A DNA stretch of 64,000 nt from Acidimicrobiia bacterium (GTDB lineage Bacteria > Actinomycetota > Acidimicrobiia > IMCC26256 > JAMXLJ01). The notes beneath the pieces are model-generated. The model searched no databases and had not been told where the DNA came from. It was given only the letters and a program-made list of their open reading frames with translations. Shown piece after piece: positions 1-64,000 of this stretch (the stretch's first letter is position 1; the number at the start of each line of letters is the position of its first letter). The stretch is taken from the NCBI GenBank assembly GCA_036558745.1, contig DATBEZ010000031.1, positions 23,454 through 87,453 on the forward strand, given 5' to 3'. The translations under genes and the position numbers were made by a program.

Positions 1-511
1 TCGCGGTCGTCTCCATGTGGGTCGCGTCGGAGCCGTGGTCGGGCTCCGTGATGCCGAACGCGAAGCCGCCGCGACCCTCGGCGAGCGCGTCGATCCACTG
101 CACCTTCTGCTCCTCGGTGCCGTACTCGAGCATGAGCAGCAGCCCGACGTTGTTGCCGACGATCGCGTGCTCGTTCTGCAGGTCGCAGTGCAATCCGAGG
201 CCCTTGCGGGCGAGGTGCTCGCGGATGACGGCCATGCCGAGGTTCGTCCCGTCGCGGCCGCCGTACTCCTTCGGGAACGGGTAGCGGTAATGGCCGGCCG
301 CGTCGGCGCGGCGGCGGGCTTCGTAGAGCAGCGCCTCCCACTCGGCGTTGGGCAGGCCGCCGCGGTCCCAGTCGGTGCGCGCGTCCTCACGGCGATGGTC
401 GAAGAAGCGGATGTTGTCGTCGGCCTGCTCGAGGGGCTTGATCTCGCGCTCGATGAAGTCGTCGAGCTCGGCCAGGTAGCTGCTGAGCTCGGGCGGCAGC
501 TCGAAGTCCAT
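1..511 (-). CDS. acyl-CoA dehydrogenase family protein, N-terminal part (gene runs off the left edge)
   Basis: Absent from the ORF track because it is open at the window edge. My own minus-strand translation from ATG 511 gives MDFELPPELSSYLAELDDFIEREIKPLEQ...RGGFAFGITEPDHGSDATHMETTA (170 codons, no stop). It contains the ACAD-type TEPxxGSD motif. GAGGA lies 8 nt upstream of the ATG. Confidence 0.75.
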   Translation of the reverse strand, partial: MDFELPPELSSYLAELDDFIEREIKPLEQADDNIRFFDHRREDARTDWDRGGLPNAEWEALLYEARRRADAAGHYRYPFPKEYGGRDGTNLGMAVIREHLARKGLGLHCDLQNEHAIVGNNVGLLLMLEYGTEEQKVQWIDALAEGRGGFAFGITEPDHGSDATHMETTA

Positions 512-588
512 CGGCGGGATCCTCGTTCGGGGGGCGGGCGCTCGGGGCCGTCGGGGACCGGCGCCGTGAAAACTTAGCGATCGCTCGG

Positions 589-1503
589 TCAGCTGTCACG
601 GGGGGGTAGGTCGGCCATCCAGGGGTCGTGGCCGCCGATGTCGGCGGTGACGCGTGCCGCCGCGTCGCGCACGGTCGCACCGAGCCGGTCGAGCTCGTCG
701 CCGCCCACGTCGTTGCGCATCACGAACGCGGCGAGCAGCAGCTCCATGCGCGCGTCGGCGTCGTAGACGGGCGCGCACACGTGGCTCAACGCGTACGTCC
801 GGGCGGGATCCGGGTCGCCGGTCACGTAGTGGATGTAGCTCTGCTGCGTCATCGTCGTCATCATCTCGCCGACGACCTGCGCGTACCGGCCCGGCAGCTC
901 GTCGAGCAGTCCGGCGAGGCGCGAGTAGAGCCCGAGGTTGAACTCGCCCAGCTCCTCCGCGAGGTATCCGTGCCGGCGGCACGCGTCGACGACCTCGCGC
1001 AACGTCGCCGCGCTGGGAGCGTCGGGCGCGAGCGGGGTGGCCGAGAGCCAGTCGTCGACCGTCGCGTCGTCGCGCCAGCCGACGAACATCACGCCCGACG
1101 GCGGGACGAACGGGAACCGTTGCCCGGGCCGCACCGCCGGCGCGACACCGGGATCGCCGGCGCGCGCGAGCACGACGACGTCGCCGCCGACGACCGCGGA
1201 CGCGGTGCACGCCGCGCCGAGCTCGTCGGCCAGATGGGTCATGTGCGGGCGCGCGTGCGGCAGCGACGGGTAGCCCCGCTGGGCCGACGCGCCCGCCGCG
1301 AGCAGCGCGGGACCGAGTGCGTACGTCGCCGCCTCGCGTACGAGGTACCCCGCGTGGCACAGCTCGTTGAGGATGCCGAGGCACGTCGCCTTGCTGATGC
1401 CGGTGCGCTCCACCAGCTCGGCCAGCGTGAAGGACCGTCCCGGCTGGGCGGCCAGCGTGTCGAGGACGGTGGTCACCCGCTGGGTCGGCGGGGAGCGGCG
1501 CAC
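589..1503 (-). CDS. IclR-family transcriptional regulator
   Basis: ORF 589..1623 trimmed to GTG 1503, which has GAGGAGG 4 nt upstream. An N-terminal winged-HTH segment (FTLAELVERTGISKATCLGILNELCHAGYL) is followed by an IclR-type effector domain. The start is inferred. Confidence 0.8.
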   Translation of the reverse strand: MRRSPPTQRVTTVLDTLAAQPGRSFTLAELVERTGISKATCLGILNELCHAGYLVREAATYALGPALLAAGASAQRGYPSLPHARPHMTHLADELGAACTASAVVGGDVVVLARAGDPGVAPAVRPGQRFPFVPPSGVMFVGWRDDATVDDWLSATPLAPDAPSAATLREVVDACRRHGYLAEELGEFNLGLYSRLAGLLDELPGRYAQVVGEMMTTMTQQSYIHYVTGDPDPARTYALSHVCAPVYDADARMELLLAAFVMRNDVGGDELDRLGATVRDAAARVTADIGGHDPWMADLPPRDS

Positions 1504-1583
1504 GGGACCTCCTCGACGGTGCACGATGTTGACGGTGCGAGGCCCGGTGCGTACCGTCACCGTGCCAGATACGCACCGAGCGT

Positions 1584-1595
1584 TGCAGATCTGCA
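1584..1595. promoter_or_regulatory. perfect 12-bp palindrome TGCAGATCTGCA in the divergent IclR/LLM intergenic region (candidate operator)
   Basis: Read directly from the sequence. It lies between the divergent starts at 1503 and 1653. IclR regulators commonly bind palindromes in their own divergent promoters. No binding evidence. Confidence 0.3.
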
Positions 1596-1652
1596 CCGGA
1601 GTCGCAACGCCGACGGCACGCACACGACCGGCCGACCACAGGAGGGGGACCC

Positions 1653-2786
1653 GTGGAGTTCGGGCTGTTCATCCAGAGCTTCGTCCCGAAGTCGCGGCGC
1701 GAGCACGAGCCCGACGCCGAGCACCACGTGATCCTCGAGGACATGGAGGCGGTGATCGCGGCCGACAAAGCCGGCTTCAAGTACGTGTGGATCACCGAGC
1801 ACCACTTCCTCGACGAGTACTCACACCTCTCCGCGAACGACGTCGTGGCCGGGTACCTCGCGCGCGCGACCGACCGCATCCACATCGGGTCCGGCATCTT
1901 CAACCCGCTCCCCCCGGTGAACCACCCGGCGAAGGTCGCGGAGCGCGTCGCCATGCTCGACCACCTCACCGAGGGCCGCTTCGAGTTCGGCACCGGCCGC
2001 GGCGCGGGCAGTCACGAGATCCTCGCGTTCCTCCCCGACATGAAGGACCTCTCGAAGACACGGGAGATCTGGGAGGACGTCATCGCCGAGTTCCCGAAGA
2101 TGTGGATGCAGGACACCTACGAGGGCTACCAGGGGAAGTACTGGCAGCTGCCCCCGCGCAAGGTGCTGCCGAAGCCGTACAAGAAGCCGAACCCGGCGAT
2201 GTGGTACGCGGCGGGCAACACGTCGAGCTACGAGATGGCGGCGCGGCGCGGGCTCGGCGTGCTCGGCTTCTCCGTCGGTGACATCCAGCAGCTCGAGCCG
2301 GTGCTGCGCGCGTACAAGGACACGATCCCGAACGCGGAGCCGATCGGCGCGTTCGTGAACGACAACGTGATGGTGACGACCGCGGCGATCGTCGACGAAG
2401 ACCCGAAGAAGGCGCGGCAGGCCGCGCTCGACTCGACGCTGACCTACCTGCAGAGCAACGTCTTCCGCTACCACGACACGTTCCCGCACCCGCCCGAGGT
2501 GCCGGTGTGGCCGGAGCTGATCCCCAATTACACGCCGGAGATCCTCGAGGCCATGACCCAGATCGGCGCGTTGATCTGCGGCGATCCCGGCGAAGCGCTC
2601 GAGCAGTGCCGGCGGTGGGAGAGCGCGGGCGCGGACCAGCTCGTGTTCGGCATCGGGACCGCGACGCGCGAGGAGACGCTCGAGACCATCCGCCTGCTCG
2701 GTGAGCACGTCATCCCCAAGATCGACACCGACCCGCAGCACCGCACGACGCGCATGCGCGAAGCGAGCCTGCAGACGCAGCGCTAG
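1653..2786 (+). CDS. LLM-class (luciferase-like) flavin-dependent oxidoreductase
   Basis: 377-aa ORF MEFGLFIQSFVP...WITEHHF...GRFEFGTGRG, a typical luciferase-like monooxygenase pattern. AGGAGG lies 8 nt upstream of GTG 1653. Third codon positions are G/C rich. Confidence 0.85.
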   Translation: MEFGLFIQSFVPKSRREHEPDAEHHVILEDMEAVIAADKAGFKYVWITEHHFLDEYSHLSANDVVAGYLARATDRIHIGSGIFNPLPPVNHPAKVAERVAMLDHLTEGRFEFGTGRGAGSHEILAFLPDMKDLSKTREIWEDVIAEFPKMWMQDTYEGYQGKYWQLPPRKVLPKPYKKPNPAMWYAAGNTSSYEMAARRGLGVLGFSVGDIQQLEPVLRAYKDTIPNAEPIGAFVNDNVMVTTAAIVDEDPKKARQAALDSTLTYLQSNVFRYHDTFPHPPEVPVWPELIPNYTPEILEAMTQIGALICGDPGEALEQCRRWESAGADQLVFGIGTATREETLETIRLLGEHVIPKIDTDPQHRTTRMREASLQTQR

Positions 2787-2795
2787 CGAGCGCGG

Positions 2796-5700
2796 TCAGC
2801 CGCTCGCTTCGGCGGGCGCCCTCGCCCGGCGGTGCGTCCGCACGATCTCGACCATCGCGTCGCATGCGAACAGCACCACCGCCAGCCATCCGAGCGTCCG
2901 GACGCGCCAGAGCTGCGTCGGCCATTCGAAGATCGGGCCGACGTGGTAGTGGTACTGGCTCGCCGCCGCGTAGAGGCCGCACAGCCCGAGGAACAGGAAC
3001 GGCAGCAGGCTGAGCACCGCCCGGAAGCGTGGCCGCAGCAGGACGAGCAGCGTCGCGCCGCCCGTGATGATCCCGCACCACGGACGGATCAGCAGGCTCC
3101 CGAGCAGGACCGCGACGATCGTCGTACCGACGACGGCCGGCGTCGAGACGTCGTGCCCGAACGCGACGAGCGGTGACGAGAGCTGGGGCATGGGCGCGAG
3201 CTCGCTCGCACCGTCGCCGTCGAACGCGGCGTCCGCCCGCGCGCGGCGGCGCCGGCGCAGCACCGTCGCCGCGACGATCAGGCCGATGCACACGAGGCCG
3301 CCGACGACCGAGAGCCAGATCGCGGTCCACACGGTCTTCTGCGGTGTCCAGTCGAGGTGAAGCGTGATCGCGCCGCCATTCTTGGCGGGCTTCACGAGCC
3401 ACCCGTTCGCGTAGCCGTCGATCAGCTGGGGGGCGCCGAGGTCCTTGCCGTTCGCGGTCGCTTTCCACCCGTCGTTGAGGCTCTGGCCGAGCACGAGCCA
3501 GAACGGCGAGGTCGCGCTCGCGACGTGCAGCGTCGCCGACGTGCGGCCCGAGTGCACGACCTCGAGGTTCGGCCCGCTCGACGCGGTCGGTCGCGACGCG
3601 CCCCTCGACGCGCTCACGCTCGCCGTGTCGTCGGCCTGCGGCACGATCGCGGCGATCGGCACCGCGGCGCCGCCCGCGTCCGACGAGAGCACGACCTGGT
3701 CGACGTCGAGCCCGGTCGTGCCGCCGTTACGGGAACGCACGAGGTGGTCGCCCCGCGTCATCGAGATCGAGTTGCCGCCGCAGGGTTGCAGCGGCAGCGG
3801 CTTGTACGCGAGCGCGTCCGCCGTCGACCCCGTGACCCGCACGCCGAAGGGCTTGCCGTCGATCGAGAGCAGGTCGGTGCGACACACCGACGGCAGCTGC
3901 GCCGGTTGCACCGCGCGCTGCACGCCCGGGATGCCCATCTCGGCGATCGCGACCGGCATGGCCATCTGCGAGGCGCTGAAGTACTCGAGCGTGTGCACGG
4001 GCCGGATCGCGGTGATCGTCACCTTGATCGTGCGCCCGGTGATCGGCGCGAACTTCACCGGCACCGGGACGACCGCGTTCGGCGTCGCCCGGTCGGTGAT
4101 CGGCGGGAGGTTCACGACGCGCTTCGTGCCGTCGTCGGAGCTGATCTCGAGCTCCGTGGGAACGGAGTGTCGACCGTCGGCGACGACCTGCAGGTTCATG
4201 TGGTCGAACGTGACGGGGTGGTCGCTCGTCTCCTCGACCCACTGGTCGGCCGCGTTGGCGAACTTGGTGCTCCACGCGGTGGTCGGGTCGCCGTCGAACG
4301 CGGACGAGCCGCGCGCACGCGCATCCCCGTCCAGGTACTCCGACGACAGCACCTTGATGCCGCCCTGGCCCAGGCCCGGGATGCCGACCAGGTCGTCGAT
4401 CACGTCGTCGGGCGCGGTCGAGTTGACGCGTAGGGTGCCCGCGATCGCGAACGCGCGGTCGGTCGGGATGCGGAACGTGCGGGTGAGGTTCAGCTCGGGG
4501 TCGTAGCGCGGCGGCGTCGGGTACTGGCGGTCACGGGTCATGACGAAGACCAGCGGGTGGTCCTGGGACGTGGTCCCCGCGGCGGCGAGCAGGTCGGTCG
4601 GCATGCGGATCACCTCGTCGACGCGCACGTCGGACGTCGCCTTCTCGTCGCGCAGGCGCACCTCGGAGAAGCCGACCGCGGACGCGCCGCCGTACTGGAA
4701 GCGGTGCCCGACGTTCGTCGAGTCGATGCGGATGTCGAGGGTGGAGAACTTCCGCTTCGGGAACGGCACGTTCTCACCGGTGCCGTCGAGCGAACGCGAG
4801 GCCGGTCCGAGCGTGCGGACGACCGAATCCTTGCCGTCGAACGTCAGGGTCACCTTGGTGATGTAGCGGTCGCGCGGGCCGTTCAGCGGCTGGAGCAGGT
4901 TCACGTGGTCGGTGGTGATGGGCTTGTCGAGCTCGATCTGGAGCCGCTCGCCGTCGACGTTCGCGAACGCGCCGACCTTCCACGCGGTGAAGGGATCGCC
5001 GTCGAGCGCGCGCTCGGCCCGGTCCTCCGCGGTGTAGCTCACCGGGTTGCCGTAGTGCGAGGCCTGCACGCTCTTCACGCCCCGCTGCTGCGTGACGGTG
5101 TACGCGTCGTCGGACGCGCCGGGGAACACGTCGAGGCGCGCGTCCGACGGGTCCTGCACGAGCGGCTTCTCGCCGGCCTGCTCGGTGTACCCGTAGTTGT
5201 CGCGCACCGTGCTCCACCGCACCGCGCGCTTGCGGTTGGTGTCGGTCACGACGAGCGTCGCGTCCGACCCGAGCCGCGCCCGCAGCGCCGCGGGGTCGTT
5301 CGCGAACGAGCCCGAGTAGAAGACCGCGTGCCCGTTGTCGACCAGGCCCGTCGCGGCGACGTCGACGAGACCTTCACCGTCGCCGTCCACGACGAGCGGG
5401 CGGTCGGTCGAGGTGGCGCGGATGATCGGCAGCGGATTCTGCACGGGCAGCACCGCGACCGGGGGCGGGTTCGGGAACGGCTGCGTCGCGCCGAGCACCT
5501 GCTCGTCGATCTGGGGGAACTTGGGCTTCCCGGGGATCTTCGTCCCGAAGATCTTGGCGTCGCCGAGCCCCGACGGCGGCGTGGGCGAGAACATCTGCCA
5601 CAGCAGCTGCGGGCGGATGAGGTTGTAGCGGTCGGTCTGGATGTCCATGCGCAGCGTCACGTCACCGACGCTCATCTTCTGCGCGATCGGAGCGATCGAC

Positions 5701-7319
5701 GCGGGGTCGAGCAGCTGCTCCTGGAGCTGGCGATCGAACGCGTTGAGCAGGTTGGCCGACGGCGGTGACCCCCACGGGATCAGCTCGCGCGCGACGTAGG
5801 GCCGGTCGGTGAGCCCGGGCGTGATCGGGTCGACCGTGTTGCCCCACCGGTACGACGCGAAGTCGGCACCGGGCAGCTCCATGATCCGCGTGTCGTGGGA
5901 CTGCGCGTTCAGGTACTTGATCGCGTCGGTCCAGTACGTCGGGATGTTCTCCGGGCGCTCGAGGTTCTTGCCGTAGTAGGTGCCGTCCCAGAGCGCGGGG
6001 AAGTTGAGGAGCAGCAGGAACACCGCGAGCCCCGCGGCGACGAGGCCGTAGACCCCGAGGCCGCGCCCGTTGAACCACTGCGCGAGCGCGTTCACCCCGC
6101 ACGCCAGCAGCGCGGCGACGCCGAGCACGACGAGCGGCACCGCGCGACCGGTGCTGCGCAGCGCGAGGCCCGCGGCCGAGCTGTTCGCGAACGCCTTGAA
6201 CACGGATCCGACCGCGGTGGGGTCGTTGTAGGGCTCGGCGCCGACCGCGATGGCGACGCCGACGAGCATCGTGATGATGAAGTACGTCCGGTAGCGCCAC
6301 TTCGTGAACGCGCCCGACAGCAGCGCGAGCGTCGGGATCAGGTAGCTGACGAGGATCAGCCAGATGTGCTGGGTGTAGTCCTTGGCCGACTCGGTCCACG
6401 GCCCGACCTTGTCCTGGCCGTAGAAGAACCAGTAGCCGAGCCCGCGCATGATCTCGCCCGGGAACGACGTCTTCGAGACCGACTGCACCGTCTCGGTGAA
6501 CTTGAGGATGTCGAGGCCGTAGCCGCCCTGGGCCCACAGCCCGGCGATCCACCACAGCGACGTCACCAGGGTGAGCAGCGCGGTTCGCCAGAGCACCGTC
6601 CACGCGCGGCGCACCGTCGACTCCCGGGTCACCCAGATCGAGTACGGGATCCACAGCGCGGGCGCGATGCCCGCGAACAGGAGCGCGGTGGCGTTCACCC
6701 CGCCGACGAGCTGGATGACGATCGCGAACAGGGCCGGGTACTTCCAGCCGCCGTGGCGGAGCGCGAGCACCACGAGCGCGACCATCCACGGCAGCGCGGC
6801 CCACGGGCCGAGGATCACGGAGATGCGCGCCGAGTAGTCGAGCAGGTACGGCGTCAGCATGAAGGCGAGCAGCCCGACGACCACGCCCGGGCCGCGCATG
6901 CCGAGCGTCTTCAGCAGGAAGCGCATCCCGAGCCCGGCCGCGATCAGCAGCGTGCCGAGCCACAGCCGCTGCGCGACCCACGACGGGAGCCCGAGCCCGG
7001 TCTCGAGGAGCCAGTAGAACGGCCCCATCGGGAACAGGTAGCCGATCGTCTGGTGGGTGACCGTGCCGAGCCCGATGTTGGGGTCCCACATCGAGGGCGC
7101 GCGTGACAGCAGCCGGCCCGGGTCGAGGTACAGGTACGTCTTGGTGTCGGCCGCGACCTTCCCCGGTTGGGTCAGCAGCAGTGGCACGTACGCGAGCGCG
7201 GCGAGCAGCGTGTAGCCGATCCAGGCCCGGGTCCGCTCGGTGAAGGGCAGCGTGGGCGAGGCGGCGGCGGAACGGGTCGGCGTGGACGCGGCCGTCGTCC
7301 GGCCGGCGGTCGTGGTCAC
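2796..7319 (-). CDS. AftD-like (DUF3367/alpha-1,3-arabinofuranosyltransferase family) GT-C membrane glycosyltransferase with discoidin-like carbohydrate-binding modules
   Basis: 1507-aa ORF. The N-terminal third is polytopic (KTYLYLDPGRLLSRAPSMWDPNIGLGTVTHQTIGYLFPMGPFYW, as in AftD-family proteins). A large extracytoplasmic part carries two DGDxxTAW motifs (LDGDPFTAWKV, FDGDPTTAWSTKF) typical of F5/8 type C domains. C-terminal TM helices are present. Confidence 0.8.
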   Translation of the reverse strand: MTTTAGRTTAASTPTRSAAASPTLPFTERTRAWIGYTLLAALAYVPLLLTQPGKVAADTKTYLYLDPGRLLSRAPSMWDPNIGLGTVTHQTIGYLFPMGPFYWLLETGLGLPSWVAQRLWLGTLLIAAGLGMRFLLKTLGMRGPGVVVGLLAFMLTPYLLDYSARISVILGPWAALPWMVALVVLALRHGGWKYPALFAIVIQLVGGVNATALLFAGIAPALWIPYSIWVTRESTVRRAWTVLWRTALLTLVTSLWWIAGLWAQGGYGLDILKFTETVQSVSKTSFPGEIMRGLGYWFFYGQDKVGPWTESAKDYTQHIWLILVSYLIPTLALLSGAFTKWRYRTYFIITMLVGVAIAVGAEPYNDPTAVGSVFKAFANSSAAGLALRSTGRAVPLVVLGVAALLACGVNALAQWFNGRGLGVYGLVAAGLAVFLLLLNFPALWDGTYYGKNLERPENIPTYWTDAIKYLNAQSHDTRIMELPGADFASYRWGNTVDPITPGLTDRPYVARELIPWGSPPSANLLNAFDRQLQEQLLDPASIAPIAQKMSVGDVTLRMDIQTDRYNLIRPQLLWQMFSPTPPSGLGDAKIFGTKIPGKPKFPQIDEQVLGATQPFPNPPPVAVLPVQNPLPIIRATSTDRPLVVDGDGEGLVDVAATGLVDNGHAVFYSGSFANDPAALRARLGSDATLVVTDTNRKRAVRWSTVRDNYGYTEQAGEKPLVQDPSDARLDVFPGASDDAYTVTQQRGVKSVQASHYGNPVSYTAEDRAERALDGDPFTAWKVGAFANVDGERLQIELDKPITTDHVNLLQPLNGPRDRYITKVTLTFDGKDSVVRTLGPASRSLDGTGENVPFPKRKFSTLDIRIDSTNVGHRFQYGGASAVGFSEVRLRDEKATSDVRVDEVIRMPTDLLAAAGTTSQDHPLVFVMTRDRQYPTPPRYDPELNLTRTFRIPTDRAFAIAGTLRVNSTAPDDVIDDLVGIPGLGQGGIKVLSSEYLDGDARARGSSAFDGDPTTAWSTKFANAADQWVEETSDHPVTFDHMNLQVVADGRHSVPTELEISSDDGTKRVVNLPPITDRATPNAVVPVPVKFAPITGRTIKVTITAIRPVHTLEYFSASQMAMPVAIAEMGIPGVQRAVQPAQLPSVCRTDLLSIDGKPFGVRVTGSTADALAYKPLPLQPCGGNSISMTRGDHLVRSRNGGTTGLDVDQVVLSSDAGGAAVPIAAIVPQADDTASVSASRGASRPTASSGPNLEVVHSGRTSATLHVASATSPFWLVLGQSLNDGWKATANGKDLGAPQLIDGYANGWLVKPAKNGGAITLHLDWTPQKTVWTAIWLSVVGGLVCIGLIVAATVLRRRRRARADAAFDGDGASELAPMPQLSSPLVAFGHDVSTPAVVGTTIVAVLLGSLLIRPWCGIITGGATLLVLLRPRFRAVLSLLPFLFLGLCGLYAAASQYHYHVGPIFEWPTQLWRVRTLGWLAVVLFACDAMVEIVRTHRRARAPAEASG

Positions 7320-7580
7320 GCGCGACCCCGCGACGGCCGTTCAGGGTTGGTCACGCCCGCCCCCCACTTTCTTGCCGGACGATCGGTCGAGCGGGGGTGC
7401 GGCACCCGCTCGATCGGACGAAGAACCCGGGCCCACCACCCCGAGGGAGCGCTCAAGTTACCGCGAACCGACCCGCCGGCGGCCTCGGGGTCGCGCCCGG
7501 CCCGAACGACCCCGCGGTGCGAGGGTCGTTGTGTCTGACCTGCGGATGCGGCACAGTACGGCACCATCGGCGACCGATCG

Positions 7581-7904
7581 GTGGGGTCCATGGGCAGGCG
7601 CAACGCCCCCGAGGCGACGGCCCTCGGGGAGCTCTTCGCGAACCTCGTGGGGCTGGCGACGGCCGCGTACGTCGCGTGGTCGACCACCGTGGCCTTCACG
7701 GGCGGCAACGTGCCCCTCACCGCGTGGCACCTGGCCGGCGGCCCGGCGACCGGGGCGGCATGGACCCTCGTCGCGGTCCCGCTGCTCGTGTGGGCGGCGC
7801 TCGGCGTCGTGGGGACGGGCGTCGTGCTGCTCGGCCTCGCCATGCGGGTCAACGGTCGCCTCGCGCTCCGGCCCACCCGACGCGGGCTGCGCGTCGTCCG
7901 GTAG
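7581..7904 (+). CDS. small hypothetical membrane protein (about 3 TM helices)
   Basis: 107-aa ORF with strongly G/C-biased third positions and hydrophobic segments (LFANLVGLATAAYVAW, AAWTLVAVPLLVWAALGVVGTGVVLLGLA). I recognise no family. The start could be GTG 7581 or ATG 7590. Confidence 0.5.
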   Translation: MGSMGRRNAPEATALGELFANLVGLATAAYVAWSTTVAFTGGNVPLTAWHLAGGPATGAAWTLVAVPLLVWAALGVVGTGVVLLGLAMRVNGRLALRPTRRGLRVVR

Positions 7905-7937
7905 CGGCCCCGCGCCGTCCCGTCGGCGCCACCACGG

Positions 7938-9578
7938 TCATGGCGAGAATCGGTAGAGGTTCTCGCTCTCGAAGACGTCGAGGTTCTCCTTGACGAGGCG
8001 CTGCCCGGCCGGCCGGGCCTTGCGGAAGTCGGCCAGCATGTCGCCGCACTTCGTGCCGAACGTGCGGTACCCGTCGGAGAAGACGTACCAGATGGTCCGA
8101 CCGTCGGCGCGGCGCAGCATCTCGTTCGCGAACACCGCGGGATCGGCCAGGTTCCCCGCCACACCGGGCGTGTGGAACACCTGGTTGCGCTGCTCGTAGT
8201 CGACCCAGTTCACGATCTCGGGGTTGGCCAGGGTCGGGAACGCGTACTGGGTCAAACCGGGCCGCACGAGGCGCCACGCGTCGAGGCCGAGCTGGTCGGG
8301 GCAGTACACGACGAGGTCACCCCCGCGCGCACCCGCGTTGATCGCGGCCGCGACCTCCTTGGCCTGGGTCCGGGCCCGGGTCGAGTTGTGGTACCCGCCG
8401 ATCAGCCCGCAGATCACGATCACCGCGAGCGCCCCGTAGCGGGGCAGGCGGCTGCCGAACGCGACCACGCCGTAGGCCACGACGACCGCGAACAGCCCGA
8501 AGACGATCGACGGGTACCGGATCGCGGCCGCGCCGGTGCCGACGTACGCGAGGCACAGCCCGATCGCGACCGTGCCCGCGCACACGTACGCGGCCCAGCG
8601 CGTGGGCGGTCGCGTCCGCCAGTCGAGCTCGGTCCGGTTGCGGTCGACGGCCGCGGCGAAGAGCCCGAACGCGCCGAGCGCGAAGAGCGCCATCACGAGC
8701 GTGTACGCGGCGGCGCCCCGCTGGCCCGCGAACCCGAGCAGGAGCCGGTACGAGGCCATGAGCGGGTTGATGCGCTCCGCCCACGGCGTCGCGGTGTGCT
8801 TGCTCTGGTAGAGGAACGTCGGCAGCCACGGCAGGAAGGTCAGGCAGCCGACGGCGATCGCCGCGAGCACGCGCCATGCGGGCGACCCCCGGCCCTCCCT
8901 CCGCCCGAAGTACAGCAACGCCACCCCGAGGACGAACAGCAGGTAGAACGCCCAGTACTGGGTGTAGAGCAACGCCGCGGTGACGGCCGCGACGGCCGCG
9001 AGCCAGCCCAGGTTCGGGCGCTCCCAGGCGTTGGCGACCGCGAGGTAGCCGACGAGCACGAGCAACGTCTCGAGCTCGTACATCCGGACCTCGGTCGAGT
9101 ACCGGAAGGCGTACGGCGACGTCGCGACGACGAGCACGCTCGCCCACGCGACCCACTGCCGGCGCACGACGTCGGAGCCGGCGATGCGACGGCCGACGGA
9201 GTACGCGGCCGGAAGGCTGAGCAGCCCGAAGACGCCCGAGAGGGCCCGGGCCGACCGGTTGCCGGTCCCGAACGCCTTCATCCACAGGTGCAGCATCACG
9301 TAGTAGAGCGGCGGGGAGCCGTCGTGGCGGAGCAACCCGTGGAGCTGCCCGAGCGGGCGGCGGGCGAGCGCGACGGTGAGGGCCTCGTCCTCCCAGAGCG
9401 CCGACCGGGTCACGAAGCGCAGCACGACCGAGGCGACGAGCGTCAACACGATCGCGACCGCGAACGCGATCCCGAGCGGCCCCGCGAACGGTGAGTCCCC
9501 GTCGCGCGCGACCCGCCGGGGCGCGCCCGGGCGCGGCGGCGTGGCCTCGAGGGCCTCTTCGAGCTTCACCGGGCGCAC
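7938..9578 (-). CDS. GT-C fold membrane glycosyltransferase (GT39/ArnT/PMT_2-like)
   Basis: 546-aa polytopic ORF. An early loop (RSALWEDEALTVALARRP...HDGSPPLYYVMLHLW) is typical of ArnT/PMT_2-type enzymes. There are about 11 TM segments and a C-terminal soluble domain. No clear RBS precedes GTG 9578. Confidence 0.7.
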   Translation of the reverse strand: MRPVKLEEALEATPPRPGAPRRVARDGDSPFAGPLGIAFAVAIVLTLVASVVLRFVTRSALWEDEALTVALARRPLGQLHGLLRHDGSPPLYYVMLHLWMKAFGTGNRSARALSGVFGLLSLPAAYSVGRRIAGSDVVRRQWVAWASVLVVATSPYAFRYSTEVRMYELETLLVLVGYLAVANAWERPNLGWLAAVAAVTAALLYTQYWAFYLLFVLGVALLYFGRREGRGSPAWRVLAAIAVGCLTFLPWLPTFLYQSKHTATPWAERINPLMASYRLLLGFAGQRGAAAYTLVMALFALGAFGLFAAAVDRNRTELDWRTRPPTRWAAYVCAGTVAIGLCLAYVGTGAAAIRYPSIVFGLFAVVVAYGVVAFGSRLPRYGALAVIVICGLIGGYHNSTRARTQAKEVAAAINAGARGGDLVVYCPDQLGLDAWRLVRPGLTQYAFPTLANPEIVNWVDYEQRNQVFHTPGVAGNLADPAVFANEMLRRADGRTIWYVFSDGYRTFGTKCGDMLADFRKARPAGQRLVKENLDVFESENLYRFSP

Positions 9579-9660
9579 CGTGGAGACGGAGCGCAGCTCC
9601 GCGAGGCGTTGCCCTCTGGAGCCTGAGCGGAGGGAGCCATGCGCCGTGCCGACGGTGCGA

Positions 9661-11538
9661 TCAGTTGACCGAGCTCCCCCGGCGTCCGGAGCCGGCGACG
9701 GACTCCTCGGCGACCAGGTCGATGCTGACGCCCTCGGGGTCGAGGCCGACCGCGAGGGTCCGGAGCACCTCGAGCATCTCGTCAGCGGGCAGGTTCGCGT
9801 CGATGGCCCGCACGATCTCCGGCTCGAGCGGCGGGACGTCGGCGTGGTGGATGAGCGGGTGCGCGCCCGGCGCCGCGTGCTCGAACGGGTTGAACAGCTG
9901 CTCGTGCAGCTTCTCGCCCGGACGCAGACCGGTGAACTCGATCGGCACCTCCGGGGTGCGGGTCGCCGCGAGCTGGCGGGCGACGTCGGCGATGCGCACC
10001 GGCTTGCCCATGTCGAGCACGAGGACCTGGCCCGGCTCGCCGATGGCGCCGCCCTGGACCACGAGCTGGACCGCCTCCTCGACCGTCATGAAGTAGCGGG
10101 TGACGTCGGGATGCGTGACGGTGATCGGGCCGCCCGCCTCGAGCTGGTGCTTGAACGCCACCAGCACCGACCCCCGGCTGCCGAGCACGTTGCCGAAGCG
10201 CACGCTCAGGTAGGTGCCGGGCTCGCCGTGGGCGAAGTGGGCGGTGAGGCCCTCGGTGATGCGCTTCGAGTAGCCGAGCACGTTGCAGGGCTCGGCCGCC
10301 TTGTCGGTCGAGATGTTGACGAAGCGCTCGACGCCGACGTCGGCCGCGGCCTCGAGCACGTTGAGCGTGCCGATCACGTTCGTCTTGAGCGCCTCGGCCG
10401 GGTTGGCCTCGAGCAGCGGAAGATGCTTGAGCGCGGCCGCGTGGAACACGACGTCCGGGCGGATCTCGCGCATCACCTCCTTGAGGCGGGCACGGTCGCG
10501 CACGTTGACGAGCACGAGGTCGGGCGAGTCGAGCAGGGCCCGGCCCTCGAGCGAGAGCTGCACCGTGTGGAGCCCGCACTCGTCGTGATCGATCATGGCG
10601 AGCTTCGCGGGCCCGAGCTCCGCGATCTGGCGGCAGAGCTCGGAACCGATCGAGCCGCCCGCCCCGACCACGACCACCCGCTTGCCGTGCAGGTACTCCG
10701 ACACGGTCCGCAGGTCGGTCTCGATCTGGCGCCGGCCGAGCAGGTCGGTCTCGGTCGGGACGCGCAGGTCATTGACGCTGACCCGCCCGTCGAAGAGCTC
10801 CCGGACCGACGGGAGGACGCGAACGTCGAGACCGGCCTCGCGGCCGAGCTCGCTCAGGTCGCGCACGAGGGCACCGTCGGCGGCGGGGATCGCGATGACG
10901 AGCGCGGCGGCCGAGTACCGCTGGGCCGCCGTGGCCACTGCGCGCCGGTCGCCGACGACGGGGACCCCGCAGATCGACAGGTTGCGCTTCCGAGGATCGT
11001 CGTCGAGGAGGGCGACGGGCAGGAACGGGCTGTTGGCCTCGTAGAGCATCGCCCGCACGGTCCGCTCGCCGCCGTCGCCGGCGCCGAACACGAGGGCCCG
11101 GACGCGGTTCGCGGCCAGCGCCCGGCGGCGCCGGTCGAGGGCGCTGCGGCCGTTGTAGCGAATGCCCCCGAGGAGCACGAACGCGATCACGCCCGCCATG
11201 ACCACCGCGGTGAGCGGTGCGGGACGGTTGTCGGAGAACACCAGGTCGACGAGGAAGAGACCGGCCGTGACCAGGGCCGCGGTGCGGGCCAGCGCCGCGA
11301 CCTCGTCGAAGGAGCCCGGGCGCCAGCGCCCGCGGTAGAGGCCGAGCCAGGCGCCGATCCCCCACTGGAGGGCGCACGCGAGCGGGACGAGGAGCGCGAC
11401 CTCGAAGCCGTCGAGGCGGGAGAAGTTGAAGTCGAGCCGCAGGAGCGCACCGAAGTACAGGGCGAAGAGCCACATGGCGCCGTCCACGCCGGCCCGCCAG
11501 ACCAGGGCGGTGCGCGTACCCCGCGCCGGCCCGCTCAC
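9661..11538 (-). CDS. membrane-bound nucleotide-sugar 4,6-dehydratase (CapD/WbpM/PglF family polysaccharide biosynthesis protein)
   Basis: The C-terminal two-thirds of ORF 9661..12249 carries N-terminal TM helices, then GAGDGG and VVVVGAGGSIGSEL Rossmann motifs, FVNISTDKAAEPCNVLGYSKR and RFGNVLGSRGSV. I trimmed it because upstream codons overlap the GT2 gene in another frame. The start is GTG 11538 or ATG 11475, both with weak RBS. Confidence 0.85.
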   Translation of the reverse strand: MSGPARGTRTALVWRAGVDGAMWLFALYFGALLRLDFNFSRLDGFEVALLVPLACALQWGIGAWLGLYRGRWRPGSFDEVAALARTAALVTAGLFLVDLVFSDNRPAPLTAVVMAGVIAFVLLGGIRYNGRSALDRRRRALAANRVRALVFGAGDGGERTVRAMLYEANSPFLPVALLDDDPRKRNLSICGVPVVGDRRAVATAAQRYSAAALVIAIPAADGALVRDLSELGREAGLDVRVLPSVRELFDGRVSVNDLRVPTETDLLGRRQIETDLRTVSEYLHGKRVVVVGAGGSIGSELCRQIAELGPAKLAMIDHDECGLHTVQLSLEGRALLDSPDLVLVNVRDRARLKEVMREIRPDVVFHAAALKHLPLLEANPAEALKTNVIGTLNVLEAAADVGVERFVNISTDKAAEPCNVLGYSKRITEGLTAHFAHGEPGTYLSVRFGNVLGSRGSVLVAFKHQLEAGGPITVTHPDVTRYFMTVEEAVQLVVQGGAIGEPGQVLVLDMGKPVRIADVARQLAATRTPEVPIEFTGLRPGEKLHEQLFNPFEHAAPGAHPLIHHADVPPLEPEIVRAIDANLPADEMLEVLRTLAVGLDPEGVSIDLVAEESVAGSGRRGSSVN

Positions 11539-11755
11539 GGCGGTGGACGTCGACGAGCTACCTCGGCCCTCGTGCCCCAACTCGGCCCCCCCAACCCGGA
11601 CGCTGACCGAAGGAGTTTGGTGCGCGCTGCCACTCCTCGCAAGGGCGCGATACGCAATGCGTGCGCAACAACGTGTGAACTCCGGTTGCTTTGGCCCGGA
11701 ATTTCCCGTGATTCCCGCGGCCGAGTGCGCGAGCCGCGGTCGCGCGACCACAGGG

Positions 11756-12652
11756 CTACGAATGCGCCGCGGCGCCCTCGCGGCGCCGCCGACGGAGCGT
11801 TTCGCCGAGCACCGCGAGCCGGCCTTCGAGCGTCCCGAGCCTGCCGCCCGCGACGAAGAGCCAGCGCGGTCGCCGCTCGCGCGACCACAACGCACCGAGG
11901 TTGCGCACGAGCCACACGAGGCCGCGCAGCTCGCGCCCGGGCGGCACGTCGAAGCCGGCGCGTCGCACCATCGCGACCAACCTGGGCTGCACGCGCGCGT
12001 AGGCGCGCGCCTGCCGGTACACCGCGGCGACCGACGGGCGGTACCGGTAGTGCACGGCCGCGTCCTCGACGAAGGAGGGCGTGATGCCGACGCGCCACAA
12101 GCGGAACGCGAACTCGACGTCCTCTCCGGGGAGGTAGCGCTGGTCGAACGGCCCGACGCGCGCGACCACGTCGCGACGCACGCCGAGGTTGCAGCCGTGG
12201 GCAAAGAGGAACACACCGGCGAAGTCGCCCGCGCGGTGCTCGGGTGCACGCCCTCTCGACTCCGTGAGCCAGGGCGGGTTCAACCGATCCACCTCGAGCG
12301 GCCCGGTGACGTACTCGTGGCCGCGCAACGCGTCTCCCATCGCGCGGACCCAGCCCCTCGCCACGACGTCGTCGGCGTCGCAGAACGCGACCGACGGCCC
12401 GTGCGCCGCGCACAGGCCGACGTTGCGGGCGTGCGCGACACCGCGTTGATCGGAGCCGTCGACCAGACGCACGCGAGCGTCGCGACTGTGGTAGCGCTCG
12501 ACGACGTCGCGCGTCCCGTCGGTCGAGCCGTTGTCGACGACGATCACCTCGAACGGTCGGTCCCATTCCTCGGCGAGCAGCGCGTCGAGCTGCTCCGCGA
12601 TCGTCGCCTCGGCGTCGAGGGCCGGGACGACGACACTGAGCTCGGGCGTCAA
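11756..12652 (-). CDS. glycosyltransferase family 2 (GT-A)
   Basis: 298 aa with LSVVVPALDAE...VIVVDNGSTDGT...FCDADDV (DxD). The TTG start overlaps the DegT stop by 4 nt (TTGA). It is a paralogue of 21757..22614. Confidence 0.85.
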   Translation of the reverse strand: MTPELSVVVPALDAEATIAEQLDALLAEEWDRPFEVIVVDNGSTDGTRDVVERYHSRDARVRLVDGSDQRGVAHARNVGLCAAHGPSVAFCDADDVVARGWVRAMGDALRGHEYVTGPLEVDRLNPPWLTESRGRAPEHRAGDFAGVFLFAHGCNLGVRRDVVARVGPFDQRYLPGEDVEFAFRLWRVGITPSFVEDAAVHYRYRPSVAAVYRQARAYARVQPRLVAMVRRAGFDVPPGRELRGLVWLVRNLGALWSRERRPRWLFVAGGRLGTLEGRLAVLGETLRRRRREGAAAHS

Positions 12653-13818
12653 CCCACACCCGCGGCCGCGACCGCGGAGCCCTGCTCGTGCACGTCGGCG
12701 AGCACGGACGCGATCCGGTCCACGTCGTGGAGGCGCAGGTCACGGTACAGAGGCAGGCTGACGACCCGGGCCGCGACCTCGTCGGTGACGGGGAGCGCCC
12801 GGGTGACGTCGCCGGCGTGCGAGCGCTGACGGTGCACCGGCGGATCGAAGTAGCAGCGCGTGTCGACACCCTCGGCTCGCAGCGCGGTGACCAGCCCGTC
12901 GCGTGACACGCCGAAGGCGTCGGGGTCGAGCGCGATCGTGAAGTCCTTCCACGTCGGGCGGTCGGATGCAGGAACGCGTTGCACCGCGATGCCCGGCACC
13001 GACGCCAGTGCCGACGCGTAGCGCGCCGCGAGCGCGTGGCGCGTCTCGAGATGCTCGTCGAGGTCGTCGAGCGACTCGAGCGCGACCGCGGCGTGCAGCT
13101 CCGACATGCGCGCGTTCAACCCGACGAAGCGCGTGTCGTAGTCGCCCGGGTTGCCGTAGTCGCGGCCGATGCGCACCGTGTGGGCGACGTCGTCCCGGTT
13201 CGTCGCGACGAGACCACCTTCACCCGCGACGACGGGCTTGGTCGGGCTGAGGCTGAACACCTCGGCGTCGCCGAACCCGCCGACCGGTCGGTCGGCGTGC
13301 AGCGCGCCGAGCGCGGCCGCGCCGTCGAACACGATCGGGACCCCGGCGCGACGCGCGAGCTCCTCGACCTCCGGCGGCCGGCACGGCGCGCCGAAGAGAT
13401 GCACGGCCATGAGCCCGCCCGCGCCGTCGAGGTTCGCGGCCGCGTCGTCGAGGTCGACCTGGAACGTGTCGCGGTCGCACTCGACGAAGCGCGGGGCAAC
13501 GCCGTTCCACGAGATCGCGTGCGCCGACGCGGAGAACGTGAAGCTCGGCACCACGACAGGACCCGCGGGAGCGACGGCGCGCAGGGCGAGCATCAGGCCC
13601 GACGTGCAGCACGACACCGCGACGACGTGCCGGCAGCCGAACCGCTCGGCCGCGGTCTCCTCGAGCTCGCGAACGAGCGGACCGTTCGTGAGCATGCCGC
13701 GCTCATACGACGGCGCCAGGCGCGCGACGACCCGCTCCATCGGCGGCACCGGCGGGCGGGCGAACGCGACACCGTCGGGGAACGCCGGGGCGCCGCCCAG
13801 AACCGCGAGCGTCGTCAC
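12649..13818 (-). CDS. DegT/DnrJ/EryC1/StrS-family PLP-dependent sugar aminotransferase
   Basis: The distal 390 codons of ORF 12649..14403 read FGCRHVVAVSCCTSGLMLAL...FSLSPTKPVVAGEGGLV (PLP lysine context)...GLNARMSELHAAVAL. GTG 13818 overlaps the upstream stop (GTGA). Confidence 0.9.
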   Translation of the reverse strand: MTTLAVLGGAPAFPDGVAFARPPVPPMERVVARLAPSYERGMLTNGPLVRELEETAAERFGCRHVVAVSCCTSGLMLALRAVAPAGPVVVPSFTFSASAHAISWNGVAPRFVECDRDTFQVDLDDAAANLDGAGGLMAVHLFGAPCRPPEVEELARRAGVPIVFDGAAALGALHADRPVGGFGDAEVFSLSPTKPVVAGEGGLVATNRDDVAHTVRIGRDYGNPGDYDTRFVGLNARMSELHAAVALESLDDLDEHLETRHALAARYASALASVPGIAVQRVPASDRPTWKDFTIALDPDAFGVSRDGLVTALRAEGVDTRCYFDPPVHRQRSHAGDVTRALPVTDEVAARVVSLPLYRDLRLHDVDRIASVLADVHEQGSAVAAAGVG

Positions 13819-15518
13819 TTCTCGATCCGCACGTTGCCGAGGTACAAGACGTCCAGCCCGCACGAGAAGAATGTCCGGATCGCGTCCTGTGGGGTGCACA
13901 CGATCGGCTCGCCGTTCAGGTTGAAGCTCGTGTTCAGCACGATGGGCACCCCGGTCTTGTCGTGGAACGAGCGGATGAGCGCGTGGAAGCGCGGGCTGGT
14001 CGTCTCGTCGACCGACTGGAGCCGCCCGCTGCCGTCGGCGTGGACCACCGCGGGCACCTCGGCCGCGCGCTCCGGACGGAACCGGTGCACCTGCTCCATG
14101 AAGGGCACGTGGGTGCCGGGCGGGCACTCGAACCACTCCTCGACGTCGCCGGCGAGGATGGCGGGCGCGAAGGGGCGGAAGCTCTCGCGGTACTTCACCG
14201 CCGCGTTCACGAGGTCCTTCGCGTCCGCCGAACGCGGGTCGGCGAGGATCGAGCGGTTCCCCAGCGCGCGCTGGCCGAACTCCATCCGGCCCTGGAACCA
14301 CCCGACGAGGCGGCCCGCGACGAGGTCGGACGCGGCCGCCTCCGACGGGTCGTCGACGACGGTGGCGTTCGGCGCCTTGACCGCGTCGACCACCCGGCGG
14401 CACTCGTCGTCACCGAACGAGGGACCCCAGTAGTTGTGCGCGGGCGGGACGGGTGGCCGCTCGCCCGTGCGCTCCGCGTGCAGCCACAGCGCGGCCCCGA
14501 CCGACGTGCCGGAGTCGTCGGGACAGCTGGTCACGAAGCACTCGTCGAACGGCGTGAGCTCGGTGAGGCGGCCGTTGAAGACGCTGTTCATGGCGCACCC
14601 GCCCGAGAGCACGACCCGGTCGAGCCCGGTGCGGTCGTGCAGCACCGTGAGCACCGACGTCATCGTCTCCACGAACACCTGCTGCAGCGCGGCCGCGATC
14701 CGCTCGTGACGAGGCGTGATCTCGTCGTCGCGGGCACGCGGCGGACCGAACGTCGCGACGAAGCGGTCCGAGTACATCTTCGGGTGCCAGTGGTTGAAGA
14801 ACTCGAACGACTCGAGGGCGAGGGTCAGGCCGCCGGTGCCGTCGACACGGATCAGGTCGCGCATCGGCTCGAGGAACTCGTTGTCGGCGTCCGCGTACGA
14901 CGCGAGCGCCATCACCTTCCACTCGTCGGAGTCGGCCGTGAACCCGAGGAACTGGGTCACCGTGCCGTAGAGCTGGCCGAGCGAGTGCGGGTAGTCGGTC
15001 TCGTGCAGCACGTCGAGCGTCGTGCCCCGCACGCGGCCGAGCAGCTCGGTCTGGCGCTCGGCCCGCCCGTCGAGGATCGCGACCGCGCACTCGTCGTAGG
15101 GCGACAGGTACACGGCGTTGCCCACGTGCGACAGGTAGTGCTGCACGTAGGTGATCGGCGGCGCGTCGGGCCACAGATCCTGGAACGTCGCGGTCGGACC
15201 CGCGTGCTCGTGCGCGAGACCGAGGAGGCGCGCCGGCACCTGCTGGAGGTGCTCGGTGCGCCACCGCCGCGCGTTCAGGTAGCCCGACGGCGTGGTCTCG
15301 AGGTCGATCACCGGGTTCCACGCCACCGCGATCTCGTCGAGGTCGGCCATCGTGAGCCCCGCCTGGTCGAGACAGGCCTGGACCGCGCGCGCCGGGAAGA
15401 CGTTGCTCATCTTCTTGCGGTCGAGCCGCTCCTCCGGGATCGCGACGACCACCTCGCCGTCGACGACGACGCACGCGGAGCAGATGAAGACGTCGTGGCA
15501 GATCCCCAGGATCTTCAT
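13815..15518 (-). CDS. NodU/CmcH-family carbamoyltransferase
   Basis: 567 aa from ATG 15518: MKILGICHDVFICSACVVVDGEVVVAIPEERLDRKK...LSGGCAMNSVFNG...FRPFAPAILA...PIVLNTSFNLNGEPIV. These are characteristic carbamoyltransferase N- and C-domain motifs. Confidence 0.9.
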   Translation of the reverse strand: MKILGICHDVFICSACVVVDGEVVVAIPEERLDRKKMSNVFPARAVQACLDQAGLTMADLDEIAVAWNPVIDLETTPSGYLNARRWRTEHLQQVPARLLGLAHEHAGPTATFQDLWPDAPPITYVQHYLSHVGNAVYLSPYDECAVAILDGRAERQTELLGRVRGTTLDVLHETDYPHSLGQLYGTVTQFLGFTADSDEWKVMALASYADADNEFLEPMRDLIRVDGTGGLTLALESFEFFNHWHPKMYSDRFVATFGPPRARDDEITPRHERIAAALQQVFVETMTSVLTVLHDRTGLDRVVLSGGCAMNSVFNGRLTELTPFDECFVTSCPDDSGTSVGAALWLHAERTGERPPVPPAHNYWGPSFGDDECRRVVDAVKAPNATVVDDPSEAAASDLVAGRLVGWFQGRMEFGQRALGNRSILADPRSADAKDLVNAAVKYRESFRPFAPAILAGDVEEWFECPPGTHVPFMEQVHRFRPERAAEVPAVVHADGSGRLQSVDETTSPRFHALIRSFHDKTGVPIVLNTSFNLNGEPIVCTPQDAIRTFFSCGLDVLYLGNVRIEK

Positions 15519-16207
15519 GTCTGGGTCGCTCCCGCTCCCGCTCCGGGGGGCTGCGCCCGGCGGAGCTCCGCTTCGCTCCCCGTCATGGCAAGTTCGCCTT
15601 CCTCTTCTCCGTAATTCGGCATCGTTGCATGCCCCGGTTGCGCGATGCCCCGGCGCGTCACGAGTGCCGGGATCGTGCGGGCCAGGATGGCAAGGTCGAG
15701 CGCGAGCGAGCGGTGGTCCACGTACCAGACGTCGAGCGCGAACTTCTCCTCCCACGACAGGGAGTTGCGCCCGCTGATCTGGACCAGGCCGGTGATGCCG
15801 GGGCGCACCTCGTGGCGGCGGCCCTGCTCGGGCGTGTAACGCTCGAGGTACTCCATCAGCAGCGGGCGCGGTCCGACGAGGCTCATCTCGCCGCGCAGCA
15901 CGTTCACGAGCTCGGGCAGCTCGTCGATGCTCGACGAACGCAGGAACCGTCCGAACCCGGTGAGGCGCTCGTGATCGGGACGCAGCCGGCCGTCGGCAGC
16001 GCGGGCGTCGGTCATGGTGCGGAACTTGAGGAGCGTGAAGGGCACGCCGTCGCGGCCCGGGCGCCGGTGGCGGAAGATGACCGGCCTGCCGAGCAGGAAG
16101 CGCACGAGCACCGCGGTCACCGCGGTCACGGGCGCGGTCACTACCAGCCCGACCGACGCGACCACCACGTCCATGCCGCGCTTCACGCGCTCCTCGGTTC
16201 GCGTCAT
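15515..16207 (-). CDS. small monotopic phosphoglycosyl transferase (bacterial sugar transferase, PglC/WbaP-C-like), initiating enzyme
   Basis: 230 aa with KRGMDVVVASVGLVVTAPV (re-entrant helix)...RPGRDGVPFTLLKFRTM...DELPELVNVLRGEMSLVGPRP. It shares ATGA overlaps with both neighbours. Confidence 0.9.
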   Translation of the reverse strand: MTRTEERVKRGMDVVVASVGLVVTAPVTAVTAVLVRFLLGRPVIFRHRRPGRDGVPFTLLKFRTMTDARAADGRLRPDHERLTGFGRFLRSSSIDELPELVNVLRGEMSLVGPRPLLMEYLERYTPEQGRRHEVRPGITGLVQISGRNSLSWEEKFALDVWYVDHRSLALDLAILARTIPALVTRRGIAQPGHATMPNYGEEEGELAMTGSEAELRRAQPPGAGAGATQT

Positions 16208-17379
16208 GCGACCCTCGCCATGGGCTGCCCCGCGTGCAGCAGGCGGTCGTAGACGCCGAGGGTGAGCTCGATGACGTGGCGCTGGTCGAACTCGCGCCGT
16301 GCCTTCTCGCGCGCCGCCGCGCCCATGCGGCGGCGTGTCTCGGGTTCGCGCGCGAGCGCGGCGATCGCGCCGGCCAGCGCGCCCGCGTCACGAACAGGGA
16401 CGAGCGTTCCCGTCACACCGTCGTCGACGACCTGGCGGCAGCCGCGCACGTCGGTCGCGACGACGGGGACGCCCATGGCGGCGGCCTCCATCGCGGCACG
16501 CGGAAAGCCTTCGCGGTACGTCGCCAAGGCGAAGACGTCCATCGCGCTGTAGAGCGCTTCGACGTCGTCGCGCAGGCCGAGGAACGTCACACCGCCGTCG
16601 CGCTCGGCCGCGGCGATGTCGGCAGCGGTGACGGCGTCGGCCTTGCCGTCGTCGCCGGGCCCGATGACGACGACCCGGACCGATGGTGCGAGCGTGCGCA
16701 GGCGGGCCGCGGCGTCGAACACCTCGCGGTACCCCTTCTGCCACACGAGCCGGCCGACGACCCCGCACACGATCTCGTCGTCGCGCACGCCGAGCGCGGC
16801 CCGCGTTCCGGCCCGGTCGCGGCCCGCGCGCTCGGGGTCGAAGCGGGCGAGATCGATGCCGTTGCCCAGCAGGTGCAGCTTGCGCCCGGGGATCCGGAGC
16901 CGGCGCAGGACCTCGAGGTCCTCGGGGTTCTGGACGAGCTCGGCGTCCGAGCACGTCGCCGCGATGCGCTCGAGCGTGTAGACCGCGGCCCGCTTGGCCA
17001 GGCGGTCCTCGGGGAGCGCGTACAGGCCGTGGCACGTGTGCACGACCGCGGGCACACGCGCCGCGCGCGCCCCGATTCGCCCGTAGACCCCGGGCTTGGG
17101 GTTGTGGGTGTGCACGATGTCGGGTCGCAGCTCGCGAAAGAGCGAGTAGAGCTCGCGCAGCGCGAGGACATCACGCTGGGGCGCGACCGCGCGCGTCGCG
17201 TGGGCCAGCGCGCGGTGCGGGATGTCCCACCCGTCCAGCTGCTCGACCCACCGTCCGGGCGCAGACGCGGTGACGACGTCATAGCCCGCGGCGCGGAACG
17301 CGCGCAGCTGCGGACCGAGCAGGGTCACCAGGCTGATGTCGGTCGTGGTGACGTGGAGCAGGCGGGGACGGCGCGTCAC
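16204..17379 (-). CDS. glycosyltransferase family 4 (GT-B)
   Basis: 391 aa from GTG 17379 (GTGA overlap with the upstream stop): LLHVTTTDISL...HTHNPKPGVYGR...ATYREGFPRAAMEAAAMGVPVVATDVRGCRQVV (E-x7-E type motif). Confidence 0.85.
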   Translation of the reverse strand: MTRRPRLLHVTTTDISLVTLLGPQLRAFRAAGYDVVTASAPGRWVEQLDGWDIPHRALAHATRAVAPQRDVLALRELYSLFRELRPDIVHTHNPKPGVYGRIGARAARVPAVVHTCHGLYALPEDRLAKRAAVYTLERIAATCSDAELVQNPEDLEVLRRLRIPGRKLHLLGNGIDLARFDPERAGRDRAGTRAALGVRDDEIVCGVVGRLVWQKGYREVFDAAARLRTLAPSVRVVVIGPGDDGKADAVTAADIAAAERDGGVTFLGLRDDVEALYSAMDVFALATYREGFPRAAMEAAAMGVPVVATDVRGCRQVVDDGVTGTLVPVRDAGALAGAIAALAREPETRRRMGAAAREKARREFDQRHVIELTLGVYDRLLHAGQPMARVA

Positions 17380-18203
17380 GTCGTCGCCTTCGCGTAGCGC
17401 AACCGGTTGAGGGCGCGCCGCACGTCGTCCTCGAGCCGGAGACCACCGCGCGTCTTGGCGTCGAACCAGCGCATCCCGTCGGCGACCTGGATCGGCGAGC
17501 GGGCCAGCCGGTACCGGTCGGTCCGGCCGTACGGATTCGCGCGGGTGCCCGCGAGCGCGGCCGAGCGGAACCGCGACCGCACCGCGCGCTCGGCGTCCGG
17601 CGACCCGGCCACCGCCTTCGGGTACGCGAAGTGCGACGCGTCGACGCCGAGGCGTTCGCCGATCAGGCCGACCGAACGGTCGAGCTCGTCGGCGACGACC
17701 GGCACCGGCGCGCGGTCGAGCAGGCGGTGGGTATGGGTGTGCGAGCCGACGGTGACGAGCCCCGTGCTCAGCGCGTCCTTCAACGCCGCCCACGTCAGCG
17801 GGCGCGCGTCGTGCGACATGGGGCGCCGCTCCTCCACGAACGCGGTCGCGAGGTAGAGCGTGGCCGGCACCCGGTGGCGCTCGAGCACGGGGACCGCGTG
17901 GTCGGCAAAGTCGGCGGTCCCGTCGTCGAAGGTGACGACGACGGGATCGTGCGGCGGTGGCACCGGGAGCGCGAGCAGGGCGAGCGCGGCGTCGAGGGTC
18001 ACGACGCCCGGGCCGGCCGCGAGCGCGGCCATCTGGGCGTCGAAGGTGTCGCGGGCGAGGTCGAGCTGGCGACGGCTGCCGCCATCGACCCGGTGGTAGC
18101 AGAGGACCACCACGCCCCGGTCGGGGCGGCGGACGCGATCGGTCGCCTCGGCCGAGACCTTCACCACACGGAGCGCGAAGGCCTTGACGCCCTGTGTTCT
18201 CAC
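17376..18203 (-). CDS. polysaccharide deacetylase (CE4/NodB-type)
   Basis: VVLCYHRV...VVVTFDDGTADF...VPATLYLATAF...SHTHTH are NodB-homology motifs. I chose GTG 18203 as the start because GAGGAG lies 8 nt upstream. ATG 18323 is an in-frame alternative. Confidence 0.8.
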   Translation of the reverse strand: MRTQGVKAFALRVVKVSAEATDRVRRPDRGVVVLCYHRVDGGSRRQLDLARDTFDAQMAALAAGPGVVTLDAALALLALPVPPPHDPVVVTFDDGTADFADHAVPVLERHRVPATLYLATAFVEERRPMSHDARPLTWAALKDALSTGLVTVGSHTHTHRLLDRAPVPVVADELDRSVGLIGERLGVDASHFAYPKAVAGSPDAERAVRSRFRSAALAGTRANPYGRTDRYRLARSPIQVADGMRWFDAKTRGGLRLEDDVRRALNRLRYAKATT

Positions 18204-18364
18204 CGGCTGCGCTCCTCGGGGCACGGTCCGGGCAGCGTAGACGCTGCTCCTGCGACGGGGCAGGGCGACGCGCGAGGGAATTCGCCCCTCCGCCACCGCC
18301 GGTTGGGACGCTGATCGGCTCATACGCCCGATGAGCGCCCCAACTCGGGGAGACGAGCGCCCCC

Positions 18365-19369
18365 TCAGAAGAGCTCGATGTCGCCCAGGCTCACGTCCCA
18401 GTCCGAGCGCGGCGGCATCGGGCGCTCGCACACGTCGCGCCAGGTGAAGATCGGTCCCTGGCCGGGCAGGCGCACGAAGCCGCCGCTCGCGACCGCCTCC
18501 CGGCCGACCCGGATCACGTAGTCGGCGTCGACCGCGTGGACGAGGCGGCGCACCAACGCCCTCTCCGCGCGCGGGTCGCCACCGGACGAGAGCACGTCGG
18601 CCAGCACCGCCTCACGCGCGGCGCCGCGCCCGCGCACGCGGAACAGCACCAGCCCGTGCTCCGGTCCGCCGGGCGCGGACAGCGCCCGGTACGCCACGAG
18701 GTCCGTGCCGTAGCGCCACGCGAGGAACTCCGGCGTGCGGGCGGTGCGCAGGCCCGAGGCCGGCGGTTGCGACGCGAGCAGCGCGCGGACCTCGTCGTGG
18801 CGCGCGAGCACGTCGGCCGCCGGCTCGCCGACGGTCGACGGCTCCGACCACCGGCTCGCCGCGACACGCGCGCGCGCGATCCGCACGAGACCCGCGGGCG
18901 ACCGCGGCCGCACCGTGACGGGGATGCGCCCGACGACCTGCCAGCCCATCTTGAGGTAGCCCGGCCGGCTCTTGTCGTTCGGCGTGTTGAACACGAAGCC
19001 GACACCTTCGGCGCGCAATGCGTCGAGCGCGTGCATCGTGAGCTTTGTGAAGATGCCGCGACCCTGGTAGTCGGGGTGGGTCGCGGTGTCGACCGCGCGC
19101 ACCGCCGAGACGGGCGTGCCGTCGCGCTCGAACCGCCACCGCATGAGGACGCGGAAGCCCGCGAGCCGTTCACCGTCGACCGCGACCCACATCGGCGACG
19201 GCCCGAACGCGTTGTCCTCGTGCTTCCACGCGAACAGGCGCTCGAAGCGCGGGTCGTCGGCCTCGCGACCGAGCGAGACCGCGAGCAGGGCGATGATCGC
19301 GTCGCGGTCGCCCGCGACCGCGGGACGGATCAGGAGGTCGGGCGCGCCCGAGCCCGCGCTCGCGGTCAC
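18365..19369 (-). CDS. GNAT-family N-acetyltransferase with C-terminal extension
   Basis: 334 aa from GTG 19369 (GTGA overlap): LLIRPAVAGDRDAIIALL...VDTATHPDYQGRGIFTKLTMHAL (acetyl-CoA Q/RxxGxG/A motif). The long ORF 18365..20527 reads through the upstream GT4 gene in another frame and is not real. Confidence 0.75.
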   Translation of the reverse strand: MTASAGSGAPDLLIRPAVAGDRDAIIALLAVSLGREADDPRFERLFAWKHEDNAFGPSPMWVAVDGERLAGFRVLMRWRFERDGTPVSAVRAVDTATHPDYQGRGIFTKLTMHALDALRAEGVGFVFNTPNDKSRPGYLKMGWQVVGRIPVTVRPRSPAGLVRIARARVAASRWSEPSTVGEPAADVLARHDEVRALLASQPPASGLRTARTPEFLAWRYGTDLVAYRALSAPGGPEHGLVLFRVRGRGAAREAVLADVLSSGGDPRAERALVRRLVHAVDADYVIRVGREAVASGGFVRLPGQGPIFTWRDVCERPMPPRSDWDVSLGDIELF

Positions 19370-20505
19370 CGGGCCAGCACCTCGCGGTAGATGTCCTCGA
19401 GACGCCGGGCCGCCACCCGGATGTCGAACGTCTCGCTCCTCGCCTGCGCCGCGGCGCCCATCGCCGCCCGTCGTCGGGGATCCGCCGCAAGCGCGGTGAG
19501 CGCGTCCGCGAGCGCTTCGGGCTGCTTGGGCGGCACGAGCAGGCCCTCCACACCGTCGGTCACTGCTTCGGGCACGCCGCCGACCGCGGTCGCCACGACG
19601 GGCAACCCGAGCGCGAGCGCCTCCATGACCGCGACCGGCAACCCCTCGTTGTCGGACGCGAGGGTGAACAGGTCGCACGCGGCGAGCACGCGCACCGCGT
19701 CGTCGCGCCGGCCGAGCAGCAGCACCCGGTTGCCGAGACCGAGCTGCGCGTGCAGCGCGCGGGTCTCGCTCTCGAGCTGGCCCTGACCCACGGCGACGAT
19801 GCGCACCGCGACGCCGCGGTCGCGCAGGACGCACGCGGCCGCGAGCAGGTTGGGGTAGTCCTTCTGGGCCCGGAAGTTGGCGACGGTCCCGACGACGACC
19901 TCGTCGGCGCGAAGACCGAGCTCGGCCCGCACGTGGTCGCGGCACGCGCGCTGGCGGCGCACCTCGTCGAGGACCACCCCGTGCACGACCACCTCGGTAC
20001 GGGCCTGCAGACGCGGCGGCAGCGTCGCGTGCACCTGGGTCGAGACCGCGACGTCGGCGTCGTCGAGCGCGTACGTCGCGCCGCACAACCACCGGGTCGG
20101 ACGGGCGAAGCTGTGCCACGTGTTGTGCAGCGTGTACACGAGGCGCGGGCGACGGGCGCGCGGCAAGGTGCGCACGACGAGCCGTGCGATACCGGCCGGG
20201 TACGGGGAGTGCGCATGGAGGACGTCGACGGGTTCGCGGACCAGCCGGCGGCGCAACCGCGCGGCCCAGCGGAGGTCGCGCTCGTCGTGCACCTCCAGGC
20301 AGCGACTGGGCACGCCGAGCGCGGCGAGCTCGCCGACCAGCGCGTCCTTCCACGGGAGGAGGTAGTCGACCTCGAACGCGAACCCGTCGCGGGCATGCGC
20401 CGCGGCAGACGCCACCAGGAGGCGCTCCGCGCCGCCCGGTCCGAGCCCCTTCACGAGCCACAGGACGCGCACCGGTCGCGCCGGGTGCGTCGGGGCCTGC
20501 GCCAT
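19366..20505 (-). CDS. glycosyltransferase family 4 (GT-B)
   Basis: 379 aa: VRVLWLVKGLGPGGAERLL...LHAHSPYPAG...LASDNEGLPVAVMEALALGLPVVATAVGGVPEAV. First gene of the minus-strand operon. Confidence 0.85.
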   Translation of the reverse strand: MAQAPTHPARPVRVLWLVKGLGPGGAERLLVASAAAHARDGFAFEVDYLLPWKDALVGELAALGVPSRCLEVHDERDLRWAARLRRRLVREPVDVLHAHSPYPAGIARLVVRTLPRARRPRLVYTLHNTWHSFARPTRWLCGATYALDDADVAVSTQVHATLPPRLQARTEVVVHGVVLDEVRRQRACRDHVRAELGLRADEVVVGTVANFRAQKDYPNLLAAACVLRDRGVAVRIVAVGQGQLESETRALHAQLGLGNRVLLLGRRDDAVRVLAACDLFTLASDNEGLPVAVMEALALGLPVVATAVGGVPEAVTDGVEGLLVPPKQPEALADALTALAADPRRRAAMGAAAQARSETFDIRVAARRLEDIYREVLAR

Positions 20506-20617
20506 CGGCGAGCAGGGTACCTAACACACCCGCTCACCACGGCGGAAGCGCGCGCACGGGCCCGGGAACCGGGGAGGAGTTCGGTAACCTGCGGCGCCGG
20601 CCGCCCGGCGGGAGACC
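20506..20617. promoter_or_regulatory. divergent promoter region between the two glycan operons
   Basis: A 112-bp gap between divergent starts 20505 (-) and 20618 (+). I could not identify confident -10/-35 elements. Confidence 0.4.
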
Positions 20618-21766
20618 ATGCGCATCCTCTTCATCTCCGGCGTCGCGAGGGGTGGCTCGCCCCAGAGCACGCGCGAGCTCACGAGACGGCTCGCGGCCCG
20701 CGGCCACGCCGTCGGCGCGCTGTTCGGCGTCGACGAGGCGCCCCGGCGGCGGCAGCTGCACAAGCGCACGGTGAACCTCGCGGTGAAACTCGGCTCGTCG
20801 CCGCTCGCGCGCGTCCCGGAGACCCTCGCCGGCTGGATCTGCCGCCGCCCGCGCACCGTGCCCGGCACCGGTGACGTGCAGACGTGGGAGTCGCCGATCC
20901 CGTCGAGCGCGTTCCCAACCGTCGAGGCCCGGTTCCGTCCCGACGTGGTGGTCGCGTCCAGCATCGACCGGATGGACTGGCGGAGCATCCGGGCCCGGCT
21001 GCGCGAACACGGCACGCCGAGCGTCCTCTACGTCCGCGAGCAGAACGCGTTCGGGCACCTCACCGTGTCGCAGGCGCCGCCCGACCGGCTGGTGACCAAC
21101 GCGGCCGTGCACACCGAGCACGCGGCGGAGCTCGGGTTCGACGCGGCGACGGTCCCGTCGGTCGTCTCCGTCGACGACTGCCTCGTGACGAGCACGCGCG
21201 AGAAGGTGCTCCTGGTCAACCCGACGGCGCTGTACGGCGTCGACGTCGCCCTCGAGCTCGCCGCGACACGACCCGACGTCGCGTTCGCGCTCGCGGAGTC
21301 CTCGGTCCTGGCCGACGACGAGGTGGACGCGCTCACGGCCCGGCTCGCCGGGTTGCCCAACGTCGAGCTGCGTCGCTTCTCGCCCGACGCCCGTGCCCTG
21401 TACCGCGATGCGCGCGTGCTGCTCGCGCCGTACCGGTCGAACGGCCGTCCCCGCGTGGTGCTCGAAGCGCAGGCGAACGGGATCCCCGTGCTCGCCAGCG
21501 ACCTGCCTGCGCTGCGCGAGGCCGTCGGACCCGGCGGCCTCGTCGTCGACGCCGACGCGCCGGCAGCCGAATGGGCCCGCGCGCTGTCCCGGCTCGTCGA
21601 CGACCCCGCGCGCTACGAGACCTTCGCCGCCGCGGCACGCGAGCACTCGCGCCGCGCCGAGGTCGACCCCGAGGCGATCACCGACCGGTTCGAGGCGGTG
21701 CTGACGGAGCTGCTCGCCGGGCCCGGCGGCGCGTCGCGCGAGGCCGGAGACGTGCGGTGGAGCTGA
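20618..21766 (+). CDS. GT-B fold glycosyltransferase (GT4/GT1-like)
   Basis: 382 aa: MRILFISGVARGGSPQSTRELTRRLAARGH...NGRPRVVLEAQANGIPVLASDLPALREAV. The motifs are more diverged than in the other GT4 genes. Confidence 0.7.
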   Translation: MRILFISGVARGGSPQSTRELTRRLAARGHAVGALFGVDEAPRRRQLHKRTVNLAVKLGSSPLARVPETLAGWICRRPRTVPGTGDVQTWESPIPSSAFPTVEARFRPDVVVASSIDRMDWRSIRARLREHGTPSVLYVREQNAFGHLTVSQAPPDRLVTNAAVHTEHAAELGFDAATVPSVVSVDDCLVTSTREKVLLVNPTALYGVDVALELAATRPDVAFALAESSVLADDEVDALTARLAGLPNVELRRFSPDARALYRDARVLLAPYRSNGRPRVVLEAQANGIPVLASDLPALREAVGPGGLVVDADAPAAEWARALSRLVDDPARYETFAAAAREHSRRAEVDPEAITDRFEAVLTELLAGPGGASREAGDVRWS

Positions 21767-22614
21767 GCGTCGTGATCCCCGCGCGCGACGTGGCCGGCAC
21801 CTTGGCCGAGCAGCTCGACGCGCTGCTCGCGCAGCGCTTCGACGGCGAGTGGGAGATCGTCGTCGTCGACAACCGGTCCACCGACGGGACCGGCCTCCTC
21901 GCGCGCGGGTACGCCGATCGGTGCCCGCGCGTCCGCGTCGTCGACGCGGGCGAGCGCGACGGGTTGTGCTACTCGCGCGCCGTCGGTGTCGACGCCGCTC
22001 GCGCCGACGCGATCGCGATCTGCGACGGCGACGACGTCGTCGCGCCGGGCTGGGTCGCGGCCATGGCCGACGCGCTGCGCGTGCACCCCGTCGTCACGGG
22101 TGCGCTGGAGATCGACCGCCTGAACCCGCCCTGGTTGGCGGCGAGCCGGGGACGGCCCGACCGGACCCGCGTCGCCACGTGGTACGGGTGCTTCCCGCTC
22201 GTCTCCGGTGGCAACGTCGGGTTCCGGCGCGAGGTGTGGCGCGAGGTCGGCGGCTTCGACGAGCACTTCCTCGGGGCCGAGGACGCGGAGTTCTCGCTCC
22301 GCCTGTTCCGTCGCGGGATCCCGGTCACGTTCCTGCCCGACGCACTGATCCACTACCGCTACCGGGCCTCCGCGCGCGTCCTGTGGCGCCAGGGCCTGGT
22401 CTACGGGAGCGGACGGCCGCGTGTGCGCCGCCGCATGCGGGACCTCGGGATGCGCGTCCCGCCGCCGTTCACCGGATGGCGGTCGTGGACGTGGCTCGTG
22501 GTGCACCTGCCCGACCTCACGAGCGCGGCCGGCCGGGCCCGCTGGGTGTGGGTCGCGGGCAACCGCATCGGCCATGTGGTCGGCAGCGTGCAGACGCGCA
22601 CGCTGTTCGTGTAG
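21757..22614 (+). CDS. glycosyltransferase family 2 (paralogue of 11756..12652)
   Basis: 285 aa from GTG 21757 (10-nt overlap with the upstream gene): LSVVIPARDVAGTLAEQLDALL...IVVVDNRSTDGT...ICDGDDV...LEIDRLNPPWLAASRGR. It is colinear with the other GT2 (LEVDRLNPPWLTESRGR). Confidence 0.85.
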   Translation: MELSVVIPARDVAGTLAEQLDALLAQRFDGEWEIVVVDNRSTDGTGLLARGYADRCPRVRVVDAGERDGLCYSRAVGVDAARADAIAICDGDDVVAPGWVAAMADALRVHPVVTGALEIDRLNPPWLAASRGRPDRTRVATWYGCFPLVSGGNVGFRREVWREVGGFDEHFLGAEDAEFSLRLFRRGIPVTFLPDALIHYRYRASARVLWRQGLVYGSGRPRVRRRMRDLGMRVPPPFTGWRSWTWLVVHLPDLTSAAGRARWVWVAGNRIGHVVGSVQTRTLFV

Positions 22615-22622
22615 CCGGGCCC

Positions 22623-23753
22623 GTGCACATCTACTGGTACTGGCCGTTCCTGCGACGCGAGGAGCTGTCGCTCGCGCGCGGCGTGCTCGACGCGGGCGAC
22701 GAGCTGCTCGTGCACACGACGCCGCGCCCGTCGGACCCGATCACGTCCGACATCCCCGGCTGCGCGGTGGTGCCGGCGCTCGAAGCGCCCAGCGAGGCAC
22801 GCGAGGGATCACCGCGATGGCTGGCGTCGCGCGGGCGCACCTACGTGCAGCGCGCGCTCGTGCGCGACCGCACCGTGCGCCACGGCCACTTCGACGTGGT
22901 CCACGTGGTGTACCCGAACCGCTTCACCGATCCGTTCACGCTCGGACGCCTCGCCCGGCGGGTGCCGCTCGTGATGAGCGTGCACGACGTGGTCCCCCAT
23001 CACGGTCGCCTCCCCGCGCCGGTCGAACGCGACCTGCTCCGCCGGCTTTACCGGCACCCGGCCGCGATCGTCGTTGCACACGACTCGCTCCGGCGCGAGC
23101 TGGTGGCCGGCTACGGGGTCCCGGACGCGAAGGTGTCGGTCGTGCCGCTGCAGATCATCGAGGCCGACGCACCGACGGGCCCGCCCTCGACGCCCGACGG
23201 GCGGCCGGTGGTGCTCTTCTTCGGGGCGTTCCGGCGCAACAAGGGCCTCGACGTCCTGCTCGAGGCGATCGCGATGCTCGGTCCCGATGTCGAGGCGCGC
23301 TTCGTGATCGCGGGCCGCGGCGCGCGCGACGTCGAGGAGCTGGTGGCGCGGGGCGCGGCACAGGACCCACGGGTGACCGCCGAGGTCGGGTACGCCACCG
23401 CGGTCCGCAAGGCCGAGCTCCACGCCGGCGCGGCGCTCCTGGTGCTTCCGTACACGACCTTCTCGTCGCAGAGCATGGTGCTGGCCGACGCGTACGCGTA
23501 CGGCGTCCCGGCGATCGTGTCCGACGTGGGGGCGCTGGGTGAGACCGTCCGGGAGGACCGGACGGGTTGGGTGGTCGAGCCCGGTGACGCCGAGACGCTC
23601 GCGAGCGCGATCCGCGACGCGTTGACCGACGACGTCGGGCGCGCGGCCGCGGCGGGAGCGGCGCGCGCGGTGGCGGCCTCGCGCACACCCGAGCTCATCG
23701 GGCGCGAGCTGCGCGCCGTCTACGACCGGGCGATCGCCGCGTGGCGTCCGTGA
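22623..23753 (+). CDS. glycosyltransferase family 4 (GT-B)
   Basis: 376 aa from GTG 22623: HVVYPNRF...VVLFFGAFRRNKGLDVLLEA...SQSMVLADAYAYGVPAIVSDVGALGETV. Confidence 0.85.
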   Translation: MHIYWYWPFLRREELSLARGVLDAGDELLVHTTPRPSDPITSDIPGCAVVPALEAPSEAREGSPRWLASRGRTYVQRALVRDRTVRHGHFDVVHVVYPNRFTDPFTLGRLARRVPLVMSVHDVVPHHGRLPAPVERDLLRRLYRHPAAIVVAHDSLRRELVAGYGVPDAKVSVVPLQIIEADAPTGPPSTPDGRPVVLFFGAFRRNKGLDVLLEAIAMLGPDVEARFVIAGRGARDVEELVARGAAQDPRVTAEVGYATAVRKAELHAGAALLVLPYTTFSSQSMVLADAYAYGVPAIVSDVGALGETVREDRTGWVVEPGDAETLASAIRDALTDDVGRAAAAGAARAVAASRTPELIGRELRAVYDRAIAAWRP

Positions 23754-23791
23754 CCGCCTCGGGACCGATCCGGTCGACTTAGGCTGCCGAC

Positions 23792-24625
23792 ATGTCGTGG
23801 CGCGCGCGTTCCGACGACCCCAACTCACGAGCCGCGCTCGCGGCGCGCCAGGCCGCGCTCGACGCCGCGGCCGCCGCGCCGATCAGCAACCGCATCCGGC
23901 GCATCACCGAGCTGTGCTCCGGTCGGCACGTGCTCGACATCGGCTGCGTCGACCATCACGTCGGCACCCACGAGCAGGCCACCTTTCTCCACCGCCGCCT
24001 GGCGGAGTCGGCCGGGTCGGTCGTCGGCGTCGACATCGAGCCCGCCGGAGCGGCCGCCATGCGCGAGGCGGGCTTCGACGTCGTCGTCCACGACGTGTGC
24101 ACCGGACCCGGGCCGCTCGCGGCGTACGGCGCGTTCGACGTCGTCGTCGCAGGTGAGGTGGTCGAGCACCTCGCCGCGCCGCAGGCGCTCTTCGAGTTCG
24201 CGGCCGCGGTGCTGGCGCCGGGCGGCGCGCTCGTGCTGACGACTCCCAACCCGTACGCGCCGCACCGCGTCCGCGCCGGCCAGCTCGGCATCGCATGGGA
24301 GAACGCCGACCATGTGTTCTACGCGTTCCCGTCGGGGATCGTGGAGCTCGCCGAGCGGACGGGTCTGCGCCTCGACGAGCACCGGACGGTGCTCGTCCGC
24401 CCGATGCGCAAGGAGCTGTGGCGTGCGCTCAAGACGTGGGCGTCGCTCGCGGCCGACCGCCTTCGCGGGCGTTCGCGCGCCGCCGGCCGCGACGAGGAGC
24501 TGGAGCACGCGCTGAACCGGTACGCGAACCCGTTCGAGCTCGCGTTCGCGCTGCTCGGCCGTTCGAGCCGGTTCCTCGGTGAGACCTCGCTCTACGTGCT
24601 GCGGAAGCCGGTCGACTCGCCGTAG
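23792..24625 (+). CDS. class I SAM-dependent methyltransferase
   Basis: 277 aa with the SAM motif I VLDIGCVDH and the post-I/II segment FDVVVAGEVVEHL...LAPGGALVLTTPN. Its 3' end overlaps the convergent gene 24592..26073 by 34 nt. Confidence 0.85.
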   Translation: MSWRARSDDPNSRAALAARQAALDAAAAAPISNRIRRITELCSGRHVLDIGCVDHHVGTHEQATFLHRRLAESAGSVVGVDIEPAGAAAMREAGFDVVVHDVCTGPGPLAAYGAFDVVVAGEVVEHLAAPQALFEFAAAVLAPGGALVLTTPNPYAPHRVRAGQLGIAWENADHVFYAFPSGIVELAERTGLRLDEHRTVLVRPMRKELWRALKTWASLAADRLRGRSRAAGRDEELEHALNRYANPFELAFALLGRSSRFLGETSLYVLRKPVDSP

Positions 24626-26073
24626 CGGAGGGCCCGGGCCCGCAGCAGGTGGGCATACACCGTCGCCATCCGCGGGAGCTGGCCCGGTCGCAGCCGCGAC
24701 GGCGCGCGCCAGTCGAACACGCGCCGCCACGACAGGCCGCTGAAGTGCCGGTAGGTCCGTCGGAACGAGTCGGGGAGCTGCACCCAGCCGAAGCCGACCG
24801 CGCGCAGACGGGCGAAGAAGGCGCCGCCGACGTCGTAGCCGACGATGCCGCCGAACGCGGCCGGGTCCTCGACCTCCACGTAGGCAAAGCTCGCGTCGAG
24901 CCGGCCGCGCACCCGCTGCGCGTCGACGAGCAGCAGCCACGGCGCGGGACGCGCGCCGAGTGTGCGCTTCGCACCGCTGTGCGGATGGACGAAGCGGGCA
25001 CGCGACGGGATGATCTCCGCGCACACCAGCGCGGCGTCGTTGTCGATCGAAGCCCGGACCATCTCGTCGAGCCAGCCGGCCTCGAAGAACTCGATGTCGG
25101 AGTCGCAGAACACCGCGAAGCGCGTCGGGCAGTCGCGCAGCCACTGGTCGAGCCATTCGGCGTGCTGGCGGCCGTTCGGCGCGACCTCGAGCGTGAGCCA
25201 ACCTCGCGCCTCGTAGTCGCGCAGGAGCTCGAGCGACCCGTCGGTGGAGCCGCAGTCGCCGACCACGAGGCGGAAGTCACGGCCCGCGTACCGGCGCATG
25301 GTGCGGATGCACAGCTCGGTCGCGTACCGGGTGTTGATGCTCGCGACGTGCACGGTCACGTCCGCCGGGGCGTCCGCACCCGGCCCCGGTGACTCGGCTC
25401 CCGGCCGGCCCGCCAGGCGGCGTAGCGCCCGCGCCGGTCGCACGAACCCGTCGTCGACGACCTCGGTGAGCGCGGTCTGCAACCGCTCGCGTCGCGACGC
25501 GCGCGTCTCGTGGATCCGCGCCGGGTCGGCCCAGCGTGCCAGCGCGTCGCGCCAGCGCTCGGGCGGGATCGAGGTGTCGAGGAACCCGAGCTGGTCGTGC
25601 AGGTAGCGCCAGTCGGTGGCGAAGCGCGGGAACTCGAGCAGGGTATGGGGCAGGTCGTGATGCGCGATCGTGCGCACGAGCCGGTACAGCTCGACGCCCA
25701 GCGCCTCGCGCTGACGCGTCGGGCGGCTCGGCTCGACCGGCGAGTCGAGCTCGGCGAGCCGCGCGCCGAATGCGGTGGCCCGCAGACGGCTCGCGGCCGC
25801 GACGTCGAGGTCGCGGACCGGGACGACGACGTGCTCCACGTCGATCCCCTTGATGTCGAGCATGGGACCGAGGCGGTGCGCGAGCCCGGTGCCGCTCACG
25901 ACGCGCGGCGCGGTGCGCGACTCGGGCGGCGGGGCGCCACCCGAGGCGAGCTGGTCCGCGACGGGACGGTCACGCGCGAAGCCGGTGTCGAGGCCGAGCT
26001 CGGTGAGCACCTGCAGCAGCAGCGTCGTTCCCGCGCACCCCGCGCCGGAGACCACCACCTTCGCGTCACTCAT
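24592..26073 (-). CDS. two-domain protein: N-terminal P-loop-like (sulfotransferase 5'-PSB-like GxxxxGTT) domain fused to a GT2-like GT-A domain
   Basis: 493 aa. The N-terminus reads KVVVSGAGCAGTTLLLQVL. The C-terminal half reads VTVHVASINT...LVVGDCGSTDGSLELL...FCDSDIEF (DxD). It is a paralogue of 37444..38859. I recognise no characterised family for the whole architecture. Confidence 0.7.
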   Translation of the reverse strand: MSDAKVVVSGAGCAGTTLLLQVLTELGLDTGFARDRPVADQLASGGAPPPESRTAPRVVSGTGLAHRLGPMLDIKGIDVEHVVVPVRDLDVAAASRLRATAFGARLAELDSPVEPSRPTRQREALGVELYRLVRTIAHHDLPHTLLEFPRFATDWRYLHDQLGFLDTSIPPERWRDALARWADPARIHETRASRRERLQTALTEVVDDGFVRPARALRRLAGRPGAESPGPGADAPADVTVHVASINTRYATELCIRTMRRYAGRDFRLVVGDCGSTDGSLELLRDYEARGWLTLEVAPNGRQHAEWLDQWLRDCPTRFAVFCDSDIEFFEAGWLDEMVRASIDNDAALVCAEIIPSRARFVHPHSGAKRTLGARPAPWLLLVDAQRVRGRLDASFAYVEVEDPAAFGGIVGYDVGGAFFARLRAVGFGWVQLPDSFRRTYRHFSGLSWRRVFDWRAPSRLRPGQLPRMATVYAHLLRARALRYGESTGFRST

Positions 26074-26121
26074 CGCCGGATCATGGCTCCCTCGGGCCGG
26101 GCCCTCCAGGGCTCCGCACGG

Positions 26122-27381
26122 TCACGGCTCCGTGCGCTCGGCCGCGACGCCACGCTCGCCGTTGCCGTTGGCCGACGCGCCGCTGTCGCGGACGCGCGAC
26201 CACTGCGCCTCCACGTAGACGGGCGACAGGCGCACGATCGCACGCGGCGTCGGGTCGAGCTGGCGCACCCCGGACACGAGCAACGGCGCGATGGGCTGCC
26301 ACGGCGTGAACTCGATGCGGGTCTCCACCTGGTAGGCACCGAACCAGAGGAAGTACTGACCGGGCGGCAACGGCAGCCGCGGCATCACCAGCTCGAGCTC
26401 CGTCCGCCCGGGCGGCAACATCGCCTCGTGACGGACCACGAAGATCGGCGTCGGAGCGCCCTCGCTGGCGCCCAGGTAGAGGTTGACCTGACGCTCGACG
26501 TCGGTGCTGACCGTCAGGCGGACGGTGCACTCCTCGTTCACCGCGACGAGACGGCCGTTCGGCCCGTCGGCACGCACGTCGTGGACCTCGACGAGGCCGT
26601 GCACGTTCGCGTGCGCAGCCGCGTCCGACTCGATGTCACGTCGGTACGCGCCGAGCACGTCCTCGATGGGGCCGTCGGCGCGCACGATCCCGTCGTCGAG
26701 CCACACGCCGCGGGTCGCGGTCGCGCCGACCGCGGCGAGGTCGTGCGAGACGAGCAGGAGCGTCGTCCCGCTCTGGATCACGTCGCGCATGCGGTCGAGG
26801 CACTTCTGCTGGAACGACGTGTCCCCCACCGCGAGGACCTCGTCGACGATGAGGATGCTCGGCTCGAGGAACGCGGCCACCGCGAACCCGAGCCGCATCT
26901 TCATGCCGCTCGAGTAGAACTTCACCTGCCGTTCGACCGCGTCCTCGAGCTCCGCGAACGCCACGATCTCGTCGACCTTCTCCGCGACCTGCCTGCGGCT
27001 CAGCCCGAGCAGCGTCCCGTAGATCATCACGTTCTCGCGGCCCGTCAGCTCGGGATGGATGCCCGACAGGACCTCGATCAGCGCGCCCACGCGCCCGCCG
27101 GTCGCGAGCCGCCCCGTGTGCGGGAACATGACGCCGCTGACGATCTTCAGCAGCGTCGACTTCCCCGCGCCGTTGGCACCGATGATCGCGACCGCCTCAC
27201 CCGGCTCCGCGTCGATGCTCACGTCGCGCAGGACCCACCGCCAAGGGTTCTCCGGGACCGGGCCGCGCAGACGTGCCGTCGCGCGCGACACGTGGTCGCG
27301 CAGGAGCCGGCGCCCGCGGTCGGCTCGGAAGCGCTTCCAGAGGTGCTCCGCACGGACCGCCCCGTCAGGACACGTCGGCAA
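26122..27381 (-). CDS. polysaccharide ABC exporter ATP-binding protein (Wzt/TagH type) with C-terminal glycan-binding-like domain
   Basis: 419 aa with Walker A GANGAGKST, signature YSSGMKMRL, Walker B ILIVDEVLAVGD and H-loop SH. About 170 extra C-terminal residues follow, in the position of the Wzt C-terminal domain. The TTG start overlaps the permease gene by 17 nt. Confidence 0.9.
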   Translation of the reverse strand: MPTCPDGAVRAEHLWKRFRADRGRRLLRDHVSRATARLRGPVPENPWRWVLRDVSIDAEPGEAVAIIGANGAGKSTLLKIVSGVMFPHTGRLATGGRVGALIEVLSGIHPELTGRENVMIYGTLLGLSRRQVAEKVDEIVAFAELEDAVERQVKFYSSGMKMRLGFAVAAFLEPSILIVDEVLAVGDTSFQQKCLDRMRDVIQSGTTLLLVSHDLAAVGATATRGVWLDDGIVRADGPIEDVLGAYRRDIESDAAAHANVHGLVEVHDVRADGPNGRLVAVNEECTVRLTVSTDVERQVNLYLGASEGAPTPIFVVRHEAMLPPGRTELELVMPRLPLPPGQYFLWFGAYQVETRIEFTPWQPIAPLLVSGVRQLDPTPRAIVRLSPVYVEAQWSRVRDSGASANGNGERGVAAERTEP

Positions 27382-28282
27382 AGCCGGTCTCCAGGCGCTT
27401 GAAGATCAGGTACGTCCCGAGCAGGTAGACGACCGTCGACGCCGCCCCGATCGTCGTGTAGGTGAAGCTCGGCGCGCGGCCGTAGAGCACGCATTCACGG
27501 AAGCCGTCGATCACGGCACCCAGCGGGTTGATGGCGCAGTACGCCGCGCGGTACGCGACCGGCAGCTCACGGAGCCCGTACACGACCGGGGTCAGGAACA
27601 GGCCGAGCTGCATGACGAGGGGCAGCGCGTGCCGCACGTCGCGCAGGTACACGGTGACCGCGCCGGCCAGGAGCGAGCAGGCGACCGTGAACCCGATGAG
27701 GATCACGATGAGCGGCACCACCCAGTACGACGTCGACGCGGGCGCGGTCCACTCGACCAGGAACAGCACGCCCAGCGCGAGCGACGCGCAGATCGCGCCG
27801 ACCCCGGCCACCACGACCTCGGACAGCGGGAAGACCTCACGCGGCGCGTACACCTTGTTAAGGAGCGGCTGGTTCACGAGGCTCAGACCGGCGGTCTGCA
27901 CCGAGTTCGCGTAGAAGGTCCACGGCACGAGCCCGATGTACGAGAACAGCGGATACGGCGCCCCGCCGGTGTTCACCTTCCCGACGCGGTTGAACAGGAA
28001 CGTGAACACGACCATCAGCGTGAACGGCTGGAGCAGCGCCCATCCCACGCCGAGGATCTCCTGGTTGTAGGTGGAGCGCAGGTCGCGGACGGCCAGGCTG
28101 CTCACCGTGTGGCGCGCTGCCCACAGCGAGCGCAGCGAGGTCCCCAGCTTGAGCGCGCGCCGGTAACGCAGCTCGGGCGGCGGCTCATCGGGGATCGCGC
28201 TCGCGACGGAGGAGGCGCGCACGGGCCCGGACGCGCTCGTGGGCTCGGGTTCGTCGCGGGGCGTGGGGACCGGGACGGTCAC
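27365..28282 (-). CDS. ABC-2 type polysaccharide exporter permease (Wzm/TagG type)
   Basis: ORF 27365..28402 trimmed to GTG 28282, which has GGAGGA 8 nt upstream. It reads RDLRSTYNQEILGVGWALLQPF with six predicted TM helices, typical of an ABC-2 permease. Confidence 0.85.
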   Translation of the reverse strand: MTVPVPTPRDEPEPTSASGPVRASSVASAIPDEPPPELRYRRALKLGTSLRSLWAARHTVSSLAVRDLRSTYNQEILGVGWALLQPFTLMVVFTFLFNRVGKVNTGGAPYPLFSYIGLVPWTFYANSVQTAGLSLVNQPLLNKVYAPREVFPLSEVVVAGVGAICASLALGVLFLVEWTAPASTSYWVVPLIVILIGFTVACSLLAGAVTVYLRDVRHALPLVMQLGLFLTPVVYGLRELPVAYRAAYCAINPLGAVIDGFRECVLYGRAPSFTYTTIGAASTVVYLLGTYLIFKRLETGFADVS

Positions 28283-28430
28283 CAGTCGTGTCCTCCGGTG
28301 GCGGTGGCGTTGGGGCCGACGCCGCGGCACGCCCGGGGCGGCCCTGCGTGCTGGGCGCCGGGGAGCAGGTCGAGCCGTGTCCGGGCAGTCTGCCACGGGC
28401 ACCGGCGGGGACGCCGCAGCGGTCGCGAAG

Positions 28431-30233
28431 TCATCCGCTGTGAACGCAGGGGCGGTACTGCGCTGCGAGCACGCGCACGTCGGCGCGCGTCAGCGCGCTC
28501 GACCGCCGCGACACCACCACCCGCCAGCCCGCCGGCACGCGCTCGAGGCGCAGCTTGACGCAGTAGTGCAGGCGCTTCTCCTTCGCGGTCGGCGGTCGGG
28601 GCTTGGTCCCGGAGTTCGGCGGGCGCGACGTGGAGGGTGCGTAGCCCAGGTGCCAGCTGTCCCACTCGAACCCGCCGTTGATCTGCAACGGCTCGTAGCC
28701 GAGGCGGGTCGCGGCCTTCGCCACCGCCCAGCGGGTGCCGTCGAAGGAGGCCGAGTCGGTCGTGTACGCGAGGCCGGCCAGACCGAGCACCACCACGGAG
28801 ACGATCGCCCACGCCCACGCCGCGCGCGCCGGGCGGCGCGCCGCGACCGGCCGGGGTTCGGCACCGGCCGCGGGCCCGGGCGCGGGCTCGGGTCGCGGAC
28901 GCAACAGCAGGAACGCGACCAGCGGCACCAGCGGCAGCACGTAGCGGTCGTAGAGCGGCAGGTTCACCGCGACCGCGACGGCGTACGCGGCCAGGTAGAG
29001 CCCGACGGTGAGCGCGACCGCGGCCGTCGCCGGGTCGGCCGGTGCGAGGTCCCGCCGGCGCACGCGGTCACGCGCCTCGACGAGCCAGGGCACGAGCGCG
29101 ACGACGAGCAGGACCACCGACAGGGAGCCCAGCAGCACGAGCAGGTCGAACACCGCGGAGGGCATGACGTTGGGGCGCACCCCGGGGAGCACGTCGGTCG
29201 AGAGGGTGCCGTCGCGGGTGACGTAGTTGCCGACGAACGGACGCTGCGGCACGTGCAGGTAGATCCCCGCGAGGACGAGCGCGCTCGCACCGCCGAGCAC
29301 CCACGTCAGCCGCGGGGCCGCGAGCCGCGCGCGACGAACGATGCGGACGGGACCCGCGAGCACGACGGCCGGCACGACGAGCAGCCCGAGCAGGCGCACG
29401 AGGTTCGTGCCCTTGTCGACGAGCGTCCGCAACGTGTGCGGGGTGGGCACGATGGGCGAGAGCGCGAGCGAGCCCGGCAGCCGGCGCCACCACAGGAAGA
29501 GCACGGCCGAGCACACGAGCAGCACCCCGGTCTGGATCCCGACGATCCGCAACCGGCGGCGGTCGCCGTCGCCTGCGAGCACCATCGCCGCGACGACGGC
29601 CACCGCGATGGGTACGACCAGGGCGTACTGGCGAACCGAGAACGCGACGAACCCGAGAGCGAGGCAGGCCCCGAGCAGGCCGGTCGACACCGGTCGGCGC
29701 TGCAGCGCGGCGACGCCCACGGTCAGCGTGAGCACCGTGAACGTGAACGTCGGCACGTCGGTCATGAAGCTCGCGGCGAGCGGGCCCCACAGCGGCCCGA
29801 CCGCGACCGCCACCGCGATGAGCCCGGCCACCCGGAGCCCGACGCCGAGGCGCCGGCCCAGGTCGACCACCGCGGCCAGGCCCACCAGGCCGACGAACGC
29901 GGTGAACACCTGCATCGCGGCGATGCTGCGCCCGCTCAGCGCGGCTACCGGCGCGCCGAGCGCGACCTGGCCGACGAGCGTCATCGAGACCCAGTTGTTG
30001 AGGTCGACCGTGCCGTCGTGCACGAAGCGGAACTGGACCAGGAGGTACGACCAGTCGTCGCTCCTCGGGATCCCGAACGCGCCGTAGTGGGCGGCGATCA
30101 CCAGGGGCAGGACCACCGCCAGGACCACGAGCAGGATGCCGAGAACGAGCAGGTCGGCACCGGTTCGGCGACGACCCGAGGGGGTCGTCGGGGCCGCTCC
30201 CGCGGCGCTTCTTCCTGCAACCTCGACGACCAC
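28431..30233 (-). CDS. GT-C fold membrane glycosyltransferase (ArnT/PMT-like) with C-terminal extracytoplasmic domain
   Basis: This is the distal 600 codons of the 1376-aa ORF 28431..32561; the upstream part is antisense to the BY-kinase gene. The first TM is followed by AFGIPRSDDWSY (acidic first-loop motif), many TM helices and a soluble tail. The GTG 30233 start (GGGAG upstream) is inferred. Confidence 0.6.
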   Translation of the reverse strand: MVVEVAGRSAAGAAPTTPSGRRRTGADLLVLGILLVVLAVVLPLVIAAHYGAFGIPRSDDWSYLLVQFRFVHDGTVDLNNWVSMTLVGQVALGAPVAALSGRSIAAMQVFTAFVGLVGLAAVVDLGRRLGVGLRVAGLIAVAVAVGPLWGPLAASFMTDVPTFTFTVLTLTVGVAALQRRPVSTGLLGACLALGFVAFSVRQYALVVPIAVAVVAAMVLAGDGDRRRLRIVGIQTGVLLVCSAVLFLWWRRLPGSLALSPIVPTPHTLRTLVDKGTNLVRLLGLLVVPAVVLAGPVRIVRRARLAAPRLTWVLGGASALVLAGIYLHVPQRPFVGNYVTRDGTLSTDVLPGVRPNVMPSAVFDLLVLLGSLSVVLLVVALVPWLVEARDRVRRRDLAPADPATAAVALTVGLYLAAYAVAVAVNLPLYDRYVLPLVPLVAFLLLRPRPEPAPGPAAGAEPRPVAARRPARAAWAWAIVSVVVLGLAGLAYTTDSASFDGTRWAVAKAATRLGYEPLQINGGFEWDSWHLGYAPSTSRPPNSGTKPRPPTAKEKRLHYCVKLRLERVPAGWRVVVSRRSSALTRADVRVLAAQYRPCVHSG

Positions 30234-30467
30234 GCGCCCCGCTCCCGCGATGTCATGCCCGGGGCGCGGACGGTACCCTCCCAGACGCCGGTCGCGCACG
30301 GCGCGCGCACAACCCAATGGCCGGCCACGGGCCGCCCAAAGTTTGTCCGCGCGCCCTGTACCTGCGGATCGGTGCAAAGTAGATTGATTCGCCCGTCGGT
30401 CCGCGTCGGCGCGGGCGTACGCCCGTCGCCGGCCCGGTAGTGGCCGATCAGGAGCTGTCGCACCCAT

Positions 30468-32633
30468 ATGAGACCGGTCGAGTACCTGCGGCTGATCCGC
30501 CAGCGCTGGTGGGTCCTGCCGATCACCGCGATTCTGGGCTTCGTCATCGCGTTCGGGACGCAGCCGACGCCGCCCCGCAAGGTGAACCTGGCGCCGCTCT
30601 ACAAGTTCTCGGGGACCGCGGTGCTGGCCGCGAAGCCGCTCGGCATCTCGACGGGCGGCAGCGTCGACTACGACCGCCTCGCCCTGCTCGCGACGTCGGG
30701 CCAGGTGCCCCAGAACGTGGCGCTCAGCCTCGGGCTCGGCGGGCCGACCAACTTCGCCGTGCCCAACACCGACCCGAAGGGCGCGCCGATCGACCCCAAC
30801 AAGACCGGCGCGCCCCGCGGCGTGGCGATGAAGCCGACCCAGGTCATCGTGACGCCGAACAAGATCAGCGGCTCGCTGACGATCGAGGCGACCGCGCCCA
30901 ACATCAGCGTCGCGACCGCGGTCGCGAACGCGATCGGCTACGAGCTGATCATGGACCTCAACAACCCGCAGCCGGGGCTGCCGGACCTCAGCCTCAGAGG
31001 TCTGTACAACGCCCAGCTGCGAGCAATCGGCAACGCCCGCGGCCAGGCCTTCGCCGATCTGAACGATCTGGCCACCCCCCTCTATGTGGCGCTGCACTCG
31101 AACCCGGCACGCGCCAAGACGCTGCTCGACCAGTTCGTCGCGACGCGCCAGCGCATCGTCAACCTCGACCGGACGCTCATCCAGCTGATCCAGAACGGCC
31201 CGAGCGACATCCCGCTGCTCGTGCTGAGCGCGGCCTCGCCCGCCAACACCTCGGTCATCTTCCCCAACGTGAAGGAGAAGGCGATCGTCAAGGCCGGCTG
31301 GCCGCGGCTGACGTTGGGCGCCGGCATCGGGCTGCTCGCGGGCATCGCGATCCTGCTGCTCATCGAGGTGGCACGGCCGAAGATCCGCGACGTCCGCAGC
31401 GCCGAGAACGCCGCGCTCATGCCCGCCGTCGCCGAGATCTCGGCCGTGCACATGACCCGCGGGGAGCGCTACCGCGTCGTCGCCGCGGAGGAGCCGTCGT
31501 CGCTGCTCGCGGAGGCGTACCGCTCGTTGCGCACGTCCCTGCTCGCGATGTGGCCGCGACATCCGGTGAACGCCCGCGCCCGCGGGAACGGCAATGGCAA
31601 CGGGAATGGCAACGGCAACGGTCACGACAACTCCTTCCGACCGCTGCGGACACTGCTCATCACCTCGCCGGGGCCGGGTGAGGGCAAGTCCGTCACCGCG
31701 GTGAACCTCGCCGCGACCTTCGCCGAGACGGGCGCGAGCGTCATCGTCATCGACGGCGACGCGCGCCGACCCGCGGTCCACCGGTACTTCGGCGGCCGGT
31801 CCACACCGAACCTGGGCGACTTCGAGCACGGTCCCAACGCGAACAATCTCGAGGCGGTGCTGCAGGACACCAAGATCGAGGGCGTGCAGTTCGCAGCCAG
31901 CGCGCGCGGGATCGGCCCGGCCCGCACGGTCGCGGCGGTGAAGGCGGCGGCCGGGGCGGCGATGGAGCTGGCGGACATCGTCATCATCGACGCTCCTCCG
32001 CTGCTCGTCGCCAACGACTCGTCGGAGCTCGCGACCGCGGCCGACGCGTCGCTGTTCGTGCTGCGCGCGGGCAAGACCCGCCGTGAGAGCGCGACCCGCG
32101 GCGCGGAGCTGCTGCGCCGGATCGAGGCGACGGTCGTCGGTGTGGTCGTCGTCGGCGTCGAGCGCTCCACGCCCGACGGCTTCTACGGCTACTCCAGCCA
32201 CTACGGCAGCACGCTCGACTCGCGCGACCGCGAGACGATCTCGCGCCTGCGCCCCTGGAGCCGGCGCCGCTCGCGTCGGGCCCGCGACCTGCGGGCCGAG
32301 GCCGCCCGGCGCGAGCCCGCGGTCACGGAGCCCACGCCCGCCGCGGCACCGACCGCGCCGCCGCCCCCACCAGGACCGGCAGCGTCGGCGCCGGGCACGG
32401 CGGCACCCGGGTCGACGACCTTCGTCGACCTGGTGGCCCACGAGGGCGACGAGGCGGACCAGTCGAGTCAGGCCGGCCAGGCCCGAGAGGCGGGTCAGCC
32501 CGGTCAGTCGGGCCAGGCCGAACCGCCCGAAGCCACCCGGGTCGACGAGCCCTGGTCGCACATCTTCGAGCGCCGGCCCGACGCCGGCGACGGCGGTGAC
32601 ACGCCGCCCGGGCGCCAGCCGCCCGGGTCGTGA
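30468..32633 (+). CDS. polysaccharide co-polymerase (Wzz domain) fused to BY-type tyrosine autokinase
   Basis: 721 aa. It has an N-terminal TM (YLRLIRQRWWVLPITAILGFVIAF), a periplasmic region and a second TM. The kinase shows Walker A SPGPGEGKS, Walker A' VIVIDGDARRP and Walker B IVIIDAPP, then a Tyr cluster GFYGYSSHYG followed by about 150 aa of low-complexity tail. Confidence 0.85.
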   Translation: MRPVEYLRLIRQRWWVLPITAILGFVIAFGTQPTPPRKVNLAPLYKFSGTAVLAAKPLGISTGGSVDYDRLALLATSGQVPQNVALSLGLGGPTNFAVPNTDPKGAPIDPNKTGAPRGVAMKPTQVIVTPNKISGSLTIEATAPNISVATAVANAIGYELIMDLNNPQPGLPDLSLRGLYNAQLRAIGNARGQAFADLNDLATPLYVALHSNPARAKTLLDQFVATRQRIVNLDRTLIQLIQNGPSDIPLLVLSAASPANTSVIFPNVKEKAIVKAGWPRLTLGAGIGLLAGIAILLLIEVARPKIRDVRSAENAALMPAVAEISAVHMTRGERYRVVAAEEPSSLLAEAYRSLRTSLLAMWPRHPVNARARGNGNGNGNGNGNGHDNSFRPLRTLLITSPGPGEGKSVTAVNLAATFAETGASVIVIDGDARRPAVHRYFGGRSTPNLGDFEHGPNANNLEAVLQDTKIEGVQFAASARGIGPARTVAAVKAAAGAAMELADIVIIDAPPLLVANDSSELATAADASLFVLRAGKTRRESATRGAELLRRIEATVVGVVVVGVERSTPDGFYGYSSHYGSTLDSRDRETISRLRPWSRRRSRRARDLRAEAARREPAVTEPTPAAAPTAPPPPPGPAASAPGTAAPGSTTFVDLVAHEGDEADQSSQAGQAREAGQPGQSGQAEPPEATRVDEPWSHIFERRPDAGDGGDTPPGRQPPGS
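31584..31622 (+). repeat. in-frame hexanucleotide repeat (GGN-AAY)x6 encoding GNGNGNGNGNGNG
   Basis: Read directly: gggaac ggcaat ggcaac gggaat ggcaac ggcaac ggt. It lies in the linker just upstream of the kinase Walker A. Confidence 0.9.
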
Positions 32634-34333
32634 GCCTCAGCCTCGGCGACCAGGAACGCGCCCTGCGGGCGCAGAGCGCCAGCTTGCGCGACGCGCCCTC
32701 GTGGTGCCGGTTCCTGATCGCCGTCGGGTGCATCGCCTACGCCGTCACGCTCGCGGTCGCCGCCCTGCGCGCGTCGTTCTGGCTGGCCGACGCGTGCATC
32801 CAGGTCCCGATCTGGGCCGCGGTCACCGTGCCGATCGCGCGACGCATCGCCAAGGCCGAGCGCGACGCGGGTGTCTTCGGGTTCGTCATGGCCGCGTTCG
32901 CCGCCAAGATGATCGGCGTCCTCGTCCGCCAGGCCGTCGCGTTCGGCGTCTACAACGGCGTCGCCGACGCGAACGCCTACGACAAGGCGGGCAAGCAGTT
33001 CGCGCCGTTCTACCGGCATTTCGACTTCAGCCCCAACACCGGCAAGCTCGTCGGCACCGGGTTCCTCAAGGCGCTGACCGGCGTCGTCTACGCGTTCACG
33101 GGCACGTCGGAGCTCGGCGCGTTCGTGTTCTTCTCGTTCCTGTCGTTCCTCGGGCTCCTGATGCTCTGGCGGGCGTTCCGGCGCGCGGTACCCGAGGGCG
33201 ACGGCCGCCGCTACGGGCTCCTCGTGCTCTTCCTGCCCTCGTTGCTGTACTGGCCCTCTGCGCTCGGCAAGGAGGGGTGGGGGCTCTTCTGCGTCGGGCT
33301 GTGCTCCTACGGCGTCGCCCTGCTGCTCACCCGCCGCGTGATCTTCGGCGCGCTGCTCCTTGCGGGCGGGCTCGTCGGCGTCACGATGCTGCGACCACAC
33401 GTCGCGCTCGTCGTGTTCGGCGGGCTCGTGTTCGCGGCGTGCATCGGCAAGTCGCGCAGTGCCTCACCCGGGGCCCCGCTCGTGCGCGCCGTGGTCTTCG
33501 GGGTGCTGTTCGTCACCGGCCTGATACTCGTATCCCAGGCTCAGAGCTTCCTCGGCGTGAACAGCCTCGACCAGACGACGGTCGGCAAGAAGCTCGACAA
33601 GACGCAAAAGCAGACCTCGAAGGAGGCGGGGTCGACGTTCACGCCGGCGCGCATCCATTCGCCGATCGACGCGCCCTGGGCGACGATCACCGTCCTGTTC
33701 CGGCCCTTCCCGTGGGAGGGGCACAGCGGCCAGGAGATCGCCGCGAGCGCCGAGAGCGTGTTCCTCATCGTGCTCGCGTGGAAGTCGCGCAAGCGGCTCC
33801 GTTCGATACCACGGTTGGCGCGCGAGCGCTCCTACATCGCGTACTGCATCGGCTTCACCGCGATGTTCGTCTTCGCGTTCTCGTCGTTCGGCAACTTCGG
33901 CCTGCTCGCGCGACAACGAACGCAGACGATGCCGCTCGTGCTGACGTTCCTGTGCCTGCCCGAGTTCGTGCCGCGGTGGAAGCGCGAGCTCGTCGCCGGT
34001 GACCCCGTCACCGGGGTACCGGTCGCGGGCATGACCGCGGCAGCGACGGCAGGGCTCGTCGCCACGGGTCCGTACGCGCGCTTCGAGCACGTGCTCAACC
34101 AGGGGCCGGCCGGGCAAGGCGGGCCCGCGACCCCGGAGCCCTACGCCGACCCCGCCGACCCGTACGCGCGCTTCCGCCGGGAGTCGGACGTCGCCGACCC
34201 GTACGCCCGCTTCCCGGCGCCCGAGGCCCGCAACGACGTCGCCGCGCGCTTCGCAGGCAACGGCGATGTCGACCGAACGGACGCGCACACGATGGCGGAC
34301 GGCCCGTCAGCCGGGCACGATCACCCCGGCTGA
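32630..34333 (+). CDS. polytopic membrane protein, polymerase-like (Wzy/O-antigen-ligase-like), with repeat-bearing cytoplasmic tail
   Basis: 567 aa with about 10-12 TM helices and one large loop. GTG 32630 overlaps the BY-kinase stop (GTGA). The assignment rests on topology and context only. The tail carries three DPYARF-type repeats. Confidence 0.45.
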   Translation: MSLSLGDQERALRAQSASLRDAPSWCRFLIAVGCIAYAVTLAVAALRASFWLADACIQVPIWAAVTVPIARRIAKAERDAGVFGFVMAAFAAKMIGVLVRQAVAFGVYNGVADANAYDKAGKQFAPFYRHFDFSPNTGKLVGTGFLKALTGVVYAFTGTSELGAFVFFSFLSFLGLLMLWRAFRRAVPEGDGRRYGLLVLFLPSLLYWPSALGKEGWGLFCVGLCSYGVALLLTRRVIFGALLLAGGLVGVTMLRPHVALVVFGGLVFAACIGKSRSASPGAPLVRAVVFGVLFVTGLILVSQAQSFLGVNSLDQTTVGKKLDKTQKQTSKEAGSTFTPARIHSPIDAPWATITVLFRPFPWEGHSGQEIAASAESVFLIVLAWKSRKRLRSIPRLARERSYIAYCIGFTAMFVFAFSSFGNFGLLARQRTQTMPLVLTFLCLPEFVPRWKRELVAGDPVTGVPVAGMTAAATAGLVATGPYARFEHVLNQGPAGQGGPATPEPYADPADPYARFRRESDVADPYARFPAPEARNDVAARFAGNGDVDRTDAHTMADGPSAGHDHPG

Positions 34334-34362
34334 CGGGCCGAGCGACACCGCGTGTCCCGCGC

Positions 34363-35577
34363 TCAGCAGGTGCCGCCCGAGGGCGCCTCGAGGTGCACCG
34401 GGACGTAGGCCAGGTTGTTGGACCAGCAGACGTTGCTGCTCGGGCCCCACATGTCGTAGTAGGACACCGAGCCCGCGCCGCCGTTCCACGTGTTCCCGGT
34501 GACCACAACGTTGCTGCTGTGGGCGAGGTTGACGCCGGTGATGTTCCGACCCCAGGTCATGTTCACCCGGTTGTTCGTCACGTGCACCCCGGTCGCGTTC
34601 TGGATGAAGAACGCACCGCCGCCGCTCTGGTCGACGCCCGTCTGCTCCATCGGGCCGTTCACGACGTTGCCGCTGATCGTGACGTTCGTGAGCGTCCCGA
34701 AGGCCGCGGCCTGGATCTTCATCGGCCGGTTGACGAACGTGTTGTTGACGATGTTGACGTTCTTGATCGGCACCGAGGCACCACTGATGTTCCAGAAGTA
34801 CAGGCGCCCGTAGCCGAACGTGTTGTTGCTGACGGTGAGGCCGTCGAGCGCGCCGGTGGTCGGCGGCTCCTGGTCGATCATCGCGTGCGCGACGTTCTGC
34901 AGCAGGTTGTGGTCGAACCGGATGTTCGTGCCGCCGTTGACCGCCCAACCCATGCGCGAGGCACCGTCGAACGTGGAGTTCTCGACGAGCACGTTGCTCG
35001 TGTACGGACCGATGTAGACCATGTCGCCGTACACGTCGTACGCGTGGATGTTGTTCAGGTGGAAGCCGTTGGTCTGGCCGACCGCGAACGCGTGCTGAGC
35101 CTCGAGGCTCCAGCCATTCGGGTTCAGACCCAGCTTCGCGGCGCCGCGCACCGTCAGGTTCTCGAGCGTGATGTTGCTCCCGCCCGTGAAGAAGAACACC
35201 GCGCGGGCGCGCGCGTCGGTCGGGCTGAACTGCGTGCCGTCGGTGAGCGGCTTGAACGTCGCGCCGTTGCCGACGAACGTCAGGTTGTTGCGGTTCTGGA
35301 TGAGGAGCTTGCCGTCGATGCGGTAGCAGCCGTTGGGCACGAACCGCAGCGTCGAGCCGTCACCCACGGAGGCGATCCACCGCAGCAGGTCGGCCGTCAC
35401 ATCCCGCGAGCAGTCGCTCGGGATGCTGGCAGGCACGGTGAAGGTGCCGGCCAGTCCGGGGTTGGCGGGAGCGGACGCGCCGGTCGCGCACCCCGCCGTG
35501 GCCGCGGCCAGGACGGCCACGCCCGCGAGAACGACGAGCACGCGATGACGACGACGGAACTGCGATGCGAAGACCAT
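34363..35577 (-). CDS. secreted right-handed parallel beta-helix protein (probable glycan hydrolase or lyase), lipoprotein/Tat-like signal
   Basis: 404 aa from ATG 35577 (G-rich RBS). The signal is FRRRHRVLVVLAGVAVLAAATAGC. Repeated N-rich turns follow (NITLENLTV, NVLVENSTF, NIRFDHNLL, LTVSNNTF, VNIVNNTF, VTISGNVV, VHVTNNRV, VVVTGNTW), typical of pectate-lyase-fold repeats. Confidence 0.75.
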   Translation of the reverse strand: MVFASQFRRRHRVLVVLAGVAVLAAATAGCATGASAPANPGLAGTFTVPASIPSDCSRDVTADLLRWIASVGDGSTLRFVPNGCYRIDGKLLIQNRNNLTFVGNGATFKPLTDGTQFSPTDARARAVFFFTGGSNITLENLTVRGAAKLGLNPNGWSLEAQHAFAVGQTNGFHLNNIHAYDVYGDMVYIGPYTSNVLVENSTFDGASRMGWAVNGGTNIRFDHNLLQNVAHAMIDQEPPTTGALDGLTVSNNTFGYGRLYFWNISGASVPIKNVNIVNNTFVNRPMKIQAAAFGTLTNVTISGNVVNGPMEQTGVDQSGGGAFFIQNATGVHVTNNRVNMTWGRNITGVNLAHSSNVVVTGNTWNGGAGSVSYYDMWGPSSNVCWSNNLAYVPVHLEAPSGGTC

Positions 35578-35884
35578 GGAACCCCCCAGGGCACTCGACG
35601 GACCGACCACGGCACGTGGGTCACACGCCCGGTAGCAGCCACCGTTCGTGGTATCGACGGACGCGCGGATCAGACTTGAGTGGGCTGAGCACTCCGTCAG
35701 AAACTGGGTGAAACCCGGAAGAAGAACCCAACCAGGCCGGAGCGGCGCGTCATCCTGCCAAGGCGGTGCTGCCGAGCACACATCCGGGACGGAAGGATCT
35801 GGTGAACACCCGGTCACGGCTCCCGTGGAGGTCGCGGCGGCCCTGCGGGTACGGTCTGGCGACGCGATCCAGGGCTGTGAGGCG

Positions 35885-45200: not shown

Positions 45201-46239
45201 TCGTCTCCGCGTCCTGCTTCACCGGGACGACGCGACACTGCGGGCAGTACCCGACGCTGCCGAAGCCGTTGTCGCCGACGCCGCCGATGCGCGAGATCAG
45301 ACCGGGCGCGTGGTTGTAGGCGAAGTCCTCGGTCTGCGGATCGTTGCTGTTGCGCTCGAAGTTCCAGCCCGAGATGTCGTTCGGGTACCCGTTGCCGTCG
45401 TTGTCGACGTGCAGGCCCGAGCGACAGGTGCGCACCCGGCCGCCGGCGATGCGGCAGTCGCCGAACACCGCGATCAGGTCCTCGGGTGAGAGGTACGGCG
45501 TCAGCACGCCACCGACGTGCACCGAGTGCAGGTACGGGTGCGTCCCACCCGCGACACACGACCGCGTGGTTCCTTCCGCGCGAGTGACGAACGGCGCGAC
45601 GCCGGGCGCGCAGGGCGGATTGACGCGCGGGTCCTGCGCCCAGTCGGCGATGTCGAAGCGTCCGTCGTGGTTCAGGTCGTACGTGCCCGCGTCGTGGCCG
45701 TCGGCGCGCTCCGGGTACGGGAGCTCGCCCGCGTTCAGCCAGACGTTGTCGAGCCCGTCCTTGATCCCGTCGCTCGAGTAATTCACGCCACCTTCGATGT
45801 AGGCGACGAGCACGTCGTGGCCGAGGTTGCCCTGCGTCCACGCGCCAGGGAGGTTCATGCCGGCCGCGTGCTGCGGGTCCTTCGCGAGCGGCGCGAAGCA
45901 CGGCAGACCCTGGTCCGGGCGGGGCAGCGTCGCCAGGCCGGTGGCGGGGTCGATGCACGGTCCCGTGAGCGGGCCGTAGAGGCCCCAGTTGCTCGAGTCG
46001 CTGCCACCGCAGCCGGGATCGTTCGCCGACTGGCAGTGGGTGTAGCCGGGATCGTTCGGTTGGCCGGTCGCCACCGTCGACTGGTCGACTTCGCCGCCGC
46101 CTCCCGTGCTCCGCCCAGGCGTCCGCTGCATCTCCTGGGCGGCCGTCGCGGCGGGGATCGTCACCCCGGCGACCAGCGCGGTCGCGACCGCGACGACGGC
46201 GGCCGTGCGGCGCGCTGGCGTGAAGCGACCCGTACGCAT
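42262..46239 (-). CDS. secreted S8 (subtilisin-like) peptidase domain fused to FG-GAP/beta-propeller-like repeats
   Basis: 1325 aa from ATG 46239 (GGAGGGGGAG RBS). The signal peptide is TAAVVAVATALVAGVTIPAATAAQE. S8-like blocks are HVDNDGNGYPNDISGWNF, NHAPGLISRIGG and SFEGGSTSAATP. A repeated motif occurs as LVYAWRPDGSSVPGFPV, LYVWDAHGRRLPGFPV, LYAWRPDGTPVPGWPV and VHAYRADGSEASGFPK. Confidence 0.8.
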   Translation of the reverse strand: MRTGRFTPARRTAAVVAVATALVAGVTIPAATAAQEMQRTPGRSTGGGGEVDQSTVATGQPNDPGYTHCQSANDPGCGGSDSSNWGLYGPLTGPCIDPATGLATLPRPDQGLPCFAPLAKDPQHAAGMNLPGAWTQGNLGHDVLVAYIEGGVNYSSDGIKDGLDNVWLNAGELPYPERADGHDAGTYDLNHDGRFDIADWAQDPRVNPPCAPGVAPFVTRAEGTTRSCVAGGTHPYLHSVHVGGVLTPYLSPEDLIAVFGDCRIAGGRVRTCRSGLHVDNDGNGYPNDISGWNFERNSNDPQTEDFAYNHAPGLISRIGGVGDNGFGSVGYCPQCRVVPVKQDAETIGRSDRFAEAILYATDIGAKAISAVVVNDAYSSIDQAAVDYAWSRGVAMSFDSNDFDSMDHTNGMYFDHVVPGNSLTVDNDGGPGNDARWYRARSNVTSYGTHNVFSFEGGSTSAATPTGAAALAMVASAGLEARDRHVIPGPLDPDEIKQVLMDTASTVDPTQAPPGTTPQWPGNPGSHTDATHTAWSTQYGYGRPDLGAATAMVLAGRIPPRAVLTGPRWYDYVDPVQTPRLDVTGQVARSSVGSGGSAHYVLEWALGADPADSAFHTVASGTVGRGQDRDARAVARRLGTIDLRQVPASFYDHAPSTTLQPDGAEQYTMTIRLRVVDANGTKAEDRRAIHLRHDPTLSPGFPKTVQRADGGPPAAADLEGRHELDVIDATNDGLVYAWRPDGSSVPGFPVRSDRLADIDPANPQNLRAPAYREPIFRNASDPLGGGVAVGDLFRDGRLEVAATSTNGDLYVWDAHGRRLPGFPVHTDPSRWSLPVPTPAAPESHSRLPQRGNWSPPVLADLEGTGHLDLLMSAFDGRLYAWRPDGTPVPGWPVEIKLPDATRAALGTAYIRDPKLVFPAGVADVLHTGRPQVFVSSFESGGNRSYLYGIWPDGNDHPGGPFLPGWPATVPALQGTYDQSIDFVGEGNAAPVFVDIAGATRIVTASVFGFPLVLNGNGTTFENLDPTCAGAACTSPAQYRVPDGLTLEITGMGGAGDLDGDGHPEYVASQLGLTSLTTALGQAGTALLPQAYEKAWTLATGARVAGFPARQDGFTFFTSPVVGNVDGSAGRAAIEGNDNYFVHAYRADGSEASGFPKYTGGWELAAGLLYDPHLDGHLHYLQTTREGFVFDWTTTGDATRNDAWWRYRHDERNTGDTRADTRRPAVLADLHVDDGVLRWHAPGDDGVVGTAAAYTFVWSSSRNGPRGLLSPPVPAIAGTPQELPLPAGLPRHGPVWVTAWSRDDAGNLSAPAVACIRGCSTSTRPAT

Positions 46240-46390
46240 CCCGGCTCCCCCTCCCGCCGGTATCCCCCGGGCCGGCGGGATCCCATGTGTAGCCCAGCCC
46301 ACTGCCGGGCGTCACCCTGCGCGGCCCCCGGGTCACGACCACGGAACGTGATGTATTGACCGCCACACGTCTGGTCGTCACACTGCCGCC

Positions 46391-46744
46391 ATGACGGCGA
46401 TGCTCGAACGGCCGGTCGGGTCACCGGCGCAGGTTGCGGTGGAACGCCGGCGCGAGGGTGGTGCGTGCCACCTCACCATCACCGGCGAGATCGACGCGAC
46501 GACCGCGCTGCTCGTCGCCGACGGCCTGGCCCGGGCCCTCGACTCCGGTGCGGCGCGCGTCTACGTCGAGCTCGCGGGTGTGACGTTCTGTGACGCGTCG
46601 GGACTCGGCCTGCTGATCGACGCGCGTCGCGAGGCGCGTCAACGCGGTCTCAGGCTCGTGCTCGTCGCACCGGCCGCACCCGTGCGCCGTCTGCTCGATC
46701 TCACCGAGCTCGATGCGCGCTTCGTCATCAACGCGGCGGTGTGA
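46391..46744 (+). CDS. STAS-domain protein (anti-sigma-factor antagonist, SpoIIAA-like)
   Basis: 117 aa: [19 protein letters not shown]...[24 protein letters not shown]...[17 protein letters not shown], the canonical STAS pattern including the DxSG serine. Confidence 0.8.
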
Positions 46745-46898
46745 AGCAACCGTCGCCCACGAGCGGAAGCTGACGGGCTCCCTCCGCGCCTTTCAGGACG
46801 TTCGTCGCAACTCTCGTCGTTCAGGTTCAGCACGCGCCGCGCGCTGCCGAGCTTCGACGGACCAACGGCCTTGCACGGCCGCGTCCCGAGGAGACCCG

Positions 46899-48029
46899 AT
46901 GAGCATCAGCGCCTTGACCCGTCGCACTGCCGGCCGCGAGCTGCTGAGCTCACCCGCTGTCGTGCGCGCCGCCCTCGACAGCGTGCAGACGAACGTGTTC
47001 GTCGCCGACCTCGAGCTCAACCTCGTCTACATGAACCGTCGTGCGACGGAGACCGTACAGACCATCGAGGCAGAGATCCGCTCCTCGTTCCATGTGGCGT
47101 GGAACGACCTCGTCGGCGGGACCATCCACCGCTTCCACCGCGACCCCGCGCGCGTCGAGCGCATCCTCCGCGACCCGTCGAGCTTTCCGCACCACGCGAC
47201 GTTCGACTTCGGCGCGGTGACGCTGCGCACGACGATCAACGGCATCTTCGACGACGCGGGCACACTGCACGGCTACGTCGTCGCGTGGGACGACGTCACC
47301 GCGCAGCAGCGGGTCGAGGCGCACGCGCAGGAGCTCGCCCAGCAGCTCGAGGGCGCGTCGACCCGCCTGACCGACGTCGCGGTGCAGCTCGGCGCGACCG
47401 CCGAGGAGGCCGCGAGCCAGGCGGAGACGGTGTCGGCCGGTGCGGAGGAGATGACCGCGAGCGTCCACGAGATCGCCCAGACGACCGCGACCGCGGCGCA
47501 GGTCGCGTCGGACGCGGTCTCGGTCGCCGACAAGACGACCACCACGGTCGAGGAGCTCGGACGTTCGAGCCAGGAGGTCTCCGAGGTCGTGAACCTCATC
47601 ACCTCGATCGCCGAGCAGACGAACCTGCTGGCGCTCAACGCGACGATCGAGGCTGCGCGCGCGGGCGAGTCGGGCAAGGGCTTCGCGGTGGTGGCGAACG
47701 AGGTCAAGGAGCTCGCGAACGAGACCGCGCGTGCGACGGAGGACATCAGCCGCAAGATCGAGGCGATCCAGGCCGCGTCGGGCGAAGCCGTCGGCGCGAT
47801 CGGCCGGATCGCCGAGATCATCGCTCAGATCCACGACCTCCAGACGACGGTCGCAGGCGCGGTCGAGGAGCAGGCGGCGACCACGAACGAGATCACGTCG
47901 AACATCACCGGCGTCGCGACCGCCGCCGGTGAGACATCGAGCGCCACCACGACGATCCAGGACGCCGCGGCCGAGCTGTCGGAGCGCGCGTCCGAGCTGA
48001 ACCGGATCGTCAGCCACACCGACGACTGA
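46899..48029 (+). CDS. soluble methyl-accepting chemotaxis protein (PAS-like sensor + MCP signalling domain)
   Basis: 376 aa from ATG 46899 (GAGGAG 6 nt upstream). There are no TM helices. It has an N-terminal PAS-like fold and the highly conserved MCP hairpin tip [38 protein letters not shown]. Confidence 0.85.
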
Positions 48030-48060
48030 CACCGCGTTCGTCACCGACCGCAGACGCGCT

Positions 48061-48091
48061 TCGAGGGCCCGGTGCGGAACCGGGCCCCCGA
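48061..48091. terminator. GC-rich hairpin between convergent genes (candidate bidirectional, U-tract-less terminator)
   Basis: A perfect 8-bp stem (GGGCCCGG at 48065-48072, CCGGGCCC at 48080-48087) with a 7-nt loop, extendable with one mismatch. It sits between stop codons at 48029 (+) and 48114 (-). There is no T-run. Confidence 0.4.
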
Positions 48092-48113
48092 GATGCGCGT
48101 TGCGTGTGGTCGC

Positions 48114-49211
48114 TTACAGAGGAGTCGGGTTCTTCCGGCAGGAGCTGTTCGGAAGGCCCGGACCGGCAGGCGCCATGGGCAGCGGCGTGAAGCCGTAGGC
48201 GAGCAGCGTGAAGCCCACCTGCGGGTTGCCGTTGCACATCCAGCCGTTGTGCGTCGAGTCCACGCCCGCGAAGTTGATCGCGGCCGCGAGGGACTTGTCG
48301 GTCTGCTTGATCACGTTGTACACGTACCGGCGCCCGAAGAAGGTGCCGTTGTTGATCGTCGTCGTGGACGGCGCCACGCCGTTGATGCTGCCGAGCACCG
48401 CACCACCGCGGATGTCGGGCGAGATGCCGTTGCTCTGGGCGGTCCAGTTCGCGAAGGAGTAGGGCAGGATCGCGTTGGTCTTGTCACCCGCGGCAACCTG
48501 GTTCCCGCTGTTCTCCTCGATCCGGATGGGGTGGACGTTGCACGACGAGTCGTCGAGGACGCCCTGCTGCGCGCTCGAGAGACCGAGGATCTTGGTCTCG
48601 AAGAACGACAGCGTGCCCGAGCCCGTCTGGGGCAGGTAGCGCACGATCGCACCGTTGGCGCCGCCGACCTGGTTCCAGTTCGTGATCGTCGGGTTCCCAC
48701 CGTTGGTGCAGAGGTAGATGCCCTGCAGCTGCGCGAGGGTCAGGTTCGACGGGGCGTTCCCCGTGTAGTGGGCCCAGCTCACCGCGTCGATCGCGTACGC
48801 GTAGAAGTCGATCGTGGACGGGTCGGTACCGCTCCGGCCACGCGACGAGCGCGCAAGGTCGACGTTGCAGTTCGTGCCGTCACCGGTCAGGGCGCTGATG
48901 CCGGCGCTGGAGCCGTTCGGGGGCAGGTTGCTCGGGTTGTTGTAGTTGAACGCGCCACAGTTGTTGTCACCAGGGACCGCGAAGTTGCCCGGCGGGATCA
49001 CCGGCGGGACGTTGGTGACCGTGTCGTGGTTCGCGTTCACCGTGCTCGACGAATGGGTGTTGTAGTAGCTCGCCAGGTTGCCCATGACCCCGACGGTGGT
49101 GTCGGAGCCGACGAGCGCAAGGGACTGCGGTTGCGGTCCACACCCGGCGAGCAGCATTGGCATCGCCACCGCCGCAACGCCGAGCGCGGCGAACCGAAAC
49201 AGTTTGTGCAA
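48114..49211 (-). CDS. PstS-family (PBP_like_2) substrate-binding lipoprotein, Cys-rich
   Basis: ORF 48114..49244 trimmed to TTG 49211 because AAGGAGAGGG lies 3 nt upstream. The signal with lipobox is HKLFRFAALGVAAVAMPMLLAGC. PBP motifs are GSDTT, GSSAGISAL...VDLARSSR and LPQTGSGT. Several Cys residues lie in the mature part. Confidence 0.75.
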   Translation of the reverse strand: MHKLFRFAALGVAAVAMPMLLAGCGPQPQSLALVGSDTTVGVMGNLASYYNTHSSSTVNANHDTVTNVPPVIPPGNFAVPGDNNCGAFNYNNPSNLPPNGSSAGISALTGDGTNCNVDLARSSRGRSGTDPSTIDFYAYAIDAVSWAHYTGNAPSNLTLAQLQGIYLCTNGGNPTITNWNQVGGANGAIVRYLPQTGSGTLSFFETKILGLSSAQQGVLDDSSCNVHPIRIEENSGNQVAAGDKTNAILPYSFANWTAQSNGISPDIRGGAVLGSINGVAPSTTTINNGTFFGRRYVYNVIKQTDKSLAAAINFAGVDSTHNGWMCNGNPQVGFTLLAYGFTPLPMAPAGPGLPNSSCRKNPTPL

Positions 49212-49416
49212 GAGCCCTCTCCTTGAGTCAACGGGCTTCACCACCCGCCGGAACGACGCCTTCGGGCGTCACGCGTGTTCTAAACCGGCGAGATGAAACG
49301 CAGACCACCGACGGCGGAGCGGTACTTGAACAACAGACCTCGACTTGTGTGCATCGCGACCTGCACGGACACGCGCGCGTCGCACGAGTGTGCACGAGCG
49401 CGTGCGCGCGGTCGCG

Positions 49417-50382
49417 TCACAGGGTCGACGGCAGGACCGGTGTGAGGCTGTCGAACACGAGCAATAGCAACAATGCGAGCACGGGGGTCGTCACGAGCCA
49501 CGTGTTCCACCGACCCCATCGCCGGTACGCCCACGCCGCGCCGACTGCAGCGACCAGCAACAGCTCGGTCCACAGCACGAGCGACAACATGGTCGAGCCG
49601 TCACTCTGTAAGCCCAACTCCTGGTCGCTCACCTCGTTGGGTCGCCCGATCGGTGTCAGCTTGGGCGTGCCGCGCAACGTGGCCCGCACGACGAGTCGAC
49701 GCTCGGCGAAGAGCTCGGGTGACGACGTCACCAACGCCAGCCGGTTGCCCGAGCCCTTGGCCAACACGTCGGTGCCCTTGCGGTTCGTCGTGTGCACGTC
49801 GTCGACGACGTATGTGAACTTCCCCTGTCCGGTCGACGCGCGGATGAGATCGCCCTCGCGGAGCCTGCCGACGTTGCGGAAGGGTCCCCCGTACGCGACG
49901 CGCCGGCCCATGATGACGACGTTGCCCCGCTGCCCGGGCAACGGTGACGTCCGAAGGTGGCCCGGGCCCTGCTTCAGCAACGCGCCGTTCGTCCCCTCGA
50001 CCACCGCCGCGTGCAGGTGCAGGCGCGGGATCTCGAGCATCGCGACCGGTGTTCCTGGCATGATGCGGCCGCCGATCGGGGCGATGCCCGCGGAGAGGTT
50101 GCTGCCAATGATCTTGGTGAGGGTGCGTTGCGTGCGCCCGTACTCGAGCCGGCTGGCGCCGACGAGGTAGAGGAAGTACGCGAGGACCACGAGCCCGAAG
50201 ATCGTGAGGCCGAGCCCGAGCACGCGCATGACGTCGTGCTTGGCCGTCCGCTGTCGCTCACGACGCTCGTGACGCGGCCCCTTCGGCGCCGGTCCCGGTG
50301 GGGGCTCGGGCTCGACGATCTCGGGCGGGATCTCGGTTGTTCCGGGGGGCAGGGGCGCCCAGACCGCGTCGAGATCGGTCAC
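49417..50382 (-). CDS. class-E-sortase-like membrane protein lacking the catalytic His and Cys (putative pseudo-sortase)
   Basis: 321 aa from GTG 50382 (GTGA overlap with the upstream stop). It has an N-terminal TM, then LEIPRLHLHAAVVEGT...GPGHL...GNVVIMGRRVAYGGPF...RLALVTSSPELFAERRLVVRA, colinear with sortase blocks. R replaces the active-site H, S replaces C, and there is no cysteine anywhere. Two extra C-terminal TM helices are present. Confidence 0.75.
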   Translation of the reverse strand: MTDLDAVWAPLPPGTTEIPPEIVEPEPPPGPAPKGPRHERRERQRTAKHDVMRVLGLGLTIFGLVVLAYFLYLVGASRLEYGRTQRTLTKIIGSNLSAGIAPIGGRIMPGTPVAMLEIPRLHLHAAVVEGTNGALLKQGPGHLRTSPLPGQRGNVVIMGRRVAYGGPFRNVGRLREGDLIRASTGQGKFTYVVDDVHTTNRKGTDVLAKGSGNRLALVTSSPELFAERRLVVRATLRGTPKLTPIGRPNEVSDQELGLQSDGSTMLSLVLWTELLLVAAVGAAWAYRRWGRWNTWLVTTPVLALLLLLVFDSLTPVLPSTL

Positions 50383-52445
50383 GGACCCGACCCGTTCGCG
50401 CTCGCGGCCGTCGCCGGCGCAGGGGCGCGCTGCTTCTTGCCACGCGACCGCCACGTCAGCACGGGACCACCGATCAGCGCGACGAGGCCGAGCGCGAAGA
50501 GGCCGGGCAGCAGCAGTTGATGGTCGCCACCGAGGAAGTCGCGCAGCGCGCCCACGATGAAGTTGGGCGACGGCTTGCGCGCGCTCGACGCGAGCGCGGC
50601 ACCGTGTGTCGAGCCGTCCACGGAGATCGACGCCGCCGACGCGAGCGAGGAGCTGTCACCGTCACCACCGCCCGACGCAGCGCCGAGGTCCGACGACGCG
50701 CCCGCGTCGCCGGAACCCTGGTCCACGGGCGCGCCCGCGTCGTTCGTCTGCGGCGGCGCGGCGACGTTGCCGACCTGGTTGACGACCGCGTCGCGCGCCT
50801 TGGCGTCCTGGGCGACGAGATCGGCGGGCAACGGGACGTAGCCGGGCGGGAGCACGCCGGCCCGTTGCCCCGGGCCCGACACGTCGTCGAGGAACTGCCC
50901 GATCTTCGCGGCCTTGGTCGGTGAGATCCCGCCGGTCGGCAGCATCGCGTAGTCGACCTTCACGAGCGGGTACACGCCCGGCGCGGTGACGTCGGGGAAC
51001 TTCGTGATCTTGTCGGGGTTGGTCGTCATCTTCGTGTACGCGGCGGCGAGGTTCGGCAGGTCGGCGGGGACGCCGGACGCACCCGGTGGCGCGTTGGCCG
51101 GCACGAGCTTGGCGGTGGGGATCGCGAAGGAGCGCGCCGTGACCGCGTCGAGCACGCCGAAGACGCCGTCGACGCCGGCGGTGGGTGAGATGCCGTCGCC
51201 GGGCGGCAGGAACTGGAACAGGCGGCGCACGTTGGTCAGCGTGCTCGTCAGCGGCTGGTACGCGCCCTGTGCGTCGGGGTCCCGGGCCTCGAACACGTCG
51301 GTCGGGTAGGTGACGCCCTTCCAGAACGAGTCCGGCTGCGCGCTCGGATCCTTGCCGTCGAGGAAGGCGCGAGCCCGCGCGTCACGCTGCAGCCAGCTCG
51401 TGAGCACGAAGGCATCGGCGTTGGGCTCGGCCCGCAGGAGTGGCGCCTCCGCGTTCGAGGGCCAGTGATGACCGGGGTTGAGCGCGAGGAATTCGGGGTC
51501 GTTGAAGATGTTGTTCCCGGAGCCGAGCGGGAACTGCCATCCGGCAATGAGCTCGGCGACGAGACGCGGCGTGAGCGTCATGTCGCCGATGCGTTGACCG
51601 GTCGTCGGGTCGGTCGCGTTGAACCCGATCACCACGCCGGTGACGTCGATCGGCGCGTAGGTGTACGGACGGTTCGTGCCCTTGAGCTGGTCGGCCGAGG
51701 CCGGCATCGACGTGATCGCCACGTCGCTGTTTCCCTGCAGGAAGTTGCTGCGCGCCTCCGGTGAGCCCTGGTTCGTGTAGTCGATCGACAACGGCTTGGC
51801 GCCCGTGCAGGTGATCGCGCCCCACGCGAGCAACGCCGTGGCGGCCGAGTCCTCGCCGATCGCGGCGACGTCGGGCGTCTTCACCTGCGGGCAGTCCCGC
51901 GTGCTCGGCGCGAACCGCAGGGGCGTCGTCACCGCGCTCACGGGCAGGCCGTTGGGTGGCGGGACCGTGCCGTCGGCCTCGTACGCGAGGAGCGAGCACG
52001 GGTTCTGAGCGGAGCAGTCGAGGTCGGGCAGCTGCAGCGAGGGGCGAACTTCGATGAATGCCGTGCCTGTGCCGTCGGGTTGGGTCCGCGCCGCGAACAC
52101 ACCCGACCCGTTCGCGTCGTTCGACCCGTTGGGATAGGGGAACACGTCGAAGCAGTCGTTGAGGGACTTGGGGTTGGCCTTGCACTGCACGACCGTCACC
52201 GTGAACGCGCCGGTGACGTCGGTCGGGTCGAAGCCCGTCCAGTGCACCTCGACGACCTGGTCGCTGAGCCCCGTCGCGGGCGTCGCCGTCAACGTGCGCG
52301 GCCCGGCGGCGGACGCGCGCGCCGGACGTTGCGCGAACCCCGCGAGGAGGCCGGCGAGCACGATGACGCACACAAGAAGCGCGCGTCGCGAATTCGGTCG
52401 CGGCACCGCGTTCGGTCGCGAAGCGGCACGCCCACCTCCCGGCAT
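50379..52445 (-). CDS. surface protein: neocarzinostatin-like Ig domain + PstS-like periplasmic-binding domain + low-complexity linker + C-terminal TM anchor
   Basis: The signal peptide is RRALLVCVIVLAGLLAGFAQRPARASA. The NCS-like block is LTATPATGLSDQVVEVHWTGFDP...VTVVQCKANP...CSLLAYEADG. The PBP block is IDYTNQGSPEARSNFLQGNSDVAITSMP. The tail is an A/G/S/D-rich linker, then LLLPGLFALGLVALIGGPVLTW RSRGKKQR. The start is ATG 52445 or ATG 52502, and neither has an RBS. Confidence 0.7.
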   Translation of the reverse strand: MPGGGRAASRPNAVPRPNSRRALLVCVIVLAGLLAGFAQRPARASAAGPRTLTATPATGLSDQVVEVHWTGFDPTDVTGAFTVTVVQCKANPKSLNDCFDVFPYPNGSNDANGSGVFAARTQPDGTGTAFIEVRPSLQLPDLDCSAQNPCSLLAYEADGTVPPPNGLPVSAVTTPLRFAPSTRDCPQVKTPDVAAIGEDSAATALLAWGAITCTGAKPLSIDYTNQGSPEARSNFLQGNSDVAITSMPASADQLKGTNRPYTYAPIDVTGVVIGFNATDPTTGQRIGDMTLTPRLVAELIAGWQFPLGSGNNIFNDPEFLALNPGHHWPSNAEAPLLRAEPNADAFVLTSWLQRDARARAFLDGKDPSAQPDSFWKGVTYPTDVFEARDPDAQGAYQPLTSTLTNVRRLFQFLPPGDGISPTAGVDGVFGVLDAVTARSFAIPTAKLVPANAPPGASGVPADLPNLAAAYTKMTTNPDKITKFPDVTAPGVYPLVKVDYAMLPTGGISPTKAAKIGQFLDDVSGPGQRAGVLPPGYVPLPADLVAQDAKARDAVVNQVGNVAAPPQTNDAGAPVDQGSGDAGASSDLGAASGGGDGDSSSLASAASISVDGSTHGAALASSARKPSPNFIVGALRDFLGGDHQLLLPGLFALGLVALIGGPVLTWRSRGKKQRAPAPATAASANGSGP

Positions 52446-52613
52446 GTGAAAGAAGTAACACGACCGCGCGAGTCGATCGCGTGGCCGCCGTTCTGGATTC
52501 ATCTGTAGTTCGCGGTTGCGTCACATCGGTTCTTTACAGTCCGGCCGTCGCACGCCGCATGAGCGTCGTCGACGCGCGCGTCGTCTGTGCGCGGAGTGGG
52601 GAGGCAGGACTAC

Positions 52614-53594
52614 ATGTCGTCGACGGACGTGATCGACGTCGCCGAGGACAAGATCGACATCCGGGTCACCCGCTCGAAGGGCGACCGCGTGTACCGCGGT
52701 GTCGTCCGTTCGGCCGGGAGCTTCACGTTCGTCGTGATGGTCCTGATCGGCACGTTCCTCCTGATCCAGGCCTGGCCCGCGCTGCGCGACGCGCGGTGGA
52801 GCTTCCTCACCGAGGCGAAGTGGAACCCAGACGGTCATCAGTTCGGCATCGCCTCGCTCATCATGTTGACGTTCGAGATCGCGGTCGTCGCGCTCGCCAT
52901 CGCCGTGCCCATCGCTGTTGGCGCCGCGCTCTACATCACCGAGTACTCGCCGCGGGTCCTGCGACGCCCGCTCACGTCGCTCATCGATCTCCTCGCCGCG
53001 GTCCCGAGCATCATCTACGGGCTCTGGGGCCGGGCGTTCCTCCAACCACGCCTGATCCCGCTGAGCGAGTGGCTCGGCACCCACCTCGCGTTCATCCCGA
53101 TCTTCAAGGTCACCGACAAGAACACCAACTTCGCGGCGTCGACGTTCATCGCCGGCGTCGTCGTGTCGCTCATGACCGTCCCGCTCGTGACCGCGATCAT
53201 CCGCGAGGTCTTCTCCCAGGCACCGCCCGGGGAGAAGGAAGGTGCACTCGCGCTGGGCGGGACGAAGTGGGGGATGATCCGCACCGTCGTGCTGCCCTTC
53301 GGCCGTGGCGGCATCATCGGCGGCTCGATGCTCGGTCTGGGACGCGCGCTGGGCGAGACCATCGCGGTCGCCCTCATCATCTCGCCCATCTACTCCAAGA
53401 GCGTCCACATCCTGAACGGCGGCGGGAACTCGATCGCGGCACAGATCGCGAACAGCTTCAGCGAGTCGTCACCGTTCGGGAAGAACGCGCTCATGGCCGC
53501 GGGGCTCGCCCTGTTCGCGGTGACGTTGATCGTGAACGCGCTCGCGTCGGCCGTGGTCGCGCGGTCGCGCTCGGGCCAGGCGACGGAGATCTGA
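52614..53594 (+). CDS. pstC: phosphate ABC transporter permease PstC
   Basis: ATG 52614 has GGGGAGG upstream. The EAA-loop region reads SQAPPGEKEGALALGGTKWGMIRTVVLPFGRGGIIGG. Six TM helices. First gene of a pstC-pstA-pstB run. Confidence 0.9.
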   Translation: MSSTDVIDVAEDKIDIRVTRSKGDRVYRGVVRSAGSFTFVVMVLIGTFLLIQAWPALRDARWSFLTEAKWNPDGHQFGIASLIMLTFEIAVVALAIAVPIAVGAALYITEYSPRVLRRPLTSLIDLLAAVPSIIYGLWGRAFLQPRLIPLSEWLGTHLAFIPIFKVTDKNTNFAASTFIAGVVVSLMTVPLVTAIIREVFSQAPPGEKEGALALGGTKWGMIRTVVLPFGRGGIIGGSMLGLGRALGETIAVALIISPIYSKSVHILNGGGNSIAAQIANSFSESSPFGKNALMAAGLALFAVTLIVNALASAVVARSRSGQATEI

Positions 53595-53595
53595 C

Positions 53596-54732
53596 GTGAC
53601 CGCCACGCTCGAGCCGCCCGTCGCCGACGTCACCGAGAAACTGGTCCCGGAAGCGCCGCTCCGACTGCGCCGCTTCGACCAGGCCGACATCGGCCGCCTC
53701 GCGGGTGCCGCGGTCGCCGCGTTCTGCCTCGACTGGCTGGTCTACGAGCGGCTCACGCCGCTGAGCGGCGGTCTCGGGTTCTGGGTGTGCTGGTACGTCG
53801 CGTTCCTCGCGATCTACGGGTTCATGGTGCGCGACGCGCGAGGGTCGGTCGCGGCGAGGGACCGCGTCGCCGCCGTGGTGATGACGACCGCGGGGCTCGG
53901 GCTCGTCGTGCCGCTGTCGTTCATCCTGGGCTACGTCGTCTTCAAGGGCTACCACGCGCTCCGGTTCCACTTCCTCTGGGAGAACCAGGCCGAGGTCGGG
54001 CCGCTCAGCAAGGCCACCGCGGGCGGCGCCGGGCACGCGATCGTCGGAACCTTGGAGCAGGTCGGCCTCGCGACGCTCATCTGCGTACCTCTCGGCGTGC
54101 TGAGCGCGTTCTTCCTCAACGAGGTCGGGGGCCGGCTGGCCCGCCCGCTGCGCACCGTCGTCGACGCGATGAGCGCGGTGCCCTCCATCCTCTGCGGCCT
54201 GTTCGTCTACGCGGCGTGGATCATCGCGTTCCACCAGGAGTTCTCCGGGTTCGCCGCCGCACTCGCGTTGTCGGTGCTCATGCTGCCCACGGTGACGCGC
54301 GCGACCGAGGTCGTGCTCCGGCTCGTGCCGGGCGGTTTGCGCGAGGGCGCGCTGGCCCTCGGCGGGGAGGAACGGCGCGTCGCGCGCATGGTCGTGCTGC
54401 CGACCGCGCGCATCGGCATCGTCACGGGCGTCATCCTCGGCATCGCCCGCGTCGTCGGCGAGACCGCACCGCTGTTCTTCACCGCGTTCGGCTCGAACTC
54501 GATGAACTGGAACCCCTTCAGCGGCCCGCAATCGTCGCTGACGCTCTTCACCTGGACGTACATCCGTTCGTCGCAGGCCGCCGACATCGCGCGCGCGTGG
54601 ACGGCCGCGTTCGTCCTCACCGTCCTGGTGCTGATCCTCTTCGTGATCGCCCGGATCATCGGCGGGCGGCGGATCGGCGAGATCGGGTTCCTCCGGCGCG
54701 TGATCCAGAACAGAAGGAGTGCGTCCGAATGA
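53596..54732 (+). CDS. pstA: phosphate ABC transporter permease PstA
   Basis: 378 aa. The loop LVPGGLREGALALGGEERRVARMVVLPTARIGIVTG and the ending VGETAPLFFTAFG are typical of PstA. Confidence 0.9.
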   Translation: MTATLEPPVADVTEKLVPEAPLRLRRFDQADIGRLAGAAVAAFCLDWLVYERLTPLSGGLGFWVCWYVAFLAIYGFMVRDARGSVAARDRVAAVVMTTAGLGLVVPLSFILGYVVFKGYHALRFHFLWENQAEVGPLSKATAGGAGHAIVGTLEQVGLATLICVPLGVLSAFFLNEVGGRLARPLRTVVDAMSAVPSILCGLFVYAAWIIAFHQEFSGFAAALALSVLMLPTVTRATEVVLRLVPGGLREGALALGGEERRVARMVVLPTARIGIVTGVILGIARVVGETAPLFFTAFGSNSMNWNPFSGPQSSLTLFTWTYIRSSQAADIARAWTAAFVLTVLVLILFVIARIIGGRRIGEIGFLRRVIQNRRSASE

Positions 54733-55562
54733 CGACGGTCGCGACTGGCTTCGACGGCCAGACCCAGGTCATCGACCTCACGCGCGCGCCGGCCACGATG
54801 CAGGCCCGGAACGTGAGCGCGTGGTTCGGGAACCACAAGGTGCTCGACCGGGTCTCGATCGACATCCCCGCACAGCAGGTGACCGCGCTCATCGGCCCGT
54901 CGGGGTGTGGGAAGTCGACATTCCTGCGCATCCTCAACCGCATGCACGAGCTGGTGCCGAGCGCGGCGCTCGCGGGCACGGTCGAGCTCGACGGCGAGGA
55001 CATCTACCGGGGCCCGAAGTCGGCGACCGAGACCCGGCGCGAGATCGGGATGGTGTTCCAGAAGCCCAACCCGTTCCCCGCGATGACGATCGCCGACAAC
55101 GTCCTGTCTGGGCTCCGCCTCTCGGGTCTGCGACCACGGGGCCGCAAGTCGGACGCGATCGTCGAGGCGTGCCTCGAGCGCGCCGGTCTGTGGAACGAGG
55201 TCAAGAACCGGCTGCACGCACCGGGTGGCGCGCTGTCCGGTGGTCAGCAGCAGCGCCTGTGCATCGCGCGCGCCCTCGCGGTGCAACCGCGCGTGCTCCT
55301 CATGGACGAACCGTGCTCCGCGCTCGATCCGACGTCGACCAACCGCATCGAGCAGACGATCGCGGACATCGCCGAGGACGTGACGATCGTGATCGTCACC
55401 CACAACATGCAGCAGGCCCAGCGGGTGTCGCACCAGTGCGCCTTCTTCCTCGCGAGCGACCAGACACCGGGCGTGATCGTCGAGGCCGGCCCCACCCAGA
55501 AGATCTTCGAAGCGGCGGACGATCCACGGACTCGTGACTACGCGCACGGGCGCTTCGGCTAG
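54729..55562 (+). CDS. pstB: phosphate ABC transporter ATP-binding protein PstB
   Basis: 277 aa from ATG 54729 (ATGA overlap, AGGAG upstream): GPSGCGKSTFLR, IGMVFQKPNPFP, LSGGQQQRLCIARALA, LLMDEPCSALDP, IVIVTHNMQQAQRVS. Confidence 0.95.
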   Translation: MTTVATGFDGQTQVIDLTRAPATMQARNVSAWFGNHKVLDRVSIDIPAQQVTALIGPSGCGKSTFLRILNRMHELVPSAALAGTVELDGEDIYRGPKSATETRREIGMVFQKPNPFPAMTIADNVLSGLRLSGLRPRGRKSDAIVEACLERAGLWNEVKNRLHAPGGALSGGQQQRLCIARALAVQPRVLLMDEPCSALDPTSTNRIEQTIADIAEDVTIVIVTHNMQQAQRVSHQCAFFLASDQTPGVIVEAGPTQKIFEAADDPRTRDYAHGRFG

Positions 55563-55580
55563 TCCGGGAGGACACACACC

Positions 55581-57125
55581 ATGAGACGAGTGGCCGTCGC
55601 GACGATCGTCGGCGTGATCGCCGCCGCGAGCCTGATCGGGGGACCGGTCCCGAACGCGGTGGCGACCGGTGCCGCGATCAAGGGCGCGGGCTCGACGTGG
55701 AGCCAGATCGCGATCCGCCAATGGACCCAGGACGTGGCCAAGAACGGGCTGTCCGTGTTCTACGGCGGCGGCGGTTCGTCGGCCGGCCGCGAGTTCTACA
55801 TGGACGCGACCGTCGACTTCGCGGTGTCCGAGGTCCCGTTCCAGCCCGTCAGCTACGACCGGCTCGGCAACAAGCTGCCCGACGAGATCAGCCGCGCCGC
55901 GCAGCGTCCGTACGCGTACATGCCGATCGTCGCGGGCGGGACGTCGTTCATGTACCACCTCGACGTCAACGGCAGGCGGATCACCGACCTCCATCTGTCG
56001 GGCCGCACGATCGCGAAGATCTTCACCGGCAAGATCACGAACTGGAACGACCCTGCGATCACGGCCGACGACGGTCGTCATTTCCCGTCGTTGCCGATCC
56101 ATCCGATCGTGCGCTCCGACGGCTCGGGGACCTCGGCCCAGTTCACCCTCTACATGCTCAAGATGTTCCCCGACATCTGGAACCCTTTCTGCACCAGGTA
56201 CACGAACCTTCCGGCTCCATGCCCGCTCCAGTCGTTGTATCCGTACTTCCCCGGGAGCCAGGCCCAGAACGGCTCCGACGGCGTGTCCGCGTTCGTCGCC
56301 GCGCCCTACAACAACGGCGCCATCACCTACGTCGAGTACGGCTACGCCCTCGCGCAGCGCTTCCCGGTCGTGTCGGTGGAGAACCAGGCCGGCTACTTCC
56401 GCCAGCCGACGGCCGAGAACGTCGCCATCGCGCTGACGAAGGCCCGCTTGAATCCGGACCGCACCCAGGTGCTCGACGACGTGTACACGAACCCCGATCC
56501 GCGGGCGTACCCGATCTCGAGCTACAGCTACATGATCGTGCCGATCAGCGACGCGGCACCCATGAACCCGGCGAAGGGCGCGACGCTCGGGCAGTTCATC
56601 CTCTACTTCCTCTGCACGGGGCAGCAGAAGGCGAAACCGCTCGGCTACTCGCCGCTGCCGGCGAATCTCGTCGGGTTCGGCTTCGACGCGGAGGGCCGCA
56701 TACCCGGCGCACCCAAACCACCACCGGTCGACGCGGCCCACTGTGCGAACCCGACGATCACCGGTGCATTCGGCTTCGGCAGCGTCCCGGACCCGCCCGC
56801 CAGCGACAAGGCGGGCGCGGTGCGTCCCGGCATCACCGGCACGAACGGGAGCGGGTCGAGCGCCGACAGCGGGTCGGGCGCGGGTGCGGCCGACGCGAAC
56901 CTGCAGGCGGCCGACGCGGGCGCGAACGCGAACGCAGCCGGCGCCGCCGACGGCAGCACGTCCGGCACCGGGGGGAGCACCAACTCGCTGCAGGCGACGC
57001 CAGTCGCCACGAAGAACCCGGGCGACGACGTCCCGCTCGGCATCTACATCGCGGTCGCGCTGGTGGTCGTGCTCGCGCTGTTCGTGCCGCCCGGCCTCTA
57101 CCTCCTGCTCCGCAAGCGCGAGTGA
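55581..57125 (+). CDS. pstS: PstS-family phosphate-binding protein with C-terminal linker and TM anchor
   Basis: 514 aa with a signal peptide but no lipobox Cys. PstS motifs are GAGSTWSQ, YGGGGSSAGREF..VDFAVSEVP and VRSDGSGTSAQFT. The C-terminus is an A/G/S/D/N-rich stretch, then PLGIYIAVALVVVLALFVPPGLYLLL RKRE. Confidence 0.85.
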   Translation: MRRVAVATIVGVIAAASLIGGPVPNAVATGAAIKGAGSTWSQIAIRQWTQDVAKNGLSVFYGGGGSSAGREFYMDATVDFAVSEVPFQPVSYDRLGNKLPDEISRAAQRPYAYMPIVAGGTSFMYHLDVNGRRITDLHLSGRTIAKIFTGKITNWNDPAITADDGRHFPSLPIHPIVRSDGSGTSAQFTLYMLKMFPDIWNPFCTRYTNLPAPCPLQSLYPYFPGSQAQNGSDGVSAFVAAPYNNGAITYVEYGYALAQRFPVVSVENQAGYFRQPTAENVAIALTKARLNPDRTQVLDDVYTNPDPRAYPISSYSYMIVPISDAAPMNPAKGATLGQFILYFLCTGQQKAKPLGYSPLPANLVGFGFDAEGRIPGAPKPPPVDAAHCANPTITGAFGFGSVPDPPASDKAGAVRPGITGTNGSGSSADSGSGAGAADANLQAADAGANANAAGAADGSTSGTGGSTNSLQATPVATKNPGDDVPLGIYIAVALVVVLALFVPPGLYLLLRKRE

Positions 57126-57141
57126 CGCGCGGAGGTTCAGC

Positions 57142-57453
57142 TCAGCCCTGGCCTCCGGTGTAGTGATCGGAGGGTTGCTGCGTGACGGGCTGGCGGGTGT
57201 GCACGCGGTTGCGCAGCCACACGTATGTGCGGTCGAGCGGGTCGAAGCGCCACGGGATCACCGTCAGGTGCACGACGAGGTAGAGGATCACCGGCACGAC
57301 GATCCACACGGTCGAGCGTTGGTGGAACCATCGCCGAACCGAGTCGGTCATCGTCTCGCCGCCGAGCGCGGTCGCGGTCACATCGAACGCGACGACGAGC
57401 GCGAGCAGCGCGACCCAACCGTGCCATCCCTTGCTGACGAACCAGCGCACCAT
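57142..57453 (-). CDS. small hypothetical membrane protein (2 TM)
   Basis: 103 aa: GWHGWVALLALVVAFDVTA and STVWIVVPVILYLVVHLTVIPW. Composition is coding-like. No family recognised. Confidence 0.5.
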   Translation of the reverse strand: MVRWFVSKGWHGWVALLALVVAFDVTATALGGETMTDSVRRWFHQRSTVWIVVPVILYLVVHLTVIPWRFDPLDRTYVWLRNRVHTRQPVTQQPSDHYTGGQG

Positions 57454-57577
57454 GGCGGGGACCGTACGTCGCTCCGCCCGCGTGACGCGCGGTCGCTCCC
57501 CGCGACTTCACCTCCCGTTCGCCGCGACGTCGGCCGCGCGACGCGAACGCGCCCACGTCCGCGTCGCGTTGTTGCGC

Positions 57578-57874
57578 TCAGGCCCTACGGAGCGCGCCGC
57601 GGGAGCGCCGGCGCGAGACCACGAGCAACGCGGTCCCGGGAACCAGCACCGCAGCCGCGAAGCCGAGCAACAACACGACGTCACCACCGGTGAAGGGAAG
57701 TGACGAGCCCGAGGTCGTGCCGTGCGGCGCGGGAGTCGTCTCGGTGGTGCCCAGCACCACCGCGGTGCTCGGCGGGGTGGGGCCCGGATAGTTCGTCGCG
57801 GCCGAGGCCCGCGACACGCCGACGAGCGTCAGCAGCACCCACGGGGCCAGGACCAGCACGAGCAGTCGACGCAT
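57578..57874 (-). CDS. small secreted LPXTG-motif cell-wall-anchor protein
   Basis: 98 aa from ATG 57874 (GGAAGG 8 nt upstream). The signal peptide is MRRLLVLVLAPWVLLTLVGVSRASA. The C-terminal sorting signal is LPFTGG + VVLLLGFAAAVLVPGTALLVV + SRRRSR. Confidence 0.7.
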   Translation of the reverse strand: MRRLLVLVLAPWVLLTLVGVSRASAATNYPGPTPPSTAVVLGTTETTPAPHGTTSGSSLPFTGGDVVLLLGFAAAVLVPGTALLVVSRRRSRGALRRA

Positions 57875-57974
57875 TGCGACCACCTTCCGAGTCCGTCGCT
57901 CTTCCCGGACCTCCATGATCGGCCCGCGCGCGCGGTCGCACCATGGGTCGCGCGACCCATTTCGCAGGGGTAGC

Positions 57975-58454
57975 TCAGGACGCGGGCCGGTAGGGCGCGA
58001 CCACCTCGCTGCGCCACGTCGCCGGGTCGGGGCTCGCCTGCGGATCGCTCAGGTAGCGCTCGAAGGGTTCGCCGTTCGCAGTTGCGCCCTGCGCTTCGAT
58101 CCACGCGTGCAGCGCGTCGTACGCGGGTGCGATCGCGTCGTACGGTCCGACGTGCACGGTCACCGCGGCGGGACCCTCGGGGAGGTCGGACGGCTCCACG
58201 TCACCCTCACCCGCGACGGGCGTGATGGCGGGGTAGCCCGCCTCGACCTCCAGGCGGCCGTCGTCCAGGCGGTGGTACCGCGCGAACGGCGGACCGGCGG
58301 GCCCCGCGCCCCATCGCGTGAGGTAGCGCGCGACGTCGGCGAACGCGTTCCCCAACCATGCGGGCAGCTCGTCGGCCGTCACCGTGCCGAACACGACGGC
58401 GGTCTGCTCCTCGGAGAGCGTGCGCGCCTCGATCCCGTACGTCTGCGTCGTCAT
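57975..58454 (-). CDS. GyrI-like small-molecule-binding domain protein
   Basis: 159 aa: ...GPPFARYH...VEAGYP...VTVHVGPYD.I..AYDALHAWIEAQG....GEPFERYLSDP, the characteristic duplicated GyrI-like/SOUL pattern. Confidence 0.8.
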   Translation of the reverse strand: MTTQTYGIEARTLSEEQTAVVFGTVTADELPAWLGNAFADVARYLTRWGAGPAGPPFARYHRLDDGRLEVEAGYPAITPVAGEGDVEPSDLPEGPAAVTVHVGPYDAIAPAYDALHAWIEAQGATANGEPFERYLSDPQASPDPATWRSEVVAPYRPAS

Positions 58455-58602
58455 GGCGTGATTCTCCGGATCGGGGCGCGGCGACGACAGGGACGAACGT
58501 CACGTGTCATCCGGCGCCACTCGTGTGACGAATCAGCACCGTCCGGGCGCCGTGGCGCACGATCTGGAATGCTTCGCGCCGGGAACGGGCGACGCGCGAC
58601 CC

Positions 58603-58646
58603 GAACCGAAGCCCGACGTGAACCGAAGCGCGGCGTGAACCGAGGA
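58603..58646 (+). repeat. about 2.6 tandem copies of a 17-bp direct repeat (GAACCGAAGCNNGNCGT) ending in the RBS of the sulfotransferase gene
   Basis: Read directly. Copies start at 58603, 58620 and 58637. Copies 1 and 2 match at 15 of 17 positions. The third decays into GAGGAGGAGGA just before GTG 58656. Confidence 0.8.
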
Positions 58647-58655
58647 GGAGGAACG

Positions 58656-59282
58656 GTGGCACCACGACTGGTCGGCGCCGGTCTCGGACGGACCGGGACC
58701 CACTCGCTGAAGCTGGCCCTCGAACGCCTGCTCGACGCGCCCTGTTACCACATGATCGAGGTCTTCGGACGCCCCGACGACATCCCCGTCTGGCACGCGG
58801 CGGTGCAGGGCCAGATGCCGGACTGGTCCGTGTTCCTCGCAGACTACGGCGCCGCGGTCGACTGGCCCGTCGCCGCGTTCTGGCGTGAGCTCGCGGATGC
58901 ATTCCCGGACGCGGTCGTCCTGCTGTCGGTTCGCAATGCGGACGCGTGGTGGAAGAGCGCGAACGCCACCATCTTCGAGATCACGCGTCGTGAAGCGCCG
59001 CCCGATCCCACGGCCGCCGCGCAGCTCGCCATGGCGACCGACATGCTGACCGACCGCTTCACGCCGCGCTGGTACGACGAGTCGGAGGCGAAGGCCGCCT
59101 ACGAGGCTCACAACGCCGAAGTGCGCGCGACCATCCCGGCGACGCGTCTCCTCGAATGGCGTCCGGGCGACGGTTGGGAACCGATCTGCACGGCCTTGGG
59201 CGTGGCCGTGCCCGACGAGCCGTTCCCCCACGTCAACACCACGGAGGAATTCCGCACGATGGTGGGGTTGGACGCGGGCTGA
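58656..59282 (+). CDS. sulfotransferase-family protein (P-loop PAPS-binding type)
   Basis: 208 aa from GTG 58656 (GAGGAGGAGGA RBS). The N-terminus is RLVGAGLGRTGTHSLKLAL (5'-PSB-like loop), then VVLLSVRNADAWWKS (3'-PB-like). The rest of ORF 57915..59282 is non-coding. Confidence 0.7.
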   Translation: MAPRLVGAGLGRTGTHSLKLALERLLDAPCYHMIEVFGRPDDIPVWHAAVQGQMPDWSVFLADYGAAVDWPVAAFWRELADAFPDAVVLLSVRNADAWWKSANATIFEITRREAPPDPTAAAQLAMATDMLTDRFTPRWYDESEAKAAYEAHNAEVRATIPATRLLEWRPGDGWEPICTALGVAVPDEPFPHVNTTEEFRTMVGLDAG

Positions 59283-59294
59283 GCCCGCGTCCGA

Positions 59295-59654
59295 TCACGC
59301 GCGGGCGGCGACCGGGCCCGTCGTGGACTCGGCGATCGGCTCGACGACCGGCCCGGCTTCGTCGGGCGCGAGCCGACGCCGCAGCTGCGACTCGAAGCGG
59401 TCGAGCGCGGACATCGCGCTGCTCGCGGCCACGCGCGAGCGCACGGCGAGCTTTCCGACCTCGATGGTCAGGTCGACGAGCACGTCGCCCCCGTCCTCGA
59501 GCGGGACGATCTGCACCTCCGCCCGCGCGATCGGGCGACCGGTCGCGCGACTGACCTGACGGAGCTTCTCCCTGACGTAGGCCGCGGTCAGCGCGTCCTC
59601 CGCGCCCACGACCACGATGTGCGCCTCGTGGGCCGCGCCGAGTTCCCCTCTCAT
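59295..59654 (-). CDS. HPF/RaiA (S30EA)-like ribosome-associated protein
   Basis: 119 aa from ATG 59654 (GAGGAG 4 nt upstream). The beta-alpha-beta-beta-beta-alpha pattern is comparable to RaiA: IVVVGAEDALTAAYVREKLRQV...VQIV...VDLTIEVGKLAVRS...AMSALDRFESQLRRRL. The assignment is by pattern only. Confidence 0.5.
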   Translation of the reverse strand: MRGELGAAHEAHIVVVGAEDALTAAYVREKLRQVSRATGRPIARAEVQIVPLEDGGDVLVDLTIEVGKLAVRSRVAASSAMSALDRFESQLRRRLAPDEAGPVVEPIAESTTGPVAARA

Positions 59655-59856
59655 GACACTCCTCTCGGTGCCGCGGTCATCATCCGCCGTGACGGATCGC
59701 GCGGCGAGAGCCACACTCCCCACGGAAGCCGGGACGAAGGTCACGAGGACGCCGCGAACCGGGCGAAGGAGGGACAGGGAGCCGACACCGAGTGTTCACC
59801 CGCGCTCAAGCCCGTCGTGACGGCCCCGTCGACGCCCGTCGTTAGCGTCGCCACGG

Positions 59857-60156
59857 ATGACCGGCGTGCAGCTGACCGGTTGGCGGGAGCGGGCGAAGTG
59901 CGCCGGCCTCGACACCGAGCTCTTCTATCCCGAGCCCGCGACCGGCGCGGCGAAGCGCGCGGCCAAGGACGTGTGCGCGCACTGCGACGTGCGGCTCGAG
60001 TGCCTACTCGACGCCCTCGCGACGAGCGAGCAGTTCGGGATCCGCGGCGGTCTGACCGCGCGCGAACGCCGCACGATGACCCGGCGTCTCCGGGAGCAGC
60101 ACGGCGGCGTCGCGACGGGCCCGCGCGTCGCGACGCCGCTGCGCCTCGCGACATGA
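59857..60156 (+). CDS. WhiB-family (Wbl) [4Fe-4S] transcription factor
   Basis: 99 aa with four Cys arranged as AKCAG...CAHCDVRLEC, followed by GIRGGLTARERR (G[V/I]WGG-like turn plus basic tail). Confidence 0.9.
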   Translation: MTGVQLTGWRERAKCAGLDTELFYPEPATGAAKRAAKDVCAHCDVRLECLLDALATSEQFGIRGGLTARERRTMTRRLREQHGGVATGPRVATPLRLAT

Positions 60157-60349
60157 CCTGATCCTGAGCACAAGGTCCCTCGGGCCTGCGCCTTTGTGCA
60201 CTGTGTCGCTGCCCGTCGCGCGGGCGACGATCGTGATCGAGTCCCGGGGGGTCACGGGCAGCAGCGACAATCCTGAGCACGCGGGACGTGTGCGGAGCGC
60301 CGCGCCGCCCGTACCACCGCCGGTGGAGGAGCCGAGCGGAGGTGGGGCG

Positions 60350-62197
60350 ATGGCCACGGTCATCGAGCTTCAGCAGACGGGCGCCGCGGCGGAGACGTCG
60401 CACACGATCGTGGACGTCTTCCGTCGCCAGGTGCGCGACCGCGCGTCGGCCCCGGCCCTGCGCCGCAACGTCGACGGGCGATGGGAGACGATCACCTGGG
60501 CCGAGTACGGCGAGATCGTCGGGGAGATCACGGCGGGGCTCGTCGCGCTCGGCGTCGAGCCCGGCGACCGGGTCGGCCTGCTGTCACAGAACCGGGTCGA
60601 ATGGGTCGAGGCCGACGTCGGTGTCATCGCCGCGGGCGCGGTGACCGTGCCCGTCTACCCGACCAGCGCCGCGTCACAGGTGGCGTACGTCCTGTCGCAC
60701 TCGGGCGCCCGGGTCGCGTTCGTCGAGAACGACGAGCAGCTCGGCAAGATCTTCGAGCAGCGTGACGCGCTTCCCGCGCTCGAGCGCGTCGTGGTGTTCG
60801 GCTCCGACGAGATCCGCCTCGACGACCCGTTCGTGATGACGCTCGACGAGCTCCGCGAGATCGGGGGAGACCTTCTCCAGCGCGACCCGCGCGTGGTCGA
60901 CGACCGCGCCGCGGGCGTGCGCGGCGAGGACCTGGTCACGCTGGTCTACACGAGCGGGACGACCGGGCCCCCCAAGGGGGCGATGCTCACGCATCGCAAC
61001 GTGACCGCGACCATCGACTCGATCCTGCAGGTCATCTCCATCGGTCCCGACGACCGCTTCCTGTCCTACCTTCCGCTCAGCCACATCGCGGAGCGCACCA
61101 CGAGCCACTTCGGTCAGATCGTCTCCGGTGGCGAGACGTGGTTCGCGCGCAGCATCGGCACGATCGCCGAGGATCTGCCCGCGTGCCGGCCGACCGTCTT
61201 CTTCGCGGTGCCGCGGGTCTGGGAGAAGTTCCGTGACGCGCTGCTGCGCGAGATCGACCATCAGCACGGACCGCGCCGCATGCTCGCCGACTGGTACCTC
61301 GCGCTCGGTCCCGGCTGGGTGGCCGAGCACCAGGGCGGACCGCTCCAGTCGCTGCCGAAGAAGTCGACGTACCTCGCGCTCGACCGCGTCGTCGGCGCGA
61401 CGATCCGTCGCACCGTCGGCCTCGACGCGGCCCGCATCCTGGTATCCGCCGCGGCGCCGGTCCACCCCGACCTGCTGCGGTGGCTGCACGGGATCGGCCT
61501 GCCCGTGATCGAGGTGTACGGCCAGACCGAGGACTGCGGACCCACGACGATGAACCCGCCGGAGGCGGCGCGCATCGGCACGGTCGGCCCGCCGCTTCCC
61601 GACGTCGACGTCCGCCTCGCCGACGACGGCGAGGTCCTCGTCAAGGGTCCGAACGTGTGCGCGGGCTACTTCAACAATCCCGAAGGAACCGCCGAGCTCA
61701 TCGACGCCGACGGCTGGATGCACTCCGGCGACGTCGGTCGCTTCGACGGCGCGTACCTGATGATCACCGACCGCAAGAAGGACCTGATCATCACCGCGCA
61801 CGGCAAGAACATCGCACCGCAGGAGATCGAGACCCGCCTGAAGTACGAGCCGTTGATCTCGCAGGCGGTCGTGATCGGCGAGGGTCGCCCGTATCTGACG
61901 GCCCTGATCACGCTCGACCCGGACGAGACCGCGCGCTGGTGCGGCGAGCGGGGCAAGCCGCGCGAGCCCGAAGCGCTCGCGTGGGACGCGGAGCTGCGCG
62001 ACGAGATCGAGGCCGCGGTCGATCGCACCAATGCCGAGCTCTCGCACGTGGAGACGATCCGCAAGTGGCGGATCCTCCCGCAGGACTTCACCATCGCGGC
62101 CGGTGAGCTCACGCCCACCCTCAAGGTGCGGCGGGCGATCGTGGCCGAGCACTACGCGGGCGTCATCGAGGAGATGTACGCGGAGGTGGCGCGATGA
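60350..62197 (+). CDS. long-chain acyl-CoA ligase (AMP-dependent synthetase, FadD15-like)
   Basis: 615 aa from ATG 60350 (GGAGG 8 nt upstream): YTSGTTGPPKGAMLTH (AMP motif), YGQTE, SGDVG..D..GYLMITDRKKDLI, and an acyl-CoA-ligase C-terminus. Confidence 0.9.
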   Translation: MATVIELQQTGAAAETSHTIVDVFRRQVRDRASAPALRRNVDGRWETITWAEYGEIVGEITAGLVALGVEPGDRVGLLSQNRVEWVEADVGVIAAGAVTVPVYPTSAASQVAYVLSHSGARVAFVENDEQLGKIFEQRDALPALERVVVFGSDEIRLDDPFVMTLDELREIGGDLLQRDPRVVDDRAAGVRGEDLVTLVYTSGTTGPPKGAMLTHRNVTATIDSILQVISIGPDDRFLSYLPLSHIAERTTSHFGQIVSGGETWFARSIGTIAEDLPACRPTVFFAVPRVWEKFRDALLREIDHQHGPRRMLADWYLALGPGWVAEHQGGPLQSLPKKSTYLALDRVVGATIRRTVGLDAARILVSAAAPVHPDLLRWLHGIGLPVIEVYGQTEDCGPTTMNPPEAARIGTVGPPLPDVDVRLADDGEVLVKGPNVCAGYFNNPEGTAELIDADGWMHSGDVGRFDGAYLMITDRKKDLIITAHGKNIAPQEIETRLKYEPLISQAVVIGEGRPYLTALITLDPDETARWCGERGKPREPEALAWDAELRDEIEAAVDRTNAELSHVETIRKWRILPQDFTIAAGELTPTLKVRRAIVAEHYAGVIEEMYAEVAR

Positions 62198-64000
62198 GGC
62201 GCAACGTGATGAACAAGGTCTGGATCGCGATCTCCGGTCTGATCGCCCGTCGGTATCGCACCGTGATCGCGACCGCGGTCGTGCTCACCGTCGTGCTCGC
62301 GTTCGGCGCGCCGCTGCTGCAGTTCGAGACGAGCCAGAACGCGCTCATCGGCGGGAGCTCGCAGACCGCGAAGGACAACGCGAAGTACCAGCGTCAGTTC
62401 GGCGGCGAGGCGATGCTCGTCCTCTACACCGGACCGGTCGAGAAGATGTTCAGCACCCAGAACATCGCGCAGATGCAGACGCTCACCCGCGACCTGGAGG
62501 CGACCGGGCTCTACAAGTACGTCCTGAGCCCGCTCACGGCGCTGCAGTTCGCCCAGGCCCAGCTGGGTGTCGGCCAGACCATCATCGGCGCCGCGGCGGC
62601 GCGCCATCCCGCAGACGCGGCCAAGTACGGCGCGATCGTCACCACCGAGTCCGGGCGGCTGGCGAAGGTGACCGGCCCGCAGCAGCTCGACAACCCCGCG
62701 TTCGTCCGCTACCTCCTCTACGACGAGACGGGCCATATCCGTCCCATCCTGCGTGACAACTTCGTCGACCCGAACCACGCGGTCATGGTCGTGCGCCTGC
62801 ACGGCAACGAGGCCATGGCCCAGATGGGCAAGGCGACGAACACCGCGCAGAAGCTGGTCGCAGCGCATCCCCTCACCGGCTTCACCGCGCTGGCGACCGG
62901 CTCGCCGGTGATGCTCAAGGAGATCAACGACTACCTCCAGGGCGGCCTCACGAGCCTCGGCGCGCTGTCGCTGCTCGTGATGATCGTCGTCCTGTTCTTC
63001 GTCTTCCGCGTGCGGTCGCGGCTGCTGTCGCTCGGCTGCGTCGTGGTGTCGGCGGTCGCGACGTTCGGGATCATGGGCTTCATCGGCCTCCCGCTGAACA
63101 TGGTGACGATCTCTGGTCTGCCCATCCTGATCGGCATGGGGGTCGACTTCGCGATCCAGATGCACTCGCGCTTCGAGGAGGAGGCCGCGGTCGACGGATC
63201 GCCCCGCGCGCTCGTCGGTCGCGTGACTCAGCACCTCGCGCCGGCGCTCGCGATCGCGATGCTCGCCGCGGTGATCGGCTTCGTGGCCATGCAGATCTCG
63301 CGGGTGCCGATGATCCGCCAGTTCGGCGTGATGCTCGACATCGGCGTAGCGGTGATCTTCCTCGTCGTGCTGTTCGTGCCGCTGTCGTGGCTCGTGTGGC
63401 GCGAGCACCGCAAGCCCACTGCGGCACGGGGACGGCGTCCGCTCGAGGGCGGCGTGCTCGAGCGCGGTGTGCGGTGGCTGGCCACGGCCGTGCACGGCTC
63501 GATCCTGCCCGTCGTCGTGATCGCCGCGCTCGTGGTGGTGGCCGGGCTCTTCGTCGAGGGCCGACCCACCATCCAGACCGACCCGGAGAAGTGGATCCCG
63601 CAGAGCGGGCACACCGAGAAGAGCCTGAAGGCGCTGCGCGCGTCGACCGACACGTCGACCGAGCTCGACTTCCTGGTCGAGGCGCGCGACGTCACTGCGA
63701 CACCGGTCGCGGAGTGGATGCAGCGCTACGCGAGCGAGCAGGTGGCCAAGCACCCGAAGGAGCTGTTGCGCGCGACCAGTCTCGGTGCGGTCGTCACGAG
63801 CGTGACCCGCACACTCCCCGGTCAGCCGGAGATGCAGGCGCTCGACAAGGTGGCACCCCGTGACGTGCGCATCGCGTTCCTGAGCAGCGACCACACTCGC
63901 GCCAACATCATCTTCCCGATCGCCAACATCCCGCTGTCGGAGCGCGGCAAGCTGCTCGACGAGATGAAGGCCGACCTGCACCCGCCTGCCGGCGTGCGCG
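62194..64000 (+). CDS. MMPL-family RND transporter, N-terminal about 600 codons (runs off the right edge)
   Basis: Absent from the ORF track because it is open-ended. My translation from ATG 62194 (ATGA overlap with the ligase stop) gives MRRNVMNKVWIAISGLIARRYRTVIATAVVLTVVLAF... and later GLPLNMVTISGLPILIGMGVDFAIQMHSRFEEE, the conserved MMPL TM block. I saw no in-frame stop up to 64000. Confidence 0.85.
   Translation, partial: MRRNVMNKVWIAISGLIARRYRTVIATAVVLTVVLAFGAPLLQFETSQNALIGGSSQTAKDNAKYQRQFGGEAMLVLYTGPVEKMFSTQNIAQMQTLTRDLEATGLYKYVLSPLTALQFAQAQLGVGQTIIGAAAARHPADAAKYGAIVTTESGRLAKVTGPQQLDNPAFVRYLLYDETGHIRPILRDNFVDPNHAVMVVRLHGNEAMAQMGKATNTAQKLVAAHPLTGFTALATGSPVMLKEINDYLQGGLTSLGALSLLVMIVVLFFVFRVRSRLLSLGCVVVSAVATFGIMGFIGLPLNMVTISGLPILIGMGVDFAIQMHSRFEEEAAVDGSPRALVGRVTQHLAPALAIAMLAAVIGFVAMQISRVPMIRQFGVMLDIGVAVIFLVVLFVPLSWLVWREHRKPTAARGRRPLEGGVLERGVRWLATAVHGSILPVVVIAALVVVAGLFVEGRPTIQTDPEKWIPQSGHTEKSLKALRASTDTSTELDFLVEARDVTATPVAEWMQRYASEQVAKHPKELLRATSLGAVVTSVTRTLPGQPEMQALDKVAPRDVRIAFLSSDHTRANIIFPIANIPLSERGKLLDEMKADLHPPAGVR

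Follow-up and report, generated by a model that had tools for sequence, protein, structure and literature searches.

Sortases are the textbook cysteine transpeptidases, and to our knowledge genome annotation takes every match to the PF04203 profile as an enzyme. The class E sortases compared in this work are SrtE1 and SrtE2 of S. coelicolor, SrtE of S. avermitilis (PDB 5go5 and 5go6), SrtF of C. diphtheriae (5uus) and SrtE of T. fusca. The hallmark of the class is a Tyr residue, Tyr229 of SrtE1, which biases the enzyme toward LAXTG (PMC5148588); its position was located through the sequence of the Y229A primer given in the same paper. Further, in self-occluded sortases a segment of the protein's own polypeptide lies in the sorting-signal groove, as with the class C 'lid' (DPW/DPY), the linker tripeptide AQA of SrtE1 (5cuw; PMC5148588) and, according to the title of a PDB entry matched by Foldseek, a self-derived tripeptide in the groove of L. 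rhamnosus SrtA (7f87).

In this work, we analysed a window of 64,000 nucleotides (the whole stretch presented here, from an Acidimicrobiia bacterium), following a preliminary description of one gene within it, whose product is hereafter called dSrt. We report that dSrt keeps the sortase fold without the catalytic Cys and His, and that its relatives form a clade associated with genes for phosphate uptake. Literature searches on pseudo-sortases, inactive sortase homologues and a sortase-PstS link, with subscription journals outside their coverage, returned nothing relevant, and we found no paper describing this clade in the same body of literature.

Results

A genuine sortase domain in a predicted three-pass membrane protein

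The dSrt reading frame extends from a GTG start to a TGA stop (49417-49419, minus strand), and its 321-aa translation contains no Cys, as previously stated (Table 1). Its sortase domain is genuine, with a PF04203 score far above chance (81.7 bits against a cutoff of 26.6, E=4.9e-23) over aa 116-236 in the 321-aa numbering, the profile query having been a 345-aa version numbered +24; the TIGR01076 sortase_fam profile also matched (57 against a cutoff of 39.35). The AF2 model (mean pLDDT 88.4, pTM 0.79) resembled SrtD 4d70 with a TM-score of 0.85 and SrtE 5go6 with 0.78. By sequence profile and by fold, dSrt is thus a member of the sortase superfamily (Pfam PF04203 / MEROPS C60 fold), and the strings cited in the preliminary description, LEIPRL, GPGH, IMGRRVAYGGPF, LALVTSSPE and RRLVV, are all present.

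An N-in topology is predicted because a basic, Pro-rich region precedes TM1 (positive-inside rule). The two additional C-terminal TM helices that had been proposed were modelled with high confidence as TM2 (aa 263-288) and TM3 (aa 291-316, with an invariant Pro300), joined by the cytoplasmic loop RRWGRW; Pro300 and the Trp residues of this hairpin are strongly conserved across the family.

Table 1. Positions of dSrt, its sequence features and the neighbouring genes in the window.
Feature	Position	Strand	Basis or remark
dSrt, Cys-less sortase homologue, 321 aa	49417..50382	minus	GenBank HEY7134910.1, labelled 'class D sortase'
TM1, aa 52-76	50155..50229	minus	AF2 helix 46-98 and sequence; stalk runs on to ~aa 98
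Sortase beta-barrel domain, aa 112-240, extracytoplasmic	49663..50049	minus	PF04203 and Foldseek
His142-Leu143 of GPGH-L motif	49954..49959	minus	Alignment; Leu143 at class-E specificity Tyr (SrtE1 Tyr229)
Arg160 codon CGG, catalytic-His position	49903..49905	minus	Pairwise and profile alignments
Ser220 codon TCG, catalytic-Cys position	49723..49725	minus	Pairwise and profile alignments
Arg229 codon, retained active-site/substrate-binding Arg	49696..49698	minus	Alignments; covaries with tail Thr
C-terminal TM hairpin, TM2 and TM3	49435..49596	minus	AF2, conservation, TM1-TM3 covariation at 68-310
C-terminal tail L317-P318-S319-T320-L321-COOH	49420..49434	minus	Conservation, pLDDT 84-88; predicted outside membrane
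bigPBP, upstream partner, 707 aa	50379..52502	minus	Stop codon overlaps dSrt start (GTGA, 50379-50382)
PstS-family lipoprotein, downstream partner, 376 aa, LAGC lipobox	48114..49244	minus	Profile matches and synteny
pstC (52587-53594), pstA (53596-54732), pstB (54729-55562)	52587..55562	plus	Translations; transcribed divergently
PstS, 514 aa, HEY7134915.1	55581..57125	plus	Profile matches, sequence

Catalytic positions and class assignment

The register of the active site was set by phmmer against S. avermitilis SrtE 5go6, by a family profile built from 52 sequences and aligned to all PDB sortases, and by Foldseek matches of the AF2 model to SrtE and SrtD (TM range 0.78-0.85), and the three kinds of alignment were concordant: G-R160-R of dSrt lies opposite G-H-R, T-S220 opposite T-C, and R229 opposite the catalytic Arg. 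Consequently, Ser220 takes the place of the catalytic Cys (end of beta7, TLxTC motif) and Arg160 that of the catalytic His (beta4, G-H-R/T), in agreement with the two substitutions first read from the sequence, whereas the active-site Arg of beta8 is present as Arg229. No alternative His or nucleophile was placed at the catalytic positions by the pairwise, profile or fold alignments.

The earlier view that the protein is colinear with class E sortases stands in part. Class E is its best-scoring NCBIfam class, yet the score for NF033747 was 81.7 bits against a cutoff of 160, and the residue following GPGH in the beta3/beta4 loop is Leu143 instead of the class-E Tyr; throughout the family this position is Leu, Val or Arg, and Tyr in only 15 of 145 sequences. 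The class D profiles were likewise below their cutoffs (NF033746, 60.8 against 165; NF058671, 64.3 against 140). Public records name dSrt and its relatives 'class D sortase' or 'sortase A'. The departure from class E, the conserved LPxTL-COOH motif and the membership in pst operons are additions to the preliminary description.

A large clade with variable catalytic sites and conserved non-catalytic motifs

The dSrt architecture, namely TM1, a sortase domain, two C-terminal TM helices and an L-P-x-T/L-L-COOH tail, was found in at least 190 representatives, taken at 50% or 90% identity. The best 150 clusters at 50% identity all scored at least 286 bits, and almost all of their alignments reached the profile's C-terminus; ~2,400 sequences counted as close homologues with E below 1e-30. 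A second, word-indexed homologue search with a 145-sequence profile returned 46 proteins, too few for an alignment of the depth that DCA requires. A tally over 196 representatives gave Ser 131, Ala 43, Thr 8, Gly 6, Cys 4, Val 3 and Leu 1 at the Cys site, and Arg 151, His 36 and Lys 6 at the His site. The catalytic Cys is retained in only the 4 representatives counted above. Catalytically intact relatives that have an identical TM hairpin and LP tail were P0076, P0154, P0203 and P0217. The His of GPGH is present in 143/145 sequences of the family, and the LP tail is its most conserved motif (Pro318 in 144/145, Leu317 in 132/145). The size and conservation of the family imply purifying selection.

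One explanation, also raised in the preliminary description, is that dSrt is still an enzyme, a Ser (or Ser/Thr) transpeptidase or hydrolase acting through Ser220, with the base or acid supplied by His142 or by Arg160/Arg229. Indeed, no residue is more frequent than Ser at the nucleophile site (83% in the window's own subfamily), the set of His, Ser and Arg occurs together in 20 of the 196 representatives, almost all members have His142, and subfamily 1 has preserved the oxyanion/substrate-binding Arg229. However, Ala or Gly replaces the nucleophile in ~25% of the representatives (~27% with Val and Leu; Ala alone in 15% of the window's subfamily), and the residues flip repeatedly on the tree, with ~43 parsimony changes at the Cys site and ~28 at the His site on a crude UPGMA topology. 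Moreover, with Arg at the His position, the window's protein is left without a general base there. Ordinary class D/E sortases (GxGH) conserve His142 to the same degree although it plays no catalytic part in them, and homology puts this residue at the S3 subsite, beside SrtE1 Tyr229. Subfamily 2 is devoid of His, Cys and Arg together while its gene context is unchanged. Since the residues at both sites vary family-wide, serine chemistry is unlikely and we regard the family as one of pseudoenzymes, in which the catalytic sites vary while fold and non-catalytic motifs are conserved over 150 or more clusters at 50% identity; a Ser-dependent enzyme is a very improbable reading of dSrt itself. The hydroxyl of Ser220 might still have some role in the window's subfamily, e.g., hydrogen bonding, given the 83% conservation of Ser there. 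A Ser/Lys dyad was considered for the G-K-S variants and ruled out, as the same subfamily also has G-R-A with T-A.

The loss of the catalytic residues and the origin of the sequence from a metagenome-assembled genome could also point to a decaying relic, or to a sequencing or assembly artefact, without function. Against this stand full-length intact reading frames in more than 190 clusters with like substitutions, from independent assemblies as well as cultured strains, including Saccharothrix obliqua SC076 and S. carnea CGMCC 4.7097, together with the near-invariant non-catalytic motifs and a conserved translational coupling. An identical protein is deposited in GenBank under the accession given in Table 1, and its 90%-identity cluster has 11 members from JGI and Logan assemblies. 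The family conservation effectively refutes this explanation, and the Arg and Ser codons are not assembly errors.

Recurrent association with pst genes

The gene-context sample comprised 20 loci found with a single peptide pattern, so that the taxonomic picture is that of a sample; 21 informative loci were counted. In ~19 of these, pst genes and/or bigPBP adjoin dSrt, and a bigPBP homologue lies directly upstream in at least 17. The start/stop coupling to the NCS-PBP gene seen in the window (bigPBP, Table 1) recurs as a 4-bp overlap in at least 11 loci, and both the gene order and the overlap are found across distant Actinomycetota. The genes pstC, pstA and pstS adjoin dSrt in Acidimicrobiia, Saccharothrix, Frankiaceae and Promicromonosporaceae, the pstC and pstA being orthologous to those of the window, and pstA-pstS-bigPBP-dSrt are chained by 4-bp overlaps in loci L015, L018 and L022. 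The 376-aa lipoprotein is syntenic in loci L001, L002, L004, L007, L010 and L020. Hence, the conserved cluster reads pstCA-pstS-bigPBP-dSrt(-lipoPBP), with pstB nearby where seen, and dSrt is a conserved operon member with pstSCAB, which places it as a proposed Pst accessory component rather than in an established family of such components. No promoter or terminator signal above background emerged from scans of the operon's surroundings. The intergenic stretch at 52,490-52,540 contains repeats that are candidate sites for PhoP, and the operon may belong to the Pho regulon. The Cys-retaining relatives of the same architecture P0076 and P0217 lie outside pst contexts; thus, the loss of catalysis coincides with recruitment to pst.

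A different context suggests that dSrt might be a cell-wall tether or sensor, whose dead groove would take up lipid II or a peptidoglycan stem peptide, the second substrate of sortases, in place of a protein anchor, and would thereby link Pst to the wall or detect wall precursors. The S. carnea locus (L016) has no recognisable bigPBP or pst genes and adjoins genes for WxL-type surface proteins; there and in L003, the neighbours encode wall-associated proteins with WxL, WxLIP_PGBD and Big_3_5 domains. Furthermore, P0066 and P0157 have a PASTA domain, a muropeptide/lipid-II-binding module, between TM1 and the sortase domain. These fusions are nevertheless rare (2 of ~196), and the association seen most often and conserved best is the one with anchored PstS-type proteins, which renders a wall tether unlikely. 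P0095 looked like an NCS-PBP-sortase fusion but was rejected as Rosetta-stone evidence: no TM segment connects its extracytoplasmic PBP portion to the N-in TM1, so that a frameshift or an error of gene calling is the probable cause.

Anchors of the partner binding proteins

The protein bigPBP begins with a signal/TM segment, which is followed by a neocarzinostatin-like beta-sandwich and then by a domain of the PstS fold whose phosphate loop is altered; a disordered linker leads from there to a C-terminal anchor. The altered loop reads RAE-x-NAD instead of R-x-D/x-G-S-G-T, which suggests that bigPBP may bind something different from orthophosphate. The anchor is conserved as F-x-GG-x3-L-x-L-P-h-L-L ... 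G ... A ... GP ... RR (Leu665, Pro666 and Gly672 in 34/39 sequences each, Ala675 in 36/39), a degree of conservation that is unusual for a simple TM tether. The PstS of the window is anchored by a C-terminal TM helix and a basic tail (…FVPPGLYLLLRKRE) and has no lipobox. In these operons, both proteins end in a module resembling a sorting signal, made up of linker, TM helix and basic tail.

Neither LPXTG nor LAXTG was found in PstS, bigPBP or the lipoprotein. What bigPBP has is a conserved L-L-P-h-L-L where the TM helix begins, and some subfamily-2 homologues carry L-[GA]-x-T upstream. LLP-type strings are common in high-GC proteomes rich in Leu and Pro, which counts against the adaptor model proposed below. 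The strings 'LQATP' of PstS and 'GLPNSSC' of the lipoprotein were rejected as sorting motifs for inconsistent conservation or a location inside folded regions.

The C-terminal tail and the substrate groove

The best MI-APC partner of T320 was Arg229 (z 6.2), followed by V231 and M158, and the groove set holds 6 of the top 10 long-range partners of T320. The homologues of V231 and M158 in SrtE1, I331 and A249, touch the substrate (PMC5148588). A tail Thr was paired with Arg229 124 times, and a tail Leu never. As a control, position 290 of the cytoplasmic loop, which is unable to touch the groove, showed an enrichment equal to that of T320, and the existence of two subfamilies confounds the tail-groove covariation. 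Subfamily 1 keeps Arg229, and the tails of subfamily 2 are LPNLL, without Thr. The covariation of T320 with groove residues is therefore consistent with contact, and is not proof of it. Catalytically intact relatives also have an LP tail, LPAN[IY]; for this reason the LP motif may have a general structural role in capping the TM hairpin instead of mimicking a substrate.

Since the tail resembles LPXTG through P1, dSrt could alternatively work together with an active housekeeping sortase, as its decoy, its regulator or its substrate. For instance, cleavage of the tail between T and L could link the membrane protein to the wall, or the dead domain could associate with an active paralogue and modulate it. 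Pseudoenzymes are often regulators of active paralogues, and active relatives with the same architecture are found in related organisms. However, the motif lies at the very C-terminus and ends one residue past Thr, with no TM helix or basic tail after it; P1' is Leu and not Gly, and the subfamily 2 tails are Thr-free. In addition, no active sortase gene was found in the window or in the syntenic loci. We hold such a role to be improbable.

Discussion

Considering these findings together, we propose, with a probability of roughly 0.55, that dSrt is a non-catalytic adaptor for anchored binding proteins, in which the LPxTL tail of the protein itself fills the old substrate groove. The near-invariance of the TM hairpin, the LP tail and GPGH next to variable catalytic sites, and the recurrent link to the same neighbours, also favour the scaffold or chaperone role suggested initially. 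The ancestor would have been a class-E-like housekeeping sortase already bearing the C-terminal TM hairpin, which was recruited into actinobacterial operons for high-affinity phosphate uptake (pst) and lost its transpeptidase chemistry through changes of Cys to Ser, Ala or Gly and of His to Arg or Lys. The resulting three-pass membrane pseudo-sortase probably cleaves nothing now. Its ancestral sorting-signal groove and conserved TM helices are probably reused as a non-covalent receptor or adaptor, which would bind or position the C-terminal anchor of bigPBP (L-L-P-h-L-L, at the outer membrane face) at the PstCAB transporter, with the C-terminal anchor of PstS as a possible second client. The extracytoplasmic L-P-x-T-L-COOH tail would be a built-in pseudo-substrate in the groove, and might act either as a structural plug or as a latch that can be displaced.

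A more tentative reading, which we consider possible but doubtful, is that the clade consists of non-covalent 'sorting-signal receptors' with a groove held by LPxTL, in which the groove or the hairpin captures the CWSS-like anchors of PstS-type proteins. If this were true, dSrt would be a previously unrecognised accessory subunit of the Pst phosphate importers of Actinomycetota, and the first pseudoenzyme branch of sortases with a defined cellular role.

Such a clade would correct a systematic misannotation that bears on sortase censuses, on predictions of surface-protein anchoring and on lists of inhibitor targets, and it would add sortases to the protease folds that yield pseudoenzyme adaptors. 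It would also draw attention to an unstudied accessory layer of the actinomycetotal Pst system, in which a PstS anchored by a C-terminal TM helix and an NCS-PstS fusion whose anion site is altered occur alongside a dead sortase. With the tail in place as proposed, dSrt would be a natural model of an LPxT peptide held in a sortase groove without turnover, and may aid the engineering of sortase-based binders; the two cultured Saccharothrix carriers make it testable.

Regarding known systems, dSrt shares with the class E sortases its best sequence and profile matches, an N-terminal TM helix with a helical stalk, the same beta-barrel and the colinear motifs GxGH…PG..GN…G(H)R…Y/FG.PF…L.L.T(C).P…R. 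Unlike them, it is devoid of the catalytic Cys and His, has Leu for Tyr, reaches half of the NCBIfam cutoff, has no LAXTG substrate nearby, and is encoded in a pst operon and not in a housekeeping locus. The class D enzyme SrtD of C. perfringens (4d70) is its best structural match, and both are without the class-E Tyr, whereas dSrt differs from it in the missing catalytic Cys/His, the actinobacterial lineage, and the additional TM helices and tail.

The inactive rhomboids, iRhoms and Derlins, are membrane-embedded proteins of a protease fold that have lost the nucleophile, kept client-binding features and taken adaptor or trafficking roles. Their likeness to dSrt is one of analogy only, between unrelated folds and organisms, client binding by dSrt being a proposal. 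Finally, the self-occluded sortases set a precedent for the dSrt tail, in that a segment of their own polypeptide lies in the sorting-signal groove (PMC5148588; PDB titles). In those active enzymes the segment is N-terminal to the domain, whereas the candidate ligand of dSrt, whose docking is a prediction, is the extreme C-terminus after the TM hairpin of a dead enzyme, and, unlike the segments of the self-occluded sortases, it resembles the substrate motif itself.

Results

A sortase fold without a catalytic Cys or His

The Cys-less sortase homologue of the window (dSrt) matches the Pfam Sortase domain PF04203 over its full length (E=4.9e-23, 81.7 bits vs a cutoff of 26.6), and its translation contains every motif quoted in the preliminary description and, as stated there, no cysteine. 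The replacement of the catalytic His by Arg and of the catalytic Cys by Ser, also reported there, was recovered both in a phmmer alignment to S. avermitilis SrtE (5go6) and in a residue-by-residue alignment of a 52-sequence family profile with PDB sortases (5uus, 5go5/5go6, 4d70, 8t28): G-R160-R aligns with G-H-R, T-S220 with T-C and R229 with the catalytic Arg, and in the profile no catalytic position is taken by another His or nucleophile. The AF2 model built from the family alignment (pLDDT 88.4, pTM 0.79) resembles SrtD 4d70 (TM 0.85) and SrtE 5go6 (TM 0.78, 34% identity), and locates the two extra C-terminal helices at residues 263-288 and 291-316; that the stop codon of the upstream gene overlaps dSrt at GTGA was likewise confirmed. 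dSrt is a three-pass membrane protein of sortase fold without nucleophile or general acid/base. From its basic N-terminus, RRWGRW loop and three AF2 helices, the sortase domain is predicted to lie outside the membrane, as are the last 5-11 residues.

The likeness to class E proposed earlier holds for the motifs, which are colinear with SrtE, but not for class membership, as dSrt falls below the class E cutoff (81.7 bits vs 160, NF033747) and also below that of class D (60.8 bits vs 165). Furthermore, the class E specificity Tyr (Tyr229 of SrtE1, the S. coelicolor enzyme), identified from the Y229A primer as the residue after GxGH (PMC5148588), is Leu143 in dSrt, and Tyr occurs in only 15/145 family members.

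Family size and catalytic-site variation

A word-indexed search retrieved 81 homologues, and a profile search run exhaustively over 1.84 billion cluster representatives returned 2,441 matches below 1e-30, the best 150 of which all have scores of 286 bits or more and, with few exceptions, reach the C-terminal end of the profile. Public annotations of the family read 'class D sortase', 'sortase A' or 'LPXTG-site transpeptidase', and the identical GenBank protein (HEY7134910.1) is titled 'MAG TPA: class D sortase [Acidimicrobiia bacterium]'. Among 196 non-redundant members, the substitutions of dSrt recur (Arg in 151, Ser in 131), although both sites vary: the Cys site otherwise holds Ala (43), Thr (8), Gly (6), Cys (4), Val (3) or Leu (1), the His site also holds His (36) or Lys (6), and roughly 70% keep the catalytic Arg. 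A crude UPGMA tree implies about 43 changes of residue at the Cys site and about 28 at the His site; within the subfamily of dSrt (n=123), the Cys site is Ser in 83% and Ala in 15%.

Conservation in a 145-sequence alignment is far higher outside the catalytic sites than at them, including the GPGH His (143/145), Pro300 of TM3 and the Trp residues on either side of the TM hairpin. The most conserved feature is the extreme C-terminus, with Leu317 (132/145, Phe in 11 more) and Pro318 (144/145) followed by Ser/Ala/Gly/Asn, then Thr (97) or Leu (27), Leu (103) and the stop codon. Variable catalytic sites in an otherwise conserved protein argue against both sequencing error and the Ser-based chemistry offered in the preliminary description; we consider residual Ser chemistry very improbable and a relic or artefact negligible. 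In the aligned sequences, such a pattern marks a pseudoenzyme that purifying selection maintains, and we hold dSrt to be non-catalytic with a probability of roughly 0.85-0.9.

Two subfamilies were distinguished. Subfamily 1, which includes dSrt, has G-R-R at the His site, T-S-x-P at the Cys site, R-R-L-V-V at the Arg site and the tail LP[SAG]TL; subfamily 2 has G-[RK]-[SA], T-[SA]-x-G plus an insertion, no Arg (V-Y-V) and the tail LPN[LV]x. Four class-E-like relatives (P0076, P0154, P0203, P0217; loci L024-L027) keep the class-E Tyr, His, Cys and Arg (motifs GPGHY, GHR, TC, R), share the TM hairpin of dSrt and end in LPAN[IY], so the architecture is older than the loss of catalysis; active sortases that combine an L-L-P-A-N-[IY]-COOH end with a pair of C-terminal TM helices appear to be undescribed. 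The two intact relatives with readable contigs have enoyl-CoA hydratase or ccm genes instead of pst genes as neighbours, and loss of catalysis coincides with a changed genomic neighbourhood. As for domain composition, members P0066 and P0157 carry a PASTA domain between TM1 and the sortase domain, and P0140 an N-terminal GT2 glycosyltransferase; an apparent NCS-PBP-sortase fusion (P0095), whose parts are not separated by any TM segment, probably reflects an artefactual frameshift.

Association with pst genes

Features of the window around dSrt
Feature	Position	Strand	Remarks
Secreted protein	42262-46302	-	1346 aa; split Peptidase_S8 (subtilase) domain and FG-GAP repeats
STAS-domain protein	46391-46744	+	anti-sigma-factor-antagonist type
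MCP signalling-domain protein	46713-48029	+	no obvious TM region; directly after the STAS-domain gene
PstS-family lipoprotein	48114-49244	-	downstream of dSrt
dSrt	49417-50382	-	GTG start; TGA stop at 49417-49419; 321 aa
bigPBP	50379-52502	-	707 aa, NCS-like and PstS-fold; upstream of dSrt
GTTC-type direct repeats	52485-52545		bigPBP-pstC intergenic region
pstC, pstA, pstB		+	divergent from bigPBP-dSrt
PstS, C-terminally TM-anchored	55581-57125	+	with pstC, pstA, pstB
Sulfotransferase-domain protein	57915-59282	+	455 aa; C-terminal Sulfotransfer_4 domain (206 bits); downstream of pstS

Three distant homologues found by exact-sequence look-up share this layout: each sortase gene has a 4-bp overlap with the gene of a PBP-like protein (661-878 aa), and pst genes and a PBP_like_2 gene are its neighbours. 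Across 20 loci from GTDB species genomes (including Acidimicrobiia, Saccharothrix obliqua, S. carnea, Umezawaea, Frankiaceae and Promicromonosporaceae), a bigPBP homologue lies directly upstream of dSrt in most, and pstC, pstA and pstS adjoin the modules; pstA-pstS-bigPBP-dSrt are chained by 4-bp overlaps in several (L015, L018, L022), and in L019 dSrt directly follows pstS. The exceptions are the marginal match L023 and the S. carnea locus L016, whose neighbours are PBP_like_2, Big_3_5+WxL, WxLIP_PGBD and an ABC ATPase. No locus of the sample has Cys or His at the dSrt catalytic sites. dSrt is thus a conserved member of pst operons, in translational coupling with an anchored protein derived from PstS, and it probably works with Pst and the bigPBP module. 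No second sortase is encoded within the window; that dSrt serves as decoy or substrate of an active sortase is most unlikely.

Some subfamily-2 loci have Big_3_5+WxL, WxLIP_PGBD and fn3 surface-protein genes flanking dSrt (L016 1-5900; L003 9000-16400), in clusters resembling the WxL/Csc-type cell-surface-complex clusters of Firmicutes. A lipid-II or peptidoglycan tether or sensor would accord with these WxL-type neighbours and with the rare PASTA fusions (P0066, P0157), and is judged unlikely. In L001/L005 (5900-8004; long-read MAG MFD05442.bin.2.274), the bigPBP orthologue is split over several frames (multiple tblastn pieces) upstream of an intact dSrt, reflecting either homopolymer/frameshift assembly errors or a genuine pseudogene. 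The GTTC-type repeats of the window show ~11-nt phasing (GTTCGCGGTTG CGTCACATCG GTTCTTTACAG) and resemble actinobacterial PhoP 'PHO boxes'; a promoter scan of this intergenic region gave no sigma-70-like promoter. The STAS and MCP genes (46391-48029) lie directly downstream of the pst-associated module.

Anchored partner proteins

bigPBP has 41 detectable homologues, several flagged PF00960 Neocarzinostatin and PF12849. Its AF2 model (pLDDT 80.6) comprises an N-terminal TM/signal helix, a neocarzinostatin-like beta-sandwich (aa 70-195), with invariant Cys107/117/163/169/232, fused to a PstS-fold domain, a disordered linker (aa 585-651) and a C-terminal TM helix (aa 664-687). The PstS-fold domain matches M. 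tuberculosis PstS-1/PstS-3 and E. coli PstS (from the PstSCAB cryo-EM structure) at TM 0.76-0.81 and 16-18% identity. Where PstS-1 has the phosphate loop R-S-D-G-S-G-D-T, bigPBP reads R-A-E-P-N-A-D-A, so the ligand may be other than orthophosphate; the altered loop (R-A-E-x-N-A-D) is conserved across the family.

The bigPBP anchor is unusually conserved (F656, G658-G659, L663, L665 and P666 in 34/39 each, h-L-L, G672 in 34/39, A675 in 36/39, G679-P680, then Arg-rich); at the outer membrane face it reads L-L-P-h-L-L, and dSrt L-L-P-x-T/L-L. The PstS of these operons (the window and L003, L011, L013-L015, L018-L020, L022) is not a lipoprotein; it is tethered by a C-terminal TM helix that follows a long low-complexity linker, bears a conserved (V/L)P(P/A) motif close to the cytoplasmic side and runs into an Arg/Lys tail. 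With C-terminal TM anchors and basic tails, bigPBP and PstS share the layout of a tripartite cell-wall sorting signal (CWSS); LPXTG/LAXTG is absent from both anchors in these operons, and L-[GA]-x-T occurs ~10 residues before the TM helix in 6/10 subfamily-2 bigPBPs. The downstream PstS-family lipoprotein (also in L001, L002, L004) ends in a conserved G-L-P-N/S-S-[ST]-C-R-K/L-N-P-x-P-L, whose LPxS[ST] string is probably part of a folded, disulfide-bonded domain, not a sorting motif.

The C-terminal tail and the groove

The dSrt tail is modelled at pLDDT 84-88, unusual for a free terminus, and its position 4 varies together with the 'catalytic' Arg: the pair (Thr, Arg) was counted 124 times, (Leu, Arg) 0 and (Leu, Thr/Ala/Val/Leu/Pro) 32 (Fisher p = 4e-19, uncorrected), or 29, 0 and 7 (Leu, non-Arg) by 45%-identity clusters. 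The top MI-APC partner of Thr320 is Arg229 (z 6.2, rank 22 of ~33,000 pairs), followed by Val231 and Met158. The SrtE1 homologues of these three residues, R329, I331 and A249, are in contact with the sorting signal (PMC5148588). Six of the ten top long-range partners of Thr320 belong to a 16-residue groove set (hypergeometric p=5e-6), with the control cytoplasmic-loop position 290 scoring equally, so that part of the covariation, at least, stems from the subfamily split and not from contact. Docking of the tail in the groove, as covariation and the tail pLDDT suggest, is a well-motivated proposal, at odds slightly short of even.

Discussion

We classify the dSrt clade as a pseudoenzyme branch of the sortase superfamily that is distinctive in architecture and has taken on a new, conserved genomic role. 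Full-text searches, with most subscription journals outside their scope, gave no relevant literature on pseudo-sortases, inactive or Cys-less sortase homologues, or a sortase-PstS link. The finding is robust, concerns a widespread, misannotated clade and lends itself to direct tests in cultured Saccharothrix; the mechanism is one that we infer. As a non-catalytic adaptor or receptor, dSrt would use the ancestral sorting-signal groove and the conserved TM hairpin to bind the CWSS-like anchor of bigPBP, and perhaps that of PstS, or to position it, at the PstCAB translocon; such anchor capture is tentative, with the odds about two to one against. Its own LPxTL tail would act as an intramolecular pseudo-substrate, as either plug or latch, in keeping with other self-derived peptides in sortase grooves, namely the AQA tripeptide of SrtE1 (PMC5148588), the peptide in PDB 7f87 and the lids of class C sortases.
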